From: Kiritimatiellia bacterium | GTDB taxonomy: Bacteria; Verrucomicrobiota; Kiritimatiellia; JAQICX01 | Length of the DNA stretch: 64,000 nucleotides | Direction: 5' to 3' | Assembly (NCBI GenBank): GCA_027858345.1 | Contig: JAQICX010000182.1 | Coordinates: 273 to 64,272, forward strand | Shown here: positions 1 to 64,000 of the stretch, piece by piece | Layout of the letters: the number at the start of each line of letters is the position of its first letter | Position numbering within the stretch: position 1 is the first letter of the stretch | Notes under the pieces: generated by a model | Seen by the model: the letters and a program-made list of their open reading frames with translations, nothing else | Databases searched by the model: none | What the model was told of the DNA's origin: nothing | Position numbers and translations under genes: made by a program

Positions 1-2289
1 TGCAGACAACTCAGCTATTACAAACAGACCATATATCAAATAGAATGCATAAAAATAGTTCATAAAGAACATATGCCTGAAATCAGCATTACCCCACTGA
101 AGGTATAGAACCATATGCAATGCGGTGCAGAAAAAGATTGCACGCCCACCAAAGTTGCGGAAGAAAGCGACGACAACACCAATAGCAGCAATGACAAGTA
201 ACGGAAAAGAGAAAAACTTAATGTTTTTATATAGACCAATATAATTGCGAATTGTATCGTGAGAGTTACCTGGATTCATTCCCTGACCATAGCCCTCTTT
301 TGAAAACTCAGCTGTTGCTCTTATTGTTTGTAAGCTTACAAATGGATTTCCAGTGCCTTGAAAATTTTGAATCAACAAAGGTGCAACACCAACTAAAAAT
401 GAAATTATAGCAAGAGAAACAACCATAAGCTTATCTTTTCTATGCCAAAACTTCTTTTCAATGATAACAGCAAAACCAATTGCCAGTGAATATACAATAT
501 TTGCCTCTTTAACAGAACATGAATAGCCTAGCAGGAAACCTGCTAAAATGACCCAAAAGATTTTACCACCATTAATCAGCTTAATAACCGCAAAAAGTCC
601 AAAAAGAATTAATGTGTAAAAGAGAGCCTCTCGCCATGGATAAGAAAACTGATTGAATGTATCGGGATTTAATAGAACAACAAAAAGAGTCGATAATCCC
701 GCGAAAATTGAGCCGTTAACTCCATTTTTGTATATTTCTTTTATACATAAAAAACAGGCAACCAGCGAGGCATATAGAAGCAACAGATTGGCGTGTAACA
801 TCAAACATGTCCCTCCCAAAATGAACATCAAAGCAAGAAAAAGTGGATAGCCACAAGCAACAGTGCATGCAATTGTTCCATCCTTGAGAATATGAGTATT
901 CCACACAATGCCGGGATGCACTTCTCCTGTAACACTATTCGCCCCAATAAAATCCCACATGGCACCTCTAAAATTAAAATTTCCGTCAGCAATTGATCTT
1001 GCAAAAGTTGTGTATGTATATGAGTCAGCGTTAATGGTTCCATAGTGGTTCACCCACAGTGGATATGCAATTTTTAAGGCTCCGGCAATCAGCAAAATGC
1101 CAATCAGAGTTTTGAACAAAAAATTAAACGGTTTTTTTTGTTTATCGGATGATTTTAGCGATTCGAACATAGATGTTTCGTATTCCTTGGTAATAACAGA
1201 CCACGATAGTTCATCTTTCGCTCTTTGTGCTCCAGCACCGGCAAGAGAACAACGCAGCTCATCATCCTTAAGCAATTTTTCTGCAGCATCAATCATTGCA
1301 GGATAGTCTTCAACATCAACTAGCAATCCTGTTTTTCCATCTAATACAGCTTCTGGAATTCCACCAATCTTTGTTGCCAGAGAGGCAGCCCCTCCAAGAG
1401 CTGCTTCAGAAAAAACAATGCCGAACCCCTCCACATCGCCAGGAACATCTAGACAAGGCAGTGTAAATATATCACAATGATAATATAGTTTAGTCAAATC
1501 ATTGTTGGAAACTTTGCCGAGAAGGAACACGTTGTTGTTGAGATTTAACTCATCAATCTTAGCCTGTATCTTATCCTTAAGACGATCTTTGTGTGCCAGT
1601 GACTTTGTTGCATCCTCGCCCACCACCAAATATGCCACATCTGGATAGCGTTTGACAAGCTCAGGCATAACATTCTCAACAAATTCAAGAACACCTTTGC
1701 GTTTAATCAATCTTCCAACAGAAAGTATAATTTTTTTACCTTTAACCTGCTTGAAAATTTCTTCACACCCAGTCGGAGGTTCTTCTTCATATAATTCAGA
1801 ACAAACTCCTGGATAAATGACATCAATACGAGACTCTTTACACCCAGCTGCAATAAGAAGCCTTTTTGTGTTTTCACTGTTAGCAGCAAGACGAGATGCA
1901 TGTTTGACTAAAAACCTTACACAAAACTGGTATAATTTGCCTCCATATAATATATCACTACCATGCATTAGTAAAAGATATGGAATTCGAAAAATAAGCG
2001 AAGAGACAAAAGCAGCCGGTGCGGTAACAATACTACCACATAAGATTACATCAGGACGTTCTTTTAGGCAAAACTTGAATGATGCAAAAAAGGAATATAT
2101 CACATAAGACTTCAACCCGGCCTTTTTACATCTATATACGTTGCTGTCTTCTTCAACGTCATCACAGTGTGATGTAATTGCAGAAACACTATGACCAAGT
2201 TTCTTTAAACCCTTGTAAAGATGCTCAACAACATATTCTATACCTCCTAAAACAGGAGGGAAATTCCAAGAAAGAAACAAAACTTTCAT
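1..2289 (-). CDS. Glycosyltransferase family 4 (GT-B fold) N-terminal domain fused in frame to a C-terminal polytopic membrane domain (ArnT/PMT- or O-antigen-ligase-like); C-terminus runs off the window start
   Basis: Manual minus-strand translation from ATG at 2289: MKVLFLSWNFPPVLGGIEYVVEHL...EGFGIVFSEAALGG... (GT4 motifs), continuing without a stop through ...EYETSMFESLKSSDKQKKPFNFLFKTLIGILLIAG... into many hydrophobic segments down to position 1. Absent from ORF track because it touches the window edge. Start adjacent to the upstream GT2 stop (operon). Confidence 0.6.
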   Translation of the reverse strand, partial: MKVLFLSWNFPPVLGGIEYVVEHLYKGLKKLGHSVSAITSHCDDVEEDSNVYRCKKAGLKSYVIYSFFASFKFCLKERPDVILCGSIVTAPAAFVSSLIFRIPYLLLMHGSDILYGGKLYQFCVRFLVKHASRLAANSENTKRLLIAAGCKESRIDVIYPGVCSELYEEEPPTGCEEIFKQVKGKKIILSVGRLIKRKGVLEFVENVMPELVKRYPDVAYLVVGEDATKSLAHKDRLKDKIQAKIDELNLNNNVFLLGKVSNNDLTKLYYHCDIFTLPCLDVPGDVEGFGIVFSEAALGGAASLATKIGGIPEAVLDGKTGLLVDVEDYPAMIDAAEKLLKDDELRCSLAGAGAQRAKDELSWSVITKEYETSMFESLKSSDKQKKPFNFLFKTLIGILLIAGALKIAYPLWVNHYGTINADSYTYTTFARSIADGNFNFRGAMWDFIGANSVTGEVHPGIVWNTHILKDGTIACTVACGYPLFLALMFILGGTCLMLHANLLLLYASLVACFLCIKEIYKNGVNGSIFAGLSTLFVVLLNPDTFNQFSYPWREALFYTLILFGLFAVIKLINGGKIFWVILAGFLLGYSCSVKEANIVYSLAIGFAVIIEKKFWHRKDKLMVVSLAIISFLVGVAPLLIQNFQGTGNPFVSLQTIRATAEFSKEGYGQGMNPGNSHDTIRNYIGLYKNIKFFSFPLLVIAAIGVVVAFFRNFGGRAIFFCTALHMVLYLQWGNADFRHMFFMNYFYAFYLIYGLFVIAELSA

Positions 2290-2300
2290 ATACCCTAAAC

Positions 2301-3266
2301 CTAGCTGTTTTTATTAAGCGAATACTCTATTTTTTTTACTCTAAAAAGAGTTTCATCCTGTGCTACTCTAATTCTATCAAGCATATCGGCAACCATACCA
2401 ATAAAGAATAGAGAAAATGCACCAATCAAAAATAGTAAACCAGTAACTCCAGACCACTTGTGAGGAGTGAACATACCTGTAGTTACCTTAACAAACATTA
2501 GAAAACTAAAAAATCCTACTGCTAATACAAATGATATAAAAGATAGTATACCAAAGAATTTTAAAGGTTTATAATCTCGGTATGTCTTCAATATTATTGT
2601 TGCAGCTCTCCAACCATAGTTGAATAGGTTTGATGCAACGCGTGACTTACCGTGTTCACGAACCCCACGAATTTTCACAGGAACTTCTTCAATTCGAAGT
2701 CTATTAAAAGCCAGTGTTAAAAAAGTTTCATGCGTATAAGTGAAGTCTCCTAACAGCAGCAGTCTTAAATATGCATCGCGCGAGTAAGCTCTAAAACCAC
2801 AGGACACATCAAAAAATTTCTTTTTAATCATAGAACTGAGCCAGTGAGCAATCATATCGTTACCAAAGCGTTTTGCTTTCGGCATGACCGGAGCCAATTC
2901 ATTGTCCATAAATCTGGATGCAGTAACAAAGTCTGCATTTCCGTCTATGATGGGTGCAATGACTTTTGAGATGTCATTTGGATCAAACTGACCATCTGCA
3001 TCAATTGTCACAATAATATCCGCATTTAGTTTACTGGACTCTGACACCCCTGTTCTAAATGCAAAACCAACACCTTTGCAAGTTTCATGTGAAACAACAA
3101 TAGCACCAGCTTCTCTAGCCAACTCAGCAGTTCTATCTGTAGAACCATCATCGACAACCAAAACCTGTACTTCTGTAATACCCGCAAAATCCTTTGGAAT
3201 TCTACTTATAACATCTGCAATTGTAATCTCTTCATTAAGAGCAGGGATCTGAACAACCAACTTCAT
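2301..3266 (-). CDS. Glycosyltransferase family 2 (Dpm1/ArnC-like polyprenyl-phosphate sugar transferase) with C-terminal TM helices
   Basis: 321 aa ORF; N-terminal GT-A signature (VVQIPALNEE..., VLVVDDGSTDRT, DADGQ) and two C-terminal hydrophobic helices typical of ArnC/DPM1-like enzymes. Confidence 0.85.
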   Translation of the reverse strand: MKLVVQIPALNEEITIADVISRIPKDFAGITEVQVLVVDDGSTDRTAELAREAGAIVVSHETCKGVGFAFRTGVSESSKLNADIIVTIDADGQFDPNDISKVIAPIIDGNADFVTASRFMDNELAPVMPKAKRFGNDMIAHWLSSMIKKKFFDVSCGFRAYSRDAYLRLLLLGDFTYTHETFLTLAFNRLRIEEVPVKIRGVREHGKSRVASNLFNYGWRAATIILKTYRDYKPLKFFGILSFISFVLAVGFFSFLMFVKVTTGMFTPHKWSGVTGLLFLIGAFSLFFIGMVADMLDRIRVAQDETLFRVKKIEYSLNKNS

Positions 3267-3273
3267 TCTATAT

Positions 3274-3636
3274 TTATTCCTCTAACCATTCCCAAGCTTC
3301 ATCAAGTTCATCTGCATCAAAACACTTGATTTCAAATGTTAAAAACATCGAGAACATCTTTACTCCCGCAGTCACATATGCCGGACCTCCAACAAGAGCA
3401 ATTTTTTCAAAGGATTTACAATGCTTAAAGCCGAACTTTGCATCATCAACAATAGCTTGTGTTTCCCAGCCTTTAAACTCATCATCCATATAAAGCAAGG
3501 CAGAAACTTTACCATATTCACTAATAAGCTTATCTAATGCAGGCACCCAGATTTCTTCATAATCTTTTGCCGTTAACTTTCCAGATGCCTCAACACCTAG
3601 AACACTATCATGACTTTTTTCTAATATATTAATCAT
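3274..3636 (-). CDS. SpoIIAA-like / STAS-fold small protein (DUF3478-type)
   Basis: 120 aa; pattern ...SGKLTAKDYEE...KFGFKHCKSFEKIALVGGPAYV...AWEWL resembles PF11964 family; recognised by memory only. Confidence 0.45.
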   Translation of the reverse strand: MINILEKSHDSVLGVEASGKLTAKDYEEIWVPALDKLISEYGKVSALLYMDDEFKGWETQAIVDDAKFGFKHCKSFEKIALVGGPAYVTAGVKMFSMFLTFEIKCFDADELDEAWEWLEE

Positions 3637-3800
3637 TTTACTAACCTTTCTTTTTATAATCCAACACTTTTAACAAGGATTTTCACATTAAAACCTTGTA
3701 AGATATGCCACAAATCAGCTAAACACTTTTAAACAATAATATTAAAACACAAACAAATCAAGCAAAAGAACAGAAAAATAGTTATATATTTGTCAACAAC

Positions 3801-4676
3801 TTAAAACAGCAATAATTCTGGTTGCTTTAACTCTTTCACAAACCCATGAAATTCATATGTTTCATAGAACTGAACTAACTCATTAAAACCAGGATGCCTT
3901 ATTTTAAAATCAGAAGCAGAAATCTCACCAATATCAACTAAATAATCTAAGCTGACAAGTTTTATATTTCTGCTTATAATTTCCTCAGCGCTCTGGATTT
4001 TCTCTTGCAATTTTGGGTTTTCAATCTTTGCCAAGCAATCTTCAAAAGGTTCAAGACTGCCCACATCATTAAGAACTTTTGTTGCTGTTTTGTGTCCAAC
4101 ACCTTGAACACCTGCAATGTTATCTGCATTATCTCCAATTAATGCAAGCCAGTCCACAACCTGCTCTGGATAAACCCCCGTCTTGTCTTTAACCTCTTGA
4201 GCCCCCATCTTTATTGGAAGACCTGCAACAGAAACCATTTTGATGTTATCAGATATCATCTGCATCATATCTTTATCACCCGTGGCAACCAAAATTTCAT
4301 CGTACTCGTTCTTTAAACGTTTTCCAAGGGTTGCAATCACATCATCAGCTTCCTGCATATCAATTTTCATAGTGCATATATTTGAAACTTTTAGAAATTC
4401 ATTAAGTGGTTCAAACTGCGCTCTTAACTCATCAGGCATTGGAGGTCTTTGGGCTTTATACTCAGGTAAAAGCTCCATTCTTTTCTTCGGTAGGCCACCA
4501 TCAAACACAACAATTAAGTCACTTGGTTGCCAATCCTTAATAGAACGGTTTAGCATCTTAATAAAACCATATAAAGCATTCGTAGCTAAACCATCGCTCC
4601 GCTTTATATTTTTAATTGCATAAAACGCTCTATAAAAATATGCCATTCCATCTATGATTAAAAGTTTTCCTGCCAT
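3801..4676 (-). CDS. 5'-3' exonuclease (FEN family, Pol I N-terminal-domain homolog; ExoIX/YpcP-like stand-alone flap endonuclease)
   Basis: 291 aa; LLIIDGMAYFYRAFYA...TNALYGF...DLIVVFDGG...GDKDMMQ...IPGV.GVG.KTA motifs of 5'-3' exonuclease domain; no polymerase domain follows. Confidence 0.8.
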   Translation of the reverse strand: MAGKLLIIDGMAYFYRAFYAIKNIKRSDGLATNALYGFIKMLNRSIKDWQPSDLIVVFDGGLPKKRMELLPEYKAQRPPMPDELRAQFEPLNEFLKVSNICTMKIDMQEADDVIATLGKRLKNEYDEILVATGDKDMMQMISDNIKMVSVAGLPIKMGAQEVKDKTGVYPEQVVDWLALIGDNADNIAGVQGVGHKTATKVLNDVGSLEPFEDCLAKIENPKLQEKIQSAEEIISRNIKLVSLDYLVDIGEISASDFKIRHPGFNELVQFYETYEFHGFVKELKQPELLLF

Positions 4677-4754
4677 CTTGTCTCCTTCTTAAATCTTATG
4701 GGCATAAAAAAAGTACGACAACAATGCCGTGCTCTTTTTAAATAAGAATATCAA

Positions 4755-7520
4755 TTATTGATTAGCCTGATCTGCTTCTTCCTGAAGCTTATCAGCAATC
4801 AAATCTGCACTTGAATCTTCAACTGGACGACCAGCTGGGTCAACAAGTCTTGCTGTAACAAAAATCAACAAGTTACGTTTTTCACTTTGGCTTGTTTTGC
4901 TCTGAAAGAATTTTCCAATAATAGGTATATCACCTAAAAGAGGAATCTTATCAATTGTGTCAACACGCTTTTCTGTAATCATACCACCCATTACAACAGT
5001 TGCACCATTATAAATTGAAATACTTGTCTGAACTAGTCTTGTGTGGAAGAAAGGTTGCTCCATATTAAGCTGTTGGACATTTCCTTCCTGATCTGTATAT
5101 GTAGTACCATAGTTTTTCCAATCAGGCTCTGTAACAACTTCTGGAGTCATATTTAGAGTAATCATTTGACCTTCAGGACTAACGTCTGGTTGAACAGTAA
5201 GAATCACACCAACTTCACGCATTTGAAAATCCTGAGGTTCAACGATACCACCAATGATAACCGCAGTATCATTAATAGCAGTCTGCCCTGTAACAGGAGT
5301 AACCGTATATGCAGTTGGATAAATATATTCTGTGACAACTTTAATTGTTGCTTCTTGACCTGTCTGAGTTGTAACCTTTGGAGATGACAGCAAATCAGCA
5401 TGACCTTTTTGCTCCAATGCATGAATAACAAGTCCAAGTTCCGGGTTTGTAAGAATACCAGCAATTGAAAGAACAGAGTCAGCAACGTTTGCAGCATCTG
5501 CAGTAACAACGTCAGACATAAATCTGTTACCAGTTGTAAAACCACCTGATGCACTATTAGCAGCAATATCTACTCTTGGCGCAGCTCCTGGAGCATAATT
5601 GCCATTCTTTGATGCAAGAGTGAAGTCATCATTAAGGAACCATTCAAATCCTAGAGAGTTCATATCCTTTTCATTTACTTCAACAAAACGAGCTTCAATT
5701 TCAATCTGGTTAGGGACAACATTTAGTTCATTAAGAATTCCTTCAAAATCTATTAAGTTATCTTCTGTGTTTGCAACAACAATTTTACCAATTGATCTGA
5801 TGTATTGAATTTGAGAACCAACAGGCCATTTAACTCCCATCTTCGTGAAAAACTCTTTCCAAGGAACAGCAGTTGCCTCCGTACCACCTGCATCACCAAA
5901 ACCAAAACCATCCCCAACTCCACCTGCATTCATTGACAACTCATTGCCAACTGATGGAATTTTATCTTCAACAGATGGTAGAACATCATATGTCTTAACA
6001 ATAATCTTGCCATCAGGAGCATCCGCTGGAACAATCATAACAACAGAACCATCAATTCTGTATTTCAATTTAGAAATTTCTGTAACAATATTTAAAGCCT
6101 CTAGCAATGATATGTATCTTGAACTAAATGTAATAGATTGTTGACCACTTGAATCTGCAACCGCTGTGGTTGGAATTGAGAACGGATCTGGCTCACTTGT
6201 CGTTGCAACAGGCTCGGCATCAGCACCAAGATTAAGAATTATATTTACACCTTTTTCTTCTTGAGGAGAATCTGATGTGTCATAGTCAATAGATGCTCGT
6301 TGTAAAAAGTCAATAACATCAACAATATTTGCCTGACGGAAATTTAACTCAGGTATAATAATGCTTTTCATTTTTTCTGCAATACGAACCTTTTTGTCGT
6401 CTGATATTAATATAGGCTTAGTATTCCGCATTTTATCGGTAGCGCCCTTGTTTACAGCAACATAGCTATCAGGACTCCATTTGTCTCTAACTTCAGCCAT
6501 CATATTAGCACGAGTTGCTTCTGCTTCTTTTGTATTAATTGTGTACTTGTTTCTACCACAAGTTTCTAATAATTTGATTGCATCACGATTATATGGTTCA
6601 AGAGCTAAAACACCCTCAAGCATTAGAACTGCTTCATCGTAATTACCAACAGCCATATACTGTTTTGCTTTCACAAGAAATAGATTTACATCTGTTTGAA
6701 GATCTTTGTAACTATTCTTCTGCCATTCAAGATTTGAATCTTTTTGTTCGACAACAGGAGGTGATTCTTGATACTCAACACATTTTTTTACAAGAGCAGG
6801 AGCTTTGCGGTAACCATACTGAGCTGATTCACGAGCATTGTTTTCTGCAATCTGATAATCACCCTGCTCCATAAGAATAAGTGCTCTCGCATAATATGTT
6901 TCGCCAAGCCTATTTGGAATCTGGTCTTTATAAACTCTAGCTTCTGTACTATTGTTCAAATATTTATTAGCTTCTTTATAAAGACGAATTGCTTGTGCAT
7001 ATCTTTCATTCTTATATGACTCTTCGGCTTCTTTAAAAGTTTTGATACCAAATAATGTTTCAGCCTCTTTTTTGTTGATTTCAAGCTGAATCATTGTGTT
7101 GATATCTGTTTCATCATTTGCAACAGTTGATACAACAGGCTTAACAGGCTCAGCTGTTACATCTGTAGCAAGATCACCAAAGCTGTTCATTGCTGCTAAC
7201 TCCTCTTCAGGTTCAACAGCAACTTCATCAGCAGTGGTTTCCGGCATGGTTTCTGCTTCATCAATATCCATTGTGACTTCTGGTTCGTCAAGATCAAGAA
7301 GATCGCTCACATCAGAAGAGCCGCCGGATCCAGGACTGTTAACTGTGACATCAACACTTGCATTCGTATCCGCTTTGTTCTCAACAGCAACAGGGCTGAC
7401 AGGTTCATCAAGCAACAAGTCTTCATCAAGCAAGAACTCATCATCTTGTGCAACAAGACCTTGAAAAGTTAATGCCGAACATACAACAGCTGTCAACATA
7501 AATATATTTTTCTTTGTCAT
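4755..7520 (-). CDS. Secretin (GspD/PilQ family outer-membrane channel) with signal peptide, long acidic N-terminal region and TPR-like segment
   Basis: 921 aa; signal peptide MTKKNIFMLTAVVCSALTFQGLVAQ; C-terminal secretin signature ...KIPLLGDIPIIGKFFQSKTSQSEKRNLLIFVTARLV. Confidence 0.8.
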   Translation of the reverse strand: MTKKNIFMLTAVVCSALTFQGLVAQDDEFLLDEDLLLDEPVSPVAVENKADTNASVDVTVNSPGSGGSSDVSDLLDLDEPEVTMDIDEAETMPETTADEVAVEPEEELAAMNSFGDLATDVTAEPVKPVVSTVANDETDINTMIQLEINKKEAETLFGIKTFKEAEESYKNERYAQAIRLYKEANKYLNNSTEARVYKDQIPNRLGETYYARALILMEQGDYQIAENNARESAQYGYRKAPALVKKCVEYQESPPVVEQKDSNLEWQKNSYKDLQTDVNLFLVKAKQYMAVGNYDEAVLMLEGVLALEPYNRDAIKLLETCGRNKYTINTKEAEATRANMMAEVRDKWSPDSYVAVNKGATDKMRNTKPILISDDKKVRIAEKMKSIIIPELNFRQANIVDVIDFLQRASIDYDTSDSPQEEKGVNIILNLGADAEPVATTSEPDPFSIPTTAVADSSGQQSITFSSRYISLLEALNIVTEISKLKYRIDGSVVMIVPADAPDGKIIVKTYDVLPSVEDKIPSVGNELSMNAGGVGDGFGFGDAGGTEATAVPWKEFFTKMGVKWPVGSQIQYIRSIGKIVVANTEDNLIDFEGILNELNVVPNQIEIEARFVEVNEKDMNSLGFEWFLNDDFTLASKNGNYAPGAAPRVDIAANSASGGFTTGNRFMSDVVTADAANVADSVLSIAGILTNPELGLVIHALEQKGHADLLSSPKVTTQTGQEATIKVVTEYIYPTAYTVTPVTGQTAINDTAVIIGGIVEPQDFQMREVGVILTVQPDVSPEGQMITLNMTPEVVTEPDWKNYGTTYTDQEGNVQQLNMEQPFFHTRLVQTSISIYNGATVVMGGMITEKRVDTIDKIPLLGDIPIIGKFFQSKTSQSEKRNLLIFVTARLVDPAGRPVEDSSADLIADKLQEEADQANQ

Positions 7521-7686
7521 AAAGATATAATCTCCATTTCTTCATTCTTTATTAAATGGGCAATGTTTCAAATCAAAACAAAATAACCCTATAACCTGTC
7601 ATTACAACAGGTGTTCAATCATAACTAACTGTTTATTATCAAGGACTTACAAATATTCCAAGATAAAAATCCTCTAAAAACTCTAT

Positions 7687-8703
7687 TTATTTCCCTTCAA
7701 AAACAAGGACTTCATCGTCATCAATGCGCTTTATTACTATATTTTGACCCGAGTTGTCAACATGAATAAACTGATATGGCTTATTTTTTAGCTTAAATGT
7801 ATCACCAGCACGTAATTTGAATTCTTCACCTGTGATGTTAAACTTAAGGGTTACAGTGTATTCTTTATACGCAGTACCTTTACCTTCGATAAGATCAATT
7901 TTTTTCCCGGAAGGAGATATCAAACGCAAAACATCTTTATCTCGCTCTCCCTCATTCTGAGCTTTTGCAGCACCTTTTCCAAAATTTGACAGTGTGAACC
8001 CTTCAACCTTTTCCCCGAGTTTCTTAAAATGAGTTCTATCACCATTCTTTAGATTTATCTGGAACATTCTAGATTTATCTGGTAGCAACGATGAACCTTT
8101 AAACAATAGATTAAATGGGTCAGCAACCACTGAAACAACTTTCAATTCTGTGTCTGGTGGTGGATAACTATTTGGATCCGATAGACTCGTATTTGACTTA
8201 AACTCAACAATGTTTGAGAATCCATCACCATCTGCATCAGCCATTGAATCATCAAGACGATGGTTTAAACCATGCTCTTTTTCATACATATCAGGTATTC
8301 CATCCTTGTCTCCATCATATTTTTCGTCAAGTGATCTAAGTGGTGGCTGTACTGTTTGACAAAAAGGACATTTCTTTGCAAAGTATGCTATTGGTATTTT
8401 GCAGTCAATACAAACAACTCTTGACTCTGGAACAAACATAGCAACATTTGTCCAACCTGGATCAGCTAAATTTAACTGATACGGATTTGTAATCTCTGCT
8501 ATTGTGTCCTCGTACTGAGAAACATCTAAAACAGATGCATTAGGGTTAGCCTTGGTGTAAGAAACAATCTCGTTTTCAACTTCAGCCATATCTTTAACAC
8601 CCTGCCCAACATTTATATATAGGTAGGCAGCTGTTGCCAACAAAGCAATAACCACCAATATTAAAATAATTTTATCATAAGAACTTTTTATCATAGAAAT
8701 CAT
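7687..8703 (-). CDS. Membrane-anchored hypothetical protein with CxxC...CxxC zinc ribbon and thrombospondin-type-3-like Ca-binding repeats (DGDKDGIPD, DADGDGFSN); pilus/secretion-cluster associated
   Basis: 338 aa; N-terminal TM helix; CIDCKIPIAYFAKKCPFC; acidic D-x-D-G-D repeats; sits between secretin and PilMN genes. Confidence 0.6.
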   Translation of the reverse strand: MISMIKSSYDKIILILVVIALLATAAYLYINVGQGVKDMAEVENEIVSYTKANPNASVLDVSQYEDTIAEITNPYQLNLADPGWTNVAMFVPESRVVCIDCKIPIAYFAKKCPFCQTVQPPLRSLDEKYDGDKDGIPDMYEKEHGLNHRLDDSMADADGDGFSNIVEFKSNTSLSDPNSYPPPDTELKVVSVVADPFNLLFKGSSLLPDKSRMFQINLKNGDRTHFKKLGEKVEGFTLSNFGKGAAKAQNEGERDKDVLRLISPSGKKIDLIEGKGTAYKEYTVTLKFNITGEEFKLRAGDTFKLKNKPYQFIHVDNSGQNIVIKRIDDDEVLVFEGK

Positions 8704-8714
8704 AATGCAGCACT

Positions 8715-9722
8715 CTACTTATCTTCTTGGTTATATGTTTTATCAAATCTGTAAACTTCAATACCAATTGTTACTTCCATTGGCACCTCCAACTCTAAAC
8801 CAGAAACTAATCTTTCTGGACGGGATAGCTCCTTCAGTGTAACACCATCAGCCAAGGCCTTTGCTTCAATCGTTGATGAAGGTAAGATTCCATTGTTAGG
8901 CTTTATAAATTTAACTGTTGAAACTCGAAGGAACATCTTTTCCTTTGAAATATTGTTCAAAATTTCTAAAGCACTCTGCATCTTTGCCTTAATCACGAAT
9001 TCAAAGTACATTTTTCCAAAAATTTCATTTCGAACAATCCTGCCTGTTTCAGGGTTTGTCATCCCCTGAACACTGTTAGCTTTTGGAGTAGGCTCACCTC
9101 CACGACTATTTCTTCCACGACGGCTGCTACGAGATCTACTGTCTGTTTCTTCCTCTTCAGTATCTGAAGTGCTGTTAACTTGAGACCCCTCAAAGAGCTC
9201 TCTTTTAATTGCTATAATCTCTTGTGGCTTAGCCTCACAAAATATAGTAACCAATCGTTCCACAAGAAACAGTTGCTGACCAAGTCTTCCAACATCTCTA
9301 GGTGCAGGAAGAGCATTGGCCTCAAAATACTTTTTGAAACCAAGATCAAACTCAGCTGGCATCTTAACATTATTCTCTCTTATAAGAGCAAACATCTCTG
9401 TTCTTTTCTCACCTAAAGTGGACATAAATGCTGATGGACTCTTCTGTACCGGCTCAACTTGTTGAGCAGCCAAGTTATTTAAAATGTCGTCAAACCATTT
9501 CTGAAGTTCTACATCATGTTCCTTGTATACATCAATATTCTCTTCTGTTGGAAACGGGTTGCTATCTTCATAAATTCTTTTGATTGAATCTTTAGCCCCG
9601 GTCATCTCCGACATTGCTTCATTGTAACCTAAAAAACCTAAAACAAGCATTGTGCCTGATCCAATAAGCATTAATGCACCAACCGCTATGGCGACCCACA
9701 AAACTATTTTTCCTGATTTCAT
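8715..9722 (-). CDS. Membrane-anchored hypothetical protein of the T4P-like cluster; positional and size equivalent of Akkermansia Amuc_1100-type pili-like protein
   Basis: 335 aa; N-terminal TM; charged low-complexity middle; gene order secretin-X-Y-PilM-Z matches Amuc_1098-1102 locus (recalled from literature, not verified by alignment). Confidence 0.55.
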   Translation of the reverse strand: MKSGKIVLWVAIAVGALMLIGSGTMLVLGFLGYNEAMSEMTGAKDSIKRIYEDSNPFPTEENIDVYKEHDVELQKWFDDILNNLAAQQVEPVQKSPSAFMSTLGEKRTEMFALIRENNVKMPAEFDLGFKKYFEANALPAPRDVGRLGQQLFLVERLVTIFCEAKPQEIIAIKRELFEGSQVNSTSDTEEEETDSRSRSSRRGRNSRGGEPTPKANSVQGMTNPETGRIVRNEIFGKMYFEFVIKAKMQSALEILNNISKEKMFLRVSTVKFIKPNNGILPSSTIEAKALADGVTLKELSRPERLVSGLELEVPMEVTIGIEVYRFDKTYNQEDK

Positions 9723-9735
9723 AATAAATCCTACC

Positions 9736-11403
9736 TTATCTGATTCTTATAGGGGTTTGCAAAGCAACATATATCTTAAATTTATGAGTGTAATCACCAG
9801 CAACAAGAGGTGGTTGCTCTTTTATTGCCGTGCCATCCGTAAATCCAGGAAACTCTTTTAGACGAGTTGTAAAAACCTCTAAAACAGTCGTATCACCTTT
9901 TACGATTGCCCTTGCTTTATCTTCAAAAATCTCACCCTCTATCTCAACACCGGCAGCCATTCCATTATTTACTACAGGCTTAAAGGATGTTAACCACATA
10001 CCTTCCAGCATAGCATTATGAACCCCGTCAAGAACCAATAACCATGATGTCTTTGATGCAACGAGATCTACAAGCTTTCCTACCTCTTTTTCCTCTGCTT
10101 TCTGAGCTCTCACAGCATCTCTAAGCTTCTTATCCAAACTCTCCAACCGTAACTTTTCATTCTCGATATTGATTGTGTTATCTTTTGCAAGAACTGTCAT
10201 ATGATGAAAATACCAAGCCCAGCAACTCATGGCAACAGCGGCAAGTACAACTGAAGCAACAAAGAATGGCCTACGCTTGCGCATTATTTTTTGTGCAACA
10301 ATTGATGCCGGCATCAAATTAATCTCAATAGGACATCCTCCTGCATACCTTACACCAAGACCAACAACCTCTCCAAGTACTGTAACATCAGCATTAAGCT
10401 GGTCGACAGAAATATTTGGTGATATACTTATACTTTTAAAAGGATTTAAATACTCAACATCAACACGAAGTTTTTCATTAAAAAAAGTATTTAAATGAGG
10501 AATAATCGAACTACCACCTGCAAGAAGAATTGATGTAGGAGCACTTCCTGACTGCTGACTTCTATAAAAATTTATAGATCTGTTAACTTCCGCATGTAAA
10601 CGTGTTAACACATTTCTTACTATCTTTGAAATTTTTTCTGTGTCAGGATCTTCTGACATAGAATAAACACCACCAAGTGCAACAACTGCTTTTTCTTTTT
10701 TGAGTTTTTCTGCCTCTTCAAAGGTCAAATTGAACTCTTTCATAATCTCTTGGGAGATTGTATTGCCAGCAACTGTAATACTACGACTAAAAACTTTGTT
10801 TCCTTCAACAAAAACAAGGTTAGTTGAACGCGCACCAATATCAAGAACCATTGTACAAGCATCTGTTGTTATTTCCGGATAACTCATTCTTACAAGATTA
10901 TAAAGTGCTAAAGGAGCCGTATCAATTATTTCAGGCTCAAGACCTAAAGTCTGAACACAGTCTGTCAGAGCTGTAACATTCTCTGTCTTAACAGCAACAA
11001 GCATAACCTTCTTTTCATCATCAAGACCATCATCAAGTAACTGATAATCCCAAACAACTTCGTCAATCGGAAATGGGACATTTTGTTGTGCTTCGTACTC
11101 AACAATTTGTTGAATCTTATCACCTTCAACAGGCGGCAACTTAACATAGCGCGGAAAAACTGCCTGGCCAGAAATAGACATGTATAACTGAACGCCAGAT
11201 CTTATACCACGCTCTTTCATTAGATCTCTTAAAGCTGATACTATATATGCAGATGAATCAACATTGCTTTCAGGTAAAACACCCAAATCTGCAACTCCAT
11301 AATTGATAAGTTCTGGCACACCATTCTTACGTGTCACAAACTCAGCAACTACAATTTTACTGGCACCAATATCAAGTGCAATCATTCTATCTGGACTAAA
11401 CAC
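9736..11403 (-). CDS. pilM: Type IV pilus assembly protein PilM (actin-like ATPase fold) fused to PilN-like C-terminal TM/coiled-coil domain
   Basis: 555 aa; N-terminal IALDIGASKIVVAEF... acetate/sugar-kinase/FtsA-like fold; after ~aa 365 a TM helix (FFVASVVLAAVAMSCWAWYF) and coiled coil typical of PilN. Confidence 0.75.
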   Translation of the reverse strand: MFSPDRMIALDIGASKIVVAEFVTRKNGVPELINYGVADLGVLPESNVDSSAYIVSALRDLMKERGIRSGVQLYMSISGQAVFPRYVKLPPVEGDKIQQIVEYEAQQNVPFPIDEVVWDYQLLDDGLDDEKKVMLVAVKTENVTALTDCVQTLGLEPEIIDTAPLALYNLVRMSYPEITTDACTMVLDIGARSTNLVFVEGNKVFSRSITVAGNTISQEIMKEFNLTFEEAEKLKKEKAVVALGGVYSMSEDPDTEKISKIVRNVLTRLHAEVNRSINFYRSQQSGSAPTSILLAGGSSIIPHLNTFFNEKLRVDVEYLNPFKSISISPNISVDQLNADVTVLGEVVGLGVRYAGGCPIEINLMPASIVAQKIMRKRRPFFVASVVLAAVAMSCWAWYFHHMTVLAKDNTINIENEKLRLESLDKKLRDAVRAQKAEEKEVGKLVDLVASKTSWLLVLDGVHNAMLEGMWLTSFKPVVNNGMAAGVEIEGEIFEDKARAIVKGDTTVLEVFTTRLKEFPGFTDGTAIKEQPPLVAGDYTHKFKIYVALQTPIRIR

Positions 11404-12056
11404 TATTTTATTACCTCATAACTATCAATATTCATAAATACAAAAGGTGACTCTTTTTTATTCAAAAGATACCCGGAACGAGGAATCAAAACATTACTCT
11501 CCATTATGCGAGGGTTGTTCCACCAATTATCTCCAAAAATTTGTCTCACAGAGTTAGCAACTTCTCCCGTAGCTTCAATCACTACACCATCAACACTTAA
11601 AATAACTGCCGCAGCAACCGCCTTACCATATCTCTTTTCTGCGTTAGGATGCAAAAATGCTGATGCAAAATGCTGTCTACCTTGCTCTACATCAATATAT
11701 GTAACGCTTTTCTTATATACACTGTATCTCTGAACATTCTTACCATCCTCACGTTCAACTTTCAAGGTAACAACAATATATTCAATCTTTAGTTCATCAA
11801 TCCACTCTGGTATTGTCTGATACTCAACATTCAAACGACGCCACTCGGGGGCTCTCCCTGACTTTGAAATTCCTGGCTCATCCTGTATACCATAACTAGG
11901 AGTTTTCACAAGGTTCTTGGAGTCGCTCAACGCACTAAAGCTTTTCAACTTCAACGGTGGTGGTTGTTGTTGATTTTGCTGAGCAAGTGCAACAGAACAA
12001 ACACTTACCAACATAACTACTGTCATAAAACTTCTTAAAACTCTAATATTCATCAT
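11403..12056 (-). CDS. Secreted hypothetical protein, first gene of the T4P-like cluster
   Basis: 217 aa; signal peptide MMNIRVLRSFMTVVMLVSVCSVALAQ followed by Q/P-rich stretch; start overlaps PilMN stop (11403). Confidence 0.55.
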   Translation of the reverse strand: MMNIRVLRSFMTVVMLVSVCSVALAQQNQQQPPPLKLKSFSALSDSKNLVKTPSYGIQDEPGISKSGRAPEWRRLNVEYQTIPEWIDELKIEYIVVTLKVEREDGKNVQRYSVYKKSVTYIDVEQGRQHFASAFLHPNAEKRYGKAVAAAVILSVDGVVIEATGEVANSVRQIFGDNWWNNPRIMESNVLIPRSGYLLNKKESPFVFMNIDSYEVIK

Positions 12057-12385
12057 CTTGCCCCTCTTCTGGTTGTTTATCGTAAATCGTTAAACACAAA
12101 GCACTTACGCATAAGCGACAGATTGCTTTGTAAAACCCGACCTTATTTAACAAAAAAATTTCTATAACCATACACCAATATGCCATAAAAATCAATGAAA
12201 AAAAATGGTTTGAAATAACTTTTTTTAATTTATGCTCTAATTTTATTAGTATTCTCTTAGTTTAAACAACTCAACTAGAGCATTTCGCTCATGAAACGCA
12301 GTACATATTTGTCCTGCGACTTCTGTTGAATCTTTCAAAAAAATAGGCAATTATAACCTCATATCTCACCAAAGTTTTCAATAGC

Positions 12386-12418
12386 AAAAAAAAGCGGAAT
12401 TCAAAAACAAATTCCGCT
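12386..12418 (-). terminator. Rho-independent terminator downstream of the RRM-protein gene
   Basis: Minus-strand reading: perfect 8-bp stem GCGGAATT / AATTCCGC (12394-12418) followed by U8 (plus-strand A8 at 12386-12393). Confidence 0.8.
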
Positions 12419-12472
12419 AATATACTTAAAGTCGTCTACATATGATCTCGTACAACCACATACAGTAAAATA

Positions 12473-12859
12473 TTATCTAGCCTTGGATTTGGCTTCATTT
12501 ACAACAAGCTTGCGACCTTTAATGTCCTTGTCATCAAGGTTTTCAATAGCACGCTGTGCTTCTCCTCGGTTCGGCATTTCAACAAAACCAAAACCTTTTG
12601 ATTTTCCGTTTTGTAAGTTCGTAATAATTCGAACATTCTGAACTGCACCATATTTTTTGAAAATTTTACGCAAATCACCTTCTCTTACATTGTAAGAGAG
12701 ATTACCTACATAAATCTCAACACATCTATTTTTACTTTTTGCTTTGGCCGGCTTACTCTTAGCATTCTTGCCCAAAATAATACCAACTAAACAAAATACT
12801 GCAGCCACAACAACATTAATTAAAATATTTGCAGCATCAACATCTTCTAATCCTAACAT
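12473..12859 (-). CDS. RRM-type RNA-binding protein with an N-terminal hydrophobic (TM-like) segment
   Basis: 128 aa; C-terminal RRM with RNP2 IYVGNL and RNP1 KGFGFVEM; N-terminal ILINVVVAAVFCLVGIILG hydrophobic helix; only in-frame ATG is at 12859 with AGGA RBS upstream. Confidence 0.75.
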   Translation of the reverse strand: MLGLEDVDAANILINVVVAAVFCLVGIILGKNAKSKPAKAKSKNRCVEIYVGNLSYNVREGDLRKIFKKYGAVQNVRIITNLQNGKSKGFGFVEMPNRGEAQRAIENLDDKDIKGRKLVVNEAKSKAR

Positions 12860-12888
12860 ATCATATTCCTTTCACGGTTCCTAAAATC

Positions 12889-14931
12889 CTATTTGGATTC
12901 CAAAAAACCTTCCAGCTTCTTTAGTCGCGTCGGATGACGTAACTTTCGCAAAGCCTTTGCTTCTATTTGTCTGATTCTTTCTCGAGTTACATCAAATTTT
13001 TTACCAACCTCTTCTAACGTCCTAGAGTAACCATCTGTTAATCCAAATCGATAATCCAAAACAGACTGTTCTCTTTCCGTTAATGTTGATAAAACTATCT
13101 TTAAACGATCTCTAAGTATACTGTATGCAGTCATTTCCGATGGATTATCTGCTGTTTTATCTTCAATAAAATCACCAAAATAAGCATCGTCTCCATCACC
13201 TACCGGAGCCTGAAGCGATATAGGTTGTTGTGCCATTTTATAAACAGCCCTAACGCGTTCAACCGGCATATCCATCTCTTCTGCAGCTTCTTCAGGAGTA
13301 GGCTCTCTACCAAGCTCTTGAACAAGTTTTTTCTGAACCCTCAGCAATTTGTTGATTGTCTCAATCATATGCACAGGGATTCTAATAGTTCTCGCCTGGT
13401 CTGCAATCGCACGAGTTGCAGCCTGACGAATCCACCAGGTTGCATAGGTGCTAAATTTATAACCTCGGCGATATTCAAATTTCTCAACTGCCTTCATCAG
13501 ACCAGTGTTACCTTCTTGAATAAGATCAAGAAATGACAAACCTCTGTTCATATATTTCTTAACAATACTTATAACAAGCCTAAGGTTAGCTTCAACCATT
13601 TCTGTTCGAGCCCTCTGACCTCTTTTCATCCACTTGGACAACTCCTTAAGGCTAACAACCAAGTCATCAACCGGCATGAGAAATTCTAATTCATATTCAT
13701 TTAACTTGTTTTGAAGCTCAATAACACCTGAATCTCTTTTTTTGCTCTTTCTTTTTTCTTCAAGTTTTTTGATTGAGTTTATAATATCATAAACAGACTT
13801 ATATTTAAGACCTGCCTCTGCTGCCATAATCTCAATAACCTTTTGCTTGAAATGCAAAGATGCATAAACATCCACAGCTTTATCTCGCCGTTTCTCAAAA
13901 ACCTTCTGTTTCTTCTTGAAATCAGCTGCACTTAACGAGTGGTTTGACGGCACGTAAGCAGAATGCAAAGATTCTTCAGCTCCAAGTACAGCTTTTTTCA
14001 AGCCAACCATTTGCTCAATATACTTATCCCTACTATCAACAACTTTATCAATCACAACTCTGTCAAAACGCTCTTCTGAATTTTCAAGCTGAGCCAAAAC
14101 ATCCATATACATCTTAGGGGCAAAACCAAATTTGTTAAATATAGTTCTAACATTAAACTCTGCCTCTTCAATTCTTTTGCAAATCTCTACCTCTTTTTCT
14201 CGCGTTAAAAGAGGAACTTGTCCCATCTGGTGCAAATACATTCTTATAGGGTCGTCAATATCAACTCTAGATGTCTTGCTACCAGCTTTTTTCTTGTCAA
14301 ATTTCTTGTACTTATCACCCTCTGTAGACTCAAAAACTTCAATCTCCATGGATTTTAAAATACGCAAACAGGCTTCGATTCCCTCTGCATTAATCATCTC
14401 CGGAGAAAGATATTTGTTGATATCGTCAAAAGTTAAATAACCTTGATTTCCCGCCAACCCAATAAGAGTTTTTAAACTCTCTGCTTTGGTTGTTGCTTTG
14501 GTAGCTTCCTCCAGTTGAGCAAAATCAGGCTCAACATCTCTTAAACCTTCAGGAATAACTGTTTCGTCCAGTAATGCTTTCTTATGAGTCTCTTTTTTAG
14601 GAGCTTTTTTCGTACTTTTCTTAGGAGCAACCTTAGCTTTAGGCTCTTTCTTCACAGGAATTGATTTGGCTTCGCTTGTTAATACCTTCTCCAAAGCTGG
14701 AGAAGTAGTTTTTGTGGCATTTTTTACCGCAGGAGCTTTAGCTCCAGCAGCATTTTTAGTCGTAGCTTTTTTTGTTGATTTTGCGACCGATTTACTCTGG
14801 GAAGGCTTAGCCTTTGAAGAAGTCTGCTTCGCGACCTGGCTTTTTCTGGCCAGTTTTTTAGCAGCTGTTGCTTTAGTTGTCTTCTTTCCTACAACTTTAT
14901 CTTTTTTCTCTTCTGGTTTACCTTTTGGCAT
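12889..14931 (-). CDS. rpoD: RNA polymerase primary sigma factor RpoD (sigma-70) with ~150-aa Lys/Ala-rich histone-H1-like N-terminal extension
   Basis: Regions 1.2-4.2 clearly present (…[54 protein letters not shown]…, …[28 protein letters not shown]). Likely start [10 protein letters not shown] at 14931 (SD AGAGGG upstream); ORF-track start 15015 adds 28 dubious residues. Confidence 0.9.
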
Positions 14932-15302
14932 AAATAATTCACCCTCTTTTGCTTGTTGATTTCCAATAAACCTATATATTATACCAACAATACATAAATT
15001 TAGTCTCTTTTGCAACTGTTTTTTTTCATTTTTCAGTTTTTTTCACAATATATGACACGCATTTGCCATTTTTTTCCCTTTTTCAATAAAGAATTGCAGT
15101 TACAGTGCACATTAATAACCATAGAGTGGTTAATAATTATATGAGCCTAATATCAATAAGGATATAATTACAAAAAAAATTATCCCGCATATTTTATGAG
15201 ATTACTTTTTGCATTGTTTTCAAGCGTTTGTCAAATCTTTTCAATTTTTATTTTTGTTATCGCATTTCTTAAGTATCAAACAACACTTCCAAAACAAAAT
15301 AT

Positions 15303-15318
15303 ATCACGATTTCGTGAT
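15303..15318. promoter_or_regulatory. Perfect 7-3-7 palindrome ATCACGAtttCGTGAT in the divergent rpoD / 15541 intergenic region; candidate transcription-factor operator
   Basis: Read directly at 15303-15318 in an AT-rich 520-bp divergent promoter region. Confidence 0.35.
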
Positions 15319-15540
15319 GAAGAAGAAAATCTTTTACCAGATTTCATTTTTTTACACATTAATTTTGCATAAAATTCCAAATTTTCCACATAAACAACCA
15401 TTTTTTACATCATCTTGTACAAATAACGATGGAAATCGAGAAAATAACCACAATCTTTCCAAATTTCCTTGACTAAAACATAAAATTCTAATAGTATGTG
15501 GGTGATTTAATGTAAAAATATAAACATGAGGTAAAATATA

Positions 15541-16392
15541 ATGAGTAATAAATTTTTGTTCTGCGTAATAACACTTTCTTCTTTTGTTGTTGCATCATCG
15601 GCTTTCGAGCCAGCATTTAAACTTGTCCAGCCAGAAGGTAAAGTCAAGATTCAAACACCAGCTTCAAAACGTTCTGAAACACCGAGAGTGGATCAGGCTT
15701 ATGCTTATGGAAGCACAATAACAATTGAAAAAGGTTCATCTGTTAACGTAATATTGGGCAATGGTAGCTCTGTTAAACTTACAGGTGCTGCAGTTGTAGG
15801 CATGAAAGAAGACGGTGACGAAAAAATTATTGATCTAAAATCAGGTAAAGCTGAATTCAATCTTGCAAAAGATAGTGGGAAACTCAAAGTTCAATCAAAA
15901 GGAATTGAAATTTCACCTGTCTCTGCTGGTACTTTTACTGTAGATGCAAGAAGATCATATTCCTTCAACTCTGTAGGAATAGTTTCTGACACTGCACAAG
16001 TCGCTGTTAAAGGCGATCAATTCGATATTAAAAAGTTTGGACCTAAATCAGAACTATCAATTTCATCAGCTTCTGATGGTTCTTACTCAAAAATTCAGGT
16101 TCCAAAAGGTAACCTAAACCTTACATTTGATACCGACGATGGTGATAAGAATGTTAAAGTTGAAAAAGGCGAAACAGTTGCAATATATCGCAAAGTTTCA
16201 AACCTTGGAATCACAGTTGTTTCAACTGTTATAATAACAGGTGCTGACTCAACAGTTAAACAACAGTTTTCATTCTCTAAAAAACTAAAAAAACGAATTC
16301 CAATTAATCCAGCGTCTACTACTACGACTACTACAACTACTACTACAAGTTCTACAACTGTAAAGTCGCCTACACCAGTTGGTGAAAGATAA
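15541..16392 (+). CDS. Secreted hypothetical protein (FecR-like beta-rich periplasmic domain?) with C-terminal poly-Thr/Ser tail
   Basis: 283 aa; signal peptide MSNKFLFCVITLSSFVVASSA; ends PASTTTTTTTTTTSSTTVKSPTPVGER. Confidence 0.6.
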   Translation: MSNKFLFCVITLSSFVVASSAFEPAFKLVQPEGKVKIQTPASKRSETPRVDQAYAYGSTITIEKGSSVNVILGNGSSVKLTGAAVVGMKEDGDEKIIDLKSGKAEFNLAKDSGKLKVQSKGIEISPVSAGTFTVDARRSYSFNSVGIVSDTAQVAVKGDQFDIKKFGPKSELSISSASDGSYSKIQVPKGNLNLTFDTDDGDKNVKVEKGETVAIYRKVSNLGITVVSTVIITGADSTVKQQFSFSKKLKKRIPINPASTTTTTTTTTTSSTTVKSPTPVGER

Positions 16393-16502
16393 GAAAACAG
16401 TCTTAATAGTGAACTCAATTTATAATGCATTTCTTCTTAAATAAAAATCTAGGGAGAAATGCATTTTCTTTTTAAAATGTAATCAAAAACAAGGAAAATA
16501 TA

Positions 16503-18185
16503 GTGTTAATTTCAAAATTTCATAAAATAATAGGAAACAAATGGCTTTGGGCAGCATTTGCAATATTAATGAGTTTAGTATTGGTAGGTCTTTTTACTCC
16601 AGGCATGAATAGCGGTCAAGAAGAACGTGTACTTGCAGCTGGAAAACTATACGGGCTCGATATTGCAAAATCAGAATATAACATCGCTGAATATTTCGAA
16701 AAAGGACTCGTCAGTGACAAAACATACGACCAGGAAGAATATAAACAACTTCAAAAACAAACATGGCAAAGATTAGCTGCTCTTAAAACTGCTCCAAGAA
16801 TGGGAATCATTGTAACAGAGCAGGAAGTCCTTGATGCAATCAAAAACGATCGTACATTTGCCAACAGTGCTGGTCAATTTGATAAAACAATCTTTAATCA
16901 GATTATGATGCAAATAAGACTAAGCCCTGAAATCTACACAGAATATGTTAAACAACAATTAATTATTTACAAAGTAAAAAAACAACTTGAATCAGAAGTA
17001 TGGCTACCACCAACATTGATTGAAGAAAAGCTTTCAGACTTGACCGACCTAATCACAGTAAAAGCCGGACTTGTCAGCAACGTGAATTTTACAAACAACG
17101 TAAAAGTTACAGATGAATTGATTTCAGCATACTATGATGAAAACAAAGAGATCTTTGAAACACCAGAAAAAATATCTGTTAAATACATAAAGTGGTCAAA
17201 CGACGATGTCGCAAAAACAATTGAAATCACACAAGAACAAACTGCCAACTATTACACAAACTATATTGATGACTTCTCTGTTGCAGACACAAACAACAAC
17301 CTAGTCCCTATGCCTTTGAAGGACGTACAAGATAAAATTGTTGCAATGCTGAAAAATAGAGCAGCTCAAAATCAGTTAATTGATACCGCAAGTTATTTCA
17401 CAAGAAAATTGGAACCTGTTGCAGGAAAATCAGAACCTTTTGAAACAGTTGTTGCAAAAGAGACAGATCTTTCAGTATCAACAAGCGGTCTGTTTTCAGC
17501 ACAAAGCAAGATCGCAGGACTAAGCGATGTTGAACCAAATGATGTGCAAATGCTATTTGCTCTTGACCAAAATGACCCATGGCGTTGCTTCAGCGACCCT
17601 GTTGTAACAGAAAAAGACGTATACATCTTTGCTGCAAATGAAAAAATCGCTCCGAAAATTCCAGAACTTGCAGAACTTAAAGAGACTATTTCTTTCTATG
17701 TAAAACAAGATGAACTTGGCAAGCTTACAAAAGAAAAAGCTGAAGAATTCATTGCAGAAATTGAAAAAGAAGTTGCGGCGGGCAAATCCTTTGAACAAGC
17801 AGCTAAAGCTCTAGATATTGAGACATTCAATGCAGGAACATTCATGTCATACCAAGGTATCACAAACAATGTACCATATGCAGATACGATCTCTCGTTTA
17901 GCAATCTCAGTTGAAGCTGGTAAAGCTTCTGAACCGGTTGAAATTCCAAGTGGTGCAATCTTCGCATTCGTTGAGAAACGTACAGAAGGCGAACCAATTG
18001 AAAAAGAATTGGTAAGACCTCAACTTCTATCATCTCTAACAAAATATAGAGCCGATATCACTTATCCAGCTTGGGGCCAAAGTATATTGGATAGTAAAGA
18101 AGCTGACTTCCAAAACTTCATGGATCAACCAGAAGAAAATGAAGCCGCTGAAAAAGAACTTGTTGAAGAAGAAACCGGCATTTAA
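16503..18185 (+). CDS. ppiD: PpiD/SurA-like periplasmic chaperone (peptidyl-prolyl isomerase family) with N-terminal TM anchor; GTG start
   Basis: 560 aa; N-terminal TM WLWAAFAILMSLVLVGLF; overall PpiD-like architecture; SD AAGGA 7 nt upstream of GTG 16503. Confidence 0.6.
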   Translation: MLISKFHKIIGNKWLWAAFAILMSLVLVGLFTPGMNSGQEERVLAAGKLYGLDIAKSEYNIAEYFEKGLVSDKTYDQEEYKQLQKQTWQRLAALKTAPRMGIIVTEQEVLDAIKNDRTFANSAGQFDKTIFNQIMMQIRLSPEIYTEYVKQQLIIYKVKKQLESEVWLPPTLIEEKLSDLTDLITVKAGLVSNVNFTNNVKVTDELISAYYDENKEIFETPEKISVKYIKWSNDDVAKTIEITQEQTANYYTNYIDDFSVADTNNNLVPMPLKDVQDKIVAMLKNRAAQNQLIDTASYFTRKLEPVAGKSEPFETVVAKETDLSVSTSGLFSAQSKIAGLSDVEPNDVQMLFALDQNDPWRCFSDPVVTEKDVYIFAANEKIAPKIPELAELKETISFYVKQDELGKLTKEKAEEFIAEIEKEVAAGKSFEQAAKALDIETFNAGTFMSYQGITNNVPYADTISRLAISVEAGKASEPVEIPSGAIFAFVEKRTEGEPIEKELVRPQLLSSLTKYRADITYPAWGQSILDSKEADFQNFMDQPEENEAAEKELVEEETGI

Positions 18186-18382
18186 AACATAATACCAAAA
18201 ATGGCTTTTAAAATTGAGCTAAAAAAAATCCGAGCCAACTGGAGGCAGCTACAATATGTGAAACATGGAAAAACTCTAATGGCATTCACAACACCTGTAG
18301 CCGAGTCGCTCCGGCTCTGGAAAATAAAATTTTCATGACTTTAAGACAGACACAGACCTGTAAAAAAATAGTTTGATAATAA

Positions 18383-18901
18383 ATGAAAAAAATAACAACA
18401 ATTTTTCTTTGCATACTAACAGCATTGATAATGTTTTCGTGTAAAACTGTCGAACACGAATTTGAAACCAACCAAACACAACACATTGGTTGGTGGCGTT
18501 CACAGCTGTTTGAATATTATCCTGACAACCCATATACCAATCATCCTTCAGAATCAATTGAGGCAGTTGTCCTAATTGGTGATGGCTTTGACGCAGGTAA
18601 ACCATGGGTAATTGTTAACCCTGAATACAAGTACAAACAACGTCCATCAACAAGACCAATTGAAGTTATATGCTACTCAAAAAAAGCAATTGAGTTTCTT
18701 TGCAACGCTCCTGCAGTAGACTTTGAAGCACGGGGTGCATGGCACGCAATCTTTTGTGGAACAGACGGAAAACTTGCAGGCATAAAAACAATCAGCTCAT
18801 ATAGCTTTAATTTAATGCCGGACAAAGATAAATCAAAAACACAATCAATAAAGGACGACCAAATTTCACCTGATGCCGTCAGACAGCTATACAACTTCTA
18901 A
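18383..18901 (+). CDS. Lipoprotein, hypothetical
   Basis: 172 aa; lipoprotein signal MKKITTIFLCILTALIMFSC. Confidence 0.6.
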   Translation: MKKITTIFLCILTALIMFSCKTVEHEFETNQTQHIGWWRSQLFEYYPDNPYTNHPSESIEAVVLIGDGFDAGKPWVIVNPEYKYKQRPSTRPIEVICYSKKAIEFLCNAPAVDFEARGAWHAIFCGTDGKLAGIKTISSYSFNLMPDKDKSKTQSIKDDQISPDAVRQLYNF

Positions 18902-18911
18902 CCCTTAAGCA

Positions 18912-18947
18912 AATCTCAACCTTAATCTCAACCTTAATCTTAACCTT
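18912..18947. repeat. Three tandem 12-bp units (AATCTYAACCTT)x3 immediately after the stop codon; hexamer-period CTTAAY family also at 19796-19822 and 43304-43328
   Basis: Read directly: aatctcaacctt aatctcaacctt aatcttaacctt. Confidence 0.7.
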
Positions 18948-18958
18948 TATACAACACC

Positions 18959-19726
18959 ATGGCACTTATACATTTAAACTTTTTTTCAGAATCACTCGGA
19001 GTATCAACATCAATTGACATTATCATGCCGCAGAAAACCTCTGGACAGGAAATTGGTCTGGAAACCAACGCATCAGAAGATCTTCCTCCTTGCTTATACC
19101 TTCTACACGGTCTATCCGATGATCATACAATATGGCAACGCAGAACATCAATCGAAAGATATGCTGCTTCAAAAGGCATCGCAGTAATAATGCCTTGCGT
19201 AAATAGAAGCTTTTATACCGATATGGCATACGGACCAAACTACTGGACATACATCAGCGAAGAACTCCCCAAAATAGTACACTCAATGTTTAAAATATCT
19301 CAAGATCCAAAGAAAACATTTGTTGCAGGTCTGTCAATGGGTGGATATGGAGCAATGAAAATGGGACTTAGAAATCCCGATCGTTTTGCTGCAATTGCTT
19401 CACTATCCGGTGTTATGCAGCTCAAAGCCTTTGGTGATCCCAAAAAGAATGCCGAAGCAAAATTAATCTTTGGTGACACTCCTCCAATAAATAACGAAAA
19501 CGATATGTTCTACCTGATAAAGCAACTCAAAGAAAATGGAACCAAAATTCCAGAAATATATATTGTATGCGGAACAGAAGACTTTCTTTATGAAGAGAAC
19601 CAAACCTTCAAGAAACATTTGGAAGAACTAAACATCAAGCACACATATCAGGAAGCATCAGGAGCACACGAATGGGGATTCTGGGACAAGCACATCCAAG
19701 ACGTCCTCGACTGGATCCCACTATAG
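18959..19726 (+). CDS. Esterase (esterase D / S-formylglutathione hydrolase-like, PF00756 family)
   Basis: 255 aa; GLSMGGYGA nucleophile elbow, HEWGFW C-terminal motif. Confidence 0.75.
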   Translation: MALIHLNFFSESLGVSTSIDIIMPQKTSGQEIGLETNASEDLPPCLYLLHGLSDDHTIWQRRTSIERYAASKGIAVIMPCVNRSFYTDMAYGPNYWTYISEELPKIVHSMFKISQDPKKTFVAGLSMGGYGAMKMGLRNPDRFAAIASLSGVMQLKAFGDPKKNAEAKLIFGDTPPINNENDMFYLIKQLKENGTKIPEIYIVCGTEDFLYEENQTFKKHLEELNIKHTYQEASGAHEWGFWDKHIQDVLDWIPL

Positions 19727-19838
19727 AATCTTTTTATTCAAAATTGGATGTTGAACGTTCGATGTTCGACGTTCTCCCCCGCGAGCAAAGCGAGCTCTTA
19801 ATCTTTACCTAAATCTTAATCTGCTGGAGAATCCAGCA

Positions 19839-20921
19839 TTATTTACCTGGTTCCCAGTTATATAAAAATGGACTCGCACTATTTCTTACACCCAAAAGAT
19901 TTGAGAGATCCAAGCCATTTGACACACCAAACATTGTTCGCCAATTAAATGCTTCCTCATATCTATAGACTTTTATATCTTCAACACCTAAAAGTTCGGC
20001 ACAAACATCTTGAGCATCTTCATAATAGCCAATTTGATCAATGAGTTCTAAATCCTTTGCCTGAGCTGCCGTAAAGATTCTTCCATCAGCAATAGCTGTA
20101 ACTTCTTCAAGAGTTAATCCCCTACCAGTCATAATTACTTCAACAAATCTTGTATGCATCTGTTCAATTACTACTTGCAATAAAGCCTGTTGTTCAGGAT
20201 TTACCTGTTTTAAAGGATTCATCATATCTTTATTATCACCTGAAGTAATTGTTACATCCTGTATGCCAACTTTCTGAGCAAGTTCATACATGTTAATTGA
20301 TTGCATAATAACAGAAAGAGAACCAGTCACCGAGGTTGGACGAGCAACAATATAATCCGCTGCCGTTGCAATATAATAAGCACCTGATGCAGCAACATCA
20401 CCAAAAATTGCAACAACCTTTCTGTCAGGATCGTTCTCCTTAAATTTCATCAGAGCATGATAAACAATATCACTTGCTGTTATTCCACCACCACCACTAT
20501 TCACATCCAGAATAATTGCCTTTACATCATAATCCAATGTTGCTCTTTTGATAGCAGAAAGGGCCGCAGAAGTAGGACTCACTGTTTTGCCAAAAATGCT
20601 ATCACTCGAACTTAATGTAATAAATCCGTTAATAGGAACCCTGACAACCTTCGTCATAGAAGATCCTGAACCAGAACTCCAGACCTCTGTCAATGCAGGA
20701 TACTCATCCCTGCCATAGACAGAATCGTCTTCCAATTCATCAAACGCAGCCGACTGAACTGCCTTTGAGAATCCTGCTGCTGCAATGGCTCCAACAGCAA
20801 AAAGAACCAAAACAAACATTACAGCAAATTGTACCGCTATAACTGTCCATAAACATCCCTTTCCTCCAGAACCTGACTGTTGAATAATTATACGATCACT
20901 CTTCAAATTTGACTCTTCCAT
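19839..20921 (-). CDS. sppA: Signal peptide peptidase SppA (S49 family, 36K type)
   Basis: 360 aa; N-terminal TM; S49 ClpP-fold motifs (…GDVAASGAYYIATAADYIVARPTSVTGS…). Confidence 0.8.
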   Translation of the reverse strand: MEESNLKSDRIIIQQSGSGGKGCLWTVIAVQFAVMFVLVLFAVGAIAAAGFSKAVQSAAFDELEDDSVYGRDEYPALTEVWSSGSGSSMTKVVRVPINGFITLSSSDSIFGKTVSPTSAALSAIKRATLDYDVKAIILDVNSGGGGITASDIVYHALMKFKENDPDRKVVAIFGDVAASGAYYIATAADYIVARPTSVTGSLSVIMQSINMYELAQKVGIQDVTITSGDNKDMMNPLKQVNPEQQALLQVVIEQMHTRFVEVIMTGRGLTLEEVTAIADGRIFTAAQAKDLELIDQIGYYEDAQDVCAELLGVEDIKVYRYEEAFNWRTMFGVSNGLDLSNLLGVRNSASPFLYNWEPGK

Positions 20922-21074
20922 CTTATATGCCCTTTCTATTATTCTGGTTCTACCAGAAATTTTACACTCTTTTCAAACCTATTATCAATGTGATAAAAAA
21001 CTGTTTTGTCTTATGCAATCTCTTCTCGTCTGTCATCGTCCGATGCTACAGACATTGTGTCTACAAAACAAACC

Positions 21075-21175
21075 CCTGTTCGCCAAAACTCCTCCCCGGC
21101 TAGCTTGCTAGTCCCGCTCTGCGGGAGGAGGTCACCTCGCGTGCGAGGTGGGAGGGTACTTACTTCTTCCTTAGA
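21075..21175. repeat. Stacked-hairpin GC-rich intergenic repeat (family 2: CTCCTCCC...GGGAGGAGG + CACCTCGC-gtg-CGAGGTG + GGGAGGGTACTTACTTCTTCC)
   Basis: Copies at 21075-21175, 22598-22672, 31385-31495, 31836-31960 and inverted at 50640-50745. Confidence 0.8.
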
Positions 21176-21421
21176 TATTTTGTTGCCACTCCTTAAAGTC
21201 GTTGCTTTAGCTTCGCCAAGGCCTGTCTTCGCTTCGCTACGGATGTTGATTATTAGATATTCAGTTTCCCTATGTTTTATAAAATTTTTGACAGTACCTA
21301 TATTATTCTATAACTTTAAAATCTCACTAACTCCATTTACCACGCTCCCAAAGAAAAACAGCTATCTACACCTTGAGCAGGCTTTAAAATTACGCAAACC
21401 GTTAGTTGTATTGCACAACGT

Positions 21422-21455
21422 CTGTAGCCGAGGTCCGCAGACCTCGGGAAAACAA
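21422..21455. repeat. CTGTAGCCGA + 8-bp-stem hairpin (GGTCcgcaGACC) + GGGAAAA module (family 1)
   Basis: Same module at 18295-18330, 43670-43700, 50851-50880 with different but self-complementary stems. Confidence 0.75.
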
Positions 21456-21480
21456 AGGTTAACAACCTCGCCCCTCAATC

Positions 21481-22398
21481 TTAATTTTCAAGATATTTCT
21501 GAGCATCAAGAGCAGCCATACACCCTGTGCCAGCAGCTACAATAGCCTGCTTATACACAGGATCAATAACATCTCCACAAGCAAATATACCAGGAATATT
21601 TGTCTTTGTTGTGCCAACCTCTATCTTTAGTAGTCCCCCTTCATTAACCTCAACCAAATCTTTAAAAGCCTCTATCTGAGGATCATGCCCTATTGCAGCA
21701 AAAATACCCTCACATTCAACCTCTAACTCTTCTCCCGTTTCAAGATTTTTTAAAACAGCACCAGCAACCATACCATTATCATCACCTTTTATTTTTGTAA
21801 TCACATAAGGAATAAGCCACTTAATCTTTTCCTGTGCTTTAGCCTTTTCAACCTCAATTGGATCTGCTCTCAAATACTCCCTGCGATGAACAATTGTTAC
21901 TTCATCAGCAAACCGTGTCAAAAACAAAGCATCCTCAATAGCTGTGTTTCCTCCACCAACAACTAAAACCTTACAATTTCTGTAAAACGCTCCATCGCAT
22001 GTTGCACATCCAGAAACACCTTTGCCATAAAACTCAGGCTCATTCTCAACAGGTAGACGCCTTGCAATAGCACCTGAGGCAACAATCAAACTCTTGGTCT
22101 CAATTTCTCGACCATCATCAGTCTTTACAACAATTATATCACCCTTTTTTGATACTCCAGAAACAGAAGCACTATCAAACCGTGCACCAAACTTCTCTGC
22201 CTGTGTTTTGAATTTATCAAGCAATTCAAATCCCGAAATCATATCAAATCCAGGATAATTTTCAACCTCTTGAGATACTACAAGCTGACCACCTGGTGAT
22301 GGTCCCTCAAAAATCAATGGACTCAACATCGCTCTAGCTGCATATATTGCCGCTGTTGCCCCCGCTGGTCCTGAACCAGCAATAATTAAATTCTCCAT
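21481..22398 (-). CDS. trxB: Thioredoxin-disulfide reductase
   Basis: 305 aa; FAD motif GSGPAGATAAIYAARA, redox-active CATCDG, NADPH motif VVGGGNTAIEDALFL. Confidence 0.9.
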   Translation of the reverse strand: MENLIIAGSGPAGATAAIYAARAMLSPLIFEGPSPGGQLVVSQEVENYPGFDMISGFELLDKFKTQAEKFGARFDSASVSGVSKKGDIIVVKTDDGREIETKSLIVASGAIARRLPVENEPEFYGKGVSGCATCDGAFYRNCKVLVVGGGNTAIEDALFLTRFADEVTIVHRREYLRADPIEVEKAKAQEKIKWLIPYVITKIKGDDNGMVAGAVLKNLETGEELEVECEGIFAAIGHDPQIEAFKDLVEVNEGGLLKIEVGTTKTNIPGIFACGDVIDPVYKQAIVAAGTGCMAALDAQKYLEN

Positions 22399-22597
22399 TT
22401 TATCGTCCTTTCTCTATAATTCATTCCGTTAAAAACTTTACTCTTTTAAAAACATATTTTGTTATAAATCAACGAGATACAGCAACTTTTGCTCTATTCC
22501 TATTTTTTTCGTCAGTCAACTGTGTCCTGCGAAGCTTGCAAAGCGAAGAATGATCTCGCCTTGCTTGACTACAGCCATCGTATCTAAAAACTACCCC

Positions 22598-22672
22598 TAG
22601 TATGCAAAAACTCCTCCCGCTTTTAGGGGAGGTCACCTCGCCTGCGAGGTGGGAGGGGTACTTACTTCTTCC
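22598..22672. repeat. Stacked-hairpin repeat family 2 copy (CCTCCCgcttttaGGGGAGG + CACCTCGCctgCGAGGTG + GGGAGGGGTACTTACTTCTTCC)
   Basis: Read directly; near-identical 3' half to 21127-21170. Confidence 0.8.
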
Positions 22673-22765
22673 TTGGACATTCCCTGTTGGATGTTGGATA
22701 TTCAATTTGTATATATTAAGTTTTCATCTTTTTAATATAATTTTAAAAGGGCCCTATAATCCATT

Positions 22766-23794
22766 TTAAACAAGTGTAACCACCTTCTCGCCTTCAACAA
22801 CCTTGCCAATAACAGTTGGTCTTTCTCCCGCTTCAGTCAAAATTTCCAATGCTTTGATAACATCATCTTCAGAAACAATCATAACAAACCCAATACCCAT
22901 GTTGAATACACGATACATCTCTTCACAATCAACATTACCCTCAATCCTAATAAAATTATAGATCTCTGGAACCTTCCAAGTTGATTTATCAACCTCAATT
23001 CCAACACCATCAGGTAAAATTCTTGGAATATTATCACAAAAACCACCACCTGTAATATGTGCCATACCAGCAACAGTTATCTCTTCCATAACAGCCATTG
23101 CGGGCTTCAAATAACTTTTATGCACAGCAAGAAGAATGTCAGCAACTGTCCTATCTGTACCCGGCAGAACATCATTCACACCAAGTCCAGCATCCTCAAA
23201 AATCACCTTTCTTGCAAGAGAATAACCATTAGTATGCAGCCCCGAAGATGGCAAACCTATAAGCACATCACCCTCTTCAATGTTTTCACCTGTAACAATC
23301 TTATCCTTATCAACAACGCCAACAATTGTTCCAACCAAATCATATTCACCCTCAGGGTAAAGCCCAGGCATCTCTGCCGTCTCGCCACCAAGCAGTGTAC
23401 AACCATTCTCAATACATGCAGTACAAAGTCCCTTCACAACATCCTTAAACACTTCACCCTTAAGCTTGGCTGTACCCAGATAATCCATAAAAAATAGTGG
23501 TTTTGCACCCTGAACAAGAATATCATTAACACAATGATTAATCAAATCCTGACCAACAGTGTCATGAATACCTGCCATAGAAGCAACCTTCAACTTTGTT
23601 CCCACACCATCTGCACTTGAAACCAAAATACTGTCAGCTCCTGGAGACTTAAACAGCCCGCCAAAAGAACCAATACTACTCAAAACACCATCCGTATTTG
23701 TCTGTTTAACCATCTCTTTCACAGAAGTCAAAGAAGACATCATCTCATCAATGTCTACTCCCGCTGCTGCATATGCCGATTTTTTCTCTTTCAT
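22766..23794 (-). CDS. purM: Phosphoribosylformylglycinamidine cyclo-ligase (AIR synthetase)
   Basis: 342 aa; PurM N- and C-domain motifs (…SADGVGTKLK…, …HITGGG…). Confidence 0.9.
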   Translation of the reverse strand: MKEKKSAYAAAGVDIDEMMSSLTSVKEMVKQTNTDGVLSSIGSFGGLFKSPGADSILVSSADGVGTKLKVASMAGIHDTVGQDLINHCVNDILVQGAKPLFFMDYLGTAKLKGEVFKDVVKGLCTACIENGCTLLGGETAEMPGLYPEGEYDLVGTIVGVVDKDKIVTGENIEEGDVLIGLPSSGLHTNGYSLARKVIFEDAGLGVNDVLPGTDRTVADILLAVHKSYLKPAMAVMEEITVAGMAHITGGGFCDNIPRILPDGVGIEVDKSTWKVPEIYNFIRIEGNVDCEEMYRVFNMGIGFVMIVSEDDVIKALEILTEAGERPTVIGKVVEGEKVVTLV

Positions 23795-23929
23795 AACTAC
23801 ATCCCTTCGTAAAATTCAATTAATAATTCACAATAAACCATATTCAAAAAATCATAGTTACAATATACAGTATTCCCATCATAAACTAAAGCATTTTTTC
23901 CTCCCTCCCTCATTTTCCTAAACAAAACC

Positions 23930-23958
23930 TTGCAGATATTCAGAAAAAACAATATTAT
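23930..23958 (+). promoter_or_regulatory. Sigma-70-type promoter (TTGCAG-17-TATTAT) driving the 24165 gene with a ~200-nt leader
   Basis: -35 23930-23935, 17-bp spacer, -10 23953-23958. Confidence 0.5.
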
Positions 23959-24164
23959 ATTTGTAAAACAAAGATTTGCTAAATCCAAAAAAGGAAGACA
24001 ACGAACATAATTTCATGAAACAAAAACACAACCGATCAATAACTTTTTCCACTATTACAAACCCTGAGCGAGGAGTACCCTATTGTTGAAAACTCAGCAA
24101 CAGGAACGCAGGTAACCTTTAAAAAACAGGAAAAAGGACTCGATATCGTAAACACCACAAAGAG

Positions 24165-24746
24165 ATGTCAAAATTAACCCAAAAGGCACCATTAACCACT
24201 CCCGAAAAAGATATCTGTGCCAGAGCAATTTTCTGGAATGATCCTATACTGCAAATCTACCGCAAGAACCAATTGCAATATGATGACCAATGGAGCTCTA
24301 AGGTGATTAGCCGATACAAAAATATATTAAAAAGTATTGCAGATGTGCCCAAAAGCGATGAAGCATCTTTTGAATATGGAAAAACTCTCCTAAACATCTT
24401 GATTCATAAGCTTGAACTGATGGATAAACTCGATTGTGCATATGCAGAAAAAAACACGCAGAAACTCACAGCCATATCGCAGCTTGCATCTGAAATCATT
24501 AGCGAACTTGAAGAATTTTCAACATCTTTCAGAGAATATCAGTATGAAAGATACAACCCGCAAGGGTTCGAAATTCTTCAAATTCGCATTGGGGGACTCA
24601 AAGAAAGGTTCAAAGAAGTTTCGCTACGAGTTGAGGAATTGCTTCATGGCAAAATTGACTCAATCCCAGAGCTACACGAAAAGGCAAGCTACAGGCTGGT
24701 CAACAAGCACTACCACGACCTGGCAACCGCCTCATATTTTGTTTGA
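24165..24746 (+). CDS. Hypothetical cytoplasmic helical protein
   Basis: 193 aa ORF, no recognisable motifs. Confidence 0.5.
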   Translation: MSKLTQKAPLTTPEKDICARAIFWNDPILQIYRKNQLQYDDQWSSKVISRYKNILKSIADVPKSDEASFEYGKTLLNILIHKLELMDKLDCAYAEKNTQKLTAISQLASEIISELEEFSTSFREYQYERYNPQGFEILQIRIGGLKERFKEVSLRVEELLHGKIDSIPELHEKASYRLVNKHYHDLATASYFV

Positions 24747-24949
24747 CAATCATGATATAGACGCCTAGGACGGCATCTCGATAGGTCGGCTCACAGCAGG
24801 TACAAGCTTCCGTGCGTCGCTCTGCGATCTATGTGACGCTGTTGCTTGTTTATTTAACTTAGCGTTATTAGTTAAGCATCGTTTGCCGTTCTGGGAGCGA
24901 CAACGTCCTCGTTGTCATATAATAAATACCTGCGGAGCTATTCCAATGT

Positions 24950-26314
24950 TCAATGCTCTAGAATTTTTCCTGTGGATGCATTGAGGTTTTCTATTGCAAG
25001 AATTCTAGACAATCGTTCTCTTGCCAAAGCTGACTCTGCTGCAACAGCGTCTGTTTGCACTTGATTCAACCGAGTCACAGAAACAAGACTGGCGTTATAC
25101 TCTTCCGTGACAACATTCTCTATCTCATCTGCCAACCTATATATTTCATCACTCTTCTGCAACGACAAATTCTGAATTTCAAGATTATCACTTGCTACTC
25201 TGACATCTGCAACAACATCAATCTGAGTTTTTCTGTACAAATCAGAAGCAGCTGAAGCATCTGCTTTTGTTGCTCGAACTTTCCCGTGTCTCATACCACC
25301 ATCAAAAAGATCCCATGATGCCACCACACCAACAAATGCTTCTGTATTTTCATCTTTGTTTAGGGCGTCAGTATCATCAACACCATTATATCCATAACGA
25401 CCTGTTGCAACTACAGTAGGCATATAACTACCTTTTTCTGCAGATACAGCTGCTTCAGCTTGATCCAATTCAAGCTCTTTCTGCAAAAGATCAGGACGAT
25501 GATCCACCGCATATAATATTTCTTTATCAAAATCCACTAAAAATTCTTTATACTCCTGCTCAAGATTTGAAACTGATTGAACATCGTTTGTAACAGTTCC
25601 ATCGTCAACCCCCATGAGTCTAGCCAAAGCAATTCTGGCTTGACGTTTAGACAATTCTGCAGCCAGTGCCTGGTTTTCAGAAGCAATTTTACGCATTTTA
25701 AAATTCATCACATCAGATCTTGATGCGGCACCTGCAAGATTTCTATCGCGAGTTTCTTTATAAAGCACCTCGTTCAACTTTGCAGTTTCAATTGCAATTC
25801 TCTGTTGTTCTCCGGCAAACAATACAGCCAAGTATGCTTGAGAAACTCCTTGAAGAAGAAGTCGCTGTGCATCAAGAGTAGAGTTTTCGCTTATTTCTTC
25901 TCCATATTTCGCAGCCATTATCCTATATTTACGGGATAAGCCATCAAATAGCAGCCATGAAACATCGACTCCTGCCTTATAATTGTCGTGAGAGCCTAAA
26001 GCTCCTTGGGAGCCGGGCACTTCTTCCATTCTGTAGGCTGAGCCATAGGCACTAACGGTAGGTAACCAAGCAGATTTTGCCTGTTGAGCAATCGCAGATG
26101 CAGCCTCAATACGTGTCATTGCTGCTTGCAGTCCAGGATTTCCGGACAAGGCAATTTCTTTTGCCTGTTTCAGTGTGAGAAGTCCATTAACAACCTCCCC
26201 TTTTTCTACAAAACTATCAGGTATACTTGCTGAGTCTTGAGCCGAAAGATTACTCACTGTCATAGGCAATGACAACCCAATTAAAATTATTATTATAGAT
26301 ATTTTATCTTTCAT
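24950..26314 (-). CDS. Outer-membrane efflux factor (TolC/OprM family) with its own signal peptide, currently in frame with the upstream RND gene
   Basis: C-terminal 454 aa of the 1476-aa ORF; begins MKDKISIIIILIGLSLPMTVSNLSAQ (signal peptide) and shows OMF coiled-coil/barrel repeats (…LFDGLSRKYRIMAAKY…, …LFDGGMRHGKVRATKADASAASDLY…). Confidence 0.75.
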   Translation of the reverse strand: MKDKISIIIILIGLSLPMTVSNLSAQDSASIPDSFVEKGEVVNGLLTLKQAKEIALSGNPGLQAAMTRIEAASAIAQQAKSAWLPTVSAYGSAYRMEEVPGSQGALGSHDNYKAGVDVSWLLFDGLSRKYRIMAAKYGEEISENSTLDAQRLLLQGVSQAYLAVLFAGEQQRIAIETAKLNEVLYKETRDRNLAGAASRSDVMNFKMRKIASENQALAAELSKRQARIALARLMGVDDGTVTNDVQSVSNLEQEYKEFLVDFDKEILYAVDHRPDLLQKELELDQAEAAVSAEKGSYMPTVVATGRYGYNGVDDTDALNKDENTEAFVGVVASWDLFDGGMRHGKVRATKADASAASDLYRKTQIDVVADVRVASDNLEIQNLSLQKSDEIYRLADEIENVVTEEYNASLVSVTRLNQVQTDAVAAESALARERLSRILAIENLNASTGKILEH

Positions 26315-29300
26315 AATTTTCTTTTTTCCTCTTCGTGTTCCAAAATCATAAAGTATAGGGACAACAAACAGTGTCAATATACCCGAAATCAAAATGCCAC
26401 CAGCGGAAGCAATACCAACACCATTTCTGGCTTCAGCGCCTATTCCTTGAGCCAAGCCCATTGGCAGCATGCCAAAGAAACCGGCAAATGTAATCATAAT
26501 AATTGGTCTCATCTGATCTCCAGCAGCAGTAATCATTGCTTTATGTACAGGCATTCCTTCTCTAAGATGTACATTGAGTTGTTCCATAATCAAAATTGCA
26601 TTGTTCACCACAATCCCAATAAGCATAACTATGCCCATAATCACAAACACAGATATACTCTCATTCATCAATAATAACGCCCAGAACACACCAATCAATC
26701 CAAGTGGAAGTGTAACTAAAATTAATGCTGGTTGTTTCCACGACTCCATAATCGCAGCCAGTGTCAAAATAACCAAAATGATAGCTAACAAACCTGCTTC
26801 ACCAAGACTTGCCTGGCTCTCTGCCATGTTTTCTGCATCGCCAGAAAAAATAATTTCATACCCAGGTGGTAAAAGCTGCTCTTTGTCAACATATGAAGCA
26901 ATAACCCCAATAGCTATTCCAAGAGGAAAATCAGGATTCAAATTACTTGTTAATTTTGTGACTCGCCTTTTGTCTCTACGAAGAATCTGCACAGGAGTGT
27001 TGACTTCCTCAAAATTCACAAACGATTCAACCGAAACTGGTTTGCCAGGAAGTCCCGGAACAGAGAATGATTTAACTTGATCTTTGCCTTGTATTTCTTC
27101 ATATTTAACAACAATATCATAATTTCTGTCACCTTGTTTAAATGTGCCAATCTCAATACCTTCAAGATTACCTCTCAATGACATTCCAAATGTAGTTGCA
27201 GAAATACCAAGATCACTGAAAATTGCTCTCTTAGGAAACATTTTGAGCTTATTCTTGCCCAGACGTACTGATGTGTCAACGTCGCTAAAGCCTGGATAAT
27301 TTTCACAATACTGCTTAATATTTAAAGATAAAGCATTAAGAACATCCAACTCATCACCAACAATATAAGCCTCAACAGGTGTGCTGATGCCTCCAATTAA
27401 CGATGGGATAAACGCCCCGGTTAAACAATCGGTTATACCCGTCAATCTGTTTCGAACAATCTCAAGCAAATCATAAATAGTTGCATCTCGTTCATCCCTT
27501 TCCAAAAATTTCAATTGAACTTGCCCAAGATATACACCTTCCGATGCCTGACCGGCAATACCTTGAATTTTGCCAACAGTCACTAGACTACTTGTAAGTC
27601 CTGGCAAATCATCAAACAGTTTTGCAATTTCCAGAACACGTCCAACGCTGTTGTCCAATGAATATGAGGTAGGAAACTCTAAACGAACTGTAATTGAACC
27701 CTTATCCAGATCAGGAAAGAAACTGCCACCAACAGCCTTTGCCGACTTCAAGGCAGACATAAACATTAAAACTACCGCAATAATAAAAAGTATTGCAAAA
27801 ATCTTTCTTTTTTCAAACAAACGCAATAGTTTTCTATATGCGCTGATAACCTTGTCAAGTCCGGCATTGAACTTGTTTTCAAAAAATGCAAGAACACCCT
27901 TGTTTTTTCGACTTGTTAAAAGCTTTGCACATAACATTGGTGTTAATGTGAAAGATATAAAGAGTGATACAAGAGTCATAATAAGCATTGTCAAAACCAA
28001 TGGTTTAAGAAACATTGCAACCATACCGCCCATCATAGCAATAGGAAGAAGCACAACACAATTTGTTCCAGCTGACGCTAAAACAGGAAGCCAGGAATCT
28101 GAGGCTCCAAGTCTCGCTGCCTCTTTTGGATCTTTACCCTGCGAAATGTGCTTGCTTATTGCCTCCATAACCACAATGGAATTGGTTACAAGAATACCCA
28201 CACTCATACCAATTGATATCAATGTTGACATATTCAATGTATAATTCATTAGCCCCATAAAGAAAAGACCAATAACAATCGTAAGTGGCATTGTTATACA
28301 TACAACAAACGTTGTTCTAATATTATAAAGAAACAAAAATAGAATCAATCCCGTGAGCACAACACCCATTGCAACATTTTCCCAAGCACTATCTACAGAT
28401 GCCTTGATAAACTTTCCCTCATCATTAACCCACTTAAGATCCATTCCTCCTGGTAATTGCTCCTTCAATTTTGAAAACTCTGACCGAACAGAATCAACAA
28501 CTTCAACAGCATTTGCATCCGCAAGCTTAACAATTTCAATTGCTATGCAAGATGCACCATCGAGAAAAGCCTTTTGCCTAATCTCTTCAGTTGTCATGAC
28601 AGCCTTGCCAACATCTTTCAAATATACCCGCTTACCATCAACATTTGCAACTTCCAGTTCATTAAAGTCTACAACTTCCAAAGGGTCAGCATCAAATTCA
28701 ACAGTATATTCAAAACCATTATCTTTGACTCTACCTGATGGAATCAAACCAATTGCTGAATTAATATTTTGAGCTACTATTCCAGAGGTCAGCCCTCTTG
28801 CAGCAAGTTTATCTCTATCTATAAGAATATGAACTTCACGCTTAGCACCACCAATCAGCGTACACTCTGCAACACCTGCAATGGACGACAACCGGTCTTT
28901 TAAAGTATTATCAGCATAATCATACAGATCGGCAATGGGCAAATCACCAGTCAATGCAAGCTTCACAACAGGAACGGCATTAACATCAAATTTTTCCACG
29001 ATAGGATCTTCAACCCCTGCAGGGAAATCACCAGCAATTAAACCAATTTTTTCTCGCACATCCATCGCTGCAATATCAATATCTGTACCATATTCAAACT
29101 CAAGAAACGTAAAGCACACATTTTCCATAGCTGTTGACTCAACATGTTTAATGCCATTGAGAGTCATCACTTTATCTTCAATTCTCTTTGCAACATCAGT
29201 CTCTATCTGTTCAGGACTTGCTCCGGGAAAAATTGTTTTAATCGTAATGATCGGTGCATCGATACTCGGAAGCATCTCCAAACCCATCTTACGATAAGTA

Positions 29301-29380
29301 TTGAACCCTAGTAAAACCAGGGCAATCAACAAACAAGACATCGCAATAGGACGCCTAATTGACGCATTTGATAAAAACAT
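26315..29380 (-). CDS. RND multidrug efflux transporter (AcrB/HAE1 family); lacks a stop codon and reads through an A6 tract into the OMF gene
   Basis: N-terminal 1022 aa of the 1476-aa ORF; 12-TM RND architecture, MFLSNASIRRPIAMSCLLIALVLLGF..., ends ...FGTRRGKKKI then MKDK. Confidence 0.85.
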
Positions 29381-29392
29381 AATTATAACTCC

Positions 29393-30550
29393 CTATTTAC
29401 GAACATTTATGCCTGTGTCATCATTAAGCAGAAATTGTCCTTCAACAATAACCAAATCACCAGTCTTAATAGATTCGTCAACGACTTCTGTCCAACCATT
29501 AAACTCCAAACCAGTTTTAATTGGTACAAGCTTTGCAACTTCACCATCTGCAACAAAAACTACATCACCTGTTTGTTTCTTAATGATTGCCTTAGTTGGA
29601 ACCCCAATACCCTTGGATTTACCAAGTTGAATAACACCACTAATCAAACTTCCTGGGGCAACCAGTTCGCTATTTACCAAATCTGCTTTAACTTCAAAAA
29701 CCCTTAACATATTATCAATTGACGGAGCTTTATAGCTAAGCACATAGTCTCCCTCCTGCTTCTCATTTGAAAAAATCATTAACTTTGTTGTTCCTGCATT
29801 AATATCTGAATAATACTGAGATGGAATATAGAAAGATGCTTCAAGCTTGTTTACACTCTCAATTTTGAACACAGCCTTACCTGTCGTGCCCATATCTCCA
29901 ACATAATAAAATGTTTCAGACACAACTCCGCTGATTGGTGCCTTCACAACAGTATCGGACAAGTTCTTTTTTGCAATTTCCAGTGCGGCTGCTGCCTGAG
30001 AAACTTGCTCTTTTGAGAGCTGAATCAATGTATCTGCATGTTTTACAGATGCTTTGGCCTGCAGCATACCTGATTCCAACTTTTCAATTGTATCCAAGGT
30101 TCCAACCTGCTTTTCATCATACAATTTTTTTTGTCGTTTGTAATCAATTTCAGCTTTATTTAAAACAGCTTCAGCCTGTTCTTTTAAAGCCTCTTTTTCA
30201 TTCACAGCACATTTTGCAACCGCAAGTTCCTGTTTAGCAAGAATCATAGCCTGCTCAGTTTTTATTGCATCAACTGCAAACAACTTAGTTTTATCTTTTT
30301 CAACAGCATCGCCCTCGTTCACAAAAAGCTCTGTAATCGTTCCGGATATACGTGGCGTAACCATCGCAACATCTTTGGCCTCAACCGAACCTTCAACACT
30401 AATGTTATCCTCAAAATCCATGATTTCTCCATTCGCAACAATAACAGGAATTGACTTCTTCTCAACTTCTTTAGCCACTTCTTTTTTTCCGCACCCAACA
30501 AATGCCAATAAAACTGCCAATAACAAAAATTTAATTATTTTACTCATCAT
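29393..30550 (-). CDS. RND efflux membrane fusion protein (periplasmic adaptor, HlyD/AcrA family), lipoprotein
   Basis: 385 aa; lipobox LAFVGCG; coiled-coil hairpin and beta-barrel domains. Confidence 0.85.
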   Translation of the reverse strand: MMSKIIKFLLLAVLLAFVGCGKKEVAKEVEKKSIPVIVANGEIMDFEDNISVEGSVEAKDVAMVTPRISGTITELFVNEGDAVEKDKTKLFAVDAIKTEQAMILAKQELAVAKCAVNEKEALKEQAEAVLNKAEIDYKRQKKLYDEKQVGTLDTIEKLESGMLQAKASVKHADTLIQLSKEQVSQAAAALEIAKKNLSDTVVKAPISGVVSETFYYVGDMGTTGKAVFKIESVNKLEASFYIPSQYYSDINAGTTKLMIFSNEKQEGDYVLSYKAPSIDNMLRVFEVKADLVNSELVAPGSLISGVIQLGKSKGIGVPTKAIIKKQTGDVVFVADGEVAKLVPIKTGLEFNGWTEVVDESIKTGDLVIVEGQFLLNDDTGINVRK

Positions 30551-30563
30551 TCTTATCTCTCTT

Positions 30564-31175
30564 TTAATTATTATCTTTTATTCCTAAATTAATACTATTT
30601 ACTAAAACATCTATAACCTCATCTGAACCAGGACTATTCTCAGGATTACAAATTAACTCCATAATCAATTCCATAATAATCAGACCAATCATCCATGCAC
30701 GAGTTTCAGGGTTGTCCACAATCCACCCCTCTTTCTCTATACCATCTTTAAAAAGTGACAAAAATACCGCTCGCTTTCGATCAATATGCTGTTTGCGTTG
30801 CTCTGATAAAACAGGAAACTCCTTTTCAGCCCCAACAAATAACAACAACCAGCTCCTGTGAGTCTCTGCAAATTCAAAATGAGCTCGAAGATATTTGATC
30901 AACCTTTCCCTTGCCGACAAACTGGCATCTTCAAGAATAGGATCAAAAAATGCACTCGCCCTTTTGTTTATATCTTCAATTATAGTTAAAACCAAATCTT
31001 CCTTAGATGAAAAATAGTTATATAAAGTTCCCTTGGAAACCCCCGCTTCTTCTGCAATATCAGACATTTTCATCTCATATAATGTAGTCCCCGAAATCAG
31101 CCGGCATGTCGCAGCACAAATCTCGCTGCGCATCATCTCTTCAACTTTGCTCTTCTTCTTGTCTATTAAATTCAT
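30564..31175 (-). CDS. TetR/AcrR-family transcriptional regulator (likely efflux-operon repressor)
   Basis: 203 aa; N-terminal HTH (…MSDIAEEAGVSKGTLYNYFSSKEDL…). Confidence 0.85.
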   Translation of the reverse strand: MNLIDKKKSKVEEMMRSEICAATCRLISGTTLYEMKMSDIAEEAGVSKGTLYNYFSSKEDLVLTIIEDINKRASAFFDPILEDASLSARERLIKYLRAHFEFAETHRSWLLLFVGAEKEFPVLSEQRKQHIDRKRAVFLSLFKDGIEKEGWIVDNPETRAWMIGLIIMELIMELICNPENSPGSDEVIDVLVNSINLGIKDNN

Positions 31176-31384
31176 ATCATTATTCCTTTATTTATCCTTC
31201 GGTTCTGTCAAAAGTTTGCAGGCTTCCGCCTTCGCAAAGCGAAGAATGACGCCCCTGGCGCTATCAGCCGTCATTCCTTCCAGCCTTCGCCGTCCATGCG
31301 TCGCTCTGCGAGCTATGCAGGAGGCGCTTGGGCTACGGCTGACAGGCCTTTGCGACATACAGGTGTTGTGTTTGCAAGTCAACT

Positions 31385-31495
31385 CTAGTCCGCAAAAGCT
31401 CCTCCCGCTTTTAGGGGAGGTGGCGATCCAGCTACTACTTTGCTTTAAGTCAAAAGCAAAGTAGTAGCTGGAGAGACGGAGGGGTACTGCCTTCA
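31385..31495. repeat. Stacked-hairpin repeat family 2 copy containing a perfect 19-bp-stem hairpin CCAGCTACTACTTTGCTTT-aagtca-AAAGCAAAGTAGTAGCTGG
   Basis: Read directly at 31412-31456; flanked by CCTCCCgcttttaGGGGAGG and GGAGGGGTACTGCC. Confidence 0.8.
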
Positions 31496-31835
31496 TCACT
31501 GAATATTCGAAGTCGGACACTTTCTTGTATTCTTACTATTAAAGCTTTCTTACAAAAACCAAAGATACATTTTTCTGACTTGCGGGTCATTTTCGCAAAC
31601 ACACGGTCATAATGCAAGAACTTTTTTTCAAAAAATTAAGAAAAACTGCTTTTTTGTCGATTATCTTGTTAAATACTAGGATGCTAGTTGATTTTCTTAC
31701 GTCAATATCTATTTATCACAGGCAAACACGGACTAACACACACAAGCGAATATCCAGCTTGGGTGTCGAGACATGGTCTCGCAAAGTGAAGGCTGAAAAC
31801 CTCGAGAAACTTGCAAATAAATTTGAGTCCGCCAA

Positions 31836-31960
31836 AGCTCCTCCCCGGCTAGCTTGCTAGTCCCGCAAAGCGGGAGAAGGTGGCAATCCCGCTACTACTT
31901 TGCCTTTTTTAAAAGCAAAGTGGAAGCGGGAGAGACGGAGGGGTATTCATTTTATTGGAT
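31836..31960. repeat. Stacked-hairpin repeat family 2 copy (extended CTCCTCCCCGGCTAGCTTGCTAGTCCCGCAAAGCGGGAGAAGG + degenerate long hairpin + GGAGGGGTA)
   Basis: Near-identical 5' half to 21084-21130 and to the reverse complement of 50690-50745. Confidence 0.8.
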
Positions 31961-32116
31961 ATTCTTCTTTTCAGACCTTTTTTATGTGATTTTTGCAAAT
32001 AGTGTTTATTGTGTAAAAAACTCCTCCTTATTTTTTCAAAAAATCAGAGTAAAAACTGCGTAAATTATTAAGAGTCAATGCTTTTTAAAAAGTCTAGAAA
32101 AATCCATATTTTGTGG

Positions 32117-32145
32117 TTGACAAAAAACAAACCACAAGATATAGT
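32117..32145 (+). promoter_or_regulatory. Consensus sigma-70 promoter TTGACA-17-TATAGT for nrdJ; spacer/-10 overlaps an imperfect palindrome ACCACaagatatagTGGTG (NrdR-box-like)
   Basis: -35 32117-32122, -10 32140-32145; palindrome 32131-32149. Confidence 0.55.
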
Positions 32146-32336
32146 GGTGCTTCAAAATTGACACCTCTCCGTGCTTATTGTTTTATTTGTAACTTTGGCA
32201 TTAATAATGTGTTAAGATTATGCAACAAATAAAAGCAACGTCTGGGAGGTCTTTTTTGAACAAAAAGAAACATGAATGTGAGAATCTTTCAGGTATAGAA
32301 TATTTTTTAATTTAAACAGCTCAAAACAGGAGACAA

Positions 32337-34604
32337 ATGAAAACTATAAGTGAAGAAATATGGGAGCGGAAGTATCGATACGATGGACTAGGAGATGCGC
32401 CAGAAGACACATGTTACGAAGATACATGGAAAAGAATTGCCGGAGCGGCAGCCTCAAAGGAGAAAGATTCAAAGTTTTGGGAAGATGAATTTTATAGTAT
32501 TTTAAAAAATTTCAGATTTTTACCAGCTGGTAGAATTATTGCAAATGCAGGAACAATGCGTGAAGAAGTTACCATGTTCAACTGCTATGTAATGAATAGT
32601 ATCGAGGACTCAATCGAAGGCATTTTTGACACAGTTAAAGACTCTGCTCTAACACAAAAACAGGGTGGTGGTGTTGGATTTGACTTCTCAACAATTCGTC
32701 CAAAAGGTTCAATGATAAAAGGATGTGAATCGAATGCATCTGGTCCAATCAGCTTTATGCAGGTTCTTGACTCCACATGTCGCACAATCATGAGCGCAGG
32801 GCAGCGTCGTGGAGCTCAAATGGGTGTGATGCGATGCGACCATCCTGATATTGAAGAATTTATTACTGCAAAACGTAATAATGATCAATTAAAGATGTTC
32901 AACCTTTCAGTGGGTATTACCGATGGCTTTATGCAGGCAGTGAAAGATGATGCAGACTGGGATCTTGTATTTAAAGGCAAAGTGCATAAAACAATAAAAG
33001 CATCTGAGCTTTGGGACTCTATTATGAGTTCAACATATGACTACGCTGAACCTGGATTCATTCTGATTGACAAGATTAATAAAATGAACAATCTGTCATA
33101 TTGTGAAGAAATTTGTGCAACCAACCCTTGTGGAGAGCAGCCATTGCCTCCCTTTGGAGCTTGTCTACTTGGTTCACTAAACCTAACTCGTTTTGTTAAC
33201 CACCCGTTTACAGAAAAGGCTAATGTAGATTTCAAAGAATTGGCCAAAGTTACAAAGGTTGCAGTCAGACTTCTTGACAACGTGATTGACCTCAGCAACT
33301 ACCCGCTTGACCAACAACGTAAAGAAGCTGAAGCAAAAAGAAGAATGGGCATTGGCATCACTGGTCTTGCAGATCTGTTTATATTCATGCAACTTCGATA
33401 TGGTACGAATGAATCTGCTGACTTAGCAGAAAAGATTATGCAGACAATTACATACTCTGCATATGAAGCAAGCGTAGAACTTGGAAAAGAAAAGGGCGTA
33501 TTCAAAAAATTTGATGCCAAGAAATATTGCCAGGGTGCATTTATCAAATCACTACCTGCTGACTTGCAGAAGAAAATTGAAGAAAATGGTTTAAGAAATT
33601 CACATTTAACATCTGTTGCTCCAACAGGAACAATTAGTCTATTTGCTGAAAATGTTTCAAGTGGTCTGGAACCTGTATTTGCATATATGTATACAAGAAA
33701 AGTTCGTAACACAGACGAAAATGATGTTACAGAAATGCGTGTCACTGATTATGCATTCAAAACATACAGCGAATTTATTCACAAACCGAACCTTGAAGTT
33801 AGTGAGTTGCCGGAATACTTTGTATCATCATCTGACATTGCTCCGTCAGAACATATTAAAATTCAGGCATCTCTTCAAAAGTATGTTGATAGTTCAATAT
33901 CAAAAACAATCAATATACCTGCTGACTACCCATTTGAAGACTTTAAACATGTTTATATTGAAGCTTACGAAAAAGGTTTAAAGGGCTGTACAACATTCAG
34001 ACCTTCTGATTACATCACGGGTGTTCTTGTTAAGGACGAAGACAAGAAAAAAGAAGAAGAGACAGTTAAGCCAAAAACTTTTGTTCCAAGACCTCAAATT
34101 TTAGAAGGTACAACCTACAAAATCAAAACACCATTGTCAACTGATGCTCTATACATCACAATTAACGATTTGGTTAAGGAAAATGGAACTAGGCGCCCGT
34201 ACGAATTGTTTATTAACACAAAGAACCTACAACACTTTAGCTGGATTGTTGCGATGACGCGTCTAATATCTGCGGTCTTCAGACACGATGCAGCACCAAT
34301 ATTCCTTGTTCAGGAATTGAAAAGCATCTATGATCCAAATGGTGGATATTTTGTAGATGGCGGCTATGTTCCTTCTCTTGCAGCCGATATTGGTCGTATA
34401 ATTGAAAAACATCTGACCAAGATTGGCATTATTGCCGAGACAAACAAAAAAACAATGAGCAAACCTGCTAAAGAGGCAAAAAAAGGTGCTCAACAACTAA
34501 ACAACGACAATTTTATGTTCTGCCCAAGCTGCAACGAAAAAGCATTGGTTTCACAAGAAAACTGTCTAAAGTGCCTAAGCTGTAACTACAGCAAGTGCGG
34601 ATAA
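32337..34604 (+). CDS. nrdJ: Ribonucleotide reductase class II, adenosylcobalamin-dependent, with C-terminal Cys4 zinc ribbon
   Basis: 755 aa; …NPCGEQPLPPFGACLLGSLNL…, …SSISKTINIP…, C-terminal FCPSCNEKALVSQENCLKCLSCNY. Confidence 0.9.
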   Translation: MKTISEEIWERKYRYDGLGDAPEDTCYEDTWKRIAGAAASKEKDSKFWEDEFYSILKNFRFLPAGRIIANAGTMREEVTMFNCYVMNSIEDSIEGIFDTVKDSALTQKQGGGVGFDFSTIRPKGSMIKGCESNASGPISFMQVLDSTCRTIMSAGQRRGAQMGVMRCDHPDIEEFITAKRNNDQLKMFNLSVGITDGFMQAVKDDADWDLVFKGKVHKTIKASELWDSIMSSTYDYAEPGFILIDKINKMNNLSYCEEICATNPCGEQPLPPFGACLLGSLNLTRFVNHPFTEKANVDFKELAKVTKVAVRLLDNVIDLSNYPLDQQRKEAEAKRRMGIGITGLADLFIFMQLRYGTNESADLAEKIMQTITYSAYEASVELGKEKGVFKKFDAKKYCQGAFIKSLPADLQKKIEENGLRNSHLTSVAPTGTISLFAENVSSGLEPVFAYMYTRKVRNTDENDVTEMRVTDYAFKTYSEFIHKPNLEVSELPEYFVSSSDIAPSEHIKIQASLQKYVDSSISKTINIPADYPFEDFKHVYIEAYEKGLKGCTTFRPSDYITGVLVKDEDKKKEEETVKPKTFVPRPQILEGTTYKIKTPLSTDALYITINDLVKENGTRRPYELFINTKNLQHFSWIVAMTRLISAVFRHDAAPIFLVQELKSIYDPNGGYFVDGGYVPSLAADIGRIIEKHLTKIGIIAETNKKTMSKPAKEAKKGAQQLNNDNFMFCPSCNEKALVSQENCLKCLSCNYSKCG

Positions 34605-34650
34605 AAAAACTCACCAAAATTTATATATAAATACGTAAATTCATCATTAA

Positions 34651-34682
34651 GATGCTGCATCCGCAGCATCTTTTTTTTTTGA
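34651..34682 (+). terminator. Rho-independent terminator after nrdJ
   Basis: GATGCTGCAT-CC-GCAGCATC stem (34651-34670) followed by T12. Confidence 0.85.
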
Positions 34683-34741
34683 TATTGCTTTTTTAACACA
34701 TAAAATATATACTCAGACAAAATTTCGGGGGATTAACAATA

Positions 34742-37459
34742 ATGATATCTAAAAAAACAACAATCTTTTTTGCACTTTGTATGATAATTTTAGGTATTAC
34801 TCAAGCGTTTAGCAGTAGCAAAGAAAAGACCGTCCAATTAACTGCTGAAGAAAGATCATGGCTTGAAGCCCATCCTGTCATTAGACTGGCACCCGACCCT
34901 GAATTTCAACCAATTGAGTTTTTCGATGAGGAAGGCAAATATTCAGGAATTGGCGCAGACTACGCAAAATTAATTTCTGAAAAACTTGGTATAAAGTTTG
35001 AAATTGTTCAATGTGCCAATTGGAACGAAGTCGTTGAAAAAGCAAAAAACCGTAAAATTGATGTTTTAAACGCTGTCGTTAAAACTCCTCAACGTGAAAA
35101 ATATTTAATTTTTCCACCTCCTTACTTAAAAACTTCATCTGTCATAATAGTTCGAAAAGGTGTCTCCGATAAATTAACTTTAGAAATGCTGGAAGACATG
35201 CATGTTGTTATGGTATCAGAATATGGATATGTGGATCTAATTCGTAACAAACACCCCGAAATCAAAATTGATTTAGTCATCAGCCAAAAAACCGCTCTCC
35301 GAAAAGTGTCATTTGGTATGGCCGATGCATTTGTTGGCGACTTGTTAACTGCCAGCTTCTATATTGAACAAGAGGGCATAACAAACCTAAAATTAGGGAA
35401 GGAACTACAACCACCAAATACATCTGGATTTGCAGTGCGTTCTGATTGGCCGGTATTAAGCCAAATCCTTGAAAAAGGTGTTAATATGCTAACCGAGGAT
35501 GAAAAAAATAGTATTTATTCAAAATGGATACATCTGCAAACAGCCCCGGGATTAACGACCCAAGAGGTTAAAAAGTTAAGTACAATCATACTAACATGTG
35601 TATTCCTGATTATATTGGGGTTTTTACTTTGGAATCGTTCTCTAAACCATAACGTACAACAGCGTACAAAAGACCTTAAAAAAGAGGTGGATGAAAGAAA
35701 AAAAGCAGAATATGCTTTAAAAGAAGCCCATTCTGAATTAGAGAAAAGAGTGGAAAGACGAACAAAAGACCTTAGTGAAGAAATTAAAAATAGAGAAATT
35801 CTAGAAGATGAACTTGCAAAAGAAAAAACATTTTTAGAAGTTGTCCTTCAGAACATTCAGGAGGGAGTTATAGTATGCGATAAAAATGGTATTTTAACAT
35901 TGTTCAATAGGGCTTCACGCGAAATACACGGCCTACCAGAATTGTCAGTTACACCAGACCAGTGGGCAGACCATTATCTTGCTGATGGTATTACTAAAAT
36001 GCACAAGAGTGACATCCCATTATTTAGGGCTCTACAAGGAGAAAGTATCAAAAACTTTGAAATAACCGTAATTCCTAAATCAAAACCCCCAGCTTCATAT
36101 ATAAGTTCCAGTCAACCATTGAGGGACGAAAACAATGTCATAATAGGAGCTGTAGCAACTATGCATGATATTACAGAAGAAAAAAGAGCTGAAATCATAC
36201 TACGAGATGCCCATATTGAATTAGAGAAAAAAGTAAAAGAACGTACAAACGAACTGCAACTATCTCTCAAAAAACTGGAAGAAGAGACTGCGGAAAGAAA
36301 AAAGATGGAAATGGCTCTGATGCAATCTCACAAAATGGAGGCCATCGGAACTCTTGCAGGAGGCATTGCCCATGATTTCAACAACATTTTAGCTGCTATT
36401 ATTGGCTATGCCGATATGGCAATTGACTACATCCCTGAAAATAGTCCAGCAAAACATCAGATAGAACAGGTGTTAAAAGCAGGAGATCGAGCAAAAGACC
36501 TCATTCAACATATATTAACATTTAGTCGCAACGAATCTCAAATCCGAGTTCCTACGGAAATCTATGCTACGGTTAAAGAGGCCACAAAGTTTTTACGCGC
36601 TTCAACCCCGACTACAATTGAGATAAAGGAAAACGTTGATGAAAAAAGTGGAACCATTCTGGCAGATGAGACTCAGATAAATCAAGTCGTTGTTAATCTT
36701 TGCACCAATGCTGCACACGCTATGGAAGAAGATGGAGGCGTCCTTGAAATCTCATTGGCTCCATATGAGCACTCTAAAGACGGAGAATACAAAAACATTA
36801 ATTTAAAACAAGGCTCTTACATTATGCTTTCAGTCAAAGATAATGGACCCGGTGTTGACCCGGAAATCATTGATAAAATTTTTGATCCATACTTTACCAC
36901 AAAAGGTATTGGCAAAGGTTCAGGCATGGGACTAGCAGTTGTACAAGGAATCGTAAAGAATCATGATGGCTTCATAACCGTAGACAGCTCGTCCAGCGGA
37001 ACAACATTCACGGCATTCTTTCCGAAAATTCAAAAAAGTAGTTCAAAAAAGAAAAAAACGAATGAATTAATTCCAACAGGAACAGAAAAGATACTAATTG
37101 TTGATGATGAAGAGATAATAGCCAGAATGACAAAAAGAATTGTAGAAAGCTTGGGCTACAAAGCAACATCAACAACAAACAGCTTAGAAGCATTAACAAT
37201 ATTCAAAGCCAATCCCGATGATTTCGATCTGGTGATTAGCGATCAGACAATGCCTGATTTAACAGGAGACAAGCTATCCAAAAAAATATTGAACATCAGA
37301 AAAGATATACCTATCATTATATGCTCTGGCTATAACTCCAAAATAGATGAGTTAAGAAACGATGCCATTGGAATTGCCAAGTTTATAATGAAACCCGTTC
37401 GCAAACAGGAACTCGCCAAAACAATCCGAGAAGTTCTGGATAATCGACAACCGAAGTAA
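34742..37459 (+). CDS. Hybrid sensor histidine kinase: signal peptide + periplasmic solute-binding (SBP_bac_3-like) domain + TM + coiled coil/PAS + HisKA/HATPase + C-terminal receiver
   Basis: 905 aa; H-box …GGIAHDFNNILAAIIGYADMA…, N/G boxes, receiver with …ILIVDDEE…DLVISDQTMPDLTG…. Confidence 0.85.
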   Translation: MISKKTTIFFALCMIILGITQAFSSSKEKTVQLTAEERSWLEAHPVIRLAPDPEFQPIEFFDEEGKYSGIGADYAKLISEKLGIKFEIVQCANWNEVVEKAKNRKIDVLNAVVKTPQREKYLIFPPPYLKTSSVIIVRKGVSDKLTLEMLEDMHVVMVSEYGYVDLIRNKHPEIKIDLVISQKTALRKVSFGMADAFVGDLLTASFYIEQEGITNLKLGKELQPPNTSGFAVRSDWPVLSQILEKGVNMLTEDEKNSIYSKWIHLQTAPGLTTQEVKKLSTIILTCVFLIILGFLLWNRSLNHNVQQRTKDLKKEVDERKKAEYALKEAHSELEKRVERRTKDLSEEIKNREILEDELAKEKTFLEVVLQNIQEGVIVCDKNGILTLFNRASREIHGLPELSVTPDQWADHYLADGITKMHKSDIPLFRALQGESIKNFEITVIPKSKPPASYISSSQPLRDENNVIIGAVATMHDITEEKRAEIILRDAHIELEKKVKERTNELQLSLKKLEEETAERKKMEMALMQSHKMEAIGTLAGGIAHDFNNILAAIIGYADMAIDYIPENSPAKHQIEQVLKAGDRAKDLIQHILTFSRNESQIRVPTEIYATVKEATKFLRASTPTTIEIKENVDEKSGTILADETQINQVVVNLCTNAAHAMEEDGGVLEISLAPYEHSKDGEYKNINLKQGSYIMLSVKDNGPGVDPEIIDKIFDPYFTTKGIGKGSGMGLAVVQGIVKNHDGFITVDSSSSGTTFTAFFPKIQKSSSKKKKTNELIPTGTEKILIVDDEEIIARMTKRIVESLGYKATSTTNSLEALTIFKANPDDFDLVISDQTMPDLTGDKLSKKILNIRKDIPIIICSGYNSKIDELRNDAIGIAKFIMKPVRKQELAKTIREVLDNRQPK

Positions 37460-37519
37460 AAAGGAAAGGACAGAGCGTTACGCACACCCACCCGGTTCTC
37501 TATTTACCATTTAAGCGGA

Positions 37520-38719
37520 CTATTTACTGCGAGCAACGCACGCTTGCACAATATCGAGCGCCTTATCCATGTCTGCTTTTGAGACATTCAATGGTGGGAT
37601 AAACCTCAAAACATTTGGTCCTGCGGGAACAGTAAGTAAACCCTTTTCAGTTAGTTTCTGAAAATATGGCTTAACCTCGTTCTTGCACACAAGCCCAAGC
37701 AGTAAACCTTTACCCCTGACTGTTGTGAATTCATCATTGTTTTCAATGATTTCCAATAAGCCATCAGTAAAGTACTTACCTGATTCAACAGCTTTGTCAA
37801 CCAAACCTTCATCCTTGCAAACTTTTAATACAGCAAGAGCTGCCGAGCATGCAAGAGGTGTACCGCCAAAAGTTGTGGCATGCTTGCCCACTTGCAGTAC
37901 GTCTGAGTATTTTGGAGAAGCAGTAATGCCACCTATTGGATAGCCATTTCCCAAAGCCTTTGCAAATGATATGACGTCGGGCTCAACGCTGTAATGCTGA
38001 TATCCAAACCATTTTCCTGTCCTTCCAATTCCGCATTGAACTTCATCGCAAAGCATAAGCAGATTCTTTTCGTCGCAAAGAGCCCTGACACCCTCAACAA
38101 ATTCAGGTGTAACAGGCAGAACGCCCCCTTCTCCCTGAATTGCTTCAAACATCACAGCCACTGTCTTCTCGTTGATAAGCTCTTTTACAGACTCCAAGTT
38201 ATTAAACTCTGCATATACAAAACCTGTAGGCATTGGTTCAAATCCTTTTTGAATTTTATCCTGCCCTGTTGCAGATGCTGTTGCAAGCGTCCTGCCATGA
38301 AACGAATTCTTCATAGTTATGATTTCATACCTGCCTTTATCATGTCCCCATAACCTTGCAAGCTTAATCATTCCCTCGTTTGCCTCTGCTCCTGAGTTGG
38401 CAAAAAAACATTTGCCTCCAAGTGAAATTTCAGAAATTTCCCTTGCCAACTGAGCTTGCGGCTCTGTGTAGAAAAGATTTGACACATGCACAAGCTTTGA
38501 CAGCTGCTTTTGAATTGCTTCAATATACACTGGATGCGAATGCCCAATGTTTGTTACAGCAATGCCACTTGTAAAGTCTAAATATTCTTTTCCGTCTTTA
38601 TCCCACACATATGAACCTTTTCCTTCTACTAAGGCAATCTCAGGCGCATATGTCGGCATAACATAATTACTATATAATTCTTTGATTTTTTCCATCTTCA
38701 ATAATCTCCGTTCCAACAC
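37520..38719 (-). CDS. argD: Acetylornithine aminotransferase (class III PLP aminotransferase)
   Basis: 399 aa; …LLMLCDEVQCGIGRTGKWFGYQHY…SFAKALGNG…; true start probably MEKIKELYSNYVMPTY at 38695 (overlaps argB 3' end by 26 nt). Confidence 0.9.
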   Translation of the reverse strand: MLERRLLKMEKIKELYSNYVMPTYAPEIALVEGKGSYVWDKDGKEYLDFTSGIAVTNIGHSHPVYIEAIQKQLSKLVHVSNLFYTEPQAQLAREISEISLGGKCFFANSGAEANEGMIKLARLWGHDKGRYEIITMKNSFHGRTLATASATGQDKIQKGFEPMPTGFVYAEFNNLESVKELINEKTVAVMFEAIQGEGGVLPVTPEFVEGVRALCDEKNLLMLCDEVQCGIGRTGKWFGYQHYSVEPDVISFAKALGNGYPIGGITASPKYSDVLQVGKHATTFGGTPLACSAALAVLKVCKDEGLVDKAVESGKYFTDGLLEIIENNDEFTTVRGKGLLLGLVCKNEVKPYFQKLTEKGLLTVPAGPNVLRFIPPLNVSKADMDKALDIVQACVARSK

Positions 38720-39575
38720 CTTGTGTTGTAAATAATTCTAATAATAGGGAGTGCTGCATTCTTCCATCAACCATATGTATTTTATGCACTCCACTTTTTA
38801 ATGCTTTGATACCACTATTAATTTTGGGCAACATGCCTCCACTGATAATCCCGCGTTCAATCAACTTTTCAACGTCATGCACATAAAGCGTTGAAATCAA
38901 TGTATCGTTGTTTTCTATATCTATCATCAGGCCAGGAACATCAGACAAAAACACAAGTTTTCGTGCTTTTAAAGCCGCTGCAATTGCTGCAGCTGCAACA
39001 TCTGCGTTGATGTTATACAGATTACCTTCGGCATCTTTTCCAAGTGGTGTTATAACCGGTATCTGTCGTCGTCGTAAAGCTTCAAAAATTGGTTCAGGAT
39101 TAACACTAACAGGATTTCCCACAAATCCCCATTCAATTGTACTGCCATCTTTAGCTGTTTCAACCATCTTTTCTGCAACAATGATGTCCTCACCTTTAAT
39201 CTGTACGACCTCTGCTCCATAATTTGCCAAAATTTTAATAATGCTTTGGTTAACCTCATTGGTCAACACATCGTGAACAATATGTATTGCATCCTCATCT
39301 GTCACCCGTAACCCATGCAAAAACCGAGACTTTACCTTTTTCTTTTCCATGCCCCTTGAAATTGCTTTACCCCCACCATGAACAATAACAGATTTCATGC
39401 CAACACACTCCATAAATGTCGTGTCCTGCAAAATTCTTTTTTTATGCTCCTCAACCTCCATGGCACTTCCGCCAAACTTCACAACAACAGTTGCGTCCCT
39501 AAATTTTTGTATGTATGGCAATGCTTCAATTAGAACGGCTGCCTTTTCAATATATTTATTCATCTTATTCATCAT
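38670..39575 (-). CDS. argB: Acetylglutamate kinase
   Basis: 301 aa; …VVVKFGGSAME…, …IVHGGG… amino-acid kinase family motifs. Confidence 0.9.
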   Translation of the reverse strand: MMNKMNKYIEKAAVLIEALPYIQKFRDATVVVKFGGSAMEVEEHKKRILQDTTFMECVGMKSVIVHGGGKAISRGMEKKKVKSRFLHGLRVTDEDAIHIVHDVLTNEVNQSIIKILANYGAEVVQIKGEDIIVAEKMVETAKDGSTIEWGFVGNPVSVNPEPIFEALRRRQIPVITPLGKDAEGNLYNINADVAAAAIAAALKARKLVFLSDVPGLMIDIENNDTLISTLYVHDVEKLIERGIISGGMLPKINSGIKALKSGVHKIHMVDGRMQHSLLLELFTTQGVGTEIIEDGKNQRII

Positions 39576-39689
39576 TTCTGTATCTTAAATTCAATCTTTA
39601 TCGAAATCTGCCCGTACGGGCAGGCCTCGTGTCTGCCCCTGCTGGCGGAGCCAGCCCTTCCCACTTCCTACTTATCACTTCCCACTTCT

Positions 39690-40946
39690 TTACGTGGTAT
39701 ACTCAGCATTAATCTTCACATACTCATATGAACAATCACAAGTATACAGATTATACTCACCATCACTAATGTTCAAATCAATAGTGATTACAAACTCATC
39801 CTGCCTCATTATTGCCTCAAGCTCTGCAAGCTTACCCGCAACAACCATTCCACCCTTAACGCACTCAATCGAGCCATAGAAGATGTCTACCTTTTCTTCA
39901 ACCAACTCAGCACCGGAATACCCAGCTGCATCAATAATTCGTCCCCAGTTCGGATCGTTACCAAACCATGAAGTCTTAACTAACAACGAGTTGCCGATCG
40001 CCCGTGCGACCAACCCTGCATCAGCATTGCTCTCAGCGCCCTTAACAACAATCTCAACAAACTTTGTTACGCCTTCACCATCCCGCACAAGTTCCTTTGC
40101 AAGATACAAAGCCGTTTCATGTATGGCATCAACAAAAATCTGCCAATCCTTATGCTGAAGATTTAATTCCTTATTACCCGCAAGTCCATTTGCCATAATA
40201 AAAAACGAATCATTACAACTCTGATCTCCATCAACACTAATCCTGTTAAATGTCTTTGCAGTCACATCTTCTATGCAGTCCTGCAGAGCAGCTCTGTCAA
40301 CATTTGCATCTGTTGTGATATAAGCAAGCATGGTTGCCATATTTGGTTCAATCATACCAACACCCTTGACCATAGCACCAATCTTAACACGCTTGCCATC
40401 AATCACAACTGTTTTTGTAAACTCTTTTGGACGAGTGTCAGTTGTCATAATAGCCTTTGCAGCAATTGCACCGCAATCCTCACACTCGAAGATCTCTCGG
40501 GTAATGCTCTTAATGCCTCTTTCAACCTTGTCCATTGGCAAAGGAACACCAATAACACCAGTTGAACAAACATATACAGAAGTATCCGGAACTCTTAAAC
40601 ACTCCGCTGTAAACTCTGCCATTCTTTTTGCATCGCTATTCCCCTGTTCTCCATTACACGCATTTGCATTCTTGCTGTTAATGATTATAGCTCTTGCTGT
40701 TTCACCACGTTCAAGTAAAGACATACAATATTTTACTGGAGCACCCTTTATTTTGTTTGTCGTAAAAACAGCCGCAATACTTGCTTCAACTTCAGAATAT
40801 ATCAATGCCATATCTAAAGCATCATTTTTTATTCCTGCATTTATTCCTAATGCCCCAAAACCTCGAGGTGTACTTATTCCACTCATGGTAAATTCTCTTC
40901 CGTTCATAATTAAAATTGCACAGAGTTGAACTATATAACAATACAA
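39690..40946 (-). CDS. argJ: Bifunctional glutamate N-acetyltransferase / amino-acid acetyltransferase ArgJ
   Basis: 418 aa; …ATMLAYITTDANV… autoproteolysis Thr region; start likely at internal MSGISTPRGF (40886). Confidence 0.85.
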   Translation of the reverse strand: MYCYIVQLCAILIMNGREFTMSGISTPRGFGALGINAGIKNDALDMALIYSEVEASIAAVFTTNKIKGAPVKYCMSLLERGETARAIIINSKNANACNGEQGNSDAKRMAEFTAECLRVPDTSVYVCSTGVIGVPLPMDKVERGIKSITREIFECEDCGAIAAKAIMTTDTRPKEFTKTVVIDGKRVKIGAMVKGVGMIEPNMATMLAYITTDANVDRAALQDCIEDVTAKTFNRISVDGDQSCNDSFFIMANGLAGNKELNLQHKDWQIFVDAIHETALYLAKELVRDGEGVTKFVEIVVKGAESNADAGLVARAIGNSLLVKTSWFGNDPNWGRIIDAAGYSGAELVEEKVDIFYGSIECVKGGMVVAGKLAELEAIMRQDEFVITIDLNISDGEYNLYTCDCSYEYVKINAEYTT

Positions 40947-41272
40947 CAGGCAAATGCAACCTTAAAAATCATAGAAAATATACTTTCCTCACTTTTTTGG
41001 TTACCCCACCATTGTCACTCCCGTTTTTTCAAGACAACGGTTATTTGTATGCCGGGAGCGACACTCGAGCCTGCGAGAGAGGCTGCTTTCCCTAATGAGA
41101 AAAGTAGAAAGGAGCAATGAGCGTAGCGAATGGCCTACATTCGTCCTCGTTGTCACAACTATGTTCAACCTTAAAATTCAGGGAAAACAACCTTAATTTT
41201 TAGTTTAGGATCAGAAACATGTCTTTCAATTAGTAAAATTAGCAAAAAACACATTGTTTTATCACCAAACTG

Positions 41273-41505
41273 ATGATAAATATGAAAAATAATTTTTTAA
41301 AGGCGGGGTCATCAGTCTTCGCCCAGCTATTAACAATATAATAAATCTTGTTAGTAGCTGGGCTACGCCAGACGCAGCGTACTTTGAAGGTAAACCCTAC
41401 AAAATACTTGCAAATCAAGGATTTAGCTTTGGTTGCAGCATCCGTAACTGTAGGGTCGGGGTCCGTGACCCCGCCAAAAAGGGTGTTCAACCGAAAAATC
41501 AAGGA
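41273..41505 (+). ncRNA. Copy 1 of a paired ~200-bp structured repeat (candidate small RNA gene or MITE) with TGATAAAT promoter-like box, nested hairpins and 10-bp terminal inverted repeat GGCGGGGTCA / TGACCCCGCC
   Basis: First 102 nt (41301-41402) identical to 59161-59262; 3' hairpin GGGGTC-cgt-GACCCC vs GGGGTG-ctt-CACCCC in copy 2 (compensatory). Overlapping ORFs 41239..41502(-) and 41348..41536(+) are judged spurious. Confidence 0.45.
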
Positions 41506-41961
41506 TACTCACCCTAGTTTTTCGGTTGGAGTCTGAAACATGCGTTTCAGCTAATAAAATAAGCTATTGATTTTTCCTTTTATGCCTTTTTGGGTGATAA
41601 ATTAATGTTTTTTATAAGGGGCTGTTAGCAAGTGTCTTATGGTAAAAATACGCTTTGCGCATTGCATCCCGCTTTGCGGAACCAGCAAAGCTGGCATAAA
41701 TCATAATAGGCGAAGCGACTTCCTAACCTCGTAGAGAACTATTTACTATTTACTATCAACTATAAACTATTTGAAAGAATGGCTTTCCAAAATTTCAATA
41801 AAAAAATGAATCAACATAAAAATTTAGGAAAAACAACCTCTTTTTACAAAATTACTTGATATATATATACACCTTTGATAAAATTAAGGGTAAATTTAAA
41901 ACAAATAAGATTTTTGATTTTACATTTAAAGCAAATCTCTTAAAATAGAAAGGCTAAAACA

Positions 41962-42132
41962 ATGGCAGCAGTAGTAGATAAAGATCTTTGCACAGGATGT
42001 AGTGCATGTGTGGGTTCTTGCCCAGTAGAAGCAATTACAATGGATGGCGATAAAGCAGTTATCGACGCAGACGCATGTGTTGATTGCGGTGCTTGCGTAG
42101 GCGAATGCCCAGTAGAAGCTATCAGTTTGTAA
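41962..42132 (+). CDS. fdx: 2x[4Fe-4S] ferredoxin (56 aa; below ORF-track size cut-off)
   Basis: Manual translation MAAVVDKDLCTGCSACVGSCPVEAITMDGDKAVIDADACVDCGACVGECPVEAISL; two CxxCxxCxxxCP motifs. Confidence 0.85.
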   Translation: MAAVVDKDLCTGCSACVGSCPVEAITMDGDKAVIDADACVDCGACVGECPVEAISL

Positions 42133-42161
42133 GCTTTATGCAGATTGCATAAACAGAGGAT

Positions 42162-42205
42162 AGATGTGTATAGATTATTATTTTCTGTGCACATCTTTTT
42201 TTTTA
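42162..42205 (+). terminator. Possible terminator after ferredoxin gene (AGATGTG...CACATCT stem, large AT loop, T9)
   Basis: Stem 42162-42168/42190-42196 followed by T-run 42197-42205; loop is long so weak. Confidence 0.35.
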
Positions 42206-42227
42206 TTATTATTATCCAAATTGGCTT

Positions 42228-42620
42228 ATGCCAAACGTTAATAGTAAAGATAATATATTAAAGGAGTTATTTATGAATATATATATGTTTAAATCCAAAA
42301 TTCATAGAGCAACTTTAACGGGAACCCACCTTGATTATGAAGGTAGTATATCCATTGATACTGATTTACTTAAAGCTTCAGGAATCTTACCTGGAGAACA
42401 AGTACATGTTGTAAACCTTAACAATGGCTCTCGTTTAGTTACATATGTGATTGAAGACGAAAAAGGTTCTGGAAGCATTATGTTAAATGGACCAGCCGCT
42501 CGTTTGGGGTTAAAGGGTGACAAGATTGTCATCATTGCTTACTGCCAAATGGATGAAGAGGAAGCAAAAACTTTTAAACCGACGGTTGTAACGGTTGACG
42601 AGAAAAATAGACAAATATAA
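42228..42620 (+). CDS. panD: Aspartate 1-decarboxylase (pyruvoyl-dependent)
   Basis: MFKSKIHRATLTGTHLDYEGSISID… with G-S self-cleavage site; real start probably 42273 or 42285. Confidence 0.9.
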   Translation: MPNVNSKDNILKELFMNIYMFKSKIHRATLTGTHLDYEGSISIDTDLLKASGILPGEQVHVVNLNNGSRLVTYVIEDEKGSGSIMLNGPAARLGLKGDKIVIIAYCQMDEEEAKTFKPTVVTVDEKNRQI

Positions 42621-43293
42621 GGGGTTTACTTTGCAAAAATATGGATGCATTTTTTGTAATGGTGAATACATTAACACCAATCAGGAAGTTGAAGAGCTTC
42701 TTGAAAATGCAGACTTTATTATTGCCGCAGATGGTGGACTAAAACACCTAAACTCCTTAAATCTCTCTCCAAACGCAATCATTGGCGACATGGATTCTAC
42801 TAGTCCGGAACTATTAAAGAAATATTCCGCCGAAATCATGAAGTTCCCTGCGAAAAAATCGCAAACCGATACCGAACTCGCCGTTGAGCACCTAATATCA
42901 CTTGGGTACCAAACTATTTTTCTGATTGGTGCAACAGGCAAGCGACTAGATCATGAACTGGGAAACATCTCACTCATGGCAAACAAACCAGGCGTCCTGT
43001 TTATTGTTGACAAAGACTCTCTCTCGTTTGCTCTCGGCAAAGACAGCACCAGTACAACTTTTCAGCGCCCCAAAGAATCAATTGTTTCAATAATTCCATT
43101 TAGCCAGCAGTTCCCATGTTTGACCACATCCGGACTTGAATACCCCTTAAACAACCAATCTTTAGAAAATCCATGCCATGGCATCAGCAATCTTGTAAAC
43201 AGCGAAACAACACAAATAACCCTAAACAACGACTCAACAGCAATAATATCAATTGAAGGAATTCTTCCGTTACCAGTAGTGCACCACCAGTAA
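42595..43293 (+). CDS. Thiamine pyrophosphokinase
   Basis: 232 aa ORF; …IIAADGGLKHL…GDMDS… TPK catalytic motifs; probable TTG start at 42632 with AAGGGG SD. Confidence 0.7.
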   Translation: MTRKIDKYKGFTLQKYGCIFCNGEYINTNQEVEELLENADFIIAADGGLKHLNSLNLSPNAIIGDMDSTSPELLKKYSAEIMKFPAKKSQTDTELAVEHLISLGYQTIFLIGATGKRLDHELGNISLMANKPGVLFIVDKDSLSFALGKDSTSTTFQRPKESIVSIIPFSQQFPCLTTSGLEYPLNNQSLENPCHGISNLVNSETTQITLNNDSTAIISIEGILPLPVVHHQ

Positions 43294-43618
43294 TAAGTCA
43301 GCAGGTTAAGATTAAGGTTAAGGTTAAGGGCTGAATACCTCCCCGGCGGAATTATAGAAAAATTGAAAAAACAGGAATATTCTTCATGTAACACGGAGAA
43401 AATAGGCAGGGAATTGCAAAATCAGTTTTGCGGGTTTAAGTCCTTGGTCGAAAGTCTTTAGTCTTTCTTTTTGGTTGCGAAGGCAACCCGCGAGTTTTGG
43501 TCATTTTTGTCCTTTAGGTCGTTTTATACATTCACCGACCTCTGAGGATATCAGCTAAAACTAGGAAACGGCAGAGGACTGATTGCACTTCCACACCTGT
43601 CTTGTCGCGCCGGAGTGA

Positions 43619-43787
43619 CACGGCTACAGAGTGAACTTTGTAAATTGACGGTTAAACTGTAGTTTCACTCTGTAGCCGACCTCAGCAGAGGTCGGGAACA
43701 CGGTTGAATCGAGGAATTAACGCTTAGCAACTTTTAGTCGAGAGTCCTGAGTCGTGAGTCAAATTGACATATAACATAACAGTTATG
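43619..43787. repeat. ~165-bp composite hairpin repeat (family 1 long form): 15-bp perfect inverted repeat CGGCTACAGAGTGAA/TTCACTCTGTAGCCG, CCGACCTC-agca-GAGGTCGG hairpin, GGGAA, then GAATTAACGCTTAGCAACTTTTAGTCGAGAGTCCTGAGTCGTGAGTCAAATTGACATATAACATA
   Basis: About 88% identical to 50808-50957. Confidence 0.8.
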
Positions 43788-43835
43788 AAAAAACATTAAA
43801 CTTGTGGAATAACCAAAAAAATAAAGGAAAACAAG

Positions 43836-44225
43836 ATGTCAAACGTTGCAGACAGATTACATAATGACAGATTAGTCGAACTACTAGGAATTGAAATACT
43901 TGATGAAAACGAACAATTTCCATCATGCCAGCTCAAAGTATGCAAGAAACACCTCAACGGTGTAGACTACACACAGGGTGGTGCAATTTTCACACTTGCG
44001 GACTACGCATTCGCAATTGCATCCAACACAGACCAACGCCTATCCCTCGGCATAAGCACAACAATGAATTTCTTCAAAGCAACCAAAGAAGGCGATATCC
44101 TCTACACAAAAACTCGCGAACTAAGCCGCACAAAAAAACTTTCAATCTACGAAGTTGAGATATACTGCGAAGATGCACTTATAGCAACCTTCACAGGCAC
44201 CGCATATAAAGTCGCCGATTGCTAG
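43836..44225 (+). CDS. PaaI/YbgC-type hotdog-fold thioesterase
   Basis: 129 aa; …GGAIFTLADYAFAIASN… hotdog thioesterase signature. Confidence 0.8.
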   Translation: MSNVADRLHNDRLVELLGIEILDENEQFPSCQLKVCKKHLNGVDYTQGGAIFTLADYAFAIASNTDQRLSLGISTTMNFFKATKEGDILYTKTRELSRTKKLSIYEVEIYCEDALIATFTGTAYKVADC

Positions 44226-44685
44226 AGAAGGGTAACGTAACGATCTTTCCCGCCTTACGGGACTAGCAGAGCCAGCACGCAAGTGTGAAGGTTTTCATTT
44301 GGTTTGCAACAAGATCCATCATCTTAGCTTATTTTTAATACGACCACAATGTGGAAATCCACCCTTTTCCGTACAGGTTAAACGTCCGCAGGGTAAGAGG
44401 CTTTAGTTTATCTAAAGCAACAGAGCATAGCGAAGTGACAATTTGGCAGTTCTATACCATTTTTATTTGGTCGACAACAGGTAGTCCTTTTACTTTCAAA
44501 AAGTGTAAAACTATCACAGGACAAGACGAGTTCTGCGTCCTAGTTTGTCATTGGCGTAATTGTACTGCGACATGGTTGCATTGTCAAATTGATTTTTGAC
44601 TTCTGTGACTAAATCTCGGTTTGGCTCGTAACTTCTCGTTACTTCAAAGTTGTTCGGGGCAGCTTCACTCCTTTTTCCCACTTTC

Positions 44686-44710
44686 CCTTTTAAGTTTTAA
44701 CTTTCATCAC
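44686..44710 (+). repeat. Left copy of 23-25-bp direct repeat CCTTT(T/G)AAGTTTTAACTTTCATC bounding the DUF2442/DUF4160 cassette
   Basis: Matches 45888-45910 at 22/23; partner motif GAGTTCTGCGTCC.A.TTTGTCATT at 44530 and 44720. Confidence 0.7.
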
Positions 44711-44775
44711 GTCTATCCGTTGAGTTCTGCGTCCGATTTTGTCATTTATTGGGCTTAAACACAAGAGACATCCAT

Positions 44776-45015
44776 TTATGTACACAAATCATATAGTGTT
44801 TCTGGAGCAATATCAAAGCCACATGACCAACAAAGAGTAGGCCATGAATCTAAAGAAAAATTTGCAAATTCATTTAATTCTCGAAGAGATTTTGCATCAT
44901 CATACTTAAAGATTATATCCTGCAAATTTACTTCACCTGATTTACCTGTGTTAAATTTTATAAAAACCTTGTAGTTATAAATATAATAAGCATCTTCAAT
45001 ATATACACATTCCAT
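44776..45015 (-). CDS. DUF2442-family small protein
   Basis: 79 aa; C-terminal …WPTLCWSCGFDIAPETLYDL resembles DUF2442 …DI.PE.LY. Confidence 0.6.
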   Translation of the reverse strand: MECVYIEDAYYIYNYKVFIKFNTGKSGEVNLQDIIFKYDDAKSLRELNEFANFSLDSWPTLCWSCGFDIAPETLYDLCT

Positions 45016-45053
45016 GATTTTATTCTCCTTATTTACAAAACTAGCAAATAGTT

Positions 45054-45320
45054 TTAAACAGAAGCGAAAGTCTTTTTATTATTTTTAATGGAAATACTCT
45101 TCTTATACAAATACTCAGGGTCTAAATCCAGTTCATTCGCCCACTCAATTGTGTCAAAAGAAATTTTGACTGACTTAAAGAGTTTTTCATCTCGCAATTC
45201 AGAAAATCGCCCAAAATTCAACAAAGGACTCACATCAAACTCTCTTTGCTCTGAGTTCTGAAAAGTTAGTATAAGTTTATAGTCCTCTGTTGGAACTACT
45301 GATATAACGCTTAAATACAT
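45054..45320 (-). CDS. DUF2442-family small protein
   Basis: 88 aa; …ISFDTIEWANELDLDPEYLY… DUF2442 signature. Confidence 0.7.
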   Translation of the reverse strand: MYLSVISVVPTEDYKLILTFQNSEQREFDVSPLLNFGRFSELRDEKLFKSVKISFDTIEWANELDLDPEYLYKKSISIKNNKKTFASV

Positions 45321-45329
45321 AAATACTCC

Positions 45330-45596
45330 CTAAATTAATGGTGCAATTTTATATGGATTTTCTCCACTCATTGCAAGCACCCAATCTGCCTGCAACTCTT
45401 CAATATGTAACTCTGCCCAAGCCTTAATAAGTCTAGTTTGTTTCTTCGGCAAATTTCCATCTAACACTTCTAATGTTTTTATACTAAAAGACGCCTTATA
45501 CTCATTGTAATAAGCATGAAAATGAGGTGGATTATGCTCCCCTGGAGCAAAATACATTCTAATTATAATTCCATAAAACATTGATATCGACGGCAT
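45330..45596 (-). CDS. DUF4160-family small protein (partner of DUF2442)
   Basis: 88 aa; MPSISMFYGIIIRMYFAPGEHNPPHFHAYY hallmark of DUF4160. Confidence 0.75.
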   Translation of the reverse strand: MPSISMFYGIIIRMYFAPGEHNPPHFHAYYNEYKASFSIKTLEVLDGNLPKKQTRLIKAWAELHIEELQADWVLAMSGENPYKIAPLI

Positions 45597-45887
45597 ATAA
45601 CAAACTCCCTATTAATTTATATGCCTTTACTATAAAACAAAACATATAATTTGTCAACAAATTCAGACAATTCTAATCAATTAATTTCTATATAGTCTCG
45701 AGGCTAGACTGCTTAACAGTGGTGTTTCATCGATTACGTTCAACACAGTTCCCTATGTACGCTTACTCTATATTGTTCAATATATAATCTCCGCTATAGA
45801 GCCAACGCTCGGTATGAGCTGATGGCGAATCTTTACTCAGAAAGCATGAAACAATGAGCTTCGCTCTACCTGTATTTTTAACTTTTA

Positions 45888-45910
45888 CCTTTGAAGTTTT
45901 AACTTTCATC
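45888..45910 (+). repeat. Right copy of the direct repeat bounding the DUF2442/DUF4160 cassette
   Basis: cctttgaagttttaactttcatc; see 44686-44710. Confidence 0.7.
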
Positions 45911-45954
45911 TACGGCTTTCCTTGACGCACCCGCTTTTATTTGGCAAACAACAA

Positions 45955-46248
45955 TTATTTTTTATTTTGAGATTTGTGTCCATTTTTCCAACATATAACG
46001 GAAACAATAATTAAATTTATACATACCGACCCCCAAGCATGTATCAATAAAATGTAATGTGGCAAAGTCTGAGTATCAGATTCTATCGGTATTATACTCC
46101 ATGGCATCCCCAGCCCTATCAATATAAGCCATACTCCCGGCAAATTGCCTATAGTAATGATAATTACTATTGACACTCCCACCAAAACATAAAAGATTAA
46201 TTCAAATATATTACAAAAACGAATGTGGTTATTTTTCATTCGCAACAA
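45955..46248 (-). CDS. Small hydrophobic membrane protein, hypothetical
   Basis: 97 aa with three hydrophobic helices; AT-rich context. Confidence 0.45.
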   Translation of the reverse strand: MLRMKNNHIRFCNIFELIFYVLVGVSIVIIITIGNLPGVWLILIGLGMPWSIIPIESDTQTLPHYILLIHAWGSVCINLIIVSVICWKNGHKSQNKK

Positions 46249-46432
46249 CTCTCCTCACATAATAAGACTGCACCCTCATATTCAATTCTCGGTTTTCTTT
46301 CCATGTTTAGAATCATTACACATTATACTCACACACATCATCACTAATGCTAAAACAATAGGACCGATACCTTTTGGATACCTTTCTTTTTTGCCCCTGA
46401 CGTATGATTTTGGTCTAATATGCGTTGGATGC

Positions 46433-47203
46433 CTACTGTAAATACCACACACCATTCGTTTTGATAGCGTACATCATGTAGCTCTCGTACCACTCTTCAT
46501 AAGCAGCTTTTAATTTGATCAAGGGAGTCTCATTATCTCTGCAAATTATAGCAATGTGATCATTATACGGACTAATGCTAGAAACAATGTCGCCTTCACA
46601 TTCTGTCCACTCCAAGCGAGATGTAGGACTCATGGCTATGGAATAGAAAAACATCGTACGCTTCTTTTGGACTGCCACAGAGCAGCCCTTCGCTTCTGCG
46701 AGATCTACCACCTGATAGTTGAGATTTGTTGCAAGAACTGGTTCCAAATTGCCATTTTTGAAAGCAGAAATCACCTCAACCACTAGTTGCGTGAGTGTGC
46801 TTTGATCCTCTTGTGTGATATTTGTTATTGAATCTGATTCCTGCCAACTCCATTGATGGTCAAATGTCGGGAGATAGAAATTTGTGAAAACCACAGAAGG
46901 AACACCGTTAGGAAGTATCCATTCACAAACGTTTGTGCTTGTACCATCGGTTGCAATTCTCTCAATACGTCCGGTAACACCTCCCTGTTGCATGATCACA
47001 ACGGAATTTGAGCCTTCAACCAAGTGAGTTGTAACGATCGGTGGCAGGGCATCCCCTTTGTTGAGATACTTGAAGCCGTTGATATAGACAGCTTCTTCAG
47101 CAGAACCTTCCGCATACAGAATATAGTCTTGCCCCGATGCCCCAATGGCACAAAAGATAAGGGATACAATCGTGATGCAAAAAGTCTGTGTAACGCGTTT
47201 CAT
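46433..47203 (-). CDS. Secreted hypothetical protein; start region contains an in-frame tandem duplication of RBS+ATG
   Basis: Likely start MKRVTQTFCITIVSLIFCAIGASGQ at 47203 (GGGAGG SD); ORF track extends to 47368 through two extra in-frame 45-nt repeat units each carrying SD+ATG. Confidence 0.65.
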   Translation of the reverse strand: MKRVTQTFCITIVSLIFCAIGASGQDYILYAEGSAEEAVYINGFKYLNKGDALPPIVTTHLVEGSNSVVIMQQGGVTGRIERIATDGTSTNVCEWILPNGVPSVVFTNFYLPTFDHQWSWQESDSITNITQEDQSTLTQLVVEVISAFKNGNLEPVLATNLNYQVVDLAEAKGCSVAVQKKRTMFFYSIAMSPTSRLEWTECEGDIVSSISPYNDHIAIICRDNETPLIKLKAAYEEWYESYMMYAIKTNGVWYLQ

Positions 47204-47289
47204 GTTTGATATTTCTCCCTGTTCAAAAGTTCTATGTGATAGTTTCATGTTTGATATTCCTCCCTGTACAAAAGTTCTATGTAATGCGT
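47198..47289 (-). repeat. Two tandem 46-bp units (about 93% identical) each containing SD GGGAGG and an in-frame ATG at the 5' end of the 46433 gene
   Basis: 47198-47243 tttcatgtttgatatttctccctgttcaaaagttctatgtgatag vs 47244-47289 tttcatgtttgatattcctccctgtacaaaagttctatgtaatgc. Confidence 0.85.
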
Positions 47290-47394
47290 GTAATGGTTCC
47301 ATGAATTTAGCATCAAACTTCATGGTTTTGCTCCAGGTAATATCTTTTATATACTTGACCCTTGTCAATTAATAATTAACCATTGATAATTATT

Positions 47395-48840
47395 TCAATA
47401 TCCGCTGCCGCCACGCATTGGACCACGACATGCAAGGGGATTGAGAGAACGCAACTTCTTGCTGTCAAAATCTCCTTCACTGGTAATTAGTTTGCCATCA
47501 GCAACAAGATCACTCTTGTTCTTTTCCAGATATTTAATCAAAGCATCTCTAAGCTCAGTCAATTCATTGGTAAATCGAGGATCACTAACAAGATTATTCA
47601 TATCATCAGGGTCTGCCTGAATGTTAAACAGCTGCTCAACACCACCCTCTTTATAAAAAATGTATTTCAGCTCATCCTTATAAACAGCAGCACTACCTGG
47701 AACTTCACCATAAATGTATCTATCATCTGAAACATCGATTGCTGGATTCATCAAAGGAATCAAACTCTGCCCCTCTGCAGTCTCATCTTGCTCAATGCCA
47801 ATCATATCAAACAGTGTTGGGCATATATCCGCAGTCTGAACAGGTGTACCATCCAGAACCGAACGATCAAAACGAGAATCATTGGCTGGTGGACGGAAAA
47901 TCAACGGCACTCGTGCAGCCGACTCCAAAAAGCTATGTTTTGTGAACAAACCATGATCTCCAAGACACTCTCCATGATCAGATGTAAATATAATTGCCGT
48001 ATCTCTATCAACACCATGAGTCTTAAGAGATCCAAACAGACGCCCCAAATGATAGTCAATTTGACTAATCTGACCATAATAGCGTCGACGTGACTCCCTT
48101 ATAATCTCCGGTGTCAAATCGTCCCAATTATAAATCACCTCACGCTTCTGAAACATTGCAGGCAAATCATCATCAACCCAATCACCCTTGACTGGATCCG
48201 ATATTGTAAAGTTATCATACATGCGATCATATGGTGGAGGTGGATCAAAAGGACTGTGTGGTGCCTCAAAAACAAGATAGAGCATAAATGGCATTTCGGG
48301 GTCTCTTTGATCCAAGAACCTAATTGACTCATCAATTGACCAAGTCGTGTGATAATATTTGTCAGGAGTTATTGCCACACCGGGATAAACCTCATTGCCT
48401 CCAAGTCCTTGACCTCTAAAGGCTCCACCATAACCATGGTCTTCCAGCCACCAGATATAATCATCAGGGTGCAATGTCACATGTTCAAAACCATTACGAG
48501 AACGAGATGGTGCAAAATGCATCTTGCCAATAGCTTTTGTCTGATAGCCAGCTTCACGAACTAATCTTGCAGGCAAAGTGCTTTGTCTATCAAAGTCGGG
48601 AGCATTGTTTTCATTAAAATTGTTTATACAACGCATTTGGGAACCTGTCTTTCCCGTTAACATAGTCACTCGCTGAGGCATACATATTGGACAATCTGCA
48701 TAGGCTTGACTAAACAAAATTCCTTCAGATGCCAGTTGATTCAGATGAGGAGTCATAACAGGATGGTTGTTCTTATAGAGTCCGAGACAATCGCCCCGCC
48801 ATTGATCTGCAACAATATAAATTATATTTGGTTTTTTCAT
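47395..48840 (-). CDS. Sulfatase (formylglycine-dependent arylsulfatase family), no signal peptide
   Basis: 481 aa; N-terminal IIYIVADQWRGD and C-x-P-x-R (CMPQR) motif; …FTSDHGE…. Confidence 0.85.
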   Translation of the reverse strand: MKKPNIIYIVADQWRGDCLGLYKNNHPVMTPHLNQLASEGILFSQAYADCPICMPQRVTMLTGKTGSQMRCINNFNENNAPDFDRQSTLPARLVREAGYQTKAIGKMHFAPSRSRNGFEHVTLHPDDYIWWLEDHGYGGAFRGQGLGGNEVYPGVAITPDKYYHTTWSIDESIRFLDQRDPEMPFMLYLVFEAPHSPFDPPPPYDRMYDNFTISDPVKGDWVDDDLPAMFQKREVIYNWDDLTPEIIRESRRRYYGQISQIDYHLGRLFGSLKTHGVDRDTAIIFTSDHGECLGDHGLFTKHSFLESAARVPLIFRPPANDSRFDRSVLDGTPVQTADICPTLFDMIGIEQDETAEGQSLIPLMNPAIDVSDDRYIYGEVPGSAAVYKDELKYIFYKEGGVEQLFNIQADPDDMNNLVSDPRFTNELTELRDALIKYLEKNKSDLVADGKLITSEGDFDSKKLRSLNPLACRGPMRGGSGY

Positions 48841-48975
48841 TATAAATTCTCTTTTTTTATGGCTATCAATTCTAAAACTCTATCAAGAAAAGTGCAAGTT
48901 GACAAGATTGTTATTGAATATATTTTAAAAATACTATATTTTATCTTCAAATCAACAAATACAGGAGTAAAAACA

Positions 48976-49479
48976 ATGAAAAAATATTTTGCCATAGGTA
49001 TTATGTTTTTAGTGATGGCTTCAACAAGCTTTGCAGGAAAAACTCATCAGTTTGGTCTTGGCGTAAACTTTTGGGATACCACCGATGAGCCAATAGACTA
49101 TGACTCCAGCGGAATGTCATATTTCGGTACATATCGTTACACACCAGGATTATGGGGTATCGAGGCAAACCTTGAATATTATCCGGAAGATAGTGTCTAC
49201 ACAGACAATGATGTAGTTTGGGAACCACAAGCACTTTTCGTTATTGGTTCATGGATATATGGCGCTGCTGGCATCGGTTGGCCAATTGGCGACAGTGAAA
49301 TTGCAAATCAACCAGCGGCATACCTGAAAGCTGGATTGAATCTCTCTATACTACCTCTAGTAAAACTGGATATCAGTGGCAAATACAAGTATCAGAGATT
49401 AAAAGATTTCAGCGATAACAATAAAAAGCATACCGTTGATGGTTTTGTAATAGGGGCATCGATCAACATCGCACTATAA
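48976..49479 (+). CDS. Small outer-membrane beta-barrel protein (OmpW/OmpA-like porin family)
   Basis: True start MKKYFAIGIMFLVMASTSFAGKT (AGGAG SD 9 nt upstream); alternating hydrophobic pattern, C-terminal …GASINIAL; ORF-track start 48706 is an unlikely upstream extension. Confidence 0.65.
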   Translation: MKKYFAIGIMFLVMASTSFAGKTHQFGLGVNFWDTTDEPIDYDSSGMSYFGTYRYTPGLWGIEANLEYYPEDSVYTDNDVVWEPQALFVIGSWIYGAAGIGWPIGDSEIANQPAAYLKAGLNLSILPLVKLDISGKYKYQRLKDFSDNNKKHTVDGFVIGASINIAL

Positions 49480-49500
49480 AAACAATTGTTGTTGATAACA

Positions 49501-49538
49501 AAAAAGACAGTTAGCACTTGCTCAACTGTCTTTTTTTT
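49501..49538 (+). terminator. Rho-independent terminator after the beta-barrel gene
   Basis: AAAAAGACAGTT-agcacttgctc-AACTGTCTTTTTTTT. Confidence 0.85.
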
Positions 49539-49811
49539 GCAAGGTAGCGTAAGCTTCCAGCTTGCATGCGTTGCTACACTTGCAACGAAGATCGTTGCGT
49601 TACATAAAACACATCTACTTGTCAAAGAATTACCCAAATTGTCCCGTATCTTTTCATTCCAGAAAGTGTAAACTTATATAAGGACAAAACAGCTGAAAAC
49701 CTGAAATACATATATTAACTGAAAAAAAGGATAAGTTTAATGCATAATAATACTAGACTTTTTGTTCTGTAATAATATAATACAACTATGAACTAATAAT
49801 AAGGATTTGAA

Positions 49812-50612
49812 ATGAATAGAATAGATAGTAAATTTTCACAACTTAAGCAGGAGAACAAAAAGGCAATAGTTCCATATATTTGCGCGGGTGATCCTAATTT
49901 GGAGACAACAGAGGATATAATTCTTGCTCTTGCGGCTAATGGTGCAGATGTAATCGAGGTTGGAGTACCTTTTTCTGATCCTATGGCAGATGGACCATCG
50001 ATTCAGTATGCATGCAAACGCGCGATTGATGCAGGAACAACTCTCAAAAAGATTTTTGAAATGGTTGTACGAATCAGAAAACAAACCGATGTGCCATTGA
50101 TTCTTTTCAGTTACTACAATGTACTTTTCAACGGTGGATTTGAAAATAATGTTAAGAAAGCCAAAGAAATCGGCATTGATGGAATGCTGATTGTAGATGT
50201 TCCTTATGAAGAGTATGACGAAGTTGAACCAATATTGAAAGCAAACGATGTGCATCTTATCAGGTTAGTTGCTCCAACAACAGACGGAGAACGTCTTGAG
50301 AGAATTCTTAAAGATGCGGCTGGTTTTGTATATTGCATTACCGTTAAAGGAGTTACGGGCGCCAGAGCTGAACTGCCTGCCGATTTACAGGAACGACTTG
50401 AAAAGATTCAAAACTTATCTAAAGCACCAATTGTTGCTGGTTTTGGAATATCTTCAGGCGACATGGCAAAGCCAATTGCTAAGCATTCTGATGGTGTTGT
50501 TGTCGGCAGTGCTTTTGTGAATCGAATTGAGAAGTCTGACACTAAAGAAGAGGCAGTTAGCTCATGTCTGGAGCTTCTAGAAGATTTAAAACGAGGAGTT
50601 TCTCCTGCGTAA
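49812..50612 (+). CDS. trpA: Tryptophan synthase alpha subunit (stand-alone, no trpB adjacent)
   Basis: 266 aa; …IPYICAGDPNLETT…, …GADVIEVGVPFSDPMADGP…, …GFGIS… TrpA motifs. Confidence 0.9.
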   Translation: MNRIDSKFSQLKQENKKAIVPYICAGDPNLETTEDIILALAANGADVIEVGVPFSDPMADGPSIQYACKRAIDAGTTLKKIFEMVVRIRKQTDVPLILFSYYNVLFNGGFENNVKKAKEIGIDGMLIVDVPYEEYDEVEPILKANDVHLIRLVAPTTDGERLERILKDAAGFVYCITVKGVTGARAELPADLQERLEKIQNLSKAPIVAGFGISSGDMAKPIAKHSDGVVVGSAFVNRIEKSDTKEEAVSSCLELLEDLKRGVSPA

Positions 50613-50639
50613 GTGAGGACTGCTAAGAGCAAAAGTGAT

Positions 50640-50745
50640 GGTTTACAAGGAAGTACCCCTCCCACCTCGCAAGCGAGGTGACCTCCTCCCGCCTTGCGGG
50701 ACTAGCAAAGCCAGCCGGGGAGGAGCTTTGGCGGACTAAGGTTGA
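50640..50745. repeat. Inverted-orientation copy of stacked-hairpin repeat family 2
   Basis: Reverse complement reads ttagtccgccaaagCTCCTCCCCGGCTGGCTTTGCTAGTCCCGCAAGGCGGGAGGAGGTCACCTCGCTTGCGAGGTGGGAGGGGTACTTCC. Confidence 0.8.
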
Positions 50746-50807
50746 TTTGCAGTTTCCCGCGCCGAGGCGACGAGGCTATCCCGCCTTACGGGACTAGCAA
50801 AGCTAGC

Positions 50808-50957
50808 TGTGAACTTTGCAGGTTGACGGTTAAACTGTAGTTTCACCCTGTAGCCGAGTACCGTGGGCTCGGGAAAAAAGTTGAATCAGGGAATTAACGC
50901 TTAGCAACTTTTAGTCGTGAGTCCTGAGTCGTGAGTCACATTGACATATAACATAGG
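50808..50957. repeat. Second copy of the ~150-bp composite hairpin repeat (family 1 long form)
   Basis: About 88% identical to 43631-43787; hairpin stem here CCGAG…CTCGG instead of CCGACCTC…GAGGTCGG. Confidence 0.8.
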
Positions 50958-51044
50958 GGGCTAGCGTTGCTATCCCGCAAAGCGGGATCTGAAAAGTGCA
51001 TGAAATTTTTGAGAGAATAGAGATCAAAAATCAAGGAGAAGAAA

Positions 51045-52619
51045 ATGCCAGATAACAAAAGAGAGCATTGGGGAAGCAGTTTAGGGTTTATTCTTGCTGC
51101 AGCCGGATCAGCAGTGGGACTAGGTAACATTTGGAAATTTCCTTATGTTACAGGCGAAAACGGTGGTGGAGCTTTTGTTTTAATATATCTTTTATGCATT
51201 TTGTTGATTGGCTTTCCTCTCATGCTTGCAGAGCTTACTATTGGTAGAAAAACCCAGAAAAATCCTATTGGTGCATTTCGTGATCTCATGCCAAAAAACT
51301 GTATGGTTGCACATCTTATCGGCATTGCTGTTGGTTTTACAGGCTTACTGCTATTTGCTTTTAAGCAATGGGGCTGGGGAACAATCTTCATACTGCTATC
51401 TGTGGCAATCTTCAAGCTTGGCTGGAGTATTGTTGGTTACATGGGAGTTTTTTGCGGTTTTGTTATTCTATCTTTCTACAGTGTTGTTGGAGGATGGGTA
51501 ATTGGGTATATTGTTGAAATCTTAAGAGGTACAATCAACTTTGAAACCACAGCGCAGGCCAAAGATTTTTTTGTTGGCAACATCGGCAATCCTGTCTGGT
51601 CAGTTAGCTATCACATAATTTTTATGATAGCATGTATTGCTCTTGTTATGTCCGGATTAAAAAAGGGTATTGAACTATCTTCTAAAATATTAATGCCAGT
51701 ATTGCTTGGCCTATTAATCATTCTTATTATTCGTGGAATCTCTCTGCCTGGAGCAAAAGCGGGAATTACCTTTTATCTATCACCCGATTTTTCAAAAATA
51801 ACTGGTGAAACTGTTTTAATTGCCTTGGGACATGCATTTTTCTCACTTAGTCTAGGTATGGGGGCAATATTAACATATGGTAGTTATCTTGATAAAAAAC
51901 AGAATCTTTACAAATCTACCCTATCTATTGTTGCTTTAGACACTATTATTGCTCTATTAGCTGGATTAGCAATGTTTCCTGCTGTGTTTGCTTATGGAGG
52001 TTCACCAGAAGCTGGACCAGGCTTAGTCTTTCAAGTTATACCAACTGTTTTTAATAAAATGCCCGCGGGGAGTTTCTGGATATTTGTCTTTTTCTTCCTA
52101 ATTTTCATTGCGGCACTAACCTCTGCAATCAGCTTACTGGAAGTTGTGACATCTGCCATGATGGATGAACTTAAGTTTTCCAGACACTTAGCCACATTGA
52201 CTAGCGGTATTCTAATTATTCTGCTGGGACTGCTCTCTGCAGTCAGCGTTACAGGCTGGGAAAACATTCCTTGGGTAGAGACTGTTATGGTCAAATTGTT
52301 CAACTGCAAGCAAGGCAACTTTTTTGATGTTGCAGATAATCTTGCATCAAACTGGTTATTGCCACTTGGGGGTATGTTTATTTCAATATTCACTGGCTGG
52401 ATTTGGGGAACAACTTATGCCATTAAAGAAATTAGAGAAGGGTCTCCTGAATTTGCAAATGTGAACATTTTTGTACTGCTAGCTGGCTTAAAAGATGATC
52501 CAAAGCACAATCCGGAAAAGGTAACATGGACTCTTGCAACAACATGGGGCATTTTTATTCGGTTCTTGTCGCCAGTTGCTGTAACCATTGCTTTCTTATA
52601 CACAATCGGCTGGATATAA
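51045..52619 (+). CDS. Sodium-dependent transporter, SNF (neurotransmitter:sodium symporter) family
   Basis: 524 aa; hallmark …GLGNIWKFPYVTGENGGGAF… and 11-12 TM helices. Confidence 0.85.
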   Translation: MPDNKREHWGSSLGFILAAAGSAVGLGNIWKFPYVTGENGGGAFVLIYLLCILLIGFPLMLAELTIGRKTQKNPIGAFRDLMPKNCMVAHLIGIAVGFTGLLLFAFKQWGWGTIFILLSVAIFKLGWSIVGYMGVFCGFVILSFYSVVGGWVIGYIVEILRGTINFETTAQAKDFFVGNIGNPVWSVSYHIIFMIACIALVMSGLKKGIELSSKILMPVLLGLLIILIIRGISLPGAKAGITFYLSPDFSKITGETVLIALGHAFFSLSLGMGAILTYGSYLDKKQNLYKSTLSIVALDTIIALLAGLAMFPAVFAYGGSPEAGPGLVFQVIPTVFNKMPAGSFWIFVFFFLIFIAALTSAISLLEVVTSAMMDELKFSRHLATLTSGILIILLGLLSAVSVTGWENIPWVETVMVKLFNCKQGNFFDVADNLASNWLLPLGGMFISIFTGWIWGTTYAIKEIREGSPEFANVNIFVLLAGLKDDPKHNPEKVTWTLATTWGIFIRFLSPVAVTIAFLYTIGWI

Positions 52620-52670
52620 TGAATTGTGAATTGTAAATGCTGAATTATGAATTGAGGAAAATATCTTCAA

Positions 52671-53456
52671 TTAGGCAGTCAAAACGATAACTGCCAGTCC
52701 TGCAAAGATGCAGTATATGCCAAAATACCAAAACTTATTTGCACAAAGTATCTTCACCAGCAATTTTATTGCAAACAATCCAACAACTGCAGAAACAAAA
52801 AAACCAACAAGCATGGCAACTAAACTTACATCCCCTGTTGCCTCTCCACCTATTAAATCTTTAGCTCCAAGAAGTGTTGCAGCCAAAAGAAGCGGGATTG
52901 ACATAAGAAATGAAAACTCTGCTGCTTTTGCCGGCTCAATCTTTAGGTGTCTTGCCATTGTAATTGTGCTGCCGGATCTACTAATACCAGGCAGCATTGC
53001 AAATGATTGAGCTATGCCGATTAACAGAGATTTTGGAATAGTCAAAACTGACTTACCTTTGGGAGCAAGAAGCTGCGAGATAAGAACTAGACCTGTTACG
53101 CAAAGCATAATACCAACCGCACCTGGATTATCAAAAAAGGATTCAATCTTCTCTTCCAGGAAAATAAATGCCAAAAATGCAGGTATCATGGAAACCAATA
53201 CCCAAAGAACATATTTTCGCCCTTCACCTTCACCGCTGATGATCTCTTTTATCAGTGATAATATCTTCTTGTGATAAAAAACAAAAATTGAAAGTAGAGT
53301 TCCGGCGTGTAAGATAAGTTCTAAAAGTACCCCTGGAGAATCTAGATGAAGTACGTTTTTAGCAATAACCAGATGACCTGAACTGCTGATTGGCAAAAAT
53401 TCTGCAACCCCCTGTATGGCTGCTAAAATGATAACTTTTACAAATGATAAATCCAT
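52671..53456 (-). CDS. uppP: Undecaprenyl-diphosphatase
   Basis: 261 aa; BacA motifs …QGVAEFLPISSSGH…, …GISRSGSTI…. Confidence 0.85.
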   Translation of the reverse strand: MDLSFVKVIILAAIQGVAEFLPISSSGHLVIAKNVLHLDSPGVLLELILHAGTLLSIFVFYHKKILSLIKEIISGEGEGRKYVLWVLVSMIPAFLAFIFLEEKIESFFDNPGAVGIMLCVTGLVLISQLLAPKGKSVLTIPKSLLIGIAQSFAMLPGISRSGSTITMARHLKIEPAKAAEFSFLMSIPLLLAATLLGAKDLIGGEATGDVSLVAMLVGFFVSAVVGLFAIKLLVKILCANKFWYFGIYCIFAGLAVIVLTA

Positions 53457-53512
53457 AATGCTTATTCCTTAAAGGCAAAAAAAAGCCTCCCGCTGAAGCA
53501 AGGTTTAAAAAA

Positions 53513-53589
53513 TGGCGGGATCGACGGGACTCGAACCCGCGACATCTAGATCGACAGTCTAGGACTCTAACCAATTGAGCTACGACCCC
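53513..53589 (-). tRNA. tRNA-Asp (anticodon GUC), CCA encoded
   Basis: Reverse complement GGGGTCGTAGCTCAATTGGTTAGAGTCCTAGACTGTCGATCTAGATGTCGCGGGTTCGAGTCCCGTCGATCCCGCCA folds into cloverleaf: acceptor GGGGTCG/CGATCCC, anticodon stem CTAGA/TCTAG, loop CUGUCGA. Confidence 0.9.
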
Positions 53590-53612
53590 ATTTGCCTAAA
53601 AAACAGAGCGGT

Positions 53613-53640
53613 ATAATAGCTTTTCTATTTTATTTTGCAA
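53613..53640 (-). promoter_or_regulatory. Sigma-70-like promoter for tRNA-Asp (TTGCAA-16-TATTAT on minus strand)
   Basis: Minus-strand -35 at 53635-53640, -10 at 53613-53618, about 24 nt upstream of tRNA 5' end. Confidence 0.5.
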
Positions 53641-53772
53641 GACTTTTTTTAGTTTTTTATGTTATTTTTTTTTTATGCTTTATAATTAAGTTTTTTCTGT
53701 CAAAAAATGCACCGATTTGCTATTGTCACTACTAACCAAAATTATTAATTTATTAAAGTATGGATTTTACAA

Positions 53773-55197
53773 ATGAAAAAACAAATTAACTGTTTATTTA
53801 TGACATGTTTGTGCATGTTAATTGCAGGGTGCAGCGGCAGCTACTCTTCGTTGACAGACAATGCTTTACAAAAAATGGAGAAGCAAGAATACAACACAGC
53901 AATCAAAGACTTAATCAAGGCCCAAAAGATTGCTCCAAATTCTGCTGAAGTATACTTGAACTTAGGATTGTGCTATTGGAAACTTGGCGAACCTGAAAAA
54001 GCAAATCAGATGCTTAGTAAAGCCATGGAGCTCAACCAGACAGATAGCCAGGCATATTTGTATTGTGGCATAATATATCTTGAACAAGATCTATTAGTAC
54101 CCGCCATGAGTGCATTTAAAAACGCAAGCAGACTTAAGCCAAACTCACCAGAAATTTTCACATGGCTTGCAATTGTGGAGATGGAAAGCAAGGATCCTAT
54201 TGCCAGCAGTCTATACTTGAAACAGGCACTCTCAATTGATCCAAAATATAAACCTGCAATATACAACCTAGCAGTTGTATACAGCACTTTTGGCGATAAC
54301 CCAAAAGAGGCCGAAAAGTATTGTCAGGAATATCTTCAACTTGCTAATGGCGGAGACGCTCAAAAAGAGTTGAAAATCAGAACTTTCCTGCAGCAGATCA
54401 TCAAAAATAACTCTGCAGAACTCAATACTACACCACAGGAAAAAACTGCAAAGAGAGAAAAGTCAGACAGTTTGATTAGACAGGCAAAGCATGCAACAGA
54501 GAATGCAAACTATGATTCTGCAATTGTCTTGCTTGACCAAGCTGTCAACACTGACCCATCAAATCCAGATGCATTGTGGGAAAAGGCAGCATTCTACAAA
54601 GAAGAACTTGGCGACAATCTTGAATCTGAAAAAATTATGAACCTTTTTTACAGCAAATTTCCTGCAGATAAAAGAACTCCAAAAAATTACAGTGTTAAGA
54701 AGTCGCCACTTGAAAACATTGACTGGCATGAAGATAACAGCAAAAATGCAGAATTGGCATTTTCAAAAGGACTTGAATGCTACAGAAGGGGTCAACTTGA
54801 TGATGCTATTGAATGCTATAAAAAAGCATTGTTCTTCTCCCCTACAGACAAGCTTGCCGCATATAACCTTGGTCTGGCATACAAAAGTAAACTTGATTAT
54901 AACAATGCAGAAAAAGCATTCCAGACAACATTGAAGCTTGACCCAAATATGATTGAAGCAAAAACAATGCTTGCTGTTGTATATCGAATGCAGAAAAAAT
55001 ATCTTAACGCAGAGAAAACACTCAACAAAGTAATTGAACAAAATCCAAATTATGCTAAAGCATATTTATATCTTGGTTATGTTTATCAAGATAAAGGTGA
55101 AGCACAAAAATCTGTTGAATATTTCAAAAAATTTGTTGAGCTTGAACCCAACTCTGCTGCATCCAAGAAAATAAAAGCCTGGCTTGACACACTATGA
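53773..55197 (+). CDS. TPR-repeat lipoprotein
   Basis: 474 aa; lipobox MLIAGCSG; multiple TPR-like 34-aa repeats. Confidence 0.75.
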   Translation: MKKQINCLFMTCLCMLIAGCSGSYSSLTDNALQKMEKQEYNTAIKDLIKAQKIAPNSAEVYLNLGLCYWKLGEPEKANQMLSKAMELNQTDSQAYLYCGIIYLEQDLLVPAMSAFKNASRLKPNSPEIFTWLAIVEMESKDPIASSLYLKQALSIDPKYKPAIYNLAVVYSTFGDNPKEAEKYCQEYLQLANGGDAQKELKIRTFLQQIIKNNSAELNTTPQEKTAKREKSDSLIRQAKHATENANYDSAIVLLDQAVNTDPSNPDALWEKAAFYKEELGDNLESEKIMNLFYSKFPADKRTPKNYSVKKSPLENIDWHEDNSKNAELAFSKGLECYRRGQLDDAIECYKKALFFSPTDKLAAYNLGLAYKSKLDYNNAEKAFQTTLKLDPNMIEAKTMLAVVYRMQKKYLNAEKTLNKVIEQNPNYAKAYLYLGYVYQDKGEAQKSVEYFKKFVELEPNSAASKKIKAWLDTL

Positions 55198-55787
55198 ACC
55201 ACATCTTAGACATGTTTTCTCCAATAGACATATGTTTTTTCATATGTCTTTTGTGTGGTGCATTATGGGGAATGTTCAAAGGTCTAAGTGGCGAACTTGC
55301 TCAATTGATTTCAACAATAATATGTTTCTTTTTATCAATTAAACTAACACCTTATGCGGCAGATATACTGGAAAAGTTCACAAAACTCACTAGAGACAAT
55401 GCTCTCTTGATTGCAATTATTATTGTGGTTTTTTGTTGTTTTCTACTTATGTTTCTTTTAAGAAAACTATTCAAAAAGGTTTTAAAAGTTGTCATTGAGG
55501 TTCGTTATGACAAGTTTTTAGGCTTCATAGCCGGCATTGTGCATTACAGTATAATATTGATTATTCTTATAGTCATCATGGGGCTTATGCCATCAACCAC
55601 AATTCACAGAATCTTTGTAGAGGAATCATTCGTAGGGACAAATGTTATGAAACTGTTTCCAAAGGTTAAAACCGTTATTGAGGAAAGGTCTAATATAACT
55701 CTTCCTGAAGAAAGCATATCAGATGATGACAAACCTACAGATAGAGAAAAGCCCAAGCGAGCTTTCATAAAAAATAGCAATGAGTAA
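55194..55787 (+). CDS. cvpA: CvpA-family membrane protein (colicin V production protein-like)
   Basis: 197 aa, 4 hydrophobic helices, ATGA overlap with upstream gene; family assignment by architecture only. Confidence 0.5.
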   Translation: MNHILDMFSPIDICFFICLLCGALWGMFKGLSGELAQLISTIICFFLSIKLTPYAADILEKFTKLTRDNALLIAIIIVVFCCFLLMFLLRKLFKKVLKVVIEVRYDKFLGFIAGIVHYSIILIILIVIMGLMPSTTIHRIFVEESFVGTNVMKLFPKVKTVIEERSNITLPEESISDDDKPTDREKPKRAFIKNSNE

Positions 55788-55803
55788 TATTGAAAGATAA
55801 ATA

Positions 55804-57645
55804 ATGGCAGGTATAACAGAAGAGTGTATTGCTGAAATACGCAACAGAGCAGACATTGTTGATGTCATAGGCTCATATATTCAGCTCTCAAAAGCAGGCT
55901 CTACATACAAGGCCTGTTGTCCTTTTCATAAAGAAAAAACTCCATCTTTCAATGTTAATCCAAACATGCAGATCTTTAAATGTTTTGGCTGTGGAAAAGC
56001 GGGTAATGTTTTCTCGTTTATTATGGAATATGAGGGACTCGATTTCCTAAGCACAGTAAAAATGCTTGCCGATAAAACAGGTGTTGAGATTAAATACAAC
56101 AAAGGATACAGACCCAAAGGCGAGGGCGAAAAAAGCGATCTATATCAAGTAAATAAAAAAGTTGCCGAGTTTTACTATTCATGTTTGAGCTCTGACAAAG
56201 GGAAACCTGCCGTAGACTACCTAAAAAGCAGGGAAATCACAGGCGAAATGGCAAAGGAATTTACCATTGGCTATGCACCAGAAGGTTGGGACACACTAAT
56301 TAATTGGGCAAAATCACAAAAAATTACTGAACAAGATCTGGATAAATTAGGGCTGCTGTCACAATCTGAAAAGTCAGACCATCAATATGACAGATTCAGA
56401 AACAGACTCATGTTCACCATACACGATGATCAGGGACGTGTTGTGGGATTTAGCGGCAGAATTCTTGAGGGATCAAAAGAAAAGGCAAAATACGTCAACA
56501 CACCTCAAACCCCAATATTTTACAAAAGCAAACTTCTATATGGACTACACAAAGCCAGGAGAGCTATCTTAGACAAACAGGATGCAATCATTTGCGAGGG
56601 GCAAATTGATGTTATTCGCTGTCATAGCGCAGGATTCCAAAATGCAATTGCATCACAAGGAACAGCGTTCACAGAAGAGCATGCAGACAAACTTAAAAGA
56701 TATACAGATGCGGTAACAATTGTATTTGACTCAGATAGTGCCGGCAAACAGGCGACCATAAAGACAGCCAGAATATTTATAAAGGCTGGCATGGCTGTCA
56801 GAGCAGCCATTGTTCCAGAGGGCGAAGATCCAGACTCCTATATCCTAAAAAATGGTCAAGAAGGCTTCCAAAAGCTGCTTGATGAAGCAATGTCAATTGT
56901 CAGCTTTCAATATAACTACTTCAGAACCATTGAAGATATAACAACAGATGTTGGAATGATGCGAGCCTCAAAACAGATTATGGAAACCATAAACATCAGC
57001 ACAAGTGAAATACAAAAAGCAAAAATGAGTCTGGAGGCTGCCGAACTATTGAACATACCACTAAGTGCTCTGCAAAGTGACCTCAAGTTTAGGGTTCAAG
57101 GAACATATACTCCACCTCCAAAAAAACAGGCAAAGAGAGAAACAAGAATCTTAAATCCTCAAACGCTTCAACCTCTTCCATATGACGAAAAATCAATATG
57201 TGAAATCATTGCAAGCAATTTTGACAATGCAGAAGTTCATGCACTGGTGCGTGACTACCTCCCAAATGCAATAATATTATCCCCTGTAACCAAAAAATTC
57301 ATCGATGCGGCACTATGGGCTCATGAAAGTGATGAAGACATTCAGGATCTTTTAGCCGAAGATGCAGACAACCAGCAACTAATGACACATTTTTCTGCAA
57401 CAATGTTTATGGAACCAAACAAGTTTGCAAACACAGAAGCAACTGCTGTCAGTGCAACACAACTGTTAATCATTGCAATCTGGAAAAAGTATTTTCAGCA
57501 TCAGTATGCAACCCTGCAAAACAATTACAGACCTGAAGATGATAAAAAACGCTCCCAATTGACGTATGATAAAAACAATATGACATCATGGGAAACCGCC
57601 GAACCAATAATAAAAATTGCCTTCGAAAAAATCGCACTCGATTGA
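55804..57645 (+). CDS. dnaG: DNA primase
   Basis: 613 aa; zinc-binding CPFHKEKTPSFNVNPNMQIFKCFGCGKAG, TOPRIM …EGQIDVI…. Confidence 0.9.
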   Translation: MAGITEECIAEIRNRADIVDVIGSYIQLSKAGSTYKACCPFHKEKTPSFNVNPNMQIFKCFGCGKAGNVFSFIMEYEGLDFLSTVKMLADKTGVEIKYNKGYRPKGEGEKSDLYQVNKKVAEFYYSCLSSDKGKPAVDYLKSREITGEMAKEFTIGYAPEGWDTLINWAKSQKITEQDLDKLGLLSQSEKSDHQYDRFRNRLMFTIHDDQGRVVGFSGRILEGSKEKAKYVNTPQTPIFYKSKLLYGLHKARRAILDKQDAIICEGQIDVIRCHSAGFQNAIASQGTAFTEEHADKLKRYTDAVTIVFDSDSAGKQATIKTARIFIKAGMAVRAAIVPEGEDPDSYILKNGQEGFQKLLDEAMSIVSFQYNYFRTIEDITTDVGMMRASKQIMETINISTSEIQKAKMSLEAAELLNIPLSALQSDLKFRVQGTYTPPPKKQAKRETRILNPQTLQPLPYDEKSICEIIASNFDNAEVHALVRDYLPNAIILSPVTKKFIDAALWAHESDEDIQDLLAEDADNQQLMTHFSATMFMEPNKFANTEATAVSATQLLIIAIWKKYFQHQYATLQNNYRPEDDKKRSQLTYDKNNMTSWETAEPIIKIAFEKIALD

Positions 57646-57721
57646 AAAAAGCTTAACACAAATGGTCACGAAAGCAGCAAGACCAAGTTCAGGCGACGGG
57701 TTAAAAGGTAGACACAAGGCC

Positions 57722-57750
57722 AAAAAAAAGGGTAGACAAAAGGCCTACCC
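57722..57750 (-). terminator. Rho-independent terminator downstream of asd (probably bidirectional between convergent dnaG and asd)
   Basis: Minus-strand GGGTAGGCC-ttttgt-CTACCC followed by U8 (plus A8 57722-57729). Confidence 0.7.
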
Positions 57751-57765
57751 GTACATACGATATTT

Positions 57766-58782
57766 TTATATGTCGTCTGTTTTAACAAGAACTTCAGCAA
57801 TCTGAACTGCATTAAGGGCTGCACCCTTTTTGATTTGATCGCCAACGCACCAGTATGTCAAGCCATTAGGATTTGATATGTCTTTTCTGATTCGACCAAC
57901 AAAAACATCATCTTCGCTGGCACAGAAAAGTGGCATTGGGTATTGACCCTCGGCAGGATTATCAAGCAAAGTAACACCTTCAGCAGCTTCCATGGCAGCT
58001 TTAACATCACTAATTGAAAGTTCATCTTCTGTTTCAAGCCAAATTGATTCTGAGTGGTTTCTCATCACTGGAATTCTGACACATGTTGCACTAACCTCAA
58101 TATCTGACTCCATGATTTTCTTTGTTTCATGAAACATCTTCATCTCTTCTTTAGTGTAGCCATTATCTGTGAAAACGTCAACCTGTGGAATAATGTTCAT
58201 AGCAAGCTGATGCGAAAACTTTTCAACAGTAGGTTTTTCGCCATTAGCAAGCTGCTTAAATTGATTTTCAAGTTCAGCCATACCCTGAGCACCAGCACCA
58301 CTAGCTGCCTGATAGGTTGCAACATGCACTTTTTTGATGTGTGAAAGCTTTTCAATTGGTTTCAATGTAACAACCATCTGGATTGTTGTGCAATTTGGGT
58401 TTGCTATAATATTGCGAGGACGATTCCTGCAAGCTTCAGGATTTACTTCCGGAACAACAAGCGGTACATCTGCATCCATGCGAAATGCACTTGAGTTGTC
58501 AATCATAACAGCACCATGCTTTGTTATTGTCTCTGCAAAATCTTTTGAAGTTTGACCACCGGCTGATGTCAAAGCAATATCAATTCCTTTGAAATCATCA
58601 TTATGGCATAGTTCTTTTACTGTAATCTCTTTACCCTGAAAAGTATATTTCTTCCCAGCACTACGTGAGCTACCAAATAATACCAATTCTTCAATTGGGA
58701 AATTTCGCTCATCTAATACTTTTAAAAATTCCTGCCCGACAGCTCCGCTGACGCCTACAATTGCTACTCTATATTTTTTCAT
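57766..58782 (-). CDS. asd: Aspartate-semialdehyde dehydrogenase
   Basis: 338 aa; [26 protein letters not shown] motif, active-site …[10 protein letters not shown]…. Confidence 0.9.
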
Positions 58783-59133
58783 TTTAATTCCTTAATAAAT
58801 TATTTGCACCTCTGGCACATCAAACATAAACCGTAAATCTTCTTTTTTGTCATAAAAGGTGTATAAAATAATAACTGATAACGAATTATGCAAGCAAATT
58901 CTTGTTTTTTTTATAAAAAAACATTGATTTAGAAAAAACAAAGATATATAATTTATGTATTGTATACTTCTGTGACAGGTGCAAGACAAGAGGTTTTAAT
59001 AAAAGCTGACGACCTCCCTAAAACTACATCCGACCGAGAATTTGCTAAAGACCTTCGCTTTCGGTGGAGGATGCGAACGTGGATTTGGGTCAACAAAAAC
59101 AGGGAGTGAGATTTCATTTTTTATTTCTTTGAG

Positions 59134-59398
59134 TGATAAATCTGAAATATATGTTTTCAAGGCGGGGTCATCAGTCTTCGCCCAGCTATTAACAATATAA
59201 TAAATCTTGTTAGTAGCTGGGCTACGCCAGACGCAGCGTACTTTGAAGGTAAACCCTACAAACCACCTGCGAAGCAACCTTTTAGCTTTAATTTCAGCAT
59301 CCGTAACTTTCTTGTCACGCCGTAGTCTGGAACAGCGAAGGAGGAAGGGTCGGGGTGCTTCACCCCGCCGAAAAAGGTATTCAACCGAAAAATCAAGG
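59134..59398 (+). ncRNA. Copy 2 of the paired structured repeat (candidate sRNA gene/MITE), with ~35-nt internal insertion relative to copy 1
   Basis: 59161-59262 identical to 41301-41402; conserved upstream TGATAAAT (59134-59141) and downstream GGTATTCAACCGAAAAATCAAGGA; overlapping ORFs 58996..59277(-) and 59207..59428(+) judged spurious. Confidence 0.45.
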
Positions 59399-59414
59399 AA
59401 AGAATCAATTGATG

Positions 59415-59443
59415 TAATTCTCGATTGAACACCACTTTGTTTT
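59415..59443 (+). promoter_or_regulatory. Strong sigma-70 promoter TTGAAC-17-(TGtGc)TATAAT for pyrF
   Basis: -35 59415-59420, extended -10 59433-59443. Confidence 0.6.
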
Positions 59444-59482
59444 GTGCTATAATATACCCAAAATTATAAAGAGGAAATAATT

Positions 59483-60178
59483 ATGAGTTTAATTGTTGCA
59501 CTAGACGTGCCGACATCTTCGGAGATACCAAAAATTGTGGAATCACTACCGGAAGAGATTGATTTTTACAAAGTTGGCTTAGAAATTTTCACAGCCGAAG
59601 GACCAAAAGCGCTGGAATACCTACAAAAGAAAAATAAGAAGATTTTTCTAGATTTAAAGTTACATGACATTCCAAGAACGGTTGCCCATGCGGTGACATC
59701 AGCTGCGAAACACAATGTTGGACTCTTAACAGTTCATGCGTGTGGTGGTCGAGCAATGCTGGAAGCGGCAGCTGAGGCAGCGGCAAAATTTGGAGATAAG
59801 GCGCCAAAGCTACTTGCGATAACAACCCTTACAAGTTTGGATCAAAGTGATTTGACGGATCTTGGAATTCAGAGAAGTGTTGCGGAGCACACTGCTGCAA
59901 TGGGAAAACTGGCAATTGACTGCGGAATTGACGGACTGGTCTGCTCTGCACTTGAAGTGGGTGCCTTTAGAGAAACCCTTGGACCAGAACCAATACTAGT
60001 GACACCTGGCATTCGTCCTTCAGGAGGAAGCGTTGGAGACCAGAAACGTGTTGCAACACCAACATCAGCAATTCAAGATGGTTCAAGCTATCTAGTGGTT
60101 GGTCGCCCAATTGTGAAGGCAGAAAATCCTTTTGAAGCCGCAACTCAAATTCTTGAGGAAATTAAGAACGCCAAATAA
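59483..60178 (+). CDS. pyrF: Orotidine-5'-phosphate decarboxylase
   Basis: 231 aa; …IFLDLKLHDIPRTV…, …VHACGG… motifs. Confidence 0.9.
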   Translation: MSLIVALDVPTSSEIPKIVESLPEEIDFYKVGLEIFTAEGPKALEYLQKKNKKIFLDLKLHDIPRTVAHAVTSAAKHNVGLLTVHACGGRAMLEAAAEAAAKFGDKAPKLLAITTLTSLDQSDLTDLGIQRSVAEHTAAMGKLAIDCGIDGLVCSALEVGAFRETLGPEPILVTPGIRPSGGSVGDQKRVATPTSAIQDGSSYLVVGRPIVKAENPFEAATQILEEIKNAK

Positions 60179-60298
60179 TTTTATGTTATTGGGTTTGTCT
60201 TATCGGTTTTTCTTGCTCTAAAGTGACAAATTTGTTATATTCGTCACCCTTAATAAAGAAAACACAAAGAACACACAACAGATGAAGGAAGTATTATT

Positions 60299-60745
60299 AT
60301 GGAATTAAATGTTACAGAAATTATGGAAAACATTCCACACCGTTACCCATTTTTATTGGTTGACAAGATCACAGAGTTGGATGTAGAGGGACTTAAAATA
60401 GTTGGAATTAAGAATATTACAATGAATGAAGAATTTTTTCAGGGACATTTTCCTGGATACCCAGTGATGCCAGGAGTTTTACAGATTGAAGCAATGGCTC
60501 AGACAGGTGGAGTTCTTCTTCGCAAAGCAATGGCGAGTGACAAGAAAATCCTACCGTTTTTCATGTCTCTTGACAATGTTCGTTTTCGTAGTCAGGTTCA
60601 ACCAGGAGATCAACTTGTTATGACTGTTGAAATCACAAAACTAAAGTCTAAGTTAGCAAAATTTAAGGGTGTTGCAACAGTCAACGGGAAAGTTGCAACG
60701 GAAGCTGAATTCATGTGCATGATCACTGAACCTAAAGAGGACTAA
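60299..60745 (+). CDS. fabZ: 3-hydroxyacyl-ACP dehydratase
   Basis: 148 aa; …HRYPFLLVDKI…, …FFQGHFPGYPVMPGVLQIEAMAQ…. Confidence 0.9.
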   Translation: MELNVTEIMENIPHRYPFLLVDKITELDVEGLKIVGIKNITMNEEFFQGHFPGYPVMPGVLQIEAMAQTGGVLLRKAMASDKKILPFFMSLDNVRFRSQVQPGDQLVMTVEITKLKSKLAKFKGVATVNGKVATEAEFMCMITEPKED

Positions 60746-60750
60746 TATTT

Positions 60751-61527
60751 ATGACAAATATTCATCCAACAGCCATAGTAGAAGATACTACAAAAATTGG
60801 AGAAGGTACAACTATCGGACCATATGCAGTTATTGGACCAGAAGTTGAACTTGGGAAAAATTGTAAAATTCATAGCCAATGCAGCATTGTTGGTAAGACA
60901 AAGCTTGGAGACGGTTGCGAAGTTTTTCCATTTGCAAGTGTTGGTGAGAAATCACAAGATTTGAAATATAAAGAAGGCAACAAGACATATGTCGAAATTG
61001 GCAACAACACTGTTATCAGGGAGAGTGCGACAATTCACTCCGGCACAGCTGATGGTGAAGTTACAAAAATTGGTTCCAACTGTCTGTTAATGGCTTACAC
61101 TCATGTTGCACATGGATGTGTTGTGGGTAACCGTGTAATAATGTCTAACAACGCAGCTCTTGCAGGAGAAGCAACGGTTGATGATGGTGCTATTCTTGGT
61201 GGGTTCGCCGCTGTAAAGCAATTTGGTCGCATTGGTAAAATGGCTTTTGTAACAGGTATGTCTGCTATTAATCAGGACATTGCACCTTTTATGATTGGCT
61301 CAGGTAATTTTGCAAGAACTATTGGTGTTAATTCCGTTGGACTTCAAAGAGCTGGATTTGACACAGCCAAAAGATTACTTATCAAAAAGGTGTATAAAAT
61401 CATCTTCAGAGAAGAATTATCAACAAGTCAAGCCTTAGAGAAGATAAAGGCTGAGATTGAGATAACTGATGAGGTTAAAACTATTATTGATTTTATCGAG
61501 GCATCTAAATTTGGAATTGCCAAATAA
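60751..61527 (+). CDS. lpxA: Acyl-ACP--UDP-N-acetylglucosamine O-acyltransferase
   Basis: 258 aa; left-handed beta-helix hexapeptide repeats, MTNIHPTAIVEDTTKIGEGTTIGPYAVIG…. Confidence 0.85.
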   Translation: MTNIHPTAIVEDTTKIGEGTTIGPYAVIGPEVELGKNCKIHSQCSIVGKTKLGDGCEVFPFASVGEKSQDLKYKEGNKTYVEIGNNTVIRESATIHSGTADGEVTKIGSNCLLMAYTHVAHGCVVGNRVIMSNNAALAGEATVDDGAILGGFAAVKQFGRIGKMAFVTGMSAINQDIAPFMIGSGNFARTIGVNSVGLQRAGFDTAKRLLIKKVYKIIFREELSTSQALEKIKAEIEITDEVKTIIDFIEASKFGIAK

Positions 61528-61548
61528 TGAGCTTCTTCAAACAAAAAC

Positions 61549-61575
61549 GCTAAACTCAGGTTTAGCTTTTTTTTT
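61549..61575 (+). terminator. Rho-independent terminator after lpxA
   Basis: GCTAAAC-tcag-GTTTAGC followed by T9. Confidence 0.85.
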
Positions 61576-61620
61576 GAGTTTAACTTTGTTTTTTTTGTTA
61601 AATGACTATATTTTTTTAGC

Positions 61621-61924
61621 CATCCTCCTTCGCAGACTCTGACTCCGGAGGACAGTCCACACGGGTTAACACAGATTTCATTTGTATAACCCCTTTATAA
61701 ACAGCACTTTACGTTTTTTCGGGATTTAACAACGCAATACAACTACATGACATACTTTCTTAGATATCATCTTCTGGGTGATATTGTTATAAAATAATTT
61801 TATGCAGGCTTAAAGTATTAAACAATTTGCTTGTGGATTTAATTATCAACATATTACATGAATATATTTACCCGTGAAAATCTGTCGGGTCTGTCCACCG
61901 GAGTCAGAGTCTGCGAAGAGGATG
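61621..61924. repeat. ~305-bp element bounded by 34-35-bp imperfect inverted repeats (CATCCTCCTTCGCAGACTCTGACTCCGGAGGACAG / CTGTCCACCGGAGTCAGAGTCTGCGAAGAGGATG); candidate invertible switch or MITE
   Basis: IR arms 61621-61655 and 61891-61924 (1 mismatch + 1 indel); 235-bp AT-rich non-coding core; lies between lpxA terminator and the 62094 gene. Confidence 0.6.
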
Positions 61925-62093
61925 ACGAAGAGAAAAAGGAACCTGCAACCGAAAAATTAAGGTAGTTTAGGTTTTGTGCAAGATTTTTCTTTTATTCTCG
62001 TTGATATTATATTACTATCTGCCCTTGTGTTATCATGTTAACAACATATTTAAAAGCTCTGAAACCTATTTGAGGAAAGCATTAACATAACAG

Positions 62094-63151
62094 ATGAAAA
62101 GATGTTTTATAATTTTCGCATTTCTATTTATTTTAGTTCCATATACCTACTGTAGTTTCTTTGAGTCTATAAAAAAGAGTATTGCAGAGAATACAGAAGC
62201 ACAAAAAAGATTGAACTTAAAAACATCAAAGCGGGGAAAAAGGGAAGCAAACCTGTTAATTCTTCCTATGCAACAAATTGGCTTGACAATTTTCATGACA
62301 GTCTATTCCTGACCATTCAGGGACAAATTACCAGAGCAGACACAATGTTTGTGCAGGATAAAGGTTCGGTTACTACACCACATTCTAGATTTGAACTTTC
62401 ACTGTATACCGAACTTGAACAAGGGAAGGGTAGTGCTAGCTTCGCTATTGACCCAAAATTTGACATTGATTTAGCTGTTCCAAATTTAGAAAGAACGCTT
62501 AAAATTTATGTTAATAACACACCTGTGGGTTCTCTGCCAGGTATTGACCCTGTTGATGAAGACAGAACTTTACATCTCGGTGTTAAATCTACTTTGGAAA
62601 AACCAGAGAGTTGGTTGCCAAAGTTTAGTACCAGCATTGGTGTTGATTGGAACTGGCCACCTGATCCATATGTTGAGCTTAATATCAGCAAATATCTGAA
62701 CTTCGGAAACCTTAGGCTTTATCCAAAGCAGTCATTTTGGTTAAACACAACAGATAGACTAAGTGAACAATCAACATTAAGAACGGAATATTGGCTTTCA
62801 AAGAATATGTTGACAACCCTATGGAGTTCCATAAAATACACACAAGACGATGGCTATTTCAATTGGGAACAATCACAATCTGTCATATATCGTTTAAACG
62901 ACTATGGTTTGGATATGGATACACATAAAATGCATTTTTGCAATTTAAAGTTTTCAATATTTGGGGACAATACGGTCGTTAAAACATATCGTTTGACAAT
63001 GCAGTATAAGTTTCCTATTTACAAAGACTGGATATTTCTGGAACTATCTCCTGAACTAAAATTTGAAAAAGAGACAGACTGGGAAACTATCAGAGTCTTT
63101 AGAGTTGGAATAAGTGCCTTGTTTTGGGGTCTTTACAATATGCCAAAGTAA
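62094..63151 (+). pseudogene. Beta-barrel-like outer-membrane protein gene split by a frameshift (signal peptide in frame 0, 62094-62312; mature domain in frame -1 through 63151); pseudogene, sequencing error or slippage-mediated phase variation
   Basis: Frame 0: MKRCFIIFAFLFILVPYTYCSFFESIKK…; frame -1 is open from 62165 and reads …ATNWLDNFHDSLFLTIQGQITRADTMFVQDKGS… to …FWGLYNMPK; overlap zone contains A6 (62171-62176), A6 (62203-62208) and G4A5G3 (62234-62245) tracts. Confidence 0.55.
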
Positions 63152-63173
63152 ATAACAAAAAAGGACAAATAAC

Positions 63174-64000
63174 ATGTCAGATGAACTGCTTCTTATGCAA
63201 ATAGCATATATTGCCGGTTTTCTACTGCTGTCAGCATTAGCATATATATACCTCAAGAAAATTAAGATTCCATACACTATTGGTCTTGTAGTTATAGGCA
63301 TCATTCTTGGATATGTTGCAAAGCATACCAATTATGTGAACGATATAAAAGGTCTACATCTTACACCAGGCATTATTCTTTACCTAATTGTTCCAGCACT
63401 AATTTTTGATGCTGCTCTTGATATGAAAATCAATCGTTTTATGTCGCGAGTTATCCCAATTTTAATTCTTGCCATACCAGGATTGATTATTGGAACTTTA
63501 CTCACAGGTTATATCGTTGGAAGCTTCACCCCTTTAAGTTTGGCAACAGGCATGATTTTTGGTGCACTTATATCGGCAACCGACCCCGTTGCTGTAGTTG
63601 CAATTTTTAAGGAGCAGAATGCCCCCGAAGACTTGGCGATTCTTGTTGATGGTGAAAGTTTGCTGAACGACGGAACATCAATGGTTATGTTCAGTGTTGT
63701 TTTAACCGCTGTTCTTGCTGCAAAAGCCTTCACTGTTGGAACATTATGCAGTGCAACATTGCAATTTGCATACATCTTCTTTGGTGGAATTGCTACAGGT
63801 GTTATAACAACATTTTTACTTTATCTTATAACCTTTCAAGGCAGAAAGAATCCTACAGTTCAAATTGTAACATCCCTATTGATTGCTTATATATCCTTTA
63901 TTGTTGCCGATAAAATTGGGGTCTCTGGAGTTATGTCAACAGTTGCTGCAGCTGTAGCATATAGATACATATACACTGGTAAAAAAGATGAAGACATTCA
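63174..64000 (+). CDS. Na+/H+ antiporter, CPA1 (NhaP-type), N-terminal part; continues beyond window
   Basis: Manual translation MSDELLLMQIAYIAGFLLLSALAYIYL… with …ATDPVAVVAIFKE… and …ESLLNDGTSMVMF… CPA1 motifs; not in ORF track because it runs off the window end. Confidence 0.75.
   Translation, partial: MSDELLLMQIAYIAGFLLLSALAYIYLKKIKIPYTIGLVVIGIILGYVAKHTNYVNDIKGLHLTPGIILYLIVPALIFDAALDMKINRFMSRVIPILILAIPGLIIGTLLTGYIVGSFTPLSLATGMIFGALISATDPVAVVAIFKEQNAPEDLAILVDGESLLNDGTSMVMFSVVLTAVLAAKAFTVGTLCSATLQFAYIFFGGIATGVITTFLLYLITFQGRKNPTVQIVTSLLIAYISFIVADKIGVSGVMSTVAAAVAYRYIYTGKKDEDI

Follow-up and report, generated by a model that had tools for sequence, protein, structure and literature searches.

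A probable divergent PilM-N/O/P/Q-type operon of the Amuc_1098-1102 family in a Kiritimatiellae genome

Analysis of a 64-kb stretch of DNA (the window) from a Kiritimatiellae MAG with 38% GC revealed that five genes at 4755-12056 constitute a recognisable member of the known Amuc_1098-1102 type, which is conserved across the sampled Verrucomicrobia, Kiritimatiellae, and Lentisphaerae bacteria. The operon probably encodes two parts of a type IV pilus-like machine, the envelope-spanning alignment scaffold and the pore in the outer membrane. This is the PVC-specific version described as Amuc_1098-1102 (MUL2), and the gene set is best interpreted as a divergent form of the PilM-N/O/P/Q module, within that scheme and not outside it. 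In Akkermansia, the MUL2 cluster is important for mucin acquisition (bioRxiv 10.64898/2025.12.30.696933; PMC13174399), and its proteins are abundant in the envelope fraction (PMC5332112). Amuc_1100 is among the most studied probiotic effector proteins; its machine is poorly understood.

Operon anatomy

Five co-directional, tightly packed ORFs on the minus strand, encoding proteins of 217, 555, 335, 338, and 921 aa in the order of transcription, were confirmed at the positions given by an earlier sequence-only reading of this DNA. The successive intergenic gaps were -1, 13, 11, and 166 nt, and the GTG start of the 555-aa ORF overlapped the stop of the 217-aa gene. All five proteins were deposited at NCBI (MDA3799639-643) and had many homologues in database searches, so the ORFs were real genes and not chance ORFs. 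The genes and the elements around them were located as follows.

12393..12418, minus strand: terminator-like hairpin (11-bp stem and T-run) after the upstream RRM gene, upstream operon boundary
11403..12056, minus strand: 217-aa Amuc_1102-family protein (NCBIfam, Pfam, PDB)
9736..11403, minus strand: 555-aa PilM-PilN fusion, Amuc_1101 family (Pfam, NCBIfam, PDB)
8715..9722, minus strand: 335-aa Amuc_1100-family protein, PilO-like (NCBIfam, Pfam, Foldseek)
7687..8703, minus strand: 338-aa Amuc_1099-family protein (NCBIfam)
7521..7686, minus strand: 166-nt intergenic spacer 5' of the secretin gene, with a small hairpin with T-rich tail and a promoter-like site at 7571-7544
4755..7520, minus strand: 921-aa secretin, Amuc_1098 family (Pfam, NCBIfam, PDB)
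4715..4730, minus strand: terminator-like hairpin immediately 3' of the secretin stop codon, downstream operon boundary

The hairpin-flanked layout fitted a single operon of five genes. The features of the 7521..7686 spacer suggested that expression of the secretin may be set separately.

The five proteins

The matches to NCBIfam models ran one-to-one and in the same order as in Akkermansia, from Amuc_1102 through 1101, 1100, and 1099 to Amuc_1098. The 555-aa protein, which had been called a PilM-PilN fusion, contained the following parts, arranged head to tail.

aa 7-355 (nt 10339-11385), minus strand: PilM domain, cytoplasmic, actin-like
aa 361-365 (nt 10309-10323), minus strand: PilN-type INLMP motif
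aa 379-399 (nt 10207-10269), minus strand: single TM helix
aa 400-555, minus strand: PilN-like periplasmic tail

The PilM part was recognised by Pfam PilM_2 (1.2e-44, 153 bits), by TIGR01175 pilM (172.4 bits, above the cutoff of 133), and by the PilM structures 3JC8 (9e-40) and 2YCH (3e-33) in the PDB. The score against Amuc_1101_fam was 510.8 bits (E=6.5e-153), below the equivalog cutoff of 650. The window's protein alone had no Pfam PilN match; in the C-terminal alignment of the fusion, Pfam PilN was matched by 7 of 44 family members, and a family profile of this part matched PilN in 3JC8 (E=1.1e-5). The [IV]NL[LM]P motif was kept in 64 of 67 homologues. No T2SSL/GspL match was obtained with Pfam or NCBIfam, and PilM was the only structure type matched in the PDB sequence search. 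By its sequence, the fusion tethers PilM through INLMP and one TM helix to the periplasmic PilN-like domain.

The 335-aa protein carried the membrane anchor noted earlier (an N-terminal TM segment, aa 2-32), followed by helices and then by a core of the alpha-beta-beta/alpha-beta-beta type, which is split by a disordered, charged insert at aa 177-235. It matched NCBIfam Amuc_1100_fam (80.4 bits, 1.5e-22; below the equivalog cutoff of 180), an identical protein had a precomputed match to Pfam PF28028 (Amuc_1100), and its NCBI name is "Amuc_1100 family pilus-like protein". The AF2 model was of low confidence (pLDDT 56.8). With this model, the top ten Foldseek matches in the PDB were all Amuc_1100 crystals (6LAD/6LAF/6KNY; E 4e-8 to 3e-7, TM (target) 0.68-0.77), and the PilO structures 3JC8_O (3e-3), 2RJZ (2e-2), and 5UVR (4.5e-2) followed as weak matches. 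The profile of the protein's own family also matched the 6KNY sequence (E=1e-9), so the similarity to Amuc_1100 on which the earlier proposal depended was detectable. The protein had no Pfam PilO match, and T2SSM_b, the T2SS counterpart of PilO, was weakly matched by 10 of 88 Amuc_1100-family members. A resemblance of Amuc_1100 to PilO/PilN has been described (bioRxiv 10.64898/2025.12.30.696933; PMC13174399).

The 338-aa protein contained an N-terminal TM helix, a 4-Cys ribbon-like CxxC...CxxC motif (C98, C101, C112, and C115), thrombospondin-type-3-like DxDxDG repeats at aa ~128-165, and an all-beta C-terminal region (aa 187-336), in agreement with its initial description as a ribbon and Ca-repeat protein. 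It scored 77.5 bits (E=1.3e-21) against NCBIfam Amuc_1099_fam, above the cutoff of 50. The best fold match of this protein was the GspC HR domain, and it is probably a PilP/GspC-type connector to the secretin. The initial view that the two middle genes were without recognisable domains is thus outdated, since they matched Amuc_1100_fam, Amuc_1099_fam, and PF28028; the two "unknowns" were a PilO-like member and a probable PilP/GspC-like member.

The 217-aa protein had the hydrophobic N-terminal signal-like segment (aa 4-25) for which it had been called a signal-peptide protein, and it was without a prepilin motif. It passed the cutoff of NCBIfam Amuc_1102_rel (57.4 bits, E=1.4e-15; cutoff 55), and aa 78-214 matched the sequence of the Amuc_1102 crystal structure 7DSZ (E=7.5e-7). 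A precomputed Pfam PF28178 (Amuc_1102) match was available on an identical protein; neither PF28028 nor PF28178 was matched in our hmmscan, which used a library copy with models up to 2025.

The 921-aa protein, previously identified as a secretin, combined a secretin domain with TPR repeats.

N-terminus, minus strand: signal-like
aa ~30-130, minus strand: acidic low-complexity stretch
aa ~159-318 (nt 6567-7046), minus strand: TPR region (Pfam TPR matches)
aa 701-894 (nt 4839-5420), minus strand: secretin domain (PF00263, 1.2e-38, 132.8 bits)

Amuc_1098_fam covered aa 132-901 with 430.6 bits (E=1.1e-128), below the equivalog cutoff of 750. The scores against GspD TIGR02517 (161.5 bits) and PilQ TIGR02515 (139.4 bits) were also below their cutoffs of 351.35 and 284.35, respectively. 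Both PilQ and GspD structures matched in the PDB sequence search (8e-22 to 1e-13), with PilQ on top. By these scores, the protein is a secretin that lies outside the curated PilQ subfamily.

Relation to MUL2 and distribution of the locus

The homology and collinearity with Amuc_1098-1102 proposed from the sequence were borne out by the NCBIfam order, PF28178/PF28028, 7DSZ, the 6KNY profile match, and Foldseek. As in Akkermansia MUL2, the five families occurred in one order on one strand, and the sizes were similar (217/555/335/338/921 aa here vs Amuc_ model lengths of 186/608/326/321/805). The predicted 335-aa structure superposed best on Amuc_1100 crystals, and the Amuc_1098 model covered the TPR-containing N-terminal part of the secretin. 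The locus differed from MUL2 by strong sequence divergence, with identities to the Verrucomicrobiaceae/Akkermansiaceae loci of about 34-36% for PilM-N, 29% for the secretin, about 25% for the 1100-like protein (partial alignment), and 23% for the 1099-like protein, and with a marginal value for the 1102-like protein. Because the 1101, 1100, and 1098 counterparts scored below the NCBIfam equivalog cutoffs, the five proteins are, by sequence score, members of these families in the broad sense and not equivalogs of the Akkermansia proteins. Unlike in MUL2, the N-terminal part of the secretin contained an additional acidic stretch of about 120 aa, and the host was a Kiritimatiellae MAG rather than a gut mucin specialist. 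The role in mucin or glycan acquisition, the envelope abundance, the surface location, and the TLR2 stimulation by Amuc_1100 are known only from Akkermansia.

In 73 PVC genomes, the module 1101-1100-1099-1098 kept its order and its shared strand wherever the locus was long enough; these loci came from Kiritimatiellae, Lentisphaerae/Victivallales, Opitutales, Verrucomicrobiaceae, and Akkermansiaceae. A detectable 1102 homologue lay 5' of the module in most of the non-Opitutales loci. The Amuc_1100, 1099, and 1102 families were restricted to PVC bacteria in the sample examined. [quoted passage not shown] The orthologous, collinear Kiritimatiellae locus points to Amuc_1100 as a conserved, probably PilO-type component of an envelope machine that is old in PVC bacteria. 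Its status as a conserved structural part is supported by the recurrence of the four- or five-gene order in Lentisphaerae/Victivallales and Opitutales. The conserved locus argues against Amuc_1100 as a gut-specific host-interaction factor.

About 40 other ORFs of the window were scanned with Pfam, and a prepilin/T2SSE-motif regex was run over all six frames. No pilin, PilB/PilT, PilC, or prepilin peptidase was found in the 64-kb window, which extended to the whole window the earlier statement that pilin, ATPase, and PilC genes are missing here, and a canonical T2SS/T4P operon with GspE/F-like genes was not found there either. The same genes were missing beside the 73 related loci (flanks of up to 8 kb, less at contig ends). 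The "non-canonical machine" deduced from their absence does not follow, because in many cases pilMNOPQ operons lie apart from the genes for pilin, ATPase, and platform protein. Partners were absent beside all of the 73 related loci, and in Akkermansia the other pilus genes are reported to lie at other sites of the genome (bioRxiv 10.64898/2025.12.30.696933).

Proposed machine and alternative readings

Compared with type IVa PilMNOPQ (Pseudomonas aeruginosa, Myxococcus xanthus 3JC8, and Thermus thermophilus), the locus had the same apparent functional order (M, N, O-like, P-like, Q), a PilM domain with a PilN INLLP-type motif, a PilN-like periplasmic part, a secretin domain, a 335-aa protein whose modelled fold weakly matched PilO, and an operon unlinked from pilin and ATPase genes. 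It differed from these systems in that PilM and PilN were joined in one polypeptide, the PilO-like protein, about 335 aa long, contained additional helices and a lengthy disordered insert, and the PilP-like protein had a TM anchor, the 4-Cys motif, and Ca-type repeats with no lipoprotein signal. Furthermore, the secretin carried TPR repeats and missed the PilQ cutoff (139 vs 284 bits), and an extra Amuc_1102-like gene led the operon.

In the scaffold and pore that we propose, the 335-aa protein, whose fold was recognised, would be an inner-membrane-anchored PilO-type partner paired with the PilN part of the fusion. Amuc_1100 has been reported on the surface or in the outer membrane of Akkermansia cells (PMC5332112), which conflicts with such a simple inner-membrane role. 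The 338-aa protein, for which the fold evidence was moderate, may span the periplasm from its membrane anchor and touch the secretin through its PilP/GspC-like beta domain. The 921-aa secretin would form the outer-membrane channel with its own TPR module, and the 217-aa protein is a putative exported accessory or surface component. Since no partner genes were found in the window or beside the related loci, the filament partner is assumed: the genes for filament subunits, assembly ATPase, platform protein, and prepilin peptidase are presumed to lie in other parts of the genome. With the MUL2 locus of Akkermansia, reportedly needed for mucin acquisition, as a guide, a likely role in this glycan-degrading lineage would be the capture, attachment, or uptake of polymeric glycans. 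A wider version of this idea, which we consider possible but unlikely, is that the PilM-N fusion, the Amuc_1100-like and Amuc_1099-like proteins, and the TPR-secretin represent a distinct, ancient type IV filament lineage of PVC bacteria that mainly draws large glycans or glycoproteins into the envelope by way of the secretin. If so, its main task would be neither motility nor adhesion, and the Akkermansia "mucinosome" uptake system would be a specialised case of a general PVC machine for polymer import.

The same parts could also be assigned to a T2SS-like scaffold and pore that exports folded glycan-degrading enzymes (such as sulfatases and glycoside hydrolases) and makes no surface pilus, with the fusion in the role of GspL and the 335-, 338-, and 921-aa proteins in those of GspM, GspC, and GspD, respectively. 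GspL itself joins an actin-like cytoplasmic domain, one TM helix, and a periplasmic ferredoxin-like domain in one polypeptide, an overall architecture like that of the PilM-PilN fusion, and the TM-anchored connector with its GspC HR match also resembled GspC-GspL-GspM-GspD systems. The secretin was about equally close to GspD and PilQ; GspD was its best NCBIfam match besides the Amuc_ model (161.5 vs 139.4 bits for PilQ), and its JGI name is "general secretion pathway protein D". In addition to the weak T2SSM_b matches of the Amuc_1100 family, one member of the fusion C-terminal alignment matched GspL_C and one matched T2SSM. However, the cytoplasmic domain was PilM by sequence, passing the TIGR01175 cutoff, hitting PilM structures only, and showing no match to the GspL cytoplasmic domain (T2SSL/GspL), and the PilN N-terminal motif was retained. 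The top PDB sequence matches of the secretin were PilQ, and its GspD TIGR02517 score was far below the cutoff (161 vs 351). The gene order was unlike that of gsp operons, no GspE, F, G, or O gene was adjacent, and GspE, GspF, and GspG genes were not found in the window or beside the related loci. Moreover, the Akkermansia homologues are tied to mucin uptake and not to export, and on balance the export reading appeared improbable.

Two further readings were given very little weight. The best PDB matches included 2YCH ("competence protein PilM") and 4AV2/9SH1 ("type IV pilus biogenesis and competence protein PilQ"), as would suit a DNA-uptake pilus scaffold of the Thermus/Neisseria PilMNOPQ type with the secretin as the DNA entry gate, but these matches reflect general PilM/PilQ homology. 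The Pfam scan of the window found no ComEA, ComEC, or DprA, and the PVC-restricted Amuc_1100, 1099, and 1102 families of our sample are tied to mucin use in Akkermansia, which made a competence function very improbable. There is an equally slim chance that the complex is self-contained and filament-less, without pilins or ATPase, and serves, for example, as a gated glycan import pore or a display platform for the Amuc_1100-like and Amuc_1102-like proteins. Such a complex would agree with the observation that pilin and ATPase genes never adjoined the locus in the window or in the 73 related loci, with the linkage of MUL2 genes to substrate import, and with the reported presence of Amuc_1100 on the Akkermansia surface (PMC5332112). 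Nevertheless, other pilus genes matter in Akkermansia (Amuc_1523-24, 1583, 0394, and 0745), a cytoplasmic domain of the PilM type is not known in any role other than that of adaptor to the PilB/PilC motor, and unlinked pilMNOPQ operons are common.

With the pilus-like scaffold and pore as the preferred reading, the free-living, glycan-degrading lineages that carry the locus are settings for testing a role in substrate capture or uptake. For the window itself, the gain was mainly in annotation: the 217-, 338-, and 921-aa proteins, "hypothetical" at NCBI, can now be named.

Operon structure and family assignment

The sequence-only reading had described five co-directional genes at this locus, and all five ORFs were present on the minus strand of the window with exactly the coordinates it gave:

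11403-12056, minus strand, 217-aa ORF
9736-11403, minus strand, 555-aa ORF, with a GTG start overlapping the stop of the preceding gene
8715-9722, minus strand, 335-aa ORF
7687-8703, minus strand, 338-aa ORF
4755-7520, minus strand, 921-aa ORF

Intergenic distances within the block were -1, 13, 11, and 166 nt. Terminator-like hairpins flanked it on both sides, a strong one at 12418-12393, after the upstream RRM gene, and another at 4730-4715, after the secretin stop codon. With this tight spacing and the flanking hairpins, the block looks like one operon. The GC content of the locus (0.36-0.38) was the same as that of the rest of the window and the downstream neighbour was syntenic in related genomes, so horizontal acquisition was rejected. 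The only long spacer in the operon (7521-7686, minus strand), before the secretin gene, contained a small hairpin (ACCTGT..ACAGGT) with its T-rich tail, as well as a promoter-like site (7571-7544); these elements may allow the secretin to be expressed independently of the genes upstream. Additionally, a 47-codon ORF upstream of the operon (12043-12186) was considered as a hidden pilin and rejected because its translation had no prepilin motif. Rfam detected no RNA elements in the locus, and its sole match in the window was a tRNA-Asp elsewhere.

In the Pfam scan, matches were confined to PilM_2 (555-aa protein) and Secretin with TPR repeats (921-aa protein). Two newer Pfam families are annotated on further members of the block, PF28178 (Amuc_1102) on the 217-aa and PF28028 (Amuc_1100) on the 335-aa protein. 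Comparison with the NCBIfam HMMs assigned every protein to the corresponding family of the Akkermansia Amuc_1098-1102 cluster in the same order, and the crystal sequence of Amuc_1102 (7DSZ) aligned with the 217-aa protein (E=7.5e-7).

NCBIfam matches of the five proteins
Protein; family; score; family cutoff
217 aa; Amuc_1102_rel; 57.4 bits; 55
555 aa; Amuc_1101_fam; 510.8 bits; 650
335 aa; Amuc_1100_fam; 80.4 bits; 180
338 aa; Amuc_1099_fam; 77.5 bits; 50
921 aa; Amuc_1098_fam; 430.6 bits; 750

These results supported the interpretation of the locus as a pilus-like cluster in the Akkermansia order, and, though divergent, it clearly belongs to the Amuc_1098-1102 (MUL2) kind. NCBI lists the five proteins under MDA3799639-643 (locus tags PF692_11225-11245) in a Kiritimatiellae MAG, where the 217-, 338-, and 921-aa proteins are named hypothetical and the 555-aa protein "type IV pilus assembly protein PilM". 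The 335-aa protein is named "Amuc_1100 family pilus-like protein", so that this label was already known from GenBank. The present analysis gives the three hypothetical proteins functional names, recognises a PilM-PilN fusion that retains its binding motif, tentatively assigns the Amuc_1099 family to PilP/GspC, and adds evidence of module collinearity in several PVC lineages.

Domain architecture of the individual proteins

The 555-aa protein was PilM by sequence, scoring above the TIGR01175 cutoff and matching the PilM structures 3JC8, 2YCH, and 5EOX. The PilM domain was followed by the motif INLMP (residues 361-365), one TM helix (residues 379-399), and a tail of about 155 residues. We take INLMP to be the N-terminal PilN peptide that binds PilM in PilM-PilN complexes (e.g. 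PDB 2YCH, 5EOU); the pattern [IV]NL[LM]P was retained in 64 of 67 homologues. The profile of the tail matched Myxococcus PilN (E=1.1e-5), and 7 of 44 family members matched Pfam PilN on their own. The motif, the TM helix, and the matches of the tail together indicated a complete PilM joined head-to-tail to a complete PilN.

The likeness of the 335-aa protein to Amuc_1100 had been named beforehand as the key test. The protein had no direct sequence match in the PDB, a word-index search with the family alignment returned no relatives past the first nine close ones, and the profile of the close family had no PDB match. Exhaustive searching with HMMER recovered 821 cluster representatives at E<=1e-3 (454 of them at E<=1e-10), nearly all of 300-370 aa and aligned across most of their length, and a profile built from 88 of these relatives matched the Amuc_1100 crystal sequences with E of about 1e-9. 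The more distant relatives and the PDB sequence match were thus reached only with the exhaustive search and the deeper alignment. The AlphaFold model, of low overall confidence (pLDDT 56.8), showed a TM helix, further helices, and an alpha-beta-beta/alpha-beta-beta core into which a disordered, charged segment is inserted. When this model was compared with the PDB using Foldseek, the best ten matches were all Amuc_1100 (6LAD, 6LAF, 6KNY; E 4e-8 to 3e-7), followed by PilO (3JC8_O, 2RJZ, 5UVR). The profile and Foldseek matches therefore bore out the likeness. Membership of the Amuc_1100 family in Pfam PilO was dropped because no PilO match was obtained; weak T2SSM_b matches appeared in 10 of 88 members. 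For a PilO-type protein an inner-membrane location is expected, which is in tension with the description of Akkermansia Amuc_1100 as a surface or outer-membrane protein (PMC5332112).

In the 338-aa protein, the CxxC...CxxC motif (residues 98-115) was located within a predicted periplasmic segment and occurred in only 23 of 68 homologues. The DxDxDG Ca-type repeats (residues 128-165) occurred in 42 of 68, and both features were thus lineage-variable additions to the Amuc_1099 family. The JGI label "thiol-disulfide isomerase" probably stems from the CxxC motif. The 921-aa secretin was about equally close to PilQ and GspD and fell under both curated cutoffs. In a metagenome copy of the same locus (L002, 7567-10332; JGI 3300051639), gene calling divided the secretin into two ORFs of 324 aa (TPR part) and 582 aa (secretin part); the split could be due to a frameshift, to a stop variant, or to an assembly error.

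Gene order and distribution of related loci

The genome scan was seeded with Amuc_1100-family patterns (an 8-sequence alignment and two peptide patterns only) and returned 73 loci, which form a biased taxon sample rather than a census and say nothing on absence from groups such as Planctomycetes. They came from Victivallales/Lentisphaerae, Kiritimatiellae, Opitutales/Puniceicoccaceae (including the isolate Thalassobacterium sedimentorum), Verrucomicrobiaceae, and Akkermansiaceae MAGs. When the ORFs of these loci were searched with iterated HMMs, all loci of sufficient length had 1101-1100-1099-1098 in this order on a single strand, and most non-Opitutales loci had a detectable 1102 homologue in front. 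In the Opitutales/Puniceicoccaceae loci (L048-L076) the Amuc_1102 position, about 600-700 nt upstream of the PilM-N gene, was occupied by a co-directional ORF of about 195-220 aa; its similarity to the Amuc_1102-family HMM was only marginal, and either a strongly diverged equivalent or a replacement is conceivable.

Identity of the encoded proteins to their homologues
Protein; other Kiritimatiellae and Victivallales; Verrucomicrobiaceae/Akkermansiaceae
PilM-N fusion; about 50%; about 35%
Secretin; 44-48%; 29%
1099-like; 31-38%; 23%
1102-like; about 35%; marginal
1100-like; 27-30%; about 25% (partial alignment)

A published survey of MUL2 covered Verrucomicrobiales and reported the locus as less conserved in Chthoniobacterales and undetected in Methylacidiphilales (PMC13174399); its occurrence in Kiritimatiellae and Lentisphaerae modestly extends that range. 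A 5'-3' exonuclease gene (3801-4676, minus strand) came directly after the secretin gene and on its strand. The same arrangement, with a distance of 0-163 nt between the two genes, was found in at least 24 related loci (L004-L044) from Kiritimatiellae, Lentisphaerae, and unclassified Verrucomicrobiota and was absent from the Opitutales loci. In L004, from a second Kiritimatiellae MAG, CoaE and Rho came next, the same neighbours as named for Akkermansiaceae MUL2 loci (PMC13174399). An Amuc_1100/1099 pair on a 1.8-kb contig binned as "uncultured Chitinophagales" (L035) is most likely a mis-binned PVC contig and not a Bacteroidota occurrence.

Proposed role and partner genes

The best-supported reading, which we hold to be probable, is that the locus encodes the trans-envelope scaffold and pore of a type IV filament machine. 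The scaffold would comprise the PilM-PilN fusion, the PilO-type Amuc_1100 homologue, and the 338-aa protein as a membrane-anchored PilP/GspC-type connector, together with the TPR-bearing secretin and the 217-aa protein as an accessory of Amuc_1102 type that is exported; genes for the filament and motor would be located at other sites in the genome. In Akkermansia, mucin acquisition and its accumulation in intracellular compartments are reported to require the cluster, and by analogy a role in glycan capture or uptake may be carried over.

The absence of pilin, PilB/PilT, and PilC genes noted from the sequence was confirmed across the 64-kb window: none of these, and no prepilin peptidase, was found among its about 40 other ORFs, and a six-frame motif scan for pilin and motor genes found none. 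These ORFs were housekeeping or metabolic, among them RpoD, an RRM protein, the 5'-3' exonuclease, glycosyltransferases, an RND efflux system, ribonucleotide reductase, arginine biosynthesis genes, DnaG, LpxA/FabZ, and a sulfatase. The conclusion drawn from this absence, a non-canonical machine, was unsupported for three reasons. The flanks of the related loci in 73 other genomes likewise had no such neighbours, except for one prepilin-like gene; pilMNOPQ operons often lie apart from the pilin and motor genes; and other Akkermansia pilus genes, elsewhere in the genome, have been reported as important for colonisation (bioRxiv 10.64898/2025.12.30.696933). A complex working with no filament at all is very improbable, and a competence pilus is given equally little weight beside the scaffold and pore of a type IV filament machine.

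The prepilin-like gene, in a Victivallales MAG (L009, 2453-3373), had a clear prepilin N-terminus (GFTLIELL) and was located about 2-2.3 kb upstream of the cluster. A DUF1559/SBP_bac_10-like gene was directly upstream of the cluster in L004 (5467-6342). Both are possible pseudopilin partners, with a linkage that is inconsistent between loci.

Elsewhere in the window, one 1476-aa ORF (24950-29380, minus strand) joined a full AcrB-type RND pump (residues 4-1011) to an OEP/TolC-like outer-membrane factor (from residue 1070), an unusual fusion of inner-membrane pump and outer-membrane channel, and was followed by an HlyD-type adaptor gene and a TetR gene. The sulfatase gene (47395-48840, minus strand) and an ORF made solely of a GH20C C-terminal domain (24165-24746, plus strand) fit a glycan-degrading host lifestyle.

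Follow-up and report, generated by a model that had tools for sequence, protein, structure and literature searches.

A membrane-anchored Amuc_1099-family protein with four-cysteine and thrombospondin-type-3 motifs as the probable PilP/GspC-type connector of a Kiritimatiellia pilus-like operon

What does a small protein that combines an N-terminal membrane helix, four cysteines, thrombospondin-type-3 (TSP3) repeats and a beta-rich C-terminus contribute to a pilus/secretin gene cluster? The question is raised by a gene on the minus strand of a 64-kb window, the whole stretch of Kiritimatiellia DNA that was analysed. An initial annotation had regarded this combination as unusual for a pilus operon and had proposed a Ca-dependent component that replaces PilO/PilP. 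According to the ORF list and its translation, the coding sequence extends over positions 7687..8703 and specifies 338 aa plus stop codon from an ATG start. The product is an Amuc_1099-family protein. It matched the NCBIfam model NF042425 ("Amuc_1099 family pilus-like system protein") with 77.5 bits at a cut-off of 50 (E 1.3e-21), and the alignment of aa 6-323 with model positions 2-319 of 321 covered the model over its full length. The length of the protein is also like that of the family, approx. 320-340 aa. All syntenic homologs matched the same model (50/50, best E 8.6e-73), and a hypothetical protein from a Kiritimatiellae MAG is 100% identical to the protein described here. It is a new MAG-derived member of a catalogued family in a recognised cluster and not a new kind of system, and for the 64-kb window the analysis mainly provides an improved annotation.

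Five genes run in one direction here, all on the minus strand, in the order Amuc_1102-like, PilM-PilN fusion, Amuc_1100/PilO-like, Amuc_1099-family gene and secretin; 11-13 bp separate the middle ones, and the gene described here takes the fourth place. The first gene (11403..12056) encodes an Amuc_1102-like (pilin-like) protein of 217 aa, which reached 57.4 bits against NCBIfam NF042424 (cut-off 55) and matched PDB entry 7dsz (Amuc_1102) with E 7.5e-7. The second gene (9736..11403) codes for a 555-aa PilM-PilN fusion, in which a PilM ATPase-like fold (Pfam PilM_2, 1.2e-44) is followed by an 'EINLMP' PilN motif, a TM helix and a periplasmic domain. Its PDB matches were PilM (3jc8_Ma, 9.4e-40) and an engineered PilM-PilN fusion (5eou_A), and its score with NCBIfam Amuc_1101_fam was 511 bits, under the 650-bit cut-off. 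Directly upstream of the Amuc_1099-family gene lies the gene for a bitopic Amuc_1100-like (PilO-like) protein of 335 aa (8715..9722), which matched NCBIfam NF038287 with E 1.5e-22 and 80 bits, under the 180-bit cut-off. As a PDB sequence search with this neighbour gave no meaningful match, its PilO-likeness rests on the NCBIfam match and on the literature, in which Amuc_1100 is reported to resemble PilO/PilN (bioRxiv 10.64898/2025.12.30.696933). The last gene (4755..7520), directly downstream, encodes a secretin of 921 aa (Pfam Secretin, 1.2e-38) that matched PilQ and GspD in the PDB and scored 430 bits with NCBIfam Amuc_1098_fam, under the 750-bit cut-off. Its N0-like stretch '...ALNIVTEISKLKYRIDGSVVMIVP' gave a weak alignment with the equivalent part of PilQ from V. 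cholerae.

Two terminator-like hairpins on the minus strand appear to mark the boundaries of the operon. The upstream one (12393..12418), which belongs to the preceding RRM-protein gene, consists of an 11-bp stem followed by a T run, while the one after the secretin gene (4715..4730) is a consensus match from a pattern scan. Pfam and NCBIfam bear out the initial assignment of the gene to a PilM/secretin operon. Judged by sequence, this operon is homologous to the Akkermansia Amuc_1102-1098 (MUL2) cluster, and the whole block reads as [Amuc_1102]-PilM/N-PilO-PilP-PilQ. From the gene order it follows that the Amuc_1099-family gene occupies the pilP slot of pilMNOPQ. Amuc_1099 of Akkermansia muciniphila, which was likened to our protein by family HMM and gene order, is found in the same slot between an Amuc_1100-like gene and an Amuc_1098-like secretin gene.

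The co-occurrence with secretin-PilM clusters across PVC genomes, a question already raised by the initial annotation, was analysed in 80 loci obtained by a scan of one genome per species. A family-sized homolog beside PilM-like, Amuc_1100-like or secretin genes was present in 52/80 loci, as determined by phmmer of the locus ORFs, and the remaining loci contained unrelated giant TSP3-repeat proteins. Wherever enough downstream DNA was available, a secretin gene started between -73 and +495 bp after the homolog (44/44 loci), and a PilM-like gene was located upstream in 42/42 loci. Two tandem secretin genes were observed in 15 loci. Going by their record titles, the loci belong to Kiritimatiellia, Lentisphaeria/Victivallales, Verrucomicrobiae (Prosthecobacter, Verrucomicrobiaceae), Chthoniobacterales/Terrimicrobiaceae and a Ca. 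Methylacidiphilales MAG, which widens the range of MUL2-type clusters to Kiritimatiellia and Lentisphaeria. Of the best 150 matches of an exhaustive profile search, only the 51 family-sized proteins were usable; because giant multi-repeat TSP3 proteins swamped the search, the family size is not readable from its counts. Since NF042425 already models the family and the clusters span Kiritimatiellia, Lentisphaeria and Verrucomicrobiota, the domain combination is not unusual, contrary to the first impression; the gene is the regular fourth gene of Amuc_1102-1098 (MUL2) clusters.

The protein begins with a short, basic peptide (MISMIKSSYDK, aa 1-11; 8671..8703, minus strand), which is followed by the 20-residue hydrophobic stretch 'IILILVVIALLATAAYLYIN' (aa 12-31; 8611..8670, minus strand). 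This stretch represents a TM signal-anchor helix, in agreement with the N-terminal TM helix noted initially, and in the AlphaFold2 model (mean pLDDT 80.8; approx. 90 in the C-terminal half) an unbroken helix from aa 2 to 52 spans the TM segment. The preceding peptide carries the family motif [FW][LI][KR]xHY[ED]K, which reads MIKSSYDK in our protein; among 50 homologs, Y9 was present in 41/50, [ED]10 in 49/50 and K/R11 in 43/50. Reading of the sequence revealed neither a lipobox Cys in the N-terminus, the first Cys being residue 98, nor the prepilin signature G-1/F+1/E+5, nor an AxA-type cleavage site after the hydrophobic segment. A prepilin identity was considered and rejected: the N-terminus 'MISMIKSSYDKIILIL...' lacks both the Gly-Phe junction and the E+5 of a class III signal, and the family consensus at this site is the HY[ED]K-type motif given above. 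The positive-inside rule, together with the demand that HR domains be periplasmic, suggests an N-in/C-out orientation, in which aa 1-11 would be cytoplasmic. The predicted topology is consistent with the membrane-anchored periplasmic protein envisaged in the initial annotation, bitopic and with its bulk in the periplasm. Downstream of the membrane, the presumed periplasmic helix passes into a low-confidence linker (aa 32-94; 8422..8610, minus strand). Block-mean pLDDT values of this region were 40-73 and fell below 50 for aa 76-93, and an alignment of 14 homologs displayed weak conservation.

The linker leads to a pair of zinc-ribbon-like knuckles at aa 95-118 ('RVVCIDCKIPIAYFAKKCPFCQTV'; 8350..8421, minus strand), which contains all four cysteines of the protein in the arrangement C98-x2-C101-x10-C112-x2-C115. 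The CIDC...CPFC motif recognised initially was thereby confirmed as CIDC-x10-CPFC. In 14 homologs with identities down to 26%, C101 was invariant and C98, C112 and C115 were conserved to at least 90%, and in the AlphaFold model the region folds into a small beta ribbon, whose short strands comprise aa 95-97 and 104-106. Zinc-finger matches of the protein itself were sub-threshold (Pfam, E 0.17). Homologs matched the zinc-ribbon families UPF0547, Zn_ribbon_3 and DZR weakly, with UPF0547 found in 13/50 homologs and a best E of 3.8e-4 for Zn_ribbon_3. The CxxC...CxxC arrangement was present in 40/51 of the family-sized representatives among the best 150 matches of the exhaustive search. It is complete in the clade of our protein and in many Victivallales, where the insert is longer; it is shrunk to a single 'CPF' in several Kiritimatiellales (e.g. 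Pontiella) and is absent from Verrucomicrobiae members, in which 95/120 proteins among the matches listed (264 in total) contained no Cys at all. On this sequence evidence, the Cys4 ribbon is a lineage-restricted and dispensable element, documented here for a periplasmic protein in the Kiritimatiellia and Lentisphaeria branches. Its dispensability points to a structural rather than a catalytic role. The knuckle would bind Zn or, as an alternative suggested by the periplasmic location, form disulfides, and would in this way stiffen the linker between the membrane and the HR domains.

Two TSP3 Ca-binding-type repeats follow at aa 128-172 (8188..8322, minus strand). Their cores 'DGDKDGIPDMYE' (aa 130-141) and 'DADGDGFSNIVE' (aa 156-167) are spaced by 26 residues and correspond to the DGDKDGIPD and DADGDGFSN stretches of the initial annotation, which proved to be conserved DxDxDG motifs of the TSP3 type. 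The residues D130/132/134/G135 and D156/158/160/G161/F162/N164/E167 were invariant in 14 homologs; since this conservation extends down to 26% identity, the motifs are not due to chance. Pfam TSP3_bac (PF18884) did not match the protein even at E<5 and matched 36/50 homologs, and the NCBIfam MtsD TSP3 region matched aa 122-172 with E 0.0024. The columns of the second repeat, with the pattern DxDxDGFSNxxE followed by T-x-P-x-D...P, were invariant across 50 homologs. Kiritimatiellia and Lentisphaeria retain an intact first repeat; what is left of it in Verrucomicrobiae is the decayed remnant "HPPIPNxWL". Our Kiritimatiellae protein thus exhibits a complete Cys4 and two intact TSP3 repeats, whereas Verrucomicrobiae members have no Cys4 and the second repeat only.

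Because the genome scan was keyed on the DxDxDGFSN pattern and was biased towards this motif, the searches were repeated with motif-free profiles. A profile of the C-terminal domain found 19 proteins, seven of which were new, and all seven contained two DxDxDG motifs. The other profile was built from Verrucomicrobiota members outside Kiritimatiellia and Lentisphaeria after deletion of the 12-residue TSP3 core. It retrieved 264 proteins, and among the matches listed, which are close relatives of the Prosthecobacter/Verrucomicrobiaceae query members, DxDxDG[FL][ST]NxxE was present in 113/120; many of these 120 carry the NCBI name "Amuc_1099 family". As the second TSP3 repeat was regained by profiles devoid of the motif, this repeat, and not the Cys4, is by sequence the hallmark of the Amuc_1099 family. 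The TSP3 repeats would bind Ca2+ and lend rigidity to the linker that joins the membrane to the HR domains.

In the AlphaFold2 model the C-terminus from aa 187 to 338 consists of beta strands only, which agrees with the beta-rich domain described initially. It is divided into lobe 1 (aa 187-265; 7909..8145, minus strand), a probably HR-like domain, and lobe 2 (aa 266-338; 7690..7908, minus strand), a predicted HR-like (PilP/GspC-type) domain. The HR beta-sandwich fold of PilP was recognised in the predicted structure, as was the combination of bitopic topology and periplasmic HR domain that is typical of GspC, and the best structural matches were periplasmic secretin-binding domains. A second structure model was of moderate confidence (pLDDT 74), and both models are predictions. 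Roughly 65-150 C-terminal residues are covered by the PilP-like fold, and not the whole length that the initial annotation had named as a refuting result; of the two motifs named there, the Asp motif is conserved and the Cys motif partly so.

Sequence methods were less informative for this region. The OutC/GspC HR domain 2lnv_A was the top, non-significant PDB match of the C-terminal family profile and ranked 9th of 12 PDB matches with the full-length profile; over both profiles its E-value was 0.37-0.47, and it maps to lobe 1 (approx. aa 196-247). Pfam assigned no family to the protein at E<0.1 apart from noise. In particular, PilP (PF04351) matched neither our protein at E<0.1 nor any of 50 members at E<5, and T2SSC (PF11356) matched none of the 50 members at E<5, so that no significant link to PilP or GspC was found by any sequence method (Pfam, PDB profile searches). 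Foldseek with the full-length model against the PDB gave nothing at E<0.01, and weak Tudor-like/propeller matches were uninformative. A comparison of lobe 1 with lobe 2 revealed no significant similarity indicative of an internal duplication (hhalign probability 8.5% and 1%). A PDZ or coiled-coil domain was not found, and the C-terminus ends in the beta lobe. Taken from the structural models, the C-terminus contains a minimum of one HR-type domain and probably a tandem pair.

PilP, a binding partner of the PilQ N0 domain and of the PilN/PilO heterodimer, is the lipoprotein of the type IVa pilus alignment subcomplex in P. aeruginosa, N. meningitidis and M. xanthus. Our protein differs from it by its anchorage through a TM helix, by the inserted Cys4 and TSP3 elements and by probably two beta lobes instead of one. 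GspC (OutC/PulC/EpsC) is the inner-membrane protein of type II secretion that binds to the secretin N0 domain through its HR domain. In comparison, our protein has no C-terminal PDZ or coiled-coil, carries TSP3 and Cys4 inserts, and is encoded in a T4P-like operon (PilM/N/O/Q-type) rather than a gsp operon. A functional PilP with a GspC-like layout, TM-anchored and without PDZ, is the description that fits it best. On the basis of family membership, operon position, motif conservation and the HR-like predicted fold, we consider it likely that the protein serves as the PilP/GspC-type connector in a type-IV-pilus-like machine specific to PVC bacteria (Amuc_1102-1098/MUL2). The conserved cytoplasmic peptide and the single TM helix would anchor it in the inner membrane, with the remainder in the periplasm, where helix and flexible linker would lead to the four-Cys knuckle and the two TSP3 repeats. 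Both elements probably bind structural metal (Zn and Ca, respectively) and would stiffen the linker or act as spacers in it. Further on, one of the C-terminal HR-type beta domains, and probably both, would dock on the N0 domain of the downstream secretin, in analogy to GspC-GspD and PilP-PilQ, and this docking would tie the inner-membrane platform of PilM-PilN and PilO-like proteins to the pore in the outer membrane. On the cytoplasmic side, the [FW][LI][KR]xHY[ED]K peptide might contact the PilM-like ATPase-fold protein.

With the HR fold, the adjacency to the secretin and the invariant TSP3 repeat, the cluster can be read throughout as a pilMNOPQ alignment complex in disguise, composed of a PilM-N fusion, PilO-like Amuc_1100, PilP-like Amuc_1099 and PilQ-like Amuc_1098. 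The Amuc_1098-1102 (MUL2) cluster is of wide interest, and Amuc_1100 is a therapeutic candidate. The MUL2 locus has been linked to mucin acquisition in Akkermansia, and a paper from 2026 calls amuc_1099 and amuc_1100 "uncharacterized" (PMC13174399). The predicted HR fold of PilP/GspC-like type adds a structural rationale for a family that is called uncharacterised in the accessible literature, and the HR lobes, the DxDxDGFSN motif and the Cys4 ribbon offer themselves as targets for mutagenesis.

Other functions were weighed against the connector. The label 'thiol-disulfide isomerase', given by JGI to the identical protein, would imply a periplasmic thiol-disulfide oxidoreductase with CPFC as redox-active CxxC, and there were very weak thioredoxin matches at aa 96-131 (NCBIfam TrxA, E 0.091; Pfam Thioredoxin, E 0.22). 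However, these matches are far under the cut-offs and cover only about 30 residues, the model contains no thioredoxin fold but the small beta ribbon at aa 95-118, and the cysteines are missing from most Verrucomicrobiae members and have in part been lost within Kiritimatiellia, although the protein is otherwise conserved, all of which makes an oxidoreductase extremely improbable. A very low probability is also assigned to a replacement of PilO/PilN, i.e. a dimerisation subunit of the inner-membrane platform. The protein is bitopic with a long post-TM helix, like PilN and PilO, and its gene is part of a pilMNOPQ-like operon, but its predicted fold largely refutes this function. Moreover, the slot of PilO is filled by the Amuc_1100-like neighbour and PilN is fused to PilM, so that PilO is not replaced. 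Of the replacement of PilO/PilP proposed initially, only the PilP part holds, by position, because a separate Amuc_1100/PilO-like gene lies upstream. Unlikely, too, is a GspB/OutB-like or pilotin-like assembly factor, which would bind the secretin transiently by its HR-like domain and would not be a stoichiometric connector; such an inner-membrane-anchored protein would help to target, assemble or anchor the secretin.

The cellular location reported for the Akkermansia proteins bears on the connector as well. Proteins of the cluster were reported in outer-membrane-enriched fractions and are abundant in the cell envelope (PMC5332112), which has no obvious fit with an inner-membrane anchor and counts against the connector. 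The same enrichment in the outer-membrane/cell-envelope fraction, the occurrence of Amuc_1100 outside the cell (PMC5332112) and the attachment function proposed for MUL2 (PMC13174399) would suit a Ca-dependent adhesin or surface accessory. Its TSP3 and beta domains would bind glycans of the host or of particles, and its hydrophobic N-terminal segment would be cleaved off as a signal or serve as an anchor of the pilin type. A metal-tunable strut, as a more far-reaching version of the connector, is an unlikely proposal. Here the protein would belong to a PVC-specific machine that imports or captures glycans (MUL2) and forms no classical pilus, and Ca2+, Zn or redox state would set the link. Ca2+ occupancy of the invariant TSP3 repeat would determine its length or rigidity, the Zn/redox state of the Cys4 would do likewise in Kiritimatiellia and Lentisphaeria, the tandem HR lobes would engage two partners (two secretin paralogues, or the secretin and the PilN/PilO-like platform), and the cytoplasmic HY[ED]K peptide would report to PilM. 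The adhesin has a further argument in its favour, as huge bacterial surface proteins often carry TSP3 repeats, and the family profile matched thousands of such proteins through TSP3 alone. Against it stand the hydrophobic segment of approx. 20 residues, which runs on as a helix to aa 52, the lack of an AxA-type cleavage site, lipobox or G-1/E+5 prepilin signature, and the best structural matches, which are periplasmic secretin-binding domains. An adhesin is quite improbable on these grounds, and the connector remains the preferred function. The size of the protein points in the same direction. With the bacterial TSP3-repeat proteins (PF18884; Myxococcus MtsD, CglD) it shares DxDxDGxx[DN]xxE, which it contains twice, and matches to NCBIfam MtsD/CglD and Pfam TSP3_bac occur among its homologs. 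Members of that group are as a rule very large, multi-repeat proteins of the surface or periplasm, in which 1,100-5,900 aa contain 9-49 matched stretches, whereas the two repeats of our small protein form a short module inside what would be a small machine component.

The PilM-like protein of the pilus-like operon (window 9736-11403, minus strand) is a natural PilM-PilN fusion. Its PilM fold spans aa 7-355 and is followed C-terminally by an 'EINLMP' motif (approx. 10240-10380, minus strand), the PilN N-terminal motif that binds PilM. Beyond the motif, the chain crosses the membrane once as a TM helix and continues into a periplasmic domain some 170 aa long. The arrangement mirrors the PilM-PilN chimera of PDB 5eou, which was engineered. 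The PilM-like protein is also a candidate partner for the Amuc_1099-family protein of the same operon. The short cytoplasmic N-terminus of this family carries a conserved [FW][LI][KR]xHY[ED]K peptide, found at 8671-8703 (minus strand) in the window and in homologs from loci L001-L079, which were collected in a genome scan keyed on the DxDxDGFSN pattern. The tyrosine is present in 41 of 50 homologs and the acidic residue (D/E) in 49 of 50. This peptide could dock onto the PilM-like protein.

Downstream of the Amuc_1099 homolog, the window contains a single secretin gene, whereas 15 related loci from Lentisphaeria and several Verrucomicrobiota possess two secretin genes in tandem (L021-L053; for example L023:9313-14436 and L037:8659-13504). 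The tandem genes suggest hetero-oligomeric or stacked secretins. In the window, the Amuc_1099-family gene and the secretin gene are separated by an AT-rich gap of 166 bp (7521-7686); elsewhere in the operon, the spacing between genes is 0-13 bp. The gap contains a weak promoter-like site with 9/12 matches on the minus strand (7571-7544), and the region may serve as an internal promoter or regulatory region for the secretin.

Complete or near-complete loci of the MUL2 type, named after the homologous Amuc_1102-1098 cluster of Akkermansia muciniphila, were found in L037, a MAG labelled Ca. Methylacidiphilales, and in L024 and L062, MAGs labelled Terrimicrobiaceae / Chthoniobacterales. Judged by MAG labels, they are widespread in Kiritimatiellia and Lentisphaeria. 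A 2026 survey reported MUL2 as undetected in Methylacidiphilales (PMC13174399).

A database protein identical to the window 7687-8703 product (P0001) was named 'thiol-disulfide isomerase' by JGI. Thioredoxin matches reached only E 0.09-0.22 over approx. 30 residues, and the name was apparently transferred in error on the strength of the CPFC motif.

Elsewhere in the window, a single ORF of 1476 aa (24950-29380, minus strand) encodes a complete AcrB-type RND transporter (aa 4-1011; Pfam ACR_tran, 702 bits) together with a TolC-like outer-membrane factor, which matches Pfam OEP in two stretches starting at about aa 1070. Fusion of a pump with its own outer-membrane factor is unusual. An HlyD-like adaptor (29393-30550) adjoins this ORF, and a TetR regulator (30564-31175) lies beside them.

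A sigma-70-like protein of 708 aa (12889-15015, minus strand) bears a Lys/Ala/Thr-rich N-terminal extension of about 150 aa. Its gene adjoins that of a 128-aa RRM-domain RNA-binding protein (12473-12859, minus strand; Pfam RRM_1, 1.5e-23), which starts with a hydrophobic, TM-like segment. Finally, a FecR-domain protein (15541-16392, plus strand; Pfam FecR, 5e-7) ends C-terminally in ten uninterrupted threonines followed by SSTT.

Follow-up and report, generated by a model that had tools for sequence, protein, structure and literature searches.

A probable lineage-specific family of non-coding, REP/BIME-like mosaic repeats in the intergenic DNA of uncultured Victivallales

The window, by which we mean the whole 64-kb stretch of DNA that was analyzed, has an average GC content of ~38%, and within it five short GC-rich stretches with stacked hairpins lie between genes. 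A first-pass annotation had described them as modular copies of one repeat, and they raise the question of what such a repeat is: a local duplication, coding DNA, an RNA signal of the neighboring genes, or a member of a dispersed family. Our analysis suggests that they probably belong to a lineage-specific, non-coding mosaic repeat family, REP/BIME-like in kind, in the intergenic DNA of uncultured Victivallales (Lentisphaerota). This family is previously undescribed, and its distinctive features are a constant frame, a variable middle hairpin that is always paired, and a loop that accepts mini-hairpins. It would extend REP/BIME-type biology to Lentisphaerota, a PVC phylum in which we found no earlier report of such repeats; a literature search found no paper on intergenic repeats in Victivallales.

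Structure of the repeat unit and its five copies in the window

Reading each copy in the orientation 5′-CTCCTCCC...GGAGGGGTA-3′, we found a core of ~64 nt, AAAG(TG)-CTCCTCCCC-loop-GGGGAGG-T-[hairpin 2]-GGAGGGGTA, in which a 5′ extension is followed by segment a (CTCCTCCCC), loop 1, segment b (GGGGAGG), a single T, hairpin 2, and segment c (GGAGGGGTA). The 5′ extension varies by subfamily (CCAAAGTG, TCGCAAGTG, or GTATTAG, with CCGCCAAAG in the window). Segment a pairs with segment b to give hairpin 1, and the three segments and the single T make up a nearly invariant polypyrimidine/polypurine frame that forms this hairpin and clamps hairpin 2. In its short form, loop 1 has 6 to 8 nt (tgttta, taaatta, ttgccaa, or gcttttag). 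The alternative is a 27-nt double hairpin, GCTAGCnnGCTAGtCCCGCnnnGCGGG, which is found in copies A, D, and E of the window and in five copies elsewhere, and three other copies hold unrelated insertions of 30 to 80 nt at this place. Since the nested double hairpin also occurs alone, it is an independent module and not a private part of the element; outside the window, solitary examples lie at L010:298-325 and L049:3336-3363. The loop of hairpin 1 is thus a permissive site that accepts other mini-hairpin repeats. Hairpin 2 is always a hairpin, clamped between the T and GGAGGGG, and has 23 distinct sequences of 17 to 56 nt among the 46 copies that were parsed out of 56 distinct ones. Its short forms include CACCTCGC-gt-GCGAGGTG, GTCCGAGC-tt-GCGAGGAC, GTCGCGC-gaa-GCGTGAC, GGCAGGC-gta-GCCTGAC, GGCATGC-gca-GCATGAC, and GTTCGAG-aga-CGAGAAC, and its long forms, those of copies C and D among them, have stems of 20 to 25 bp. 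Some subfamilies have a third hairpin, made of segment c and a downstream CCCCTCCC, and a degenerate run of periodic TTGGAYATTG motifs stands behind many copies.

All five of the copies that the first-pass annotation had placed between 21.1 and 50.65 kb were recovered, both by self-BLAST of the window and by a covariance model, R1, made from the copies of other genomes. The model found exactly five copies in the window, whether its filters were on or off. Self-BLAST connected the sites at 21.1, 22.6, 31.4, 31.9, and 50.65 kb (copies A to E), the last of them inverted, with B matching A at 96% over 47 nt, C matching B at 97% over 30 nt, D matching A at 97% over 37 nt and C at 86% over 69 nt, and E matching A, B, and D at 91 to 97% in inverted orientation. 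A hairpin-2 motif, CACCTCGCnnGCGAGGTG, occurred 3 times in the window and 0 times in 100 shuffles, and CTCCTCCCSG occurred 8 times against an expected 1.07.

Copy A (positions 21079 to 21163, forward strand; 54.1 bits, E = 3.6e-16) is of the extended form, and its parts are also outlined by inverted repeats: segment a, CTCCTCCC, at 21089 to 21096; the nested double hairpin, GCTAGCttGCTAGtCCCGCtctGCGGG, at 21099 to 21125; segment b, GGGAGGAG, at 21123 to 21130; hairpin 2, CACCTCGC/GCGAGGTG, at 21133 to 21150; and segment c, GGGAGGGTA, at 21150 to 21158. Copy B (22601 to 22664, forward strand; 71.4 bits, E = 2.6e-22), which is of the short form and lies 102 nt downstream of the purM stop codon, has CCTCCC-gcttttag-GGGAGG as hairpin 1 (22613 to 22632), followed by hairpin 2 (22634 to 22651) and segment c, GGGAGGGGTA (22651 to 22660). 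Between divergent genes for a TetR-family protein and ribonucleotide reductase lies copy C (31389 to 31490, forward strand; 28.7 bits, E = 3.8e-07; RNA fold z = -6.6), with a short hairpin 1 at 31401 to 31420, a long hairpin 2, and segment c, GGAGGGGTA, at 31478 to 31486. The perfect hairpin that had been noted in this copy, as one of 19 bp at 31412 to 31456, is real, and its arms are 20 bp long and lie at 31427 to 31446 and 31453 to 31472. In copy D (31828 to 31949, forward strand), hairpin 1 is extended by a nested module at 31848 to 31874, the arms of the long hairpin 2 (31887 to 31907 and 31911 to 31931) are 86% complementary, and segment c, GGAGGGGTA, is at 31937 to 31945; this copy scores just 11.2 bits with the covariance model because of the insertions in both of its loops. 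Copy E (50650 to 50735, reverse strand; 57.3 bits) is an inverted copy of the extended form, with hairpin 2 at 50663 to 50680 and the nested module at 50688 to 50715, and lies 38 nt downstream of the trpA stop codon.

These parts bear out the earlier description of a first module that is short or extended and a second that is swapped between a short and a long hairpin. The 3′ flank that all copies had been said to share is GGAGGGGTA; the version in copy A, GGGAGGGTA, is one G short. In copies C and D, segment c is preceded by AC and not by G. The nested double-hairpin module also stands alone in the window, outside any frame, as GCTAGCgttGCTAtCCCGCaaaGCGGG at 50960 to 50986 on the forward strand. 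Two slightly divergent examples, assigned to repeat family D3 of the window and also seen by self-BLAST, lie on the reverse strand, one (CCCGCcttaCGGGaCTAGCaaaGCTAGC) at 50779 to 50803 and the other at 44248 to 44276, directly 3′ of the stop codon of the gene at 43836 to 44225.

Modules combine in many ways and appear to recombine freely, and the nested module is found both alone and within hairpin 1. Adjacent tandem copies at L032 (7697 and 7858) and at L015 share the same frame and have different hairpin-2 types, and L018 holds a head-to-head hybrid of two hairpin-1 halves, which suggests that copies recombine with one another. The idea of a recombination hot spot fits both this module shuffling and the L018 hybrid.

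We also analyzed the open reading frames (ORFs) that overlap copies. Those at 21006 to 21545 and 31188 to 31520, which the first-pass annotation had regarded as spurious, do exist, and the first is annotated by JGI in the same contig as a gene of 179 aa, as would be expected if they were real genes. Neither of them had a Pfam match, even at an E value of ≤1. The DNA under 21006 to 21545, which overlaps the 3′ end of trxB on the opposite strand, is absent from five relatives, and between copies the repeat is in no conserved reading frame, with a varying distance from a flanking ATG motif to the core. The chance that these ORFs are protein-coding genes is therefore negligible; that they are spurious is the best reading, and the regions were found to be non-coding on the evidence of Pfam, relatives, and reading frames. 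Such repeats account for false gene calls in public metagenome annotation. ORFs spanning copies were found at five loci and are only 90 to 166 aa long; once copy-overlapping ORFs were set aside, all copies lay between long ORFs. A conserved small ORF on the reverse strand, starting in ATGATGAATGAAGGA and ending in the hairpin-1 loop, was considered and rejected, as its frame differs between copies.

Dispersal across the lineage and turnover at orthologous sites

Using an exact 21-nt pattern made of hairpin 2 plus the 3′ flank, we found 14 loci in one metagenome-assembled genome (MAG; CAYTUX01, labeled as an uncultured bacterium of the Victivallales) together with 15 metagenome contigs of low GC content, comprising 10 of Ga0307987, 4 of Ga0209414, and L003, which is a duplicate of L018. 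The flanks of these loci are mutually unrelated. Other matches to the pattern, in GC-rich Actinomycetota and similar genomes, were rejected as chance, since they have longer loops and the rest of the element is absent. Across 260 kb, made up of loci of the Victivallales MAG, related metagenome loci, and the window, model R1 found about 58 copies, ~30 of which the initial pattern had not picked out. The window has 5 copies in its 64 kb, and unselected copies in the MAG loci amount to ~1 per 6 kb, a value that is biased upward by clustering, so that the intergenic DNA of this Victivallales clade holds roughly one copy per 6 to 13 kb. The window derives from a JGI metagenome population, and its TrxB protein is 78 to 89% identical to the orthologues in related contigs, and one such contig, L034, is 100% identical to MAG contig L053; the family is therefore common to organisms that are ~20% apart in protein sequence. 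Victivallales is an order of Lentisphaerota, in the PVC group. Thus, in the comparison with related genomes that the first-pass annotation had proposed, R1 copies were found across MAG and metagenome loci, and its notion of a dispersed family holds: the repeat is not a local duplication, since several metagenome populations and a Victivallales MAG have copies of it. Model R1 offers a means of masking or counting the family and a marker of this uncultured lineage.

When the whole window was searched against Rfam at gathering thresholds, one tRNA and nothing else was found, and permissive Rfam scans of the copies gave microRNA-hairpin noise far below threshold and no family. Two scans of viral contigs for phage carriage and a sensitive BLAST search against plasmids for plasmid carriage each gave no match.

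Comparisons of orthologous sites point both ways, toward turnover and toward retention. The spacer between trxB and the S49 peptidase gene is 559 nt long in the window and 18 to 20 nt long in five relatives. Alignment places a single ~540-nt block between the stop codon and the ribosome-binding site in the window; copy A shares this block with a GTAG-type hairpin and AT-rich DNA. The block is a derived insertion that splits the trxB-S49 pair, and such repeats thereby remodel gene organization, setting the members of a tight pair 559 nt apart. A GTAG-type head is carried by other repeat families in the window, e.g., CTGTAGCCGAGG. In the relatives, the purM-trxB spacers hold other repeats, including, at L053, the 158- to 176-nt family of the window, and R1 found no copy over 49 kb of the trxB loci of the five relatives, one of which comes from the copy-rich MAG. 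At another site, L011 is filled with a copy and L031 has unrelated DNA. Copies are both gained and lost at orthologous sites.

Retention is suggested by the spacer between trpA and the SNF gene, which contains an extended-form copy (E) in the window and a short-form copy of the same orientation in L016. Nothing in this spacer but the element can be aligned between the two, and the flanking proteins are 73 to 80% identical. L013 and L046 likewise have a copy directly behind the same gene, with differences in hairpin 2, loop 1, and flank. Two orthologous sites with a copy across ~20% protein divergence could reflect selection in place rather than selfish spread. Roughly one-fifth of spacers are occupied, so separate insertions into the same spacer are also possible. 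A comparison of L002 with the window, made to look for population SNPs across copy A, gave 35 differences, every one of them at a contig end or a scaffold gap and therefore uninformative.

Hairpin pairing, strand asymmetry, and position relative to genes

In a model-based alignment of the copies, standard pairs occupied 92.6% of cells, compared to 84% in shuffles, and pairing fell to 45 to 55% when the 3′ partners were slid by 1 to 3 columns. Changes on both sides of a pair were seen at 9 of 15 pairs overall and at 6 of the 7 pairs of hairpin 2, counts that exceed the number of independent events because the copies are related by descent. Hairpin 2 covaries: its sequence varies freely and its pairing is maintained. 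Hairpin 1, on the other hand, is nearly invariant, and a common subfamily, CTCCTGCCC, has an uncompensated G·G mismatch in it, a pattern that resembles descent from a master copy more than selection acting copy by copy. In the divergent copy at L055:6894-6957, the changes are compensated in each of the two hairpins (CCTCTC/GAGAGG and GACCTCGC/GCGAGGTC). This copy also led us to reject an intramolecular triple helix in which GGAGGGG of segment c would mirror GGGGAGG of segment b with hairpin 2 as the linker, since its segment b has changed to GAGAGG with a compensated segment a, and its segment c is GTGGGGG, so that the mirror is lost.

The irregularities of hairpin 2 differ between the strands. 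On the forward strand they are G·A pairs, including tandem CGAG/CGAG, G·T pairs, and GCGNAGC apices, the last in 8 copies, while the reverse strand has pyrimidine-pyrimidine or A·C mismatches at the equivalent places. A study of CGAG repeats reportedly described tandem sheared G·A pairs in DNA. GCGNAGC is an extraordinarily stable DNA mini-hairpin motif (PMC13037366), and d(GNA) loops with a C-G closing pair are very stable (PMC3201870). With DNA energy parameters, the forward strand is predicted to be at least as stable as the reverse strand in 9 of 9 hairpin-2 types compared. Because the mRNA mostly corresponds to the strand that folds less well, a requirement at the level of DNA, e.g., in a single-stranded intermediate, is indicated, and this predicted asymmetry weakens a function in mRNA as the reason for which the hairpins would be retained. 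The asymmetry also offers a testable handle on selection as DNA versus RNA. We saw no signal of strand bias in hairpin 1, where most C·A cells are due to the long forms being shifted in register, and the orientation data are not reconciled with a simple model based on the lagging-strand template. In the nested module it is the opposite strand that bears the GCGGAGC apex, as expected of a separately inserted unit.

As the first-pass annotation had advised, we compared the positions of copies with gene ends, using the 33 copies for which both neighboring genes are visible. Eighteen of these lie between co-directional genes with the element antisense and 6 between co-directional genes with the element in sense (~3:1); a further 6 are between convergent genes, and 3 are between divergent genes (copies C and D and L032:3509). 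In the antisense majority, the copy is usually 17 to 320 nt from the upstream stop codon and nearer to it than to the next start codon. Given this orientation and proximity, transcripts of the upstream gene would often include the element as its reverse complement, with the expected order UACCCCUCC, hairpin 2′, ACCUCCCC, loop, GGGGAGGAG.

The suggestion that copies serve as terminators fared poorly for canonical termination. At least 5 T residues within 8 nt past the last stem were found in gene sense for 7 of 55 copies, compared to 12 of 55 on the other strand, and a scan with a terminator consensus flagged copy B, with its hairpin and UUUUU, as the sole copy of the window in gene sense. Ordinary terminators of the A-tract/hairpin/T-tract type are present elsewhere in the lineage. 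For the related suggestion of an mRNA stabilizer or 3′ stem-loop, the evidence is divided: placement fits, but copies C and D are flanked by the starts of divergent genes, and the mRNA mostly has the strand on which hairpin 2 folds less well.

Known repeat systems, rival explanations, and candidate enzymes

The REP sequences and bacterial interspersed mosaic elements (BIMEs) of Escherichia coli and other Enterobacteria are short, GC-rich, imperfect extragenic palindromes, present in many copies as mosaics of a few motifs, and they are often located after genes or between convergent genes, at places that differ between relatives. The Victivallales repeat resembles them in being a short, GC-rich, imperfect palindrome that is extragenic, dispersed in many copies (58 in 260 kb), and mosaic; it too is often downstream of genes or between convergent genes, where 3′ stem-loops are expected in the mRNA. 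In contrast to REPs, however, it has no GTAG/GTGG head in alignments of 22 to 58 copies. It also stacks two or three hairpins in a constant CCTCC/GGAGG frame with a variable middle hairpin, is mostly single, with ~8 pairs in direct tandem and ~4 inverted, and has its host in a different phylum, Lentisphaerota. In kind, the repeat also resembles the REPINs of Pseudomonas. The REPIN-RAYT system (Bertels & Rainey; PMC3116915, PMC5581495) is similar in that non-autonomous hairpin repeats persist in a lineage, and genes for RAYT-type Y1 (IS200-like) transposases are present in the same populations as the Victivallales repeat. However, the Victivallales repeat does not flank the RAYT-like genes that were found, at seven loci, and inverted doublets are a minority. 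Membership in REP-RAYT thus fails on three features: the GTAG head, predominant inverted doublets, and repeat-flanked RAYT genes.

Other systems share some of these properties. BOX elements of Streptococcus pneumoniae consist of boxA, a variable number of boxB, and boxC, and are intergenic with a stable predicted structure; to our knowledge, no dedicated transposase has been assigned to them. Like the Victivallales repeat, they are modular, intergenic, and structured, but their modules are linear and not loop-nested, they have no variable hairpin cassette in a fixed frame, and their sequence and host are unrelated. In heterocyst-forming cyanobacteria, Elhai et al. (2008) are said to have described tiny hairpin units that occur alone and inside other repeats as nested mosaics. 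Such small dispersed repeats or nested miniature inverted-repeat transposable elements (MITEs) recall the nested module, which is also found alone and inside, but the sequences and taxa differ. Rho-independent terminators, finally, have in common with the repeat a GC-rich stem-loop behind a gene, and in gene sense a U-run follows copy B and several more; most copies differ from them in having no U-tract, in being near-identical at unrelated loci, and, for some, in lying between divergent promoters.

The repeat is most likely a non-autonomous, REP/BIME-like DNA element whose hairpins matter for propagation or retention and whose modules are exchanged. Its copies would spread by a process at the DNA level that depends on the folded hairpins, and for this step we consider two candidates: an HUH/Y1 enzyme acting in trans that recognizes single-stranded hairpin DNA, as in REP-RAYT, or template switching at hairpins. 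Taken alone, this mechanism of mobilization is tentative, and we hold it to be possible but doubtful. The shared frames would allow short-patch conversion between copies, by which hairpin-2 and loop modules would be swapped. Most of the retained copies would be those just downstream of a gene, with the reverse complement in the mRNA, where stacked GC-rich stem-loops may, by analogy with E. coli REPs, act as 3′ barriers or weak attenuators. An E. coli REP has been found to be a partial terminator that also stabilizes the upstream mRNA (bioRxiv 10.64898/2026.03.23.713779). Stem-loops behind genes would then be a by-product or a secondary benefit of the element.

The same placement data could instead reflect a selected cis-acting RNA (a terminator, attenuator, or 3′-end stabilizer) that is not mobile and is kept in place for the sake of its neighbor genes. 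Such an RNA would explain the ~3:1 orientation bias and the closeness of copies to the upstream stop codon, the orthologous trpA-SNF copy that was kept while the remaining spacer diverged past alignment, the copy directly behind the same gene in L013 and L046, the gene-sense hairpin and UUUUU of copy B, and the maintained pairing of hairpin 2. We nevertheless regard it as unlikely, since copy A lies in a derived ~540-nt insertion that is absent from five relatives, and other repeats fill the purM-trxB spacers of these relatives. Copies C and D are between divergent gene starts, a gene-sense U-rich tail is found in only 7 of 55 copies, canonical terminators are in use elsewhere in the lineage, and the better-folding strand is mostly antisense to genes. 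Unlike independently evolved terminators, copies have near-identical frames at dozens of unrelated loci, and the uncompensated G·G mismatch of the CTCCTGCCC variant is inherited as a subfamily. A reading of the element as a set of multicopy small RNA genes, transcribed from its forward strand, would agree with the forward strand being the best-folding strand of hairpin 2, with the covariation of hairpin 2, and with a forward tail somewhat richer in T (12 of 55 copies with at least 5 T in 8 nt). It has a very slim chance of being correct, given that there is no conserved upstream promoter and no Rfam match, the flanks are unrelated between loci, direct tandem arrays, inverted pairs, and head-to-head hybrids occur, loops take insertions of 26 to 80 nt, and gain and loss at orthologous sites is atypical of RNA genes. 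Roles as a CsrA sponge or an anti-Shine-Dalgarno sequence, suggested by the GGA/GGAGG content, were set aside, since most GGA motifs are paired and copies do not cluster in one transcript but are scattered.

Among explanations that invoke mobile DNA, a MITE, i.e., an insertion sequence shortened by deletion and mobilized by a DDE transposase via terminal inverted repeats, would match the size of ~64 to 130 nt, the intergenic location, and the presence/absence differences, and the outer flanks have a weak inverted similarity between the ATCCAAAG 5′ end and the CATTGGAT 3′ end. However, we found no consistent terminal inverted repeats or target-site duplication in 58 aligned copies (the orthologous spacers being too diverged to give clean empty/filled pairs), the flanking extensions differ by subfamily, and ~390 kb held no parent insertion sequence with these ends, so a MITE is a slim prospect. 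There is a small chance, which we would not rate highly, that the repeat is a hairpin-based unit of a new kind, mobile or recombining, in which the CCTCC/GGAGG frame is a docking site and the clamped hairpin a swappable cassette. The cassette would either be replaced in situ or be put in by an enzyme reading a single DNA strand. In favor of this docking frame are the use by forward-strand cassettes of motifs that are extra stable in single-stranded DNA (GCGNAGC and tandem G·A in CGAG), the differences between cassettes at one orthologous site (L013 versus L046) and in adjacent tandems, and the lack of linkage of the element to RAYT-like genes.

For a non-autonomous, REP/BIME-like element, which is the reading that we prefer, the only reason to keep the Y1 enzymes as candidates is that these genomes contain both them and the repeat. 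A chance tblastn match led to a split Y1_Tnp pseudogene at L043:10-961 (PF01797, E = 8e-6), whose homologues of ~355 aa, some of them named RayT by JGI, are found in the same populations as the repeat. R1 detected no copy beside any Y1 gene at the RAYT-like loci, the nearest being 1.9 kb away, in L055, and the Y1 gene flanks in L043, L053, L055, L057, and L058 are AT-rich with no copy of the element. In all, seven loci had RAYT-like genes (L043, L053:1-660, and L055 to L060). Behind four of the Y1 genes (L053, L055, L056, and L057) we found GGCGGAGCTTGC, which is not dispersed, and a related sequence, GGCGGAGCTTAC, is present at L058.

Split gene pair and multicopy arrays of the mosaic hairpin repeat

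When positions 20922-21480 of the window were compared with the corresponding loci of five relatives (L050-L054, from a Victivallales MAG or related metagenome contigs), we found that trxB and the S49 peptidase gene lie 18 to 20 nt apart in the relatives, whereas in the window about 540 nt of inserted mosaic sequence separates the two genes. Therefore, the downstream gene must either have a new promoter or depend on read-through.

Among the related contigs, one of only 1.6 kb (L018:1-1665) contains five full or partial copies of the mosaic hairpin repeat, including a hybrid palindrome in head-to-head arrangement, AAGTACTCCTGCCC-tgttta-GGGGAGGAGTACTT. This contig also carries a 126-nt unit in duplicate with hairpin-1 halves at its borders, an arrangement suggestive of recombination at hairpin 1. 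In L015 (3840-4143), three copies follow one another in tandem at a spacing of about 105 to 135 nt, with degenerate periodic TTGGAYATTG motifs between them, and this array adjoins a putative tRNA-like sequence (about L015:3600-3640). A further copy (L031:6726-6791) has C11-TTTTT-G9 homopolymers in place of hairpin 1, which probably arose as an artefact when the MAG was sequenced or assembled.

RAYT-like genes and GTAG-headed hairpins

Genes for RAYT-like Y1 transposases, the type associated with REP repeats, were found at L043:10-961, L053:1-660, L055:4001-4987, L057:73-1137, and L058:4001-5068. The proteins are about 355 aa long, with several paralogues in the clade. The sequence GGCGGAGCTTGC lies 40 to 60 nt downstream of the gene in L053, L055 (and its duplicate, L056), and L057, and the related GGCGGAGCTTAC accompanies the L058 gene. 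Two near-identical hairpins, AAAGCGGTAAC...TTACCGCTTT, flank the L055 gene.

The window also contains GTAG-headed hairpins, of the form CTGTAGCCGAGG...CCTCGGGAAAA or GTAGGGTCGGGG...CCCCGCC, at 18294-18324, 21421-21453, 41441-41480, 43669-43701, 50847-50879, and about 59335-59375. This family is separate from the mosaic repeat, and its members look far closer to classical REP sequences than the mosaic repeat does.

Other repeats in the window

A repeat of about 175 nt (41274-41449 and 59134-59308) and its 54-nt companion (41452-41505 and 59346-59399) each have two copies in the window, which are 89 to 91% identical. Because the repeat is also found between purM and trxB in a relative (L053:3440-3600), it represents another mobile intergenic family common to several species. 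The two copies of a 148-nt repeat (43631-43778 and 50809-50955; 87% identity) contain a GTAG hairpin and the periodic motif AGTCGTGAGTCCTGAGTCGTGAGTC, and the second lies beside mosaic copy E (50650-50735, minus strand), so that this spacer is composed almost wholly of repeats. A 28-nt inverted repeat (61628-61655 and 61891-61918; 96% identity, 235-nt spacer), located upstream of the gene at 62345-63151, is a member of yet another hairpin family. Within an ORF on the opposite strand (46433-47368), a 44-nt unit is tandemly duplicated (47197-47285) with 93% identity and a start-to-start spacing of 45 nt.

RND transporter-outer-membrane factor fusion

The minus-strand gene at 24950-29380 encodes a 1476-aa protein in which residues 4-1011 form a full AcrB-type RND transporter and residues from about 1070 to 1257 an OEP/TolC-like outer-membrane factor domain. 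Such a single-polypeptide fusion is unusual, and the same gene is also present in locus L001.

Follow-up and report, generated by a model that had tools for sequence, protein, structure and literature searches.

Does the open reading frame that joins an inner-membrane efflux transporter to an outer-membrane channel in a Kiritimatiellia bacterium encode a genuine fusion, and if so, how could one chain supply partners for two different membranes? The window, meaning the whole 64,000-nucleotide stretch of DNA that was analysed, was previously described in an earlier note as carrying an RND transporter and a TolC-like outer-membrane factor (OMF) in a single ORF of 1476 aa. Indeed, the translation is free of stops; Pfam ACR_tran matches it over residues 4-1011 (702 bits), and OEP matches twice from residue 1070 on (178.7 bits). 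The locus is best read as an efflux operon of the order TetR-MFP-RND-OMF whose RND and OMF genes have long been merged in frame, with the following features:

30564..31175, minus strand: TetR-family regulator, the operon's first gene (Pfam TetR_N, 51 bits)
29393..30550, minus strand: membrane fusion protein (MFP), a putative lipoprotein serving as the periplasmic adaptor (RND_mfp, HlyD_D23, lipobox)
24950..29380, minus strand: RND permease, internal signal peptide and OMF in one ORF of 1476 aa (stop TGA at 24950-24952)
26336..29380, minus strand: RND permease part, residues 1-1015, with 12 TM helices and ending in TM12 (ACR_tran, MdtB/AcrB alignment)
26321..26327, minus strand: A_AAA_AAG heptamer, in frame as GG[A AAA AAG], holding the A6 run 26322-26327
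26312..26314, minus strand: internal ATG (M1023), identified from the ortholog junctions as the start codon of the ancestral OMF gene
26303..26335, minus strand: basic, predicted cytoplasmic linker forming the n-region, R1016-K1026, RRGKKKIMKDK (junction DNA and signal anatomy)
26255..26302, minus strand: h-region and putative 13th membrane pass, I1027-V1042, ISIIIILIGLSLPMTV (hydropathy, AF2 helix)
26240..26254, minus strand: c-region SNLSA, after whose last residue, A1047, signal peptidase I is predicted to cut, LSA↓QDS (-3/-1 rule)
24953..26239, minus strand: predicted mature outer-membrane factor, Q1048-H1476, 429 aa (two OEP repeats)

The components and their order, namely regulator, lipoprotein adaptor, 12-TM RND permease and TolC/OprM-type channel, are those of the canonical tripartite operons mexR/mexA-mexB-oprM of P. 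aeruginosa and MdtABC of E. coli. The MFP exceeds the NCBIfam RND_mfp cut-off (150 bits versus 94.9), also matches Pfam HlyD_D23 and bears a lipobox at its N-terminus, MMSKIIKFLLLAVLLAFVGC. Only 12 nt separate it from the fused gene, whose ATG is preceded at 9 nt by GGGAG. A TetR gene likewise lies upstream of the MFP gene in the orthologous loci L001, L002 and L004-L009, and a Kiritimatiellae MAG protein in public data (P0001) is identical to the fused protein of the window. In the canonical operons RND and OMF are two genes that start independently and yield two polypeptides, the OMF bearing its signal at the N-terminus, whereas here there is one ORF and the signal is internal.

The RND half is complete. 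It covers profile positions 2-1017 of 1021 in ACR_tran (PF00873), scoring 702 bits where 28 is the gathering threshold, and is colinear, through TM12, with MdtB 16-1020 (E = 8e-105) and AcrB 3-1036, MdtB (PDB 9lyq_B) being the nearest solved RND protein. An AF2 model of this half with the following segment (mean pLDDT 77, pTM 0.70) places the last TM helix at 983-1015. The proton-relay charges of AcrB (D407 and D408 in TM4, K940 in TM10) are absent, their positions being occupied by T399-N400 and N926, while the equivalents of R971 and T978 are retained as R958 and T964; N400, S401, N926 and N927 are invariant across all 36 relatives in alignment A2. The NCBIfam subfamily and equivalog cut-offs for RND_permease_2, MdtB and AcrB are not reached, the best being RND_permease_2 at 645.7 bits against 1250, and the RND part is thus classed, on sequence, as a divergent subfamily and not an ortholog of any named pump.

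The OMF half matches OEP (PF02321) in two stretches from residue 1070, at 178.7 bits against a threshold of 22, and can be aligned with its nearest solved structures, OprJ, OprN and OprM. Scores for NCBIfam TolC (122 bits, cut-off 225) and NodT (94, cut-off 210) both fall below threshold. OprM has a lipobox, whereas the OMF of the window has none; no member of the window's clade has a Cys within 60 residues of its junction, and in this respect the OMF is predicted to be TolC-like and not lipidated. The closest unfused OMF, P0124, belongs to an operon of the order TetR-MFP-RND-OMF in which 8 nt part the RND gene from the OMF gene; this layout is taken as the ancestral arrangement, from which loss of the stop gives the fusion.

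The earlier note read the minus-strand junction as GGA AAA AAG AAA ATT ATG AAA GAT AAA, placed its A6 run at plus-strand coordinates 26322-26327 and observed that a seventh A would restore a stop. All of this is borne out, the A7 version running ...AAA AAA GAA AAT TAT GAA AGA TAA and overlapping the OMF start. Missed at the time was the effect of one A fewer, since A5 yields AAA AGA AAA TTA TGA, the classic ATGA stop/start overlap, so that both neighbouring frames close at once. Three explanations had been offered: a homopolymer miscall, a slippage-prone regulatory site, or a genuine covalent fusion that would be topologically remarkable. The comparison then proposed, of orthologous loci for a stop codon at this position, showed the in-frame fusion to recur. 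Fused orthologs were found in at least 8 lineages, on 13 contigs that come from independent samples and different assemblers; the TetR-MFP-fusion context is shared and the junction in frame throughout. They measure 1470-1499 aa and share identities of 89, 84, 79, 77, 54, 54 and 48%. The A_AAA_AAG heptamer is kept in L001 and L004-6, and two close lineages (L002/3 and L007/8) instead carry GGA AAG TTG/TTA AAG AAA ATG, without A6. The A-tract is also absent from the orthologs of GC 0.64-0.69 (L009/10, L011 and L012) and from L015 (GC 0.69), which shares its junction peptide with L009. In these high-GC junctions no frame contains a nearby stop, the first off-frame stops lying 39-267 codons away. 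Linker length differs among the fused orthologs by whole codons only. The M1023 ATG is replaced by GTG in L001 and is absent from the high-GC fused orthologs. Consensus scans for an internal promoter or terminator at the junction gave chance-level results: promoter-like sites numbered 25 where 17.8 +/- 4.4 were expected, and terminator-like sites 7 where 5.4 +/- 2.4 were expected.

Strong purifying selection acts on both halves, with dN/dS of about 0.1. Values are 0.06-0.09 for the RND part and 0.07-0.14 for the OMF part over 1067-1476, with a near-neutral N-terminal tail at 1048-1066; the linker plus signal gives 0.15-0.5, with synonymous sites near saturation (pS 0.4-0.7). The fusion of RND and OMF is real, conserved and under purifying selection in both halves. 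An exhaustive profile search recovered a set of 36 fused proteins. In an OMF tree of the 60 closest sequences, calculated with capped distances, 6 low-GC and 4 high-GC fused sequences fall into one all-fused clade (119/200 bootstraps), each subgroup at 100%, and the RND tree recovers the same grouping at 84/100. Many of the more distant fused proteins are singletons from single contigs and could be recent events or errors, which makes generality beyond the window's clade weaker.

Against this background, the proposal of a sequencing or assembly error, in which a true A7 (or A5) would separate two translationally coupled genes, draws on the error-prone nature of homopolymers, on the immediate closure of both neighbouring frames at the junction (TAA with A7, ATGA with A5) and on the adjacency of the RND and OMF genes in unfused relatives. 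It is nonetheless extremely improbable, as the same in-frame junction recurs in 13 contigs from independent samples, including those of L002/3 and L007/8 that have no homopolymer, the high-GC lineages offer no nearby stop in any frame, the linker changes by whole codons, and both halves evolve under purifying selection as one frame; the ortholog junction DNA thus refutes a miscall. A programmed -1 frameshift or slippage at the heptamer, setting a ratio of stand-alone RND protein to fused precursor, gains some appeal because GG[A AAA AAG] is identical to the slippery heptamer of dnaX and correctly framed, because a -1 shift there meets a TAA 6 codons later, and because 3 of the 5 low-GC lineages retain the heptamer. 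The remaining two of these lineages have replaced it, however, and every high-GC fused gene, including those of L009-L012 and L015, lacks it. The heptamer is, moreover, ubiquitous, occurring 71 times in the 64-kb window, the MFP gene and other parts of the fused gene among the places. The 87 nt downstream fold no better than shuffled sequence (z = -1.17, with 28 of 200 shuffles folding as well), there is no conserved stimulatory stem-loop, and the sole Shine-Dalgarno-like element, GAGGA, abuts or overlaps the heptamer rather than lying about 10 nt upstream of it. An A6 run is also too short for efficient transcriptional slippage, which counts further against this explanation. On the grounds of heptamer frequency, downstream folding and conservation the frameshift is rejected as very unlikely. 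A genuine covalent fusion is supported at the level of gene and translation.

The segment that follows the RND part has the anatomy of a signal peptide. The earlier note had recognised a retained OMF signal peptide. That peptide is real and divides into MKDK, ISIIIILIGLSLPMTV and SNLSA↓Q, with no cysteine: a Sec-type n/h/c arrangement with a -3/-1 site precedes the mature OMF, at an internal instead of N-terminal position. The wider basic stretch, DFGTRRGKKKIMKDK, has a net charge of +5; linker charge ranges from +1 to +8 in the 8 fused lineages scored and from -2 to +9 across all 36 proteins. The h-region ISIIIILIGLSLPMTV reaches a mean Kyte-Doolittle value of 2.68 over its best 13 residues and 3.03 over its best 12, and AF2 models a helix at 1026-1037 that is unpacked against the RND body, with pLDDT below 50. 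Its uncharged run of 17 residues equals the median for N-terminal signal peptides of unfused OMFs. A strongly hydrophobic 12-mer (KD 2.2-3.4) lies between the RND end and the OMF start in 36/36 fused proteins, and the medians of fused proteins and of 114 unfused OMF signal peptides agree closely (hydrophobicity 2.70 versus 2.50, uncharged run 17 versus 17, distance from segment to OMF core 23 versus 20 residues), with control stretches within the OMF body having a median hydrophobicity of 0.91. The internal segment matches the N-terminal signal peptides of unfused OMFs in its anatomy, and is conserved. At the predicted cleavage site, LxA↓Q or LxG↓Q is equally placed in the window, L001, L002, L004, L007 and L011, and ARA↓G occurs in L012. 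The -3 residue of the window, Leu, is allowed but not most favoured, and the high-GC P0006 lineage offers a less obvious best site, either GLA↓A or GVT↓Q.

The C-terminus of AcrB after TM12 is cytoplasmic in established structures, and a retained signal peptide that follows such an end can cross the membrane once more and be cleaved. A covalent fusion is therefore no topological paradox, and the precursor most likely ends up as two mature proteins. The sequence features probably describe a polyprotein, derived by a long-standing in-frame merger and made as one precursor, from which the OMF would be exported by means of an internal signal peptide and released by signal peptidase I. According to this model, the ribosome would produce a single 1476-aa precursor, the RND part of which would insert with the usual 12 helices, its end facing the cytoplasm. 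There the basic linker RRGKKKIMKDK would remain, and the former OMF signal peptide ISIIIILIGLSLPMTV would insert as a 13th pass, N-in/C-out, with which Sec would begin to export the OMF domain of 429 aa. Cleavage by signal peptidase I after L-S-A1047 would then allow the freed OMF to assemble in the outer membrane, while the RND subunit would keep a short extra C-terminal helix. The outcome would be obligatory 1:1 synthesis of two trimer-forming partners from one message at one membrane site. The membrane insertion of the segment, its cleavage and the exact site, together with any benefit in stoichiometry or co-localisation, are what we infer here.

Other accounts accept the fusion as real and depart from this model over how the working OMF arises. 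In the low-GC lineage it might come mainly from initiation at M1023, with read-through a tolerated by-product, given that an ATG (GTG in L001) stands at the ancestral start in 5/5 low-GC lineages, that GAGGA lies 12 nt upstream of it, and that the organism uses Shine-Dalgarno sites, as before the start of the fused gene. Ribosomes translating the RND part cannot stop, however, so the fused chain is made regardless; the GAGGA simply belongs to the conserved R-R-G codons, at a spacing longer than optimal; and in the high-GC members of the clade the OMF is under selection even where no start precedes the hydrophobic segment, with no in-frame ATG in the linker codons of L009/10, L011 and L012 and no usable GTG or TTG before the segment in L009 and L011. 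Such an origin for most of the OMF is unlikely, although the window's lineage, in keeping the internal ATG and distant GAGGA, could make some OMF independently. Marginally less probable again is that the precursor is split by another protease or at a site other than that after A1047. The exact position is rule-based and TVS↓N and SAS↓I are further -3/-1 candidates at the window junction, and the lipoboxes of a few distant fused proteins (LSGC, LAGC and LASC) would imply Lgt/Lsp processing there; against this, the window junction has no cysteine, and LxA↓Q alone among the motifs keeps its position from lineage to lineage. Finally, nothing at the sequence level forbids an uncleaved fusion, either spanning both membranes as a single chain or tethering the OMF to the pump, and an h-region of 16-17 uncharged residues, predicted by AF2 to be helical, could serve as an anchor. 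Only about 2-20 residues, at most about 70 A, separate the membrane segment from the first conserved OMF helix, whereas established structures of assembled AcrAB-TolC and MexAB-OprM put well over 100 A between the inner membrane and the N-terminal region of the OMF. This mismatch, the conserved c-region with small -3/-1 residues and the strong purifying selection on the OMF, which implies a working outer-membrane channel, make an uncleaved fusion a highly improbable end state.

A polyprotein of this kind has a parallel in FbcH, the cytochrome b-c1 polyprotein of Bradyrhizobium japonicum, for which cleavage was reportedly demonstrated by Thony-Meyer and colleagues in 1989-1991. In FbcH, a polytopic inner-membrane protein runs on into a partner with an internal signal; signal peptidase frees this partner, and the two become subunits of one complex at 1:1. 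The fused protein of the window has the same plan of a polytopic inner-membrane protein and a partner with an internal signal sequence in one chain; an end on the cytoplasmic side, as indicated by AcrB homology through TM12 and established structures, is followed by an internal n-h-c signal. The families are unrelated, however, and neither FbcH product leaves the inner membrane, whereas here the freed part would have to reach the outer membrane, by way of a cleavage that is predicted, not demonstrated as in FbcH. Engineered covalent fusions of efflux components, of the AcrA-AcrB type, have been used for structural work and similarly join pump partners with enforced stoichiometry, but these are artificial, unite inner-membrane and periplasmic partners and are uncleaved, whereas the protein described here is natural, unites inner- and outer-membrane partners and keeps a cleavage signal. 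No description of a natural RND-OMF fusion was found in the literature searched, comprising full text and reviews.

In the textbook view, a tripartite efflux system is built from three separate proteins, and its stoichiometry and assembly come under control after translation. The balance of evidence leans towards a natural polyprotein of an inner-membrane transporter and an outer-membrane channel, in which the channel, made as a C-terminal extension of the 12-TM pump, would be exported by an internal signal peptide that becomes the pump's 13th helix and then released by signal peptidase. Such a polyprotein would have been kept for long in a clade of the PVC group, would have arisen more than once elsewhere, and would hard-wire both the 1:1 ratio of the two trimeric partners and the place where they are synthesised. 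Annotation pipelines label these genes just 'RND permease', and the OMF of such genomes thus goes uncounted. If the polyprotein reading is true, an outer-membrane channel would be deliverable via the C-terminus of a polytopic inner-membrane protein and the pump would be left with an extra C-terminal helix. The family would then offer a natural system for studying how bacteria recognise an internal signal peptide, manage the SecA/YidC hand-over and cleave with signal peptidase, and would supply a 1:1 construct ready for work on structure and assembly.

The pump and channel genes of this efflux operon are joined in one frame, and the locus is a variant of the canonical tripartite RND operon arrangement. 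Its features are:

30564-31175, minus strand: TetR regulator
29393-30550, minus strand: lipoprotein periplasmic adaptor (MFP), lipobox FVGC
24950-29380, minus strand: fused RND permease and outer-membrane factor (OMF), 1476 aa
26322-26327, minus strand: A6 run at the fusion junction
26312-26314, minus strand: internal ATG (M1023)

The earlier note's reading of one pump-OMF frame across the A6 run is confirmed by the ORF list, by uninterrupted translation and by Pfam, which places ACR_tran over residues 4-1011 (702 bits) and two OEP repeats from residue 1070 (178.7 bits). Both halves are unremarkable representatives of the RND and OMF superfamilies, each scoring under the NCBIfam subfamily cut-offs, and public data hold the identical protein from a Kiritimatiellae MAG, labelled only 'efflux RND transporter permease subunit'. 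The junction codons on the minus strand read GGA AAA AAG AAA ATT ATG AAA GAT AAA; as the note had proposed, one further A would end the RND frame at a TAA. Beyond the note, removal of one A would produce TTA TGA, the classic ATGA overlap.

The fusion is genuine, conserved and selected. Among 5.8 billion proteins searched, its full-length fused relatives measure 1470-1499 aa and share 89, 84, 79, 77, 54, 54 and 48% identity with it. Their DNA came from 13 contigs belonging to different projects (ENA, JGI, NCBI, Logan), with some of the exact proteins, several in all, present on two to six independent contigs each, and it shows the same TetR-MFP-fusion context. The same fused gene occurs in a GTDB Verrucomicrobiota MAG (locus L015). 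Among the low-GC related loci, GGA AAA AAG is kept in L001 and L004-6, whereas L002/3 and L007/8 read GGA AAG TTG/TTA AAG AAA ATG, with neither the A6 run nor a slippery heptamer. The linkers of the high-GC loci L009/10, L011 and L012 (GC 0.64-0.69) have no A-tract and no in-frame ATG, and in these loci an off-frame stop is not reached for 39-267 codons. Linker length varies among the fused orthologs by whole codons only. A homopolymer or sequencing error, the miscall that the earlier note listed among its options, is refuted by these junctions, where the same in-frame fusion persists in lineages lacking the homopolymer.

Codon-level comparison among five low-GC lineages gave dN/dS values of 0.06-0.09 for the RND part, 0.07-0.14 for the OMF part and 0.15-0.5 for the linker and signal segment, with roughly neutral values over the 19 residues past the predicted cleavage site. 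Synonymous sites are near saturation in these lineages (pS 0.4-0.7), so the fused frame has been maintained over long divergence. In the fused clade, divergence has been much faster in the OMF half (24953-26239, minus strand), which is 39-41% identical to the high-GC relatives, than in the RND half (26336-29380, minus strand), which is 62% identical to them.

Low- and high-GC fused sequences cluster together in neighbor-joining trees of the OMF domain (119 of 200 bootstraps, each subgroup at 100%) and of the RND domain (84/100). The fused protein P0025 branches apart from them in the RND tree, suggesting that fusion arose at least twice. An exhaustive profile search, run on 1.84 billion representatives, brought in at least 25 more fused clusters from the top 150 matches, spanning very different RND subfamilies; because many are single-contig singletons, they are given little weight. 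The nearest OMF that is not fused (34% identity) belongs to a TetR-MFP-RND-OMF operon whose RND/OMF boundary is TGA, 8 nt and ATG; in a Syntrophales relative, 35 nt separate the two genes. Judged from such adjacent layouts, stop-codon loss would give the fusion. At L014, the locus of the closest unfused RND relative (P0009), an OMF gene of 559 aa is instead divergently transcribed upstream of TetR-MFP-RND, and OMF placement is thus fluid among the nearest unfused relatives.

In each of the eight fused lineages scored, a basic stretch (net charge +1 to +8) is followed by a hydrophobic segment and then by a -3/-1 site, mostly LxA↓Q (LSA↓Q after A1047 in the window); no lineage has a cysteine at the junction. 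A hydrophobic 12-mer of mean hydropathy 2.2-3.4 separates the RND end from the OMF start in 36 of 36 retrieved fused proteins. Compared with the N-terminal signal peptides of 114 unfused OMFs, the internal segments have a median hydropathy of 2.70 versus 2.50 (control windows within OMF bodies, 0.91), an uncharged run of 17 residues in both, and a distance to the OMF core of 23 versus 20 residues; by these sequence measures the two are indistinguishable. The covalent fusion envisaged in the earlier note stands at the level of gene and translation, but the topological oddity attached to it does not. The RND part is alignable to AcrB 3-1036 and MdtB 16-1020, through TM12, and the AcrB C-terminus is cytoplasmic in established structures, so that TM12 would leave the chain on the right side for an N-in/C-out signal peptide. 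In an AF2 model of the pump (pLDDT 77, pTM 0.70), residues 1026-1037 form a predicted helix whose pLDDT stays under 50 and whose packing is not confident, a result weakly consistent with a detachable signal segment.

The mechanism is probably that of a pump-channel polyprotein processed by signal peptidase. A single precursor would be made, its 12-TM pump would insert in the membrane, and the former OMF signal peptide would become a 13th pass driving export of the 429-aa OMF domain through Sec; signal peptidase I would then cleave after A1047, releasing the OMF toward the outer membrane and leaving the pump with a short extra helix. We infer this cleavage from the geometry, from conservation of the c-region and from the strong purifying selection that acts on the OMF. 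The cut would yield the semi-tryptic N-terminal peptide QDSASIPDSFVEK (possibly as pyroglutamate), and an uncut precursor, cleaved by trypsin after K1026, junction-spanning peptides such as ISIIIILIGLSLPMTVSNLSAQDSASIPDSFVEK. Two features speak against persistence of an uncleaved, tethered protein: conservation of the cleavage motif, and the tether itself, which spans only about 2-20 residues from the membrane segment to the first conserved OMF helix; in assembled AcrAB-TolC and MexAB-OprM pumps the OMF N-terminal region lies far beyond such a reach. In the low-GC lineages, which keep an ATG or GTG with GAGGA 12 nt upstream, some OMF may also come from independent initiation at M1023, but such initiation cannot account for the high-GC relatives and would not prevent synthesis of the fused chain.

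Programmed -1 frameshifting at the dnaX-like A_AAA_AAG, the slippage-prone regulatory site of the earlier note, is unlikely. The heptamer is not conserved among fused orthologs, occurs 71 times in the window and is followed by structure of no unusual stability (z = -1.17), and the sole SD-like element directly adjoins it. Dinucleotide-preserving shuffles of the whole 64 kb predict 48 +/- 6.7 copies of AAAAAAG, with 0 of 100 reaching 71; coding rich in Lys and in A is a general property of this genome of GC 0.38.

Among known systems, the Bradyrhizobium FbcH cytochrome b-c1 polyprotein, cleaved at a signal peptide within its chain, offers the best mechanistic precedent for such an RND-OMF polyprotein, whose own cleavage is here deduced. 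Natural RND-OMF fusions were not described anywhere in the literature searched, reviews included, an absence that is not proof.

Downstream of the operon lies a further feature:

24004-24746, plus strand: glycoside hydrolase family 20 (GH20) remnant, by tblastn against the L007 GH20

At L007 a GH20 gene (623 aa) is convergent to the efflux operon. In the window, matches to its residues 3-50 (24004-24147) and 408-623 (24090-24743) fall in different frames, indicating that the catalytic domain was deleted; all that remains is a 193-aa ORF carrying the C-terminal domain. On this alignment the gene is a deletion remnant.

Neither the RND part nor any of its 35 aligned relatives has the canonical HAE1 proton-relay charges. 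The corresponding positions are:

28181-28186, minus strand: T399-N400, aligned with AcrB D407-D408
26603-26605, minus strand: N926, aligned with AcrB K940

The first motif reads LVTNSIVVMEA against VVDDAIVVIEN in MdtB, and the second IVVNNAILIME against LSAKNAILIVE in AcrB; the equivalents of AcrB R971 and T978 are kept. As N400, S401, N926 and N927 are invariant in 36 of 36 aligned relatives, fused and unfused (PVC group, Planctomycetota, Hydrogenedentota and others), a different relay or coupling ion may operate throughout the subfamily.

In four distant fused proteins, each a single-contig sequence (P0191, P0296, P0333 and P0303), a lipobox (LSGC, LAGC, LASC or LNAC) replaces AxA after the hydrophobic segment, an arrangement that would need Lgt and Lsp to act on an internal signal peptide.
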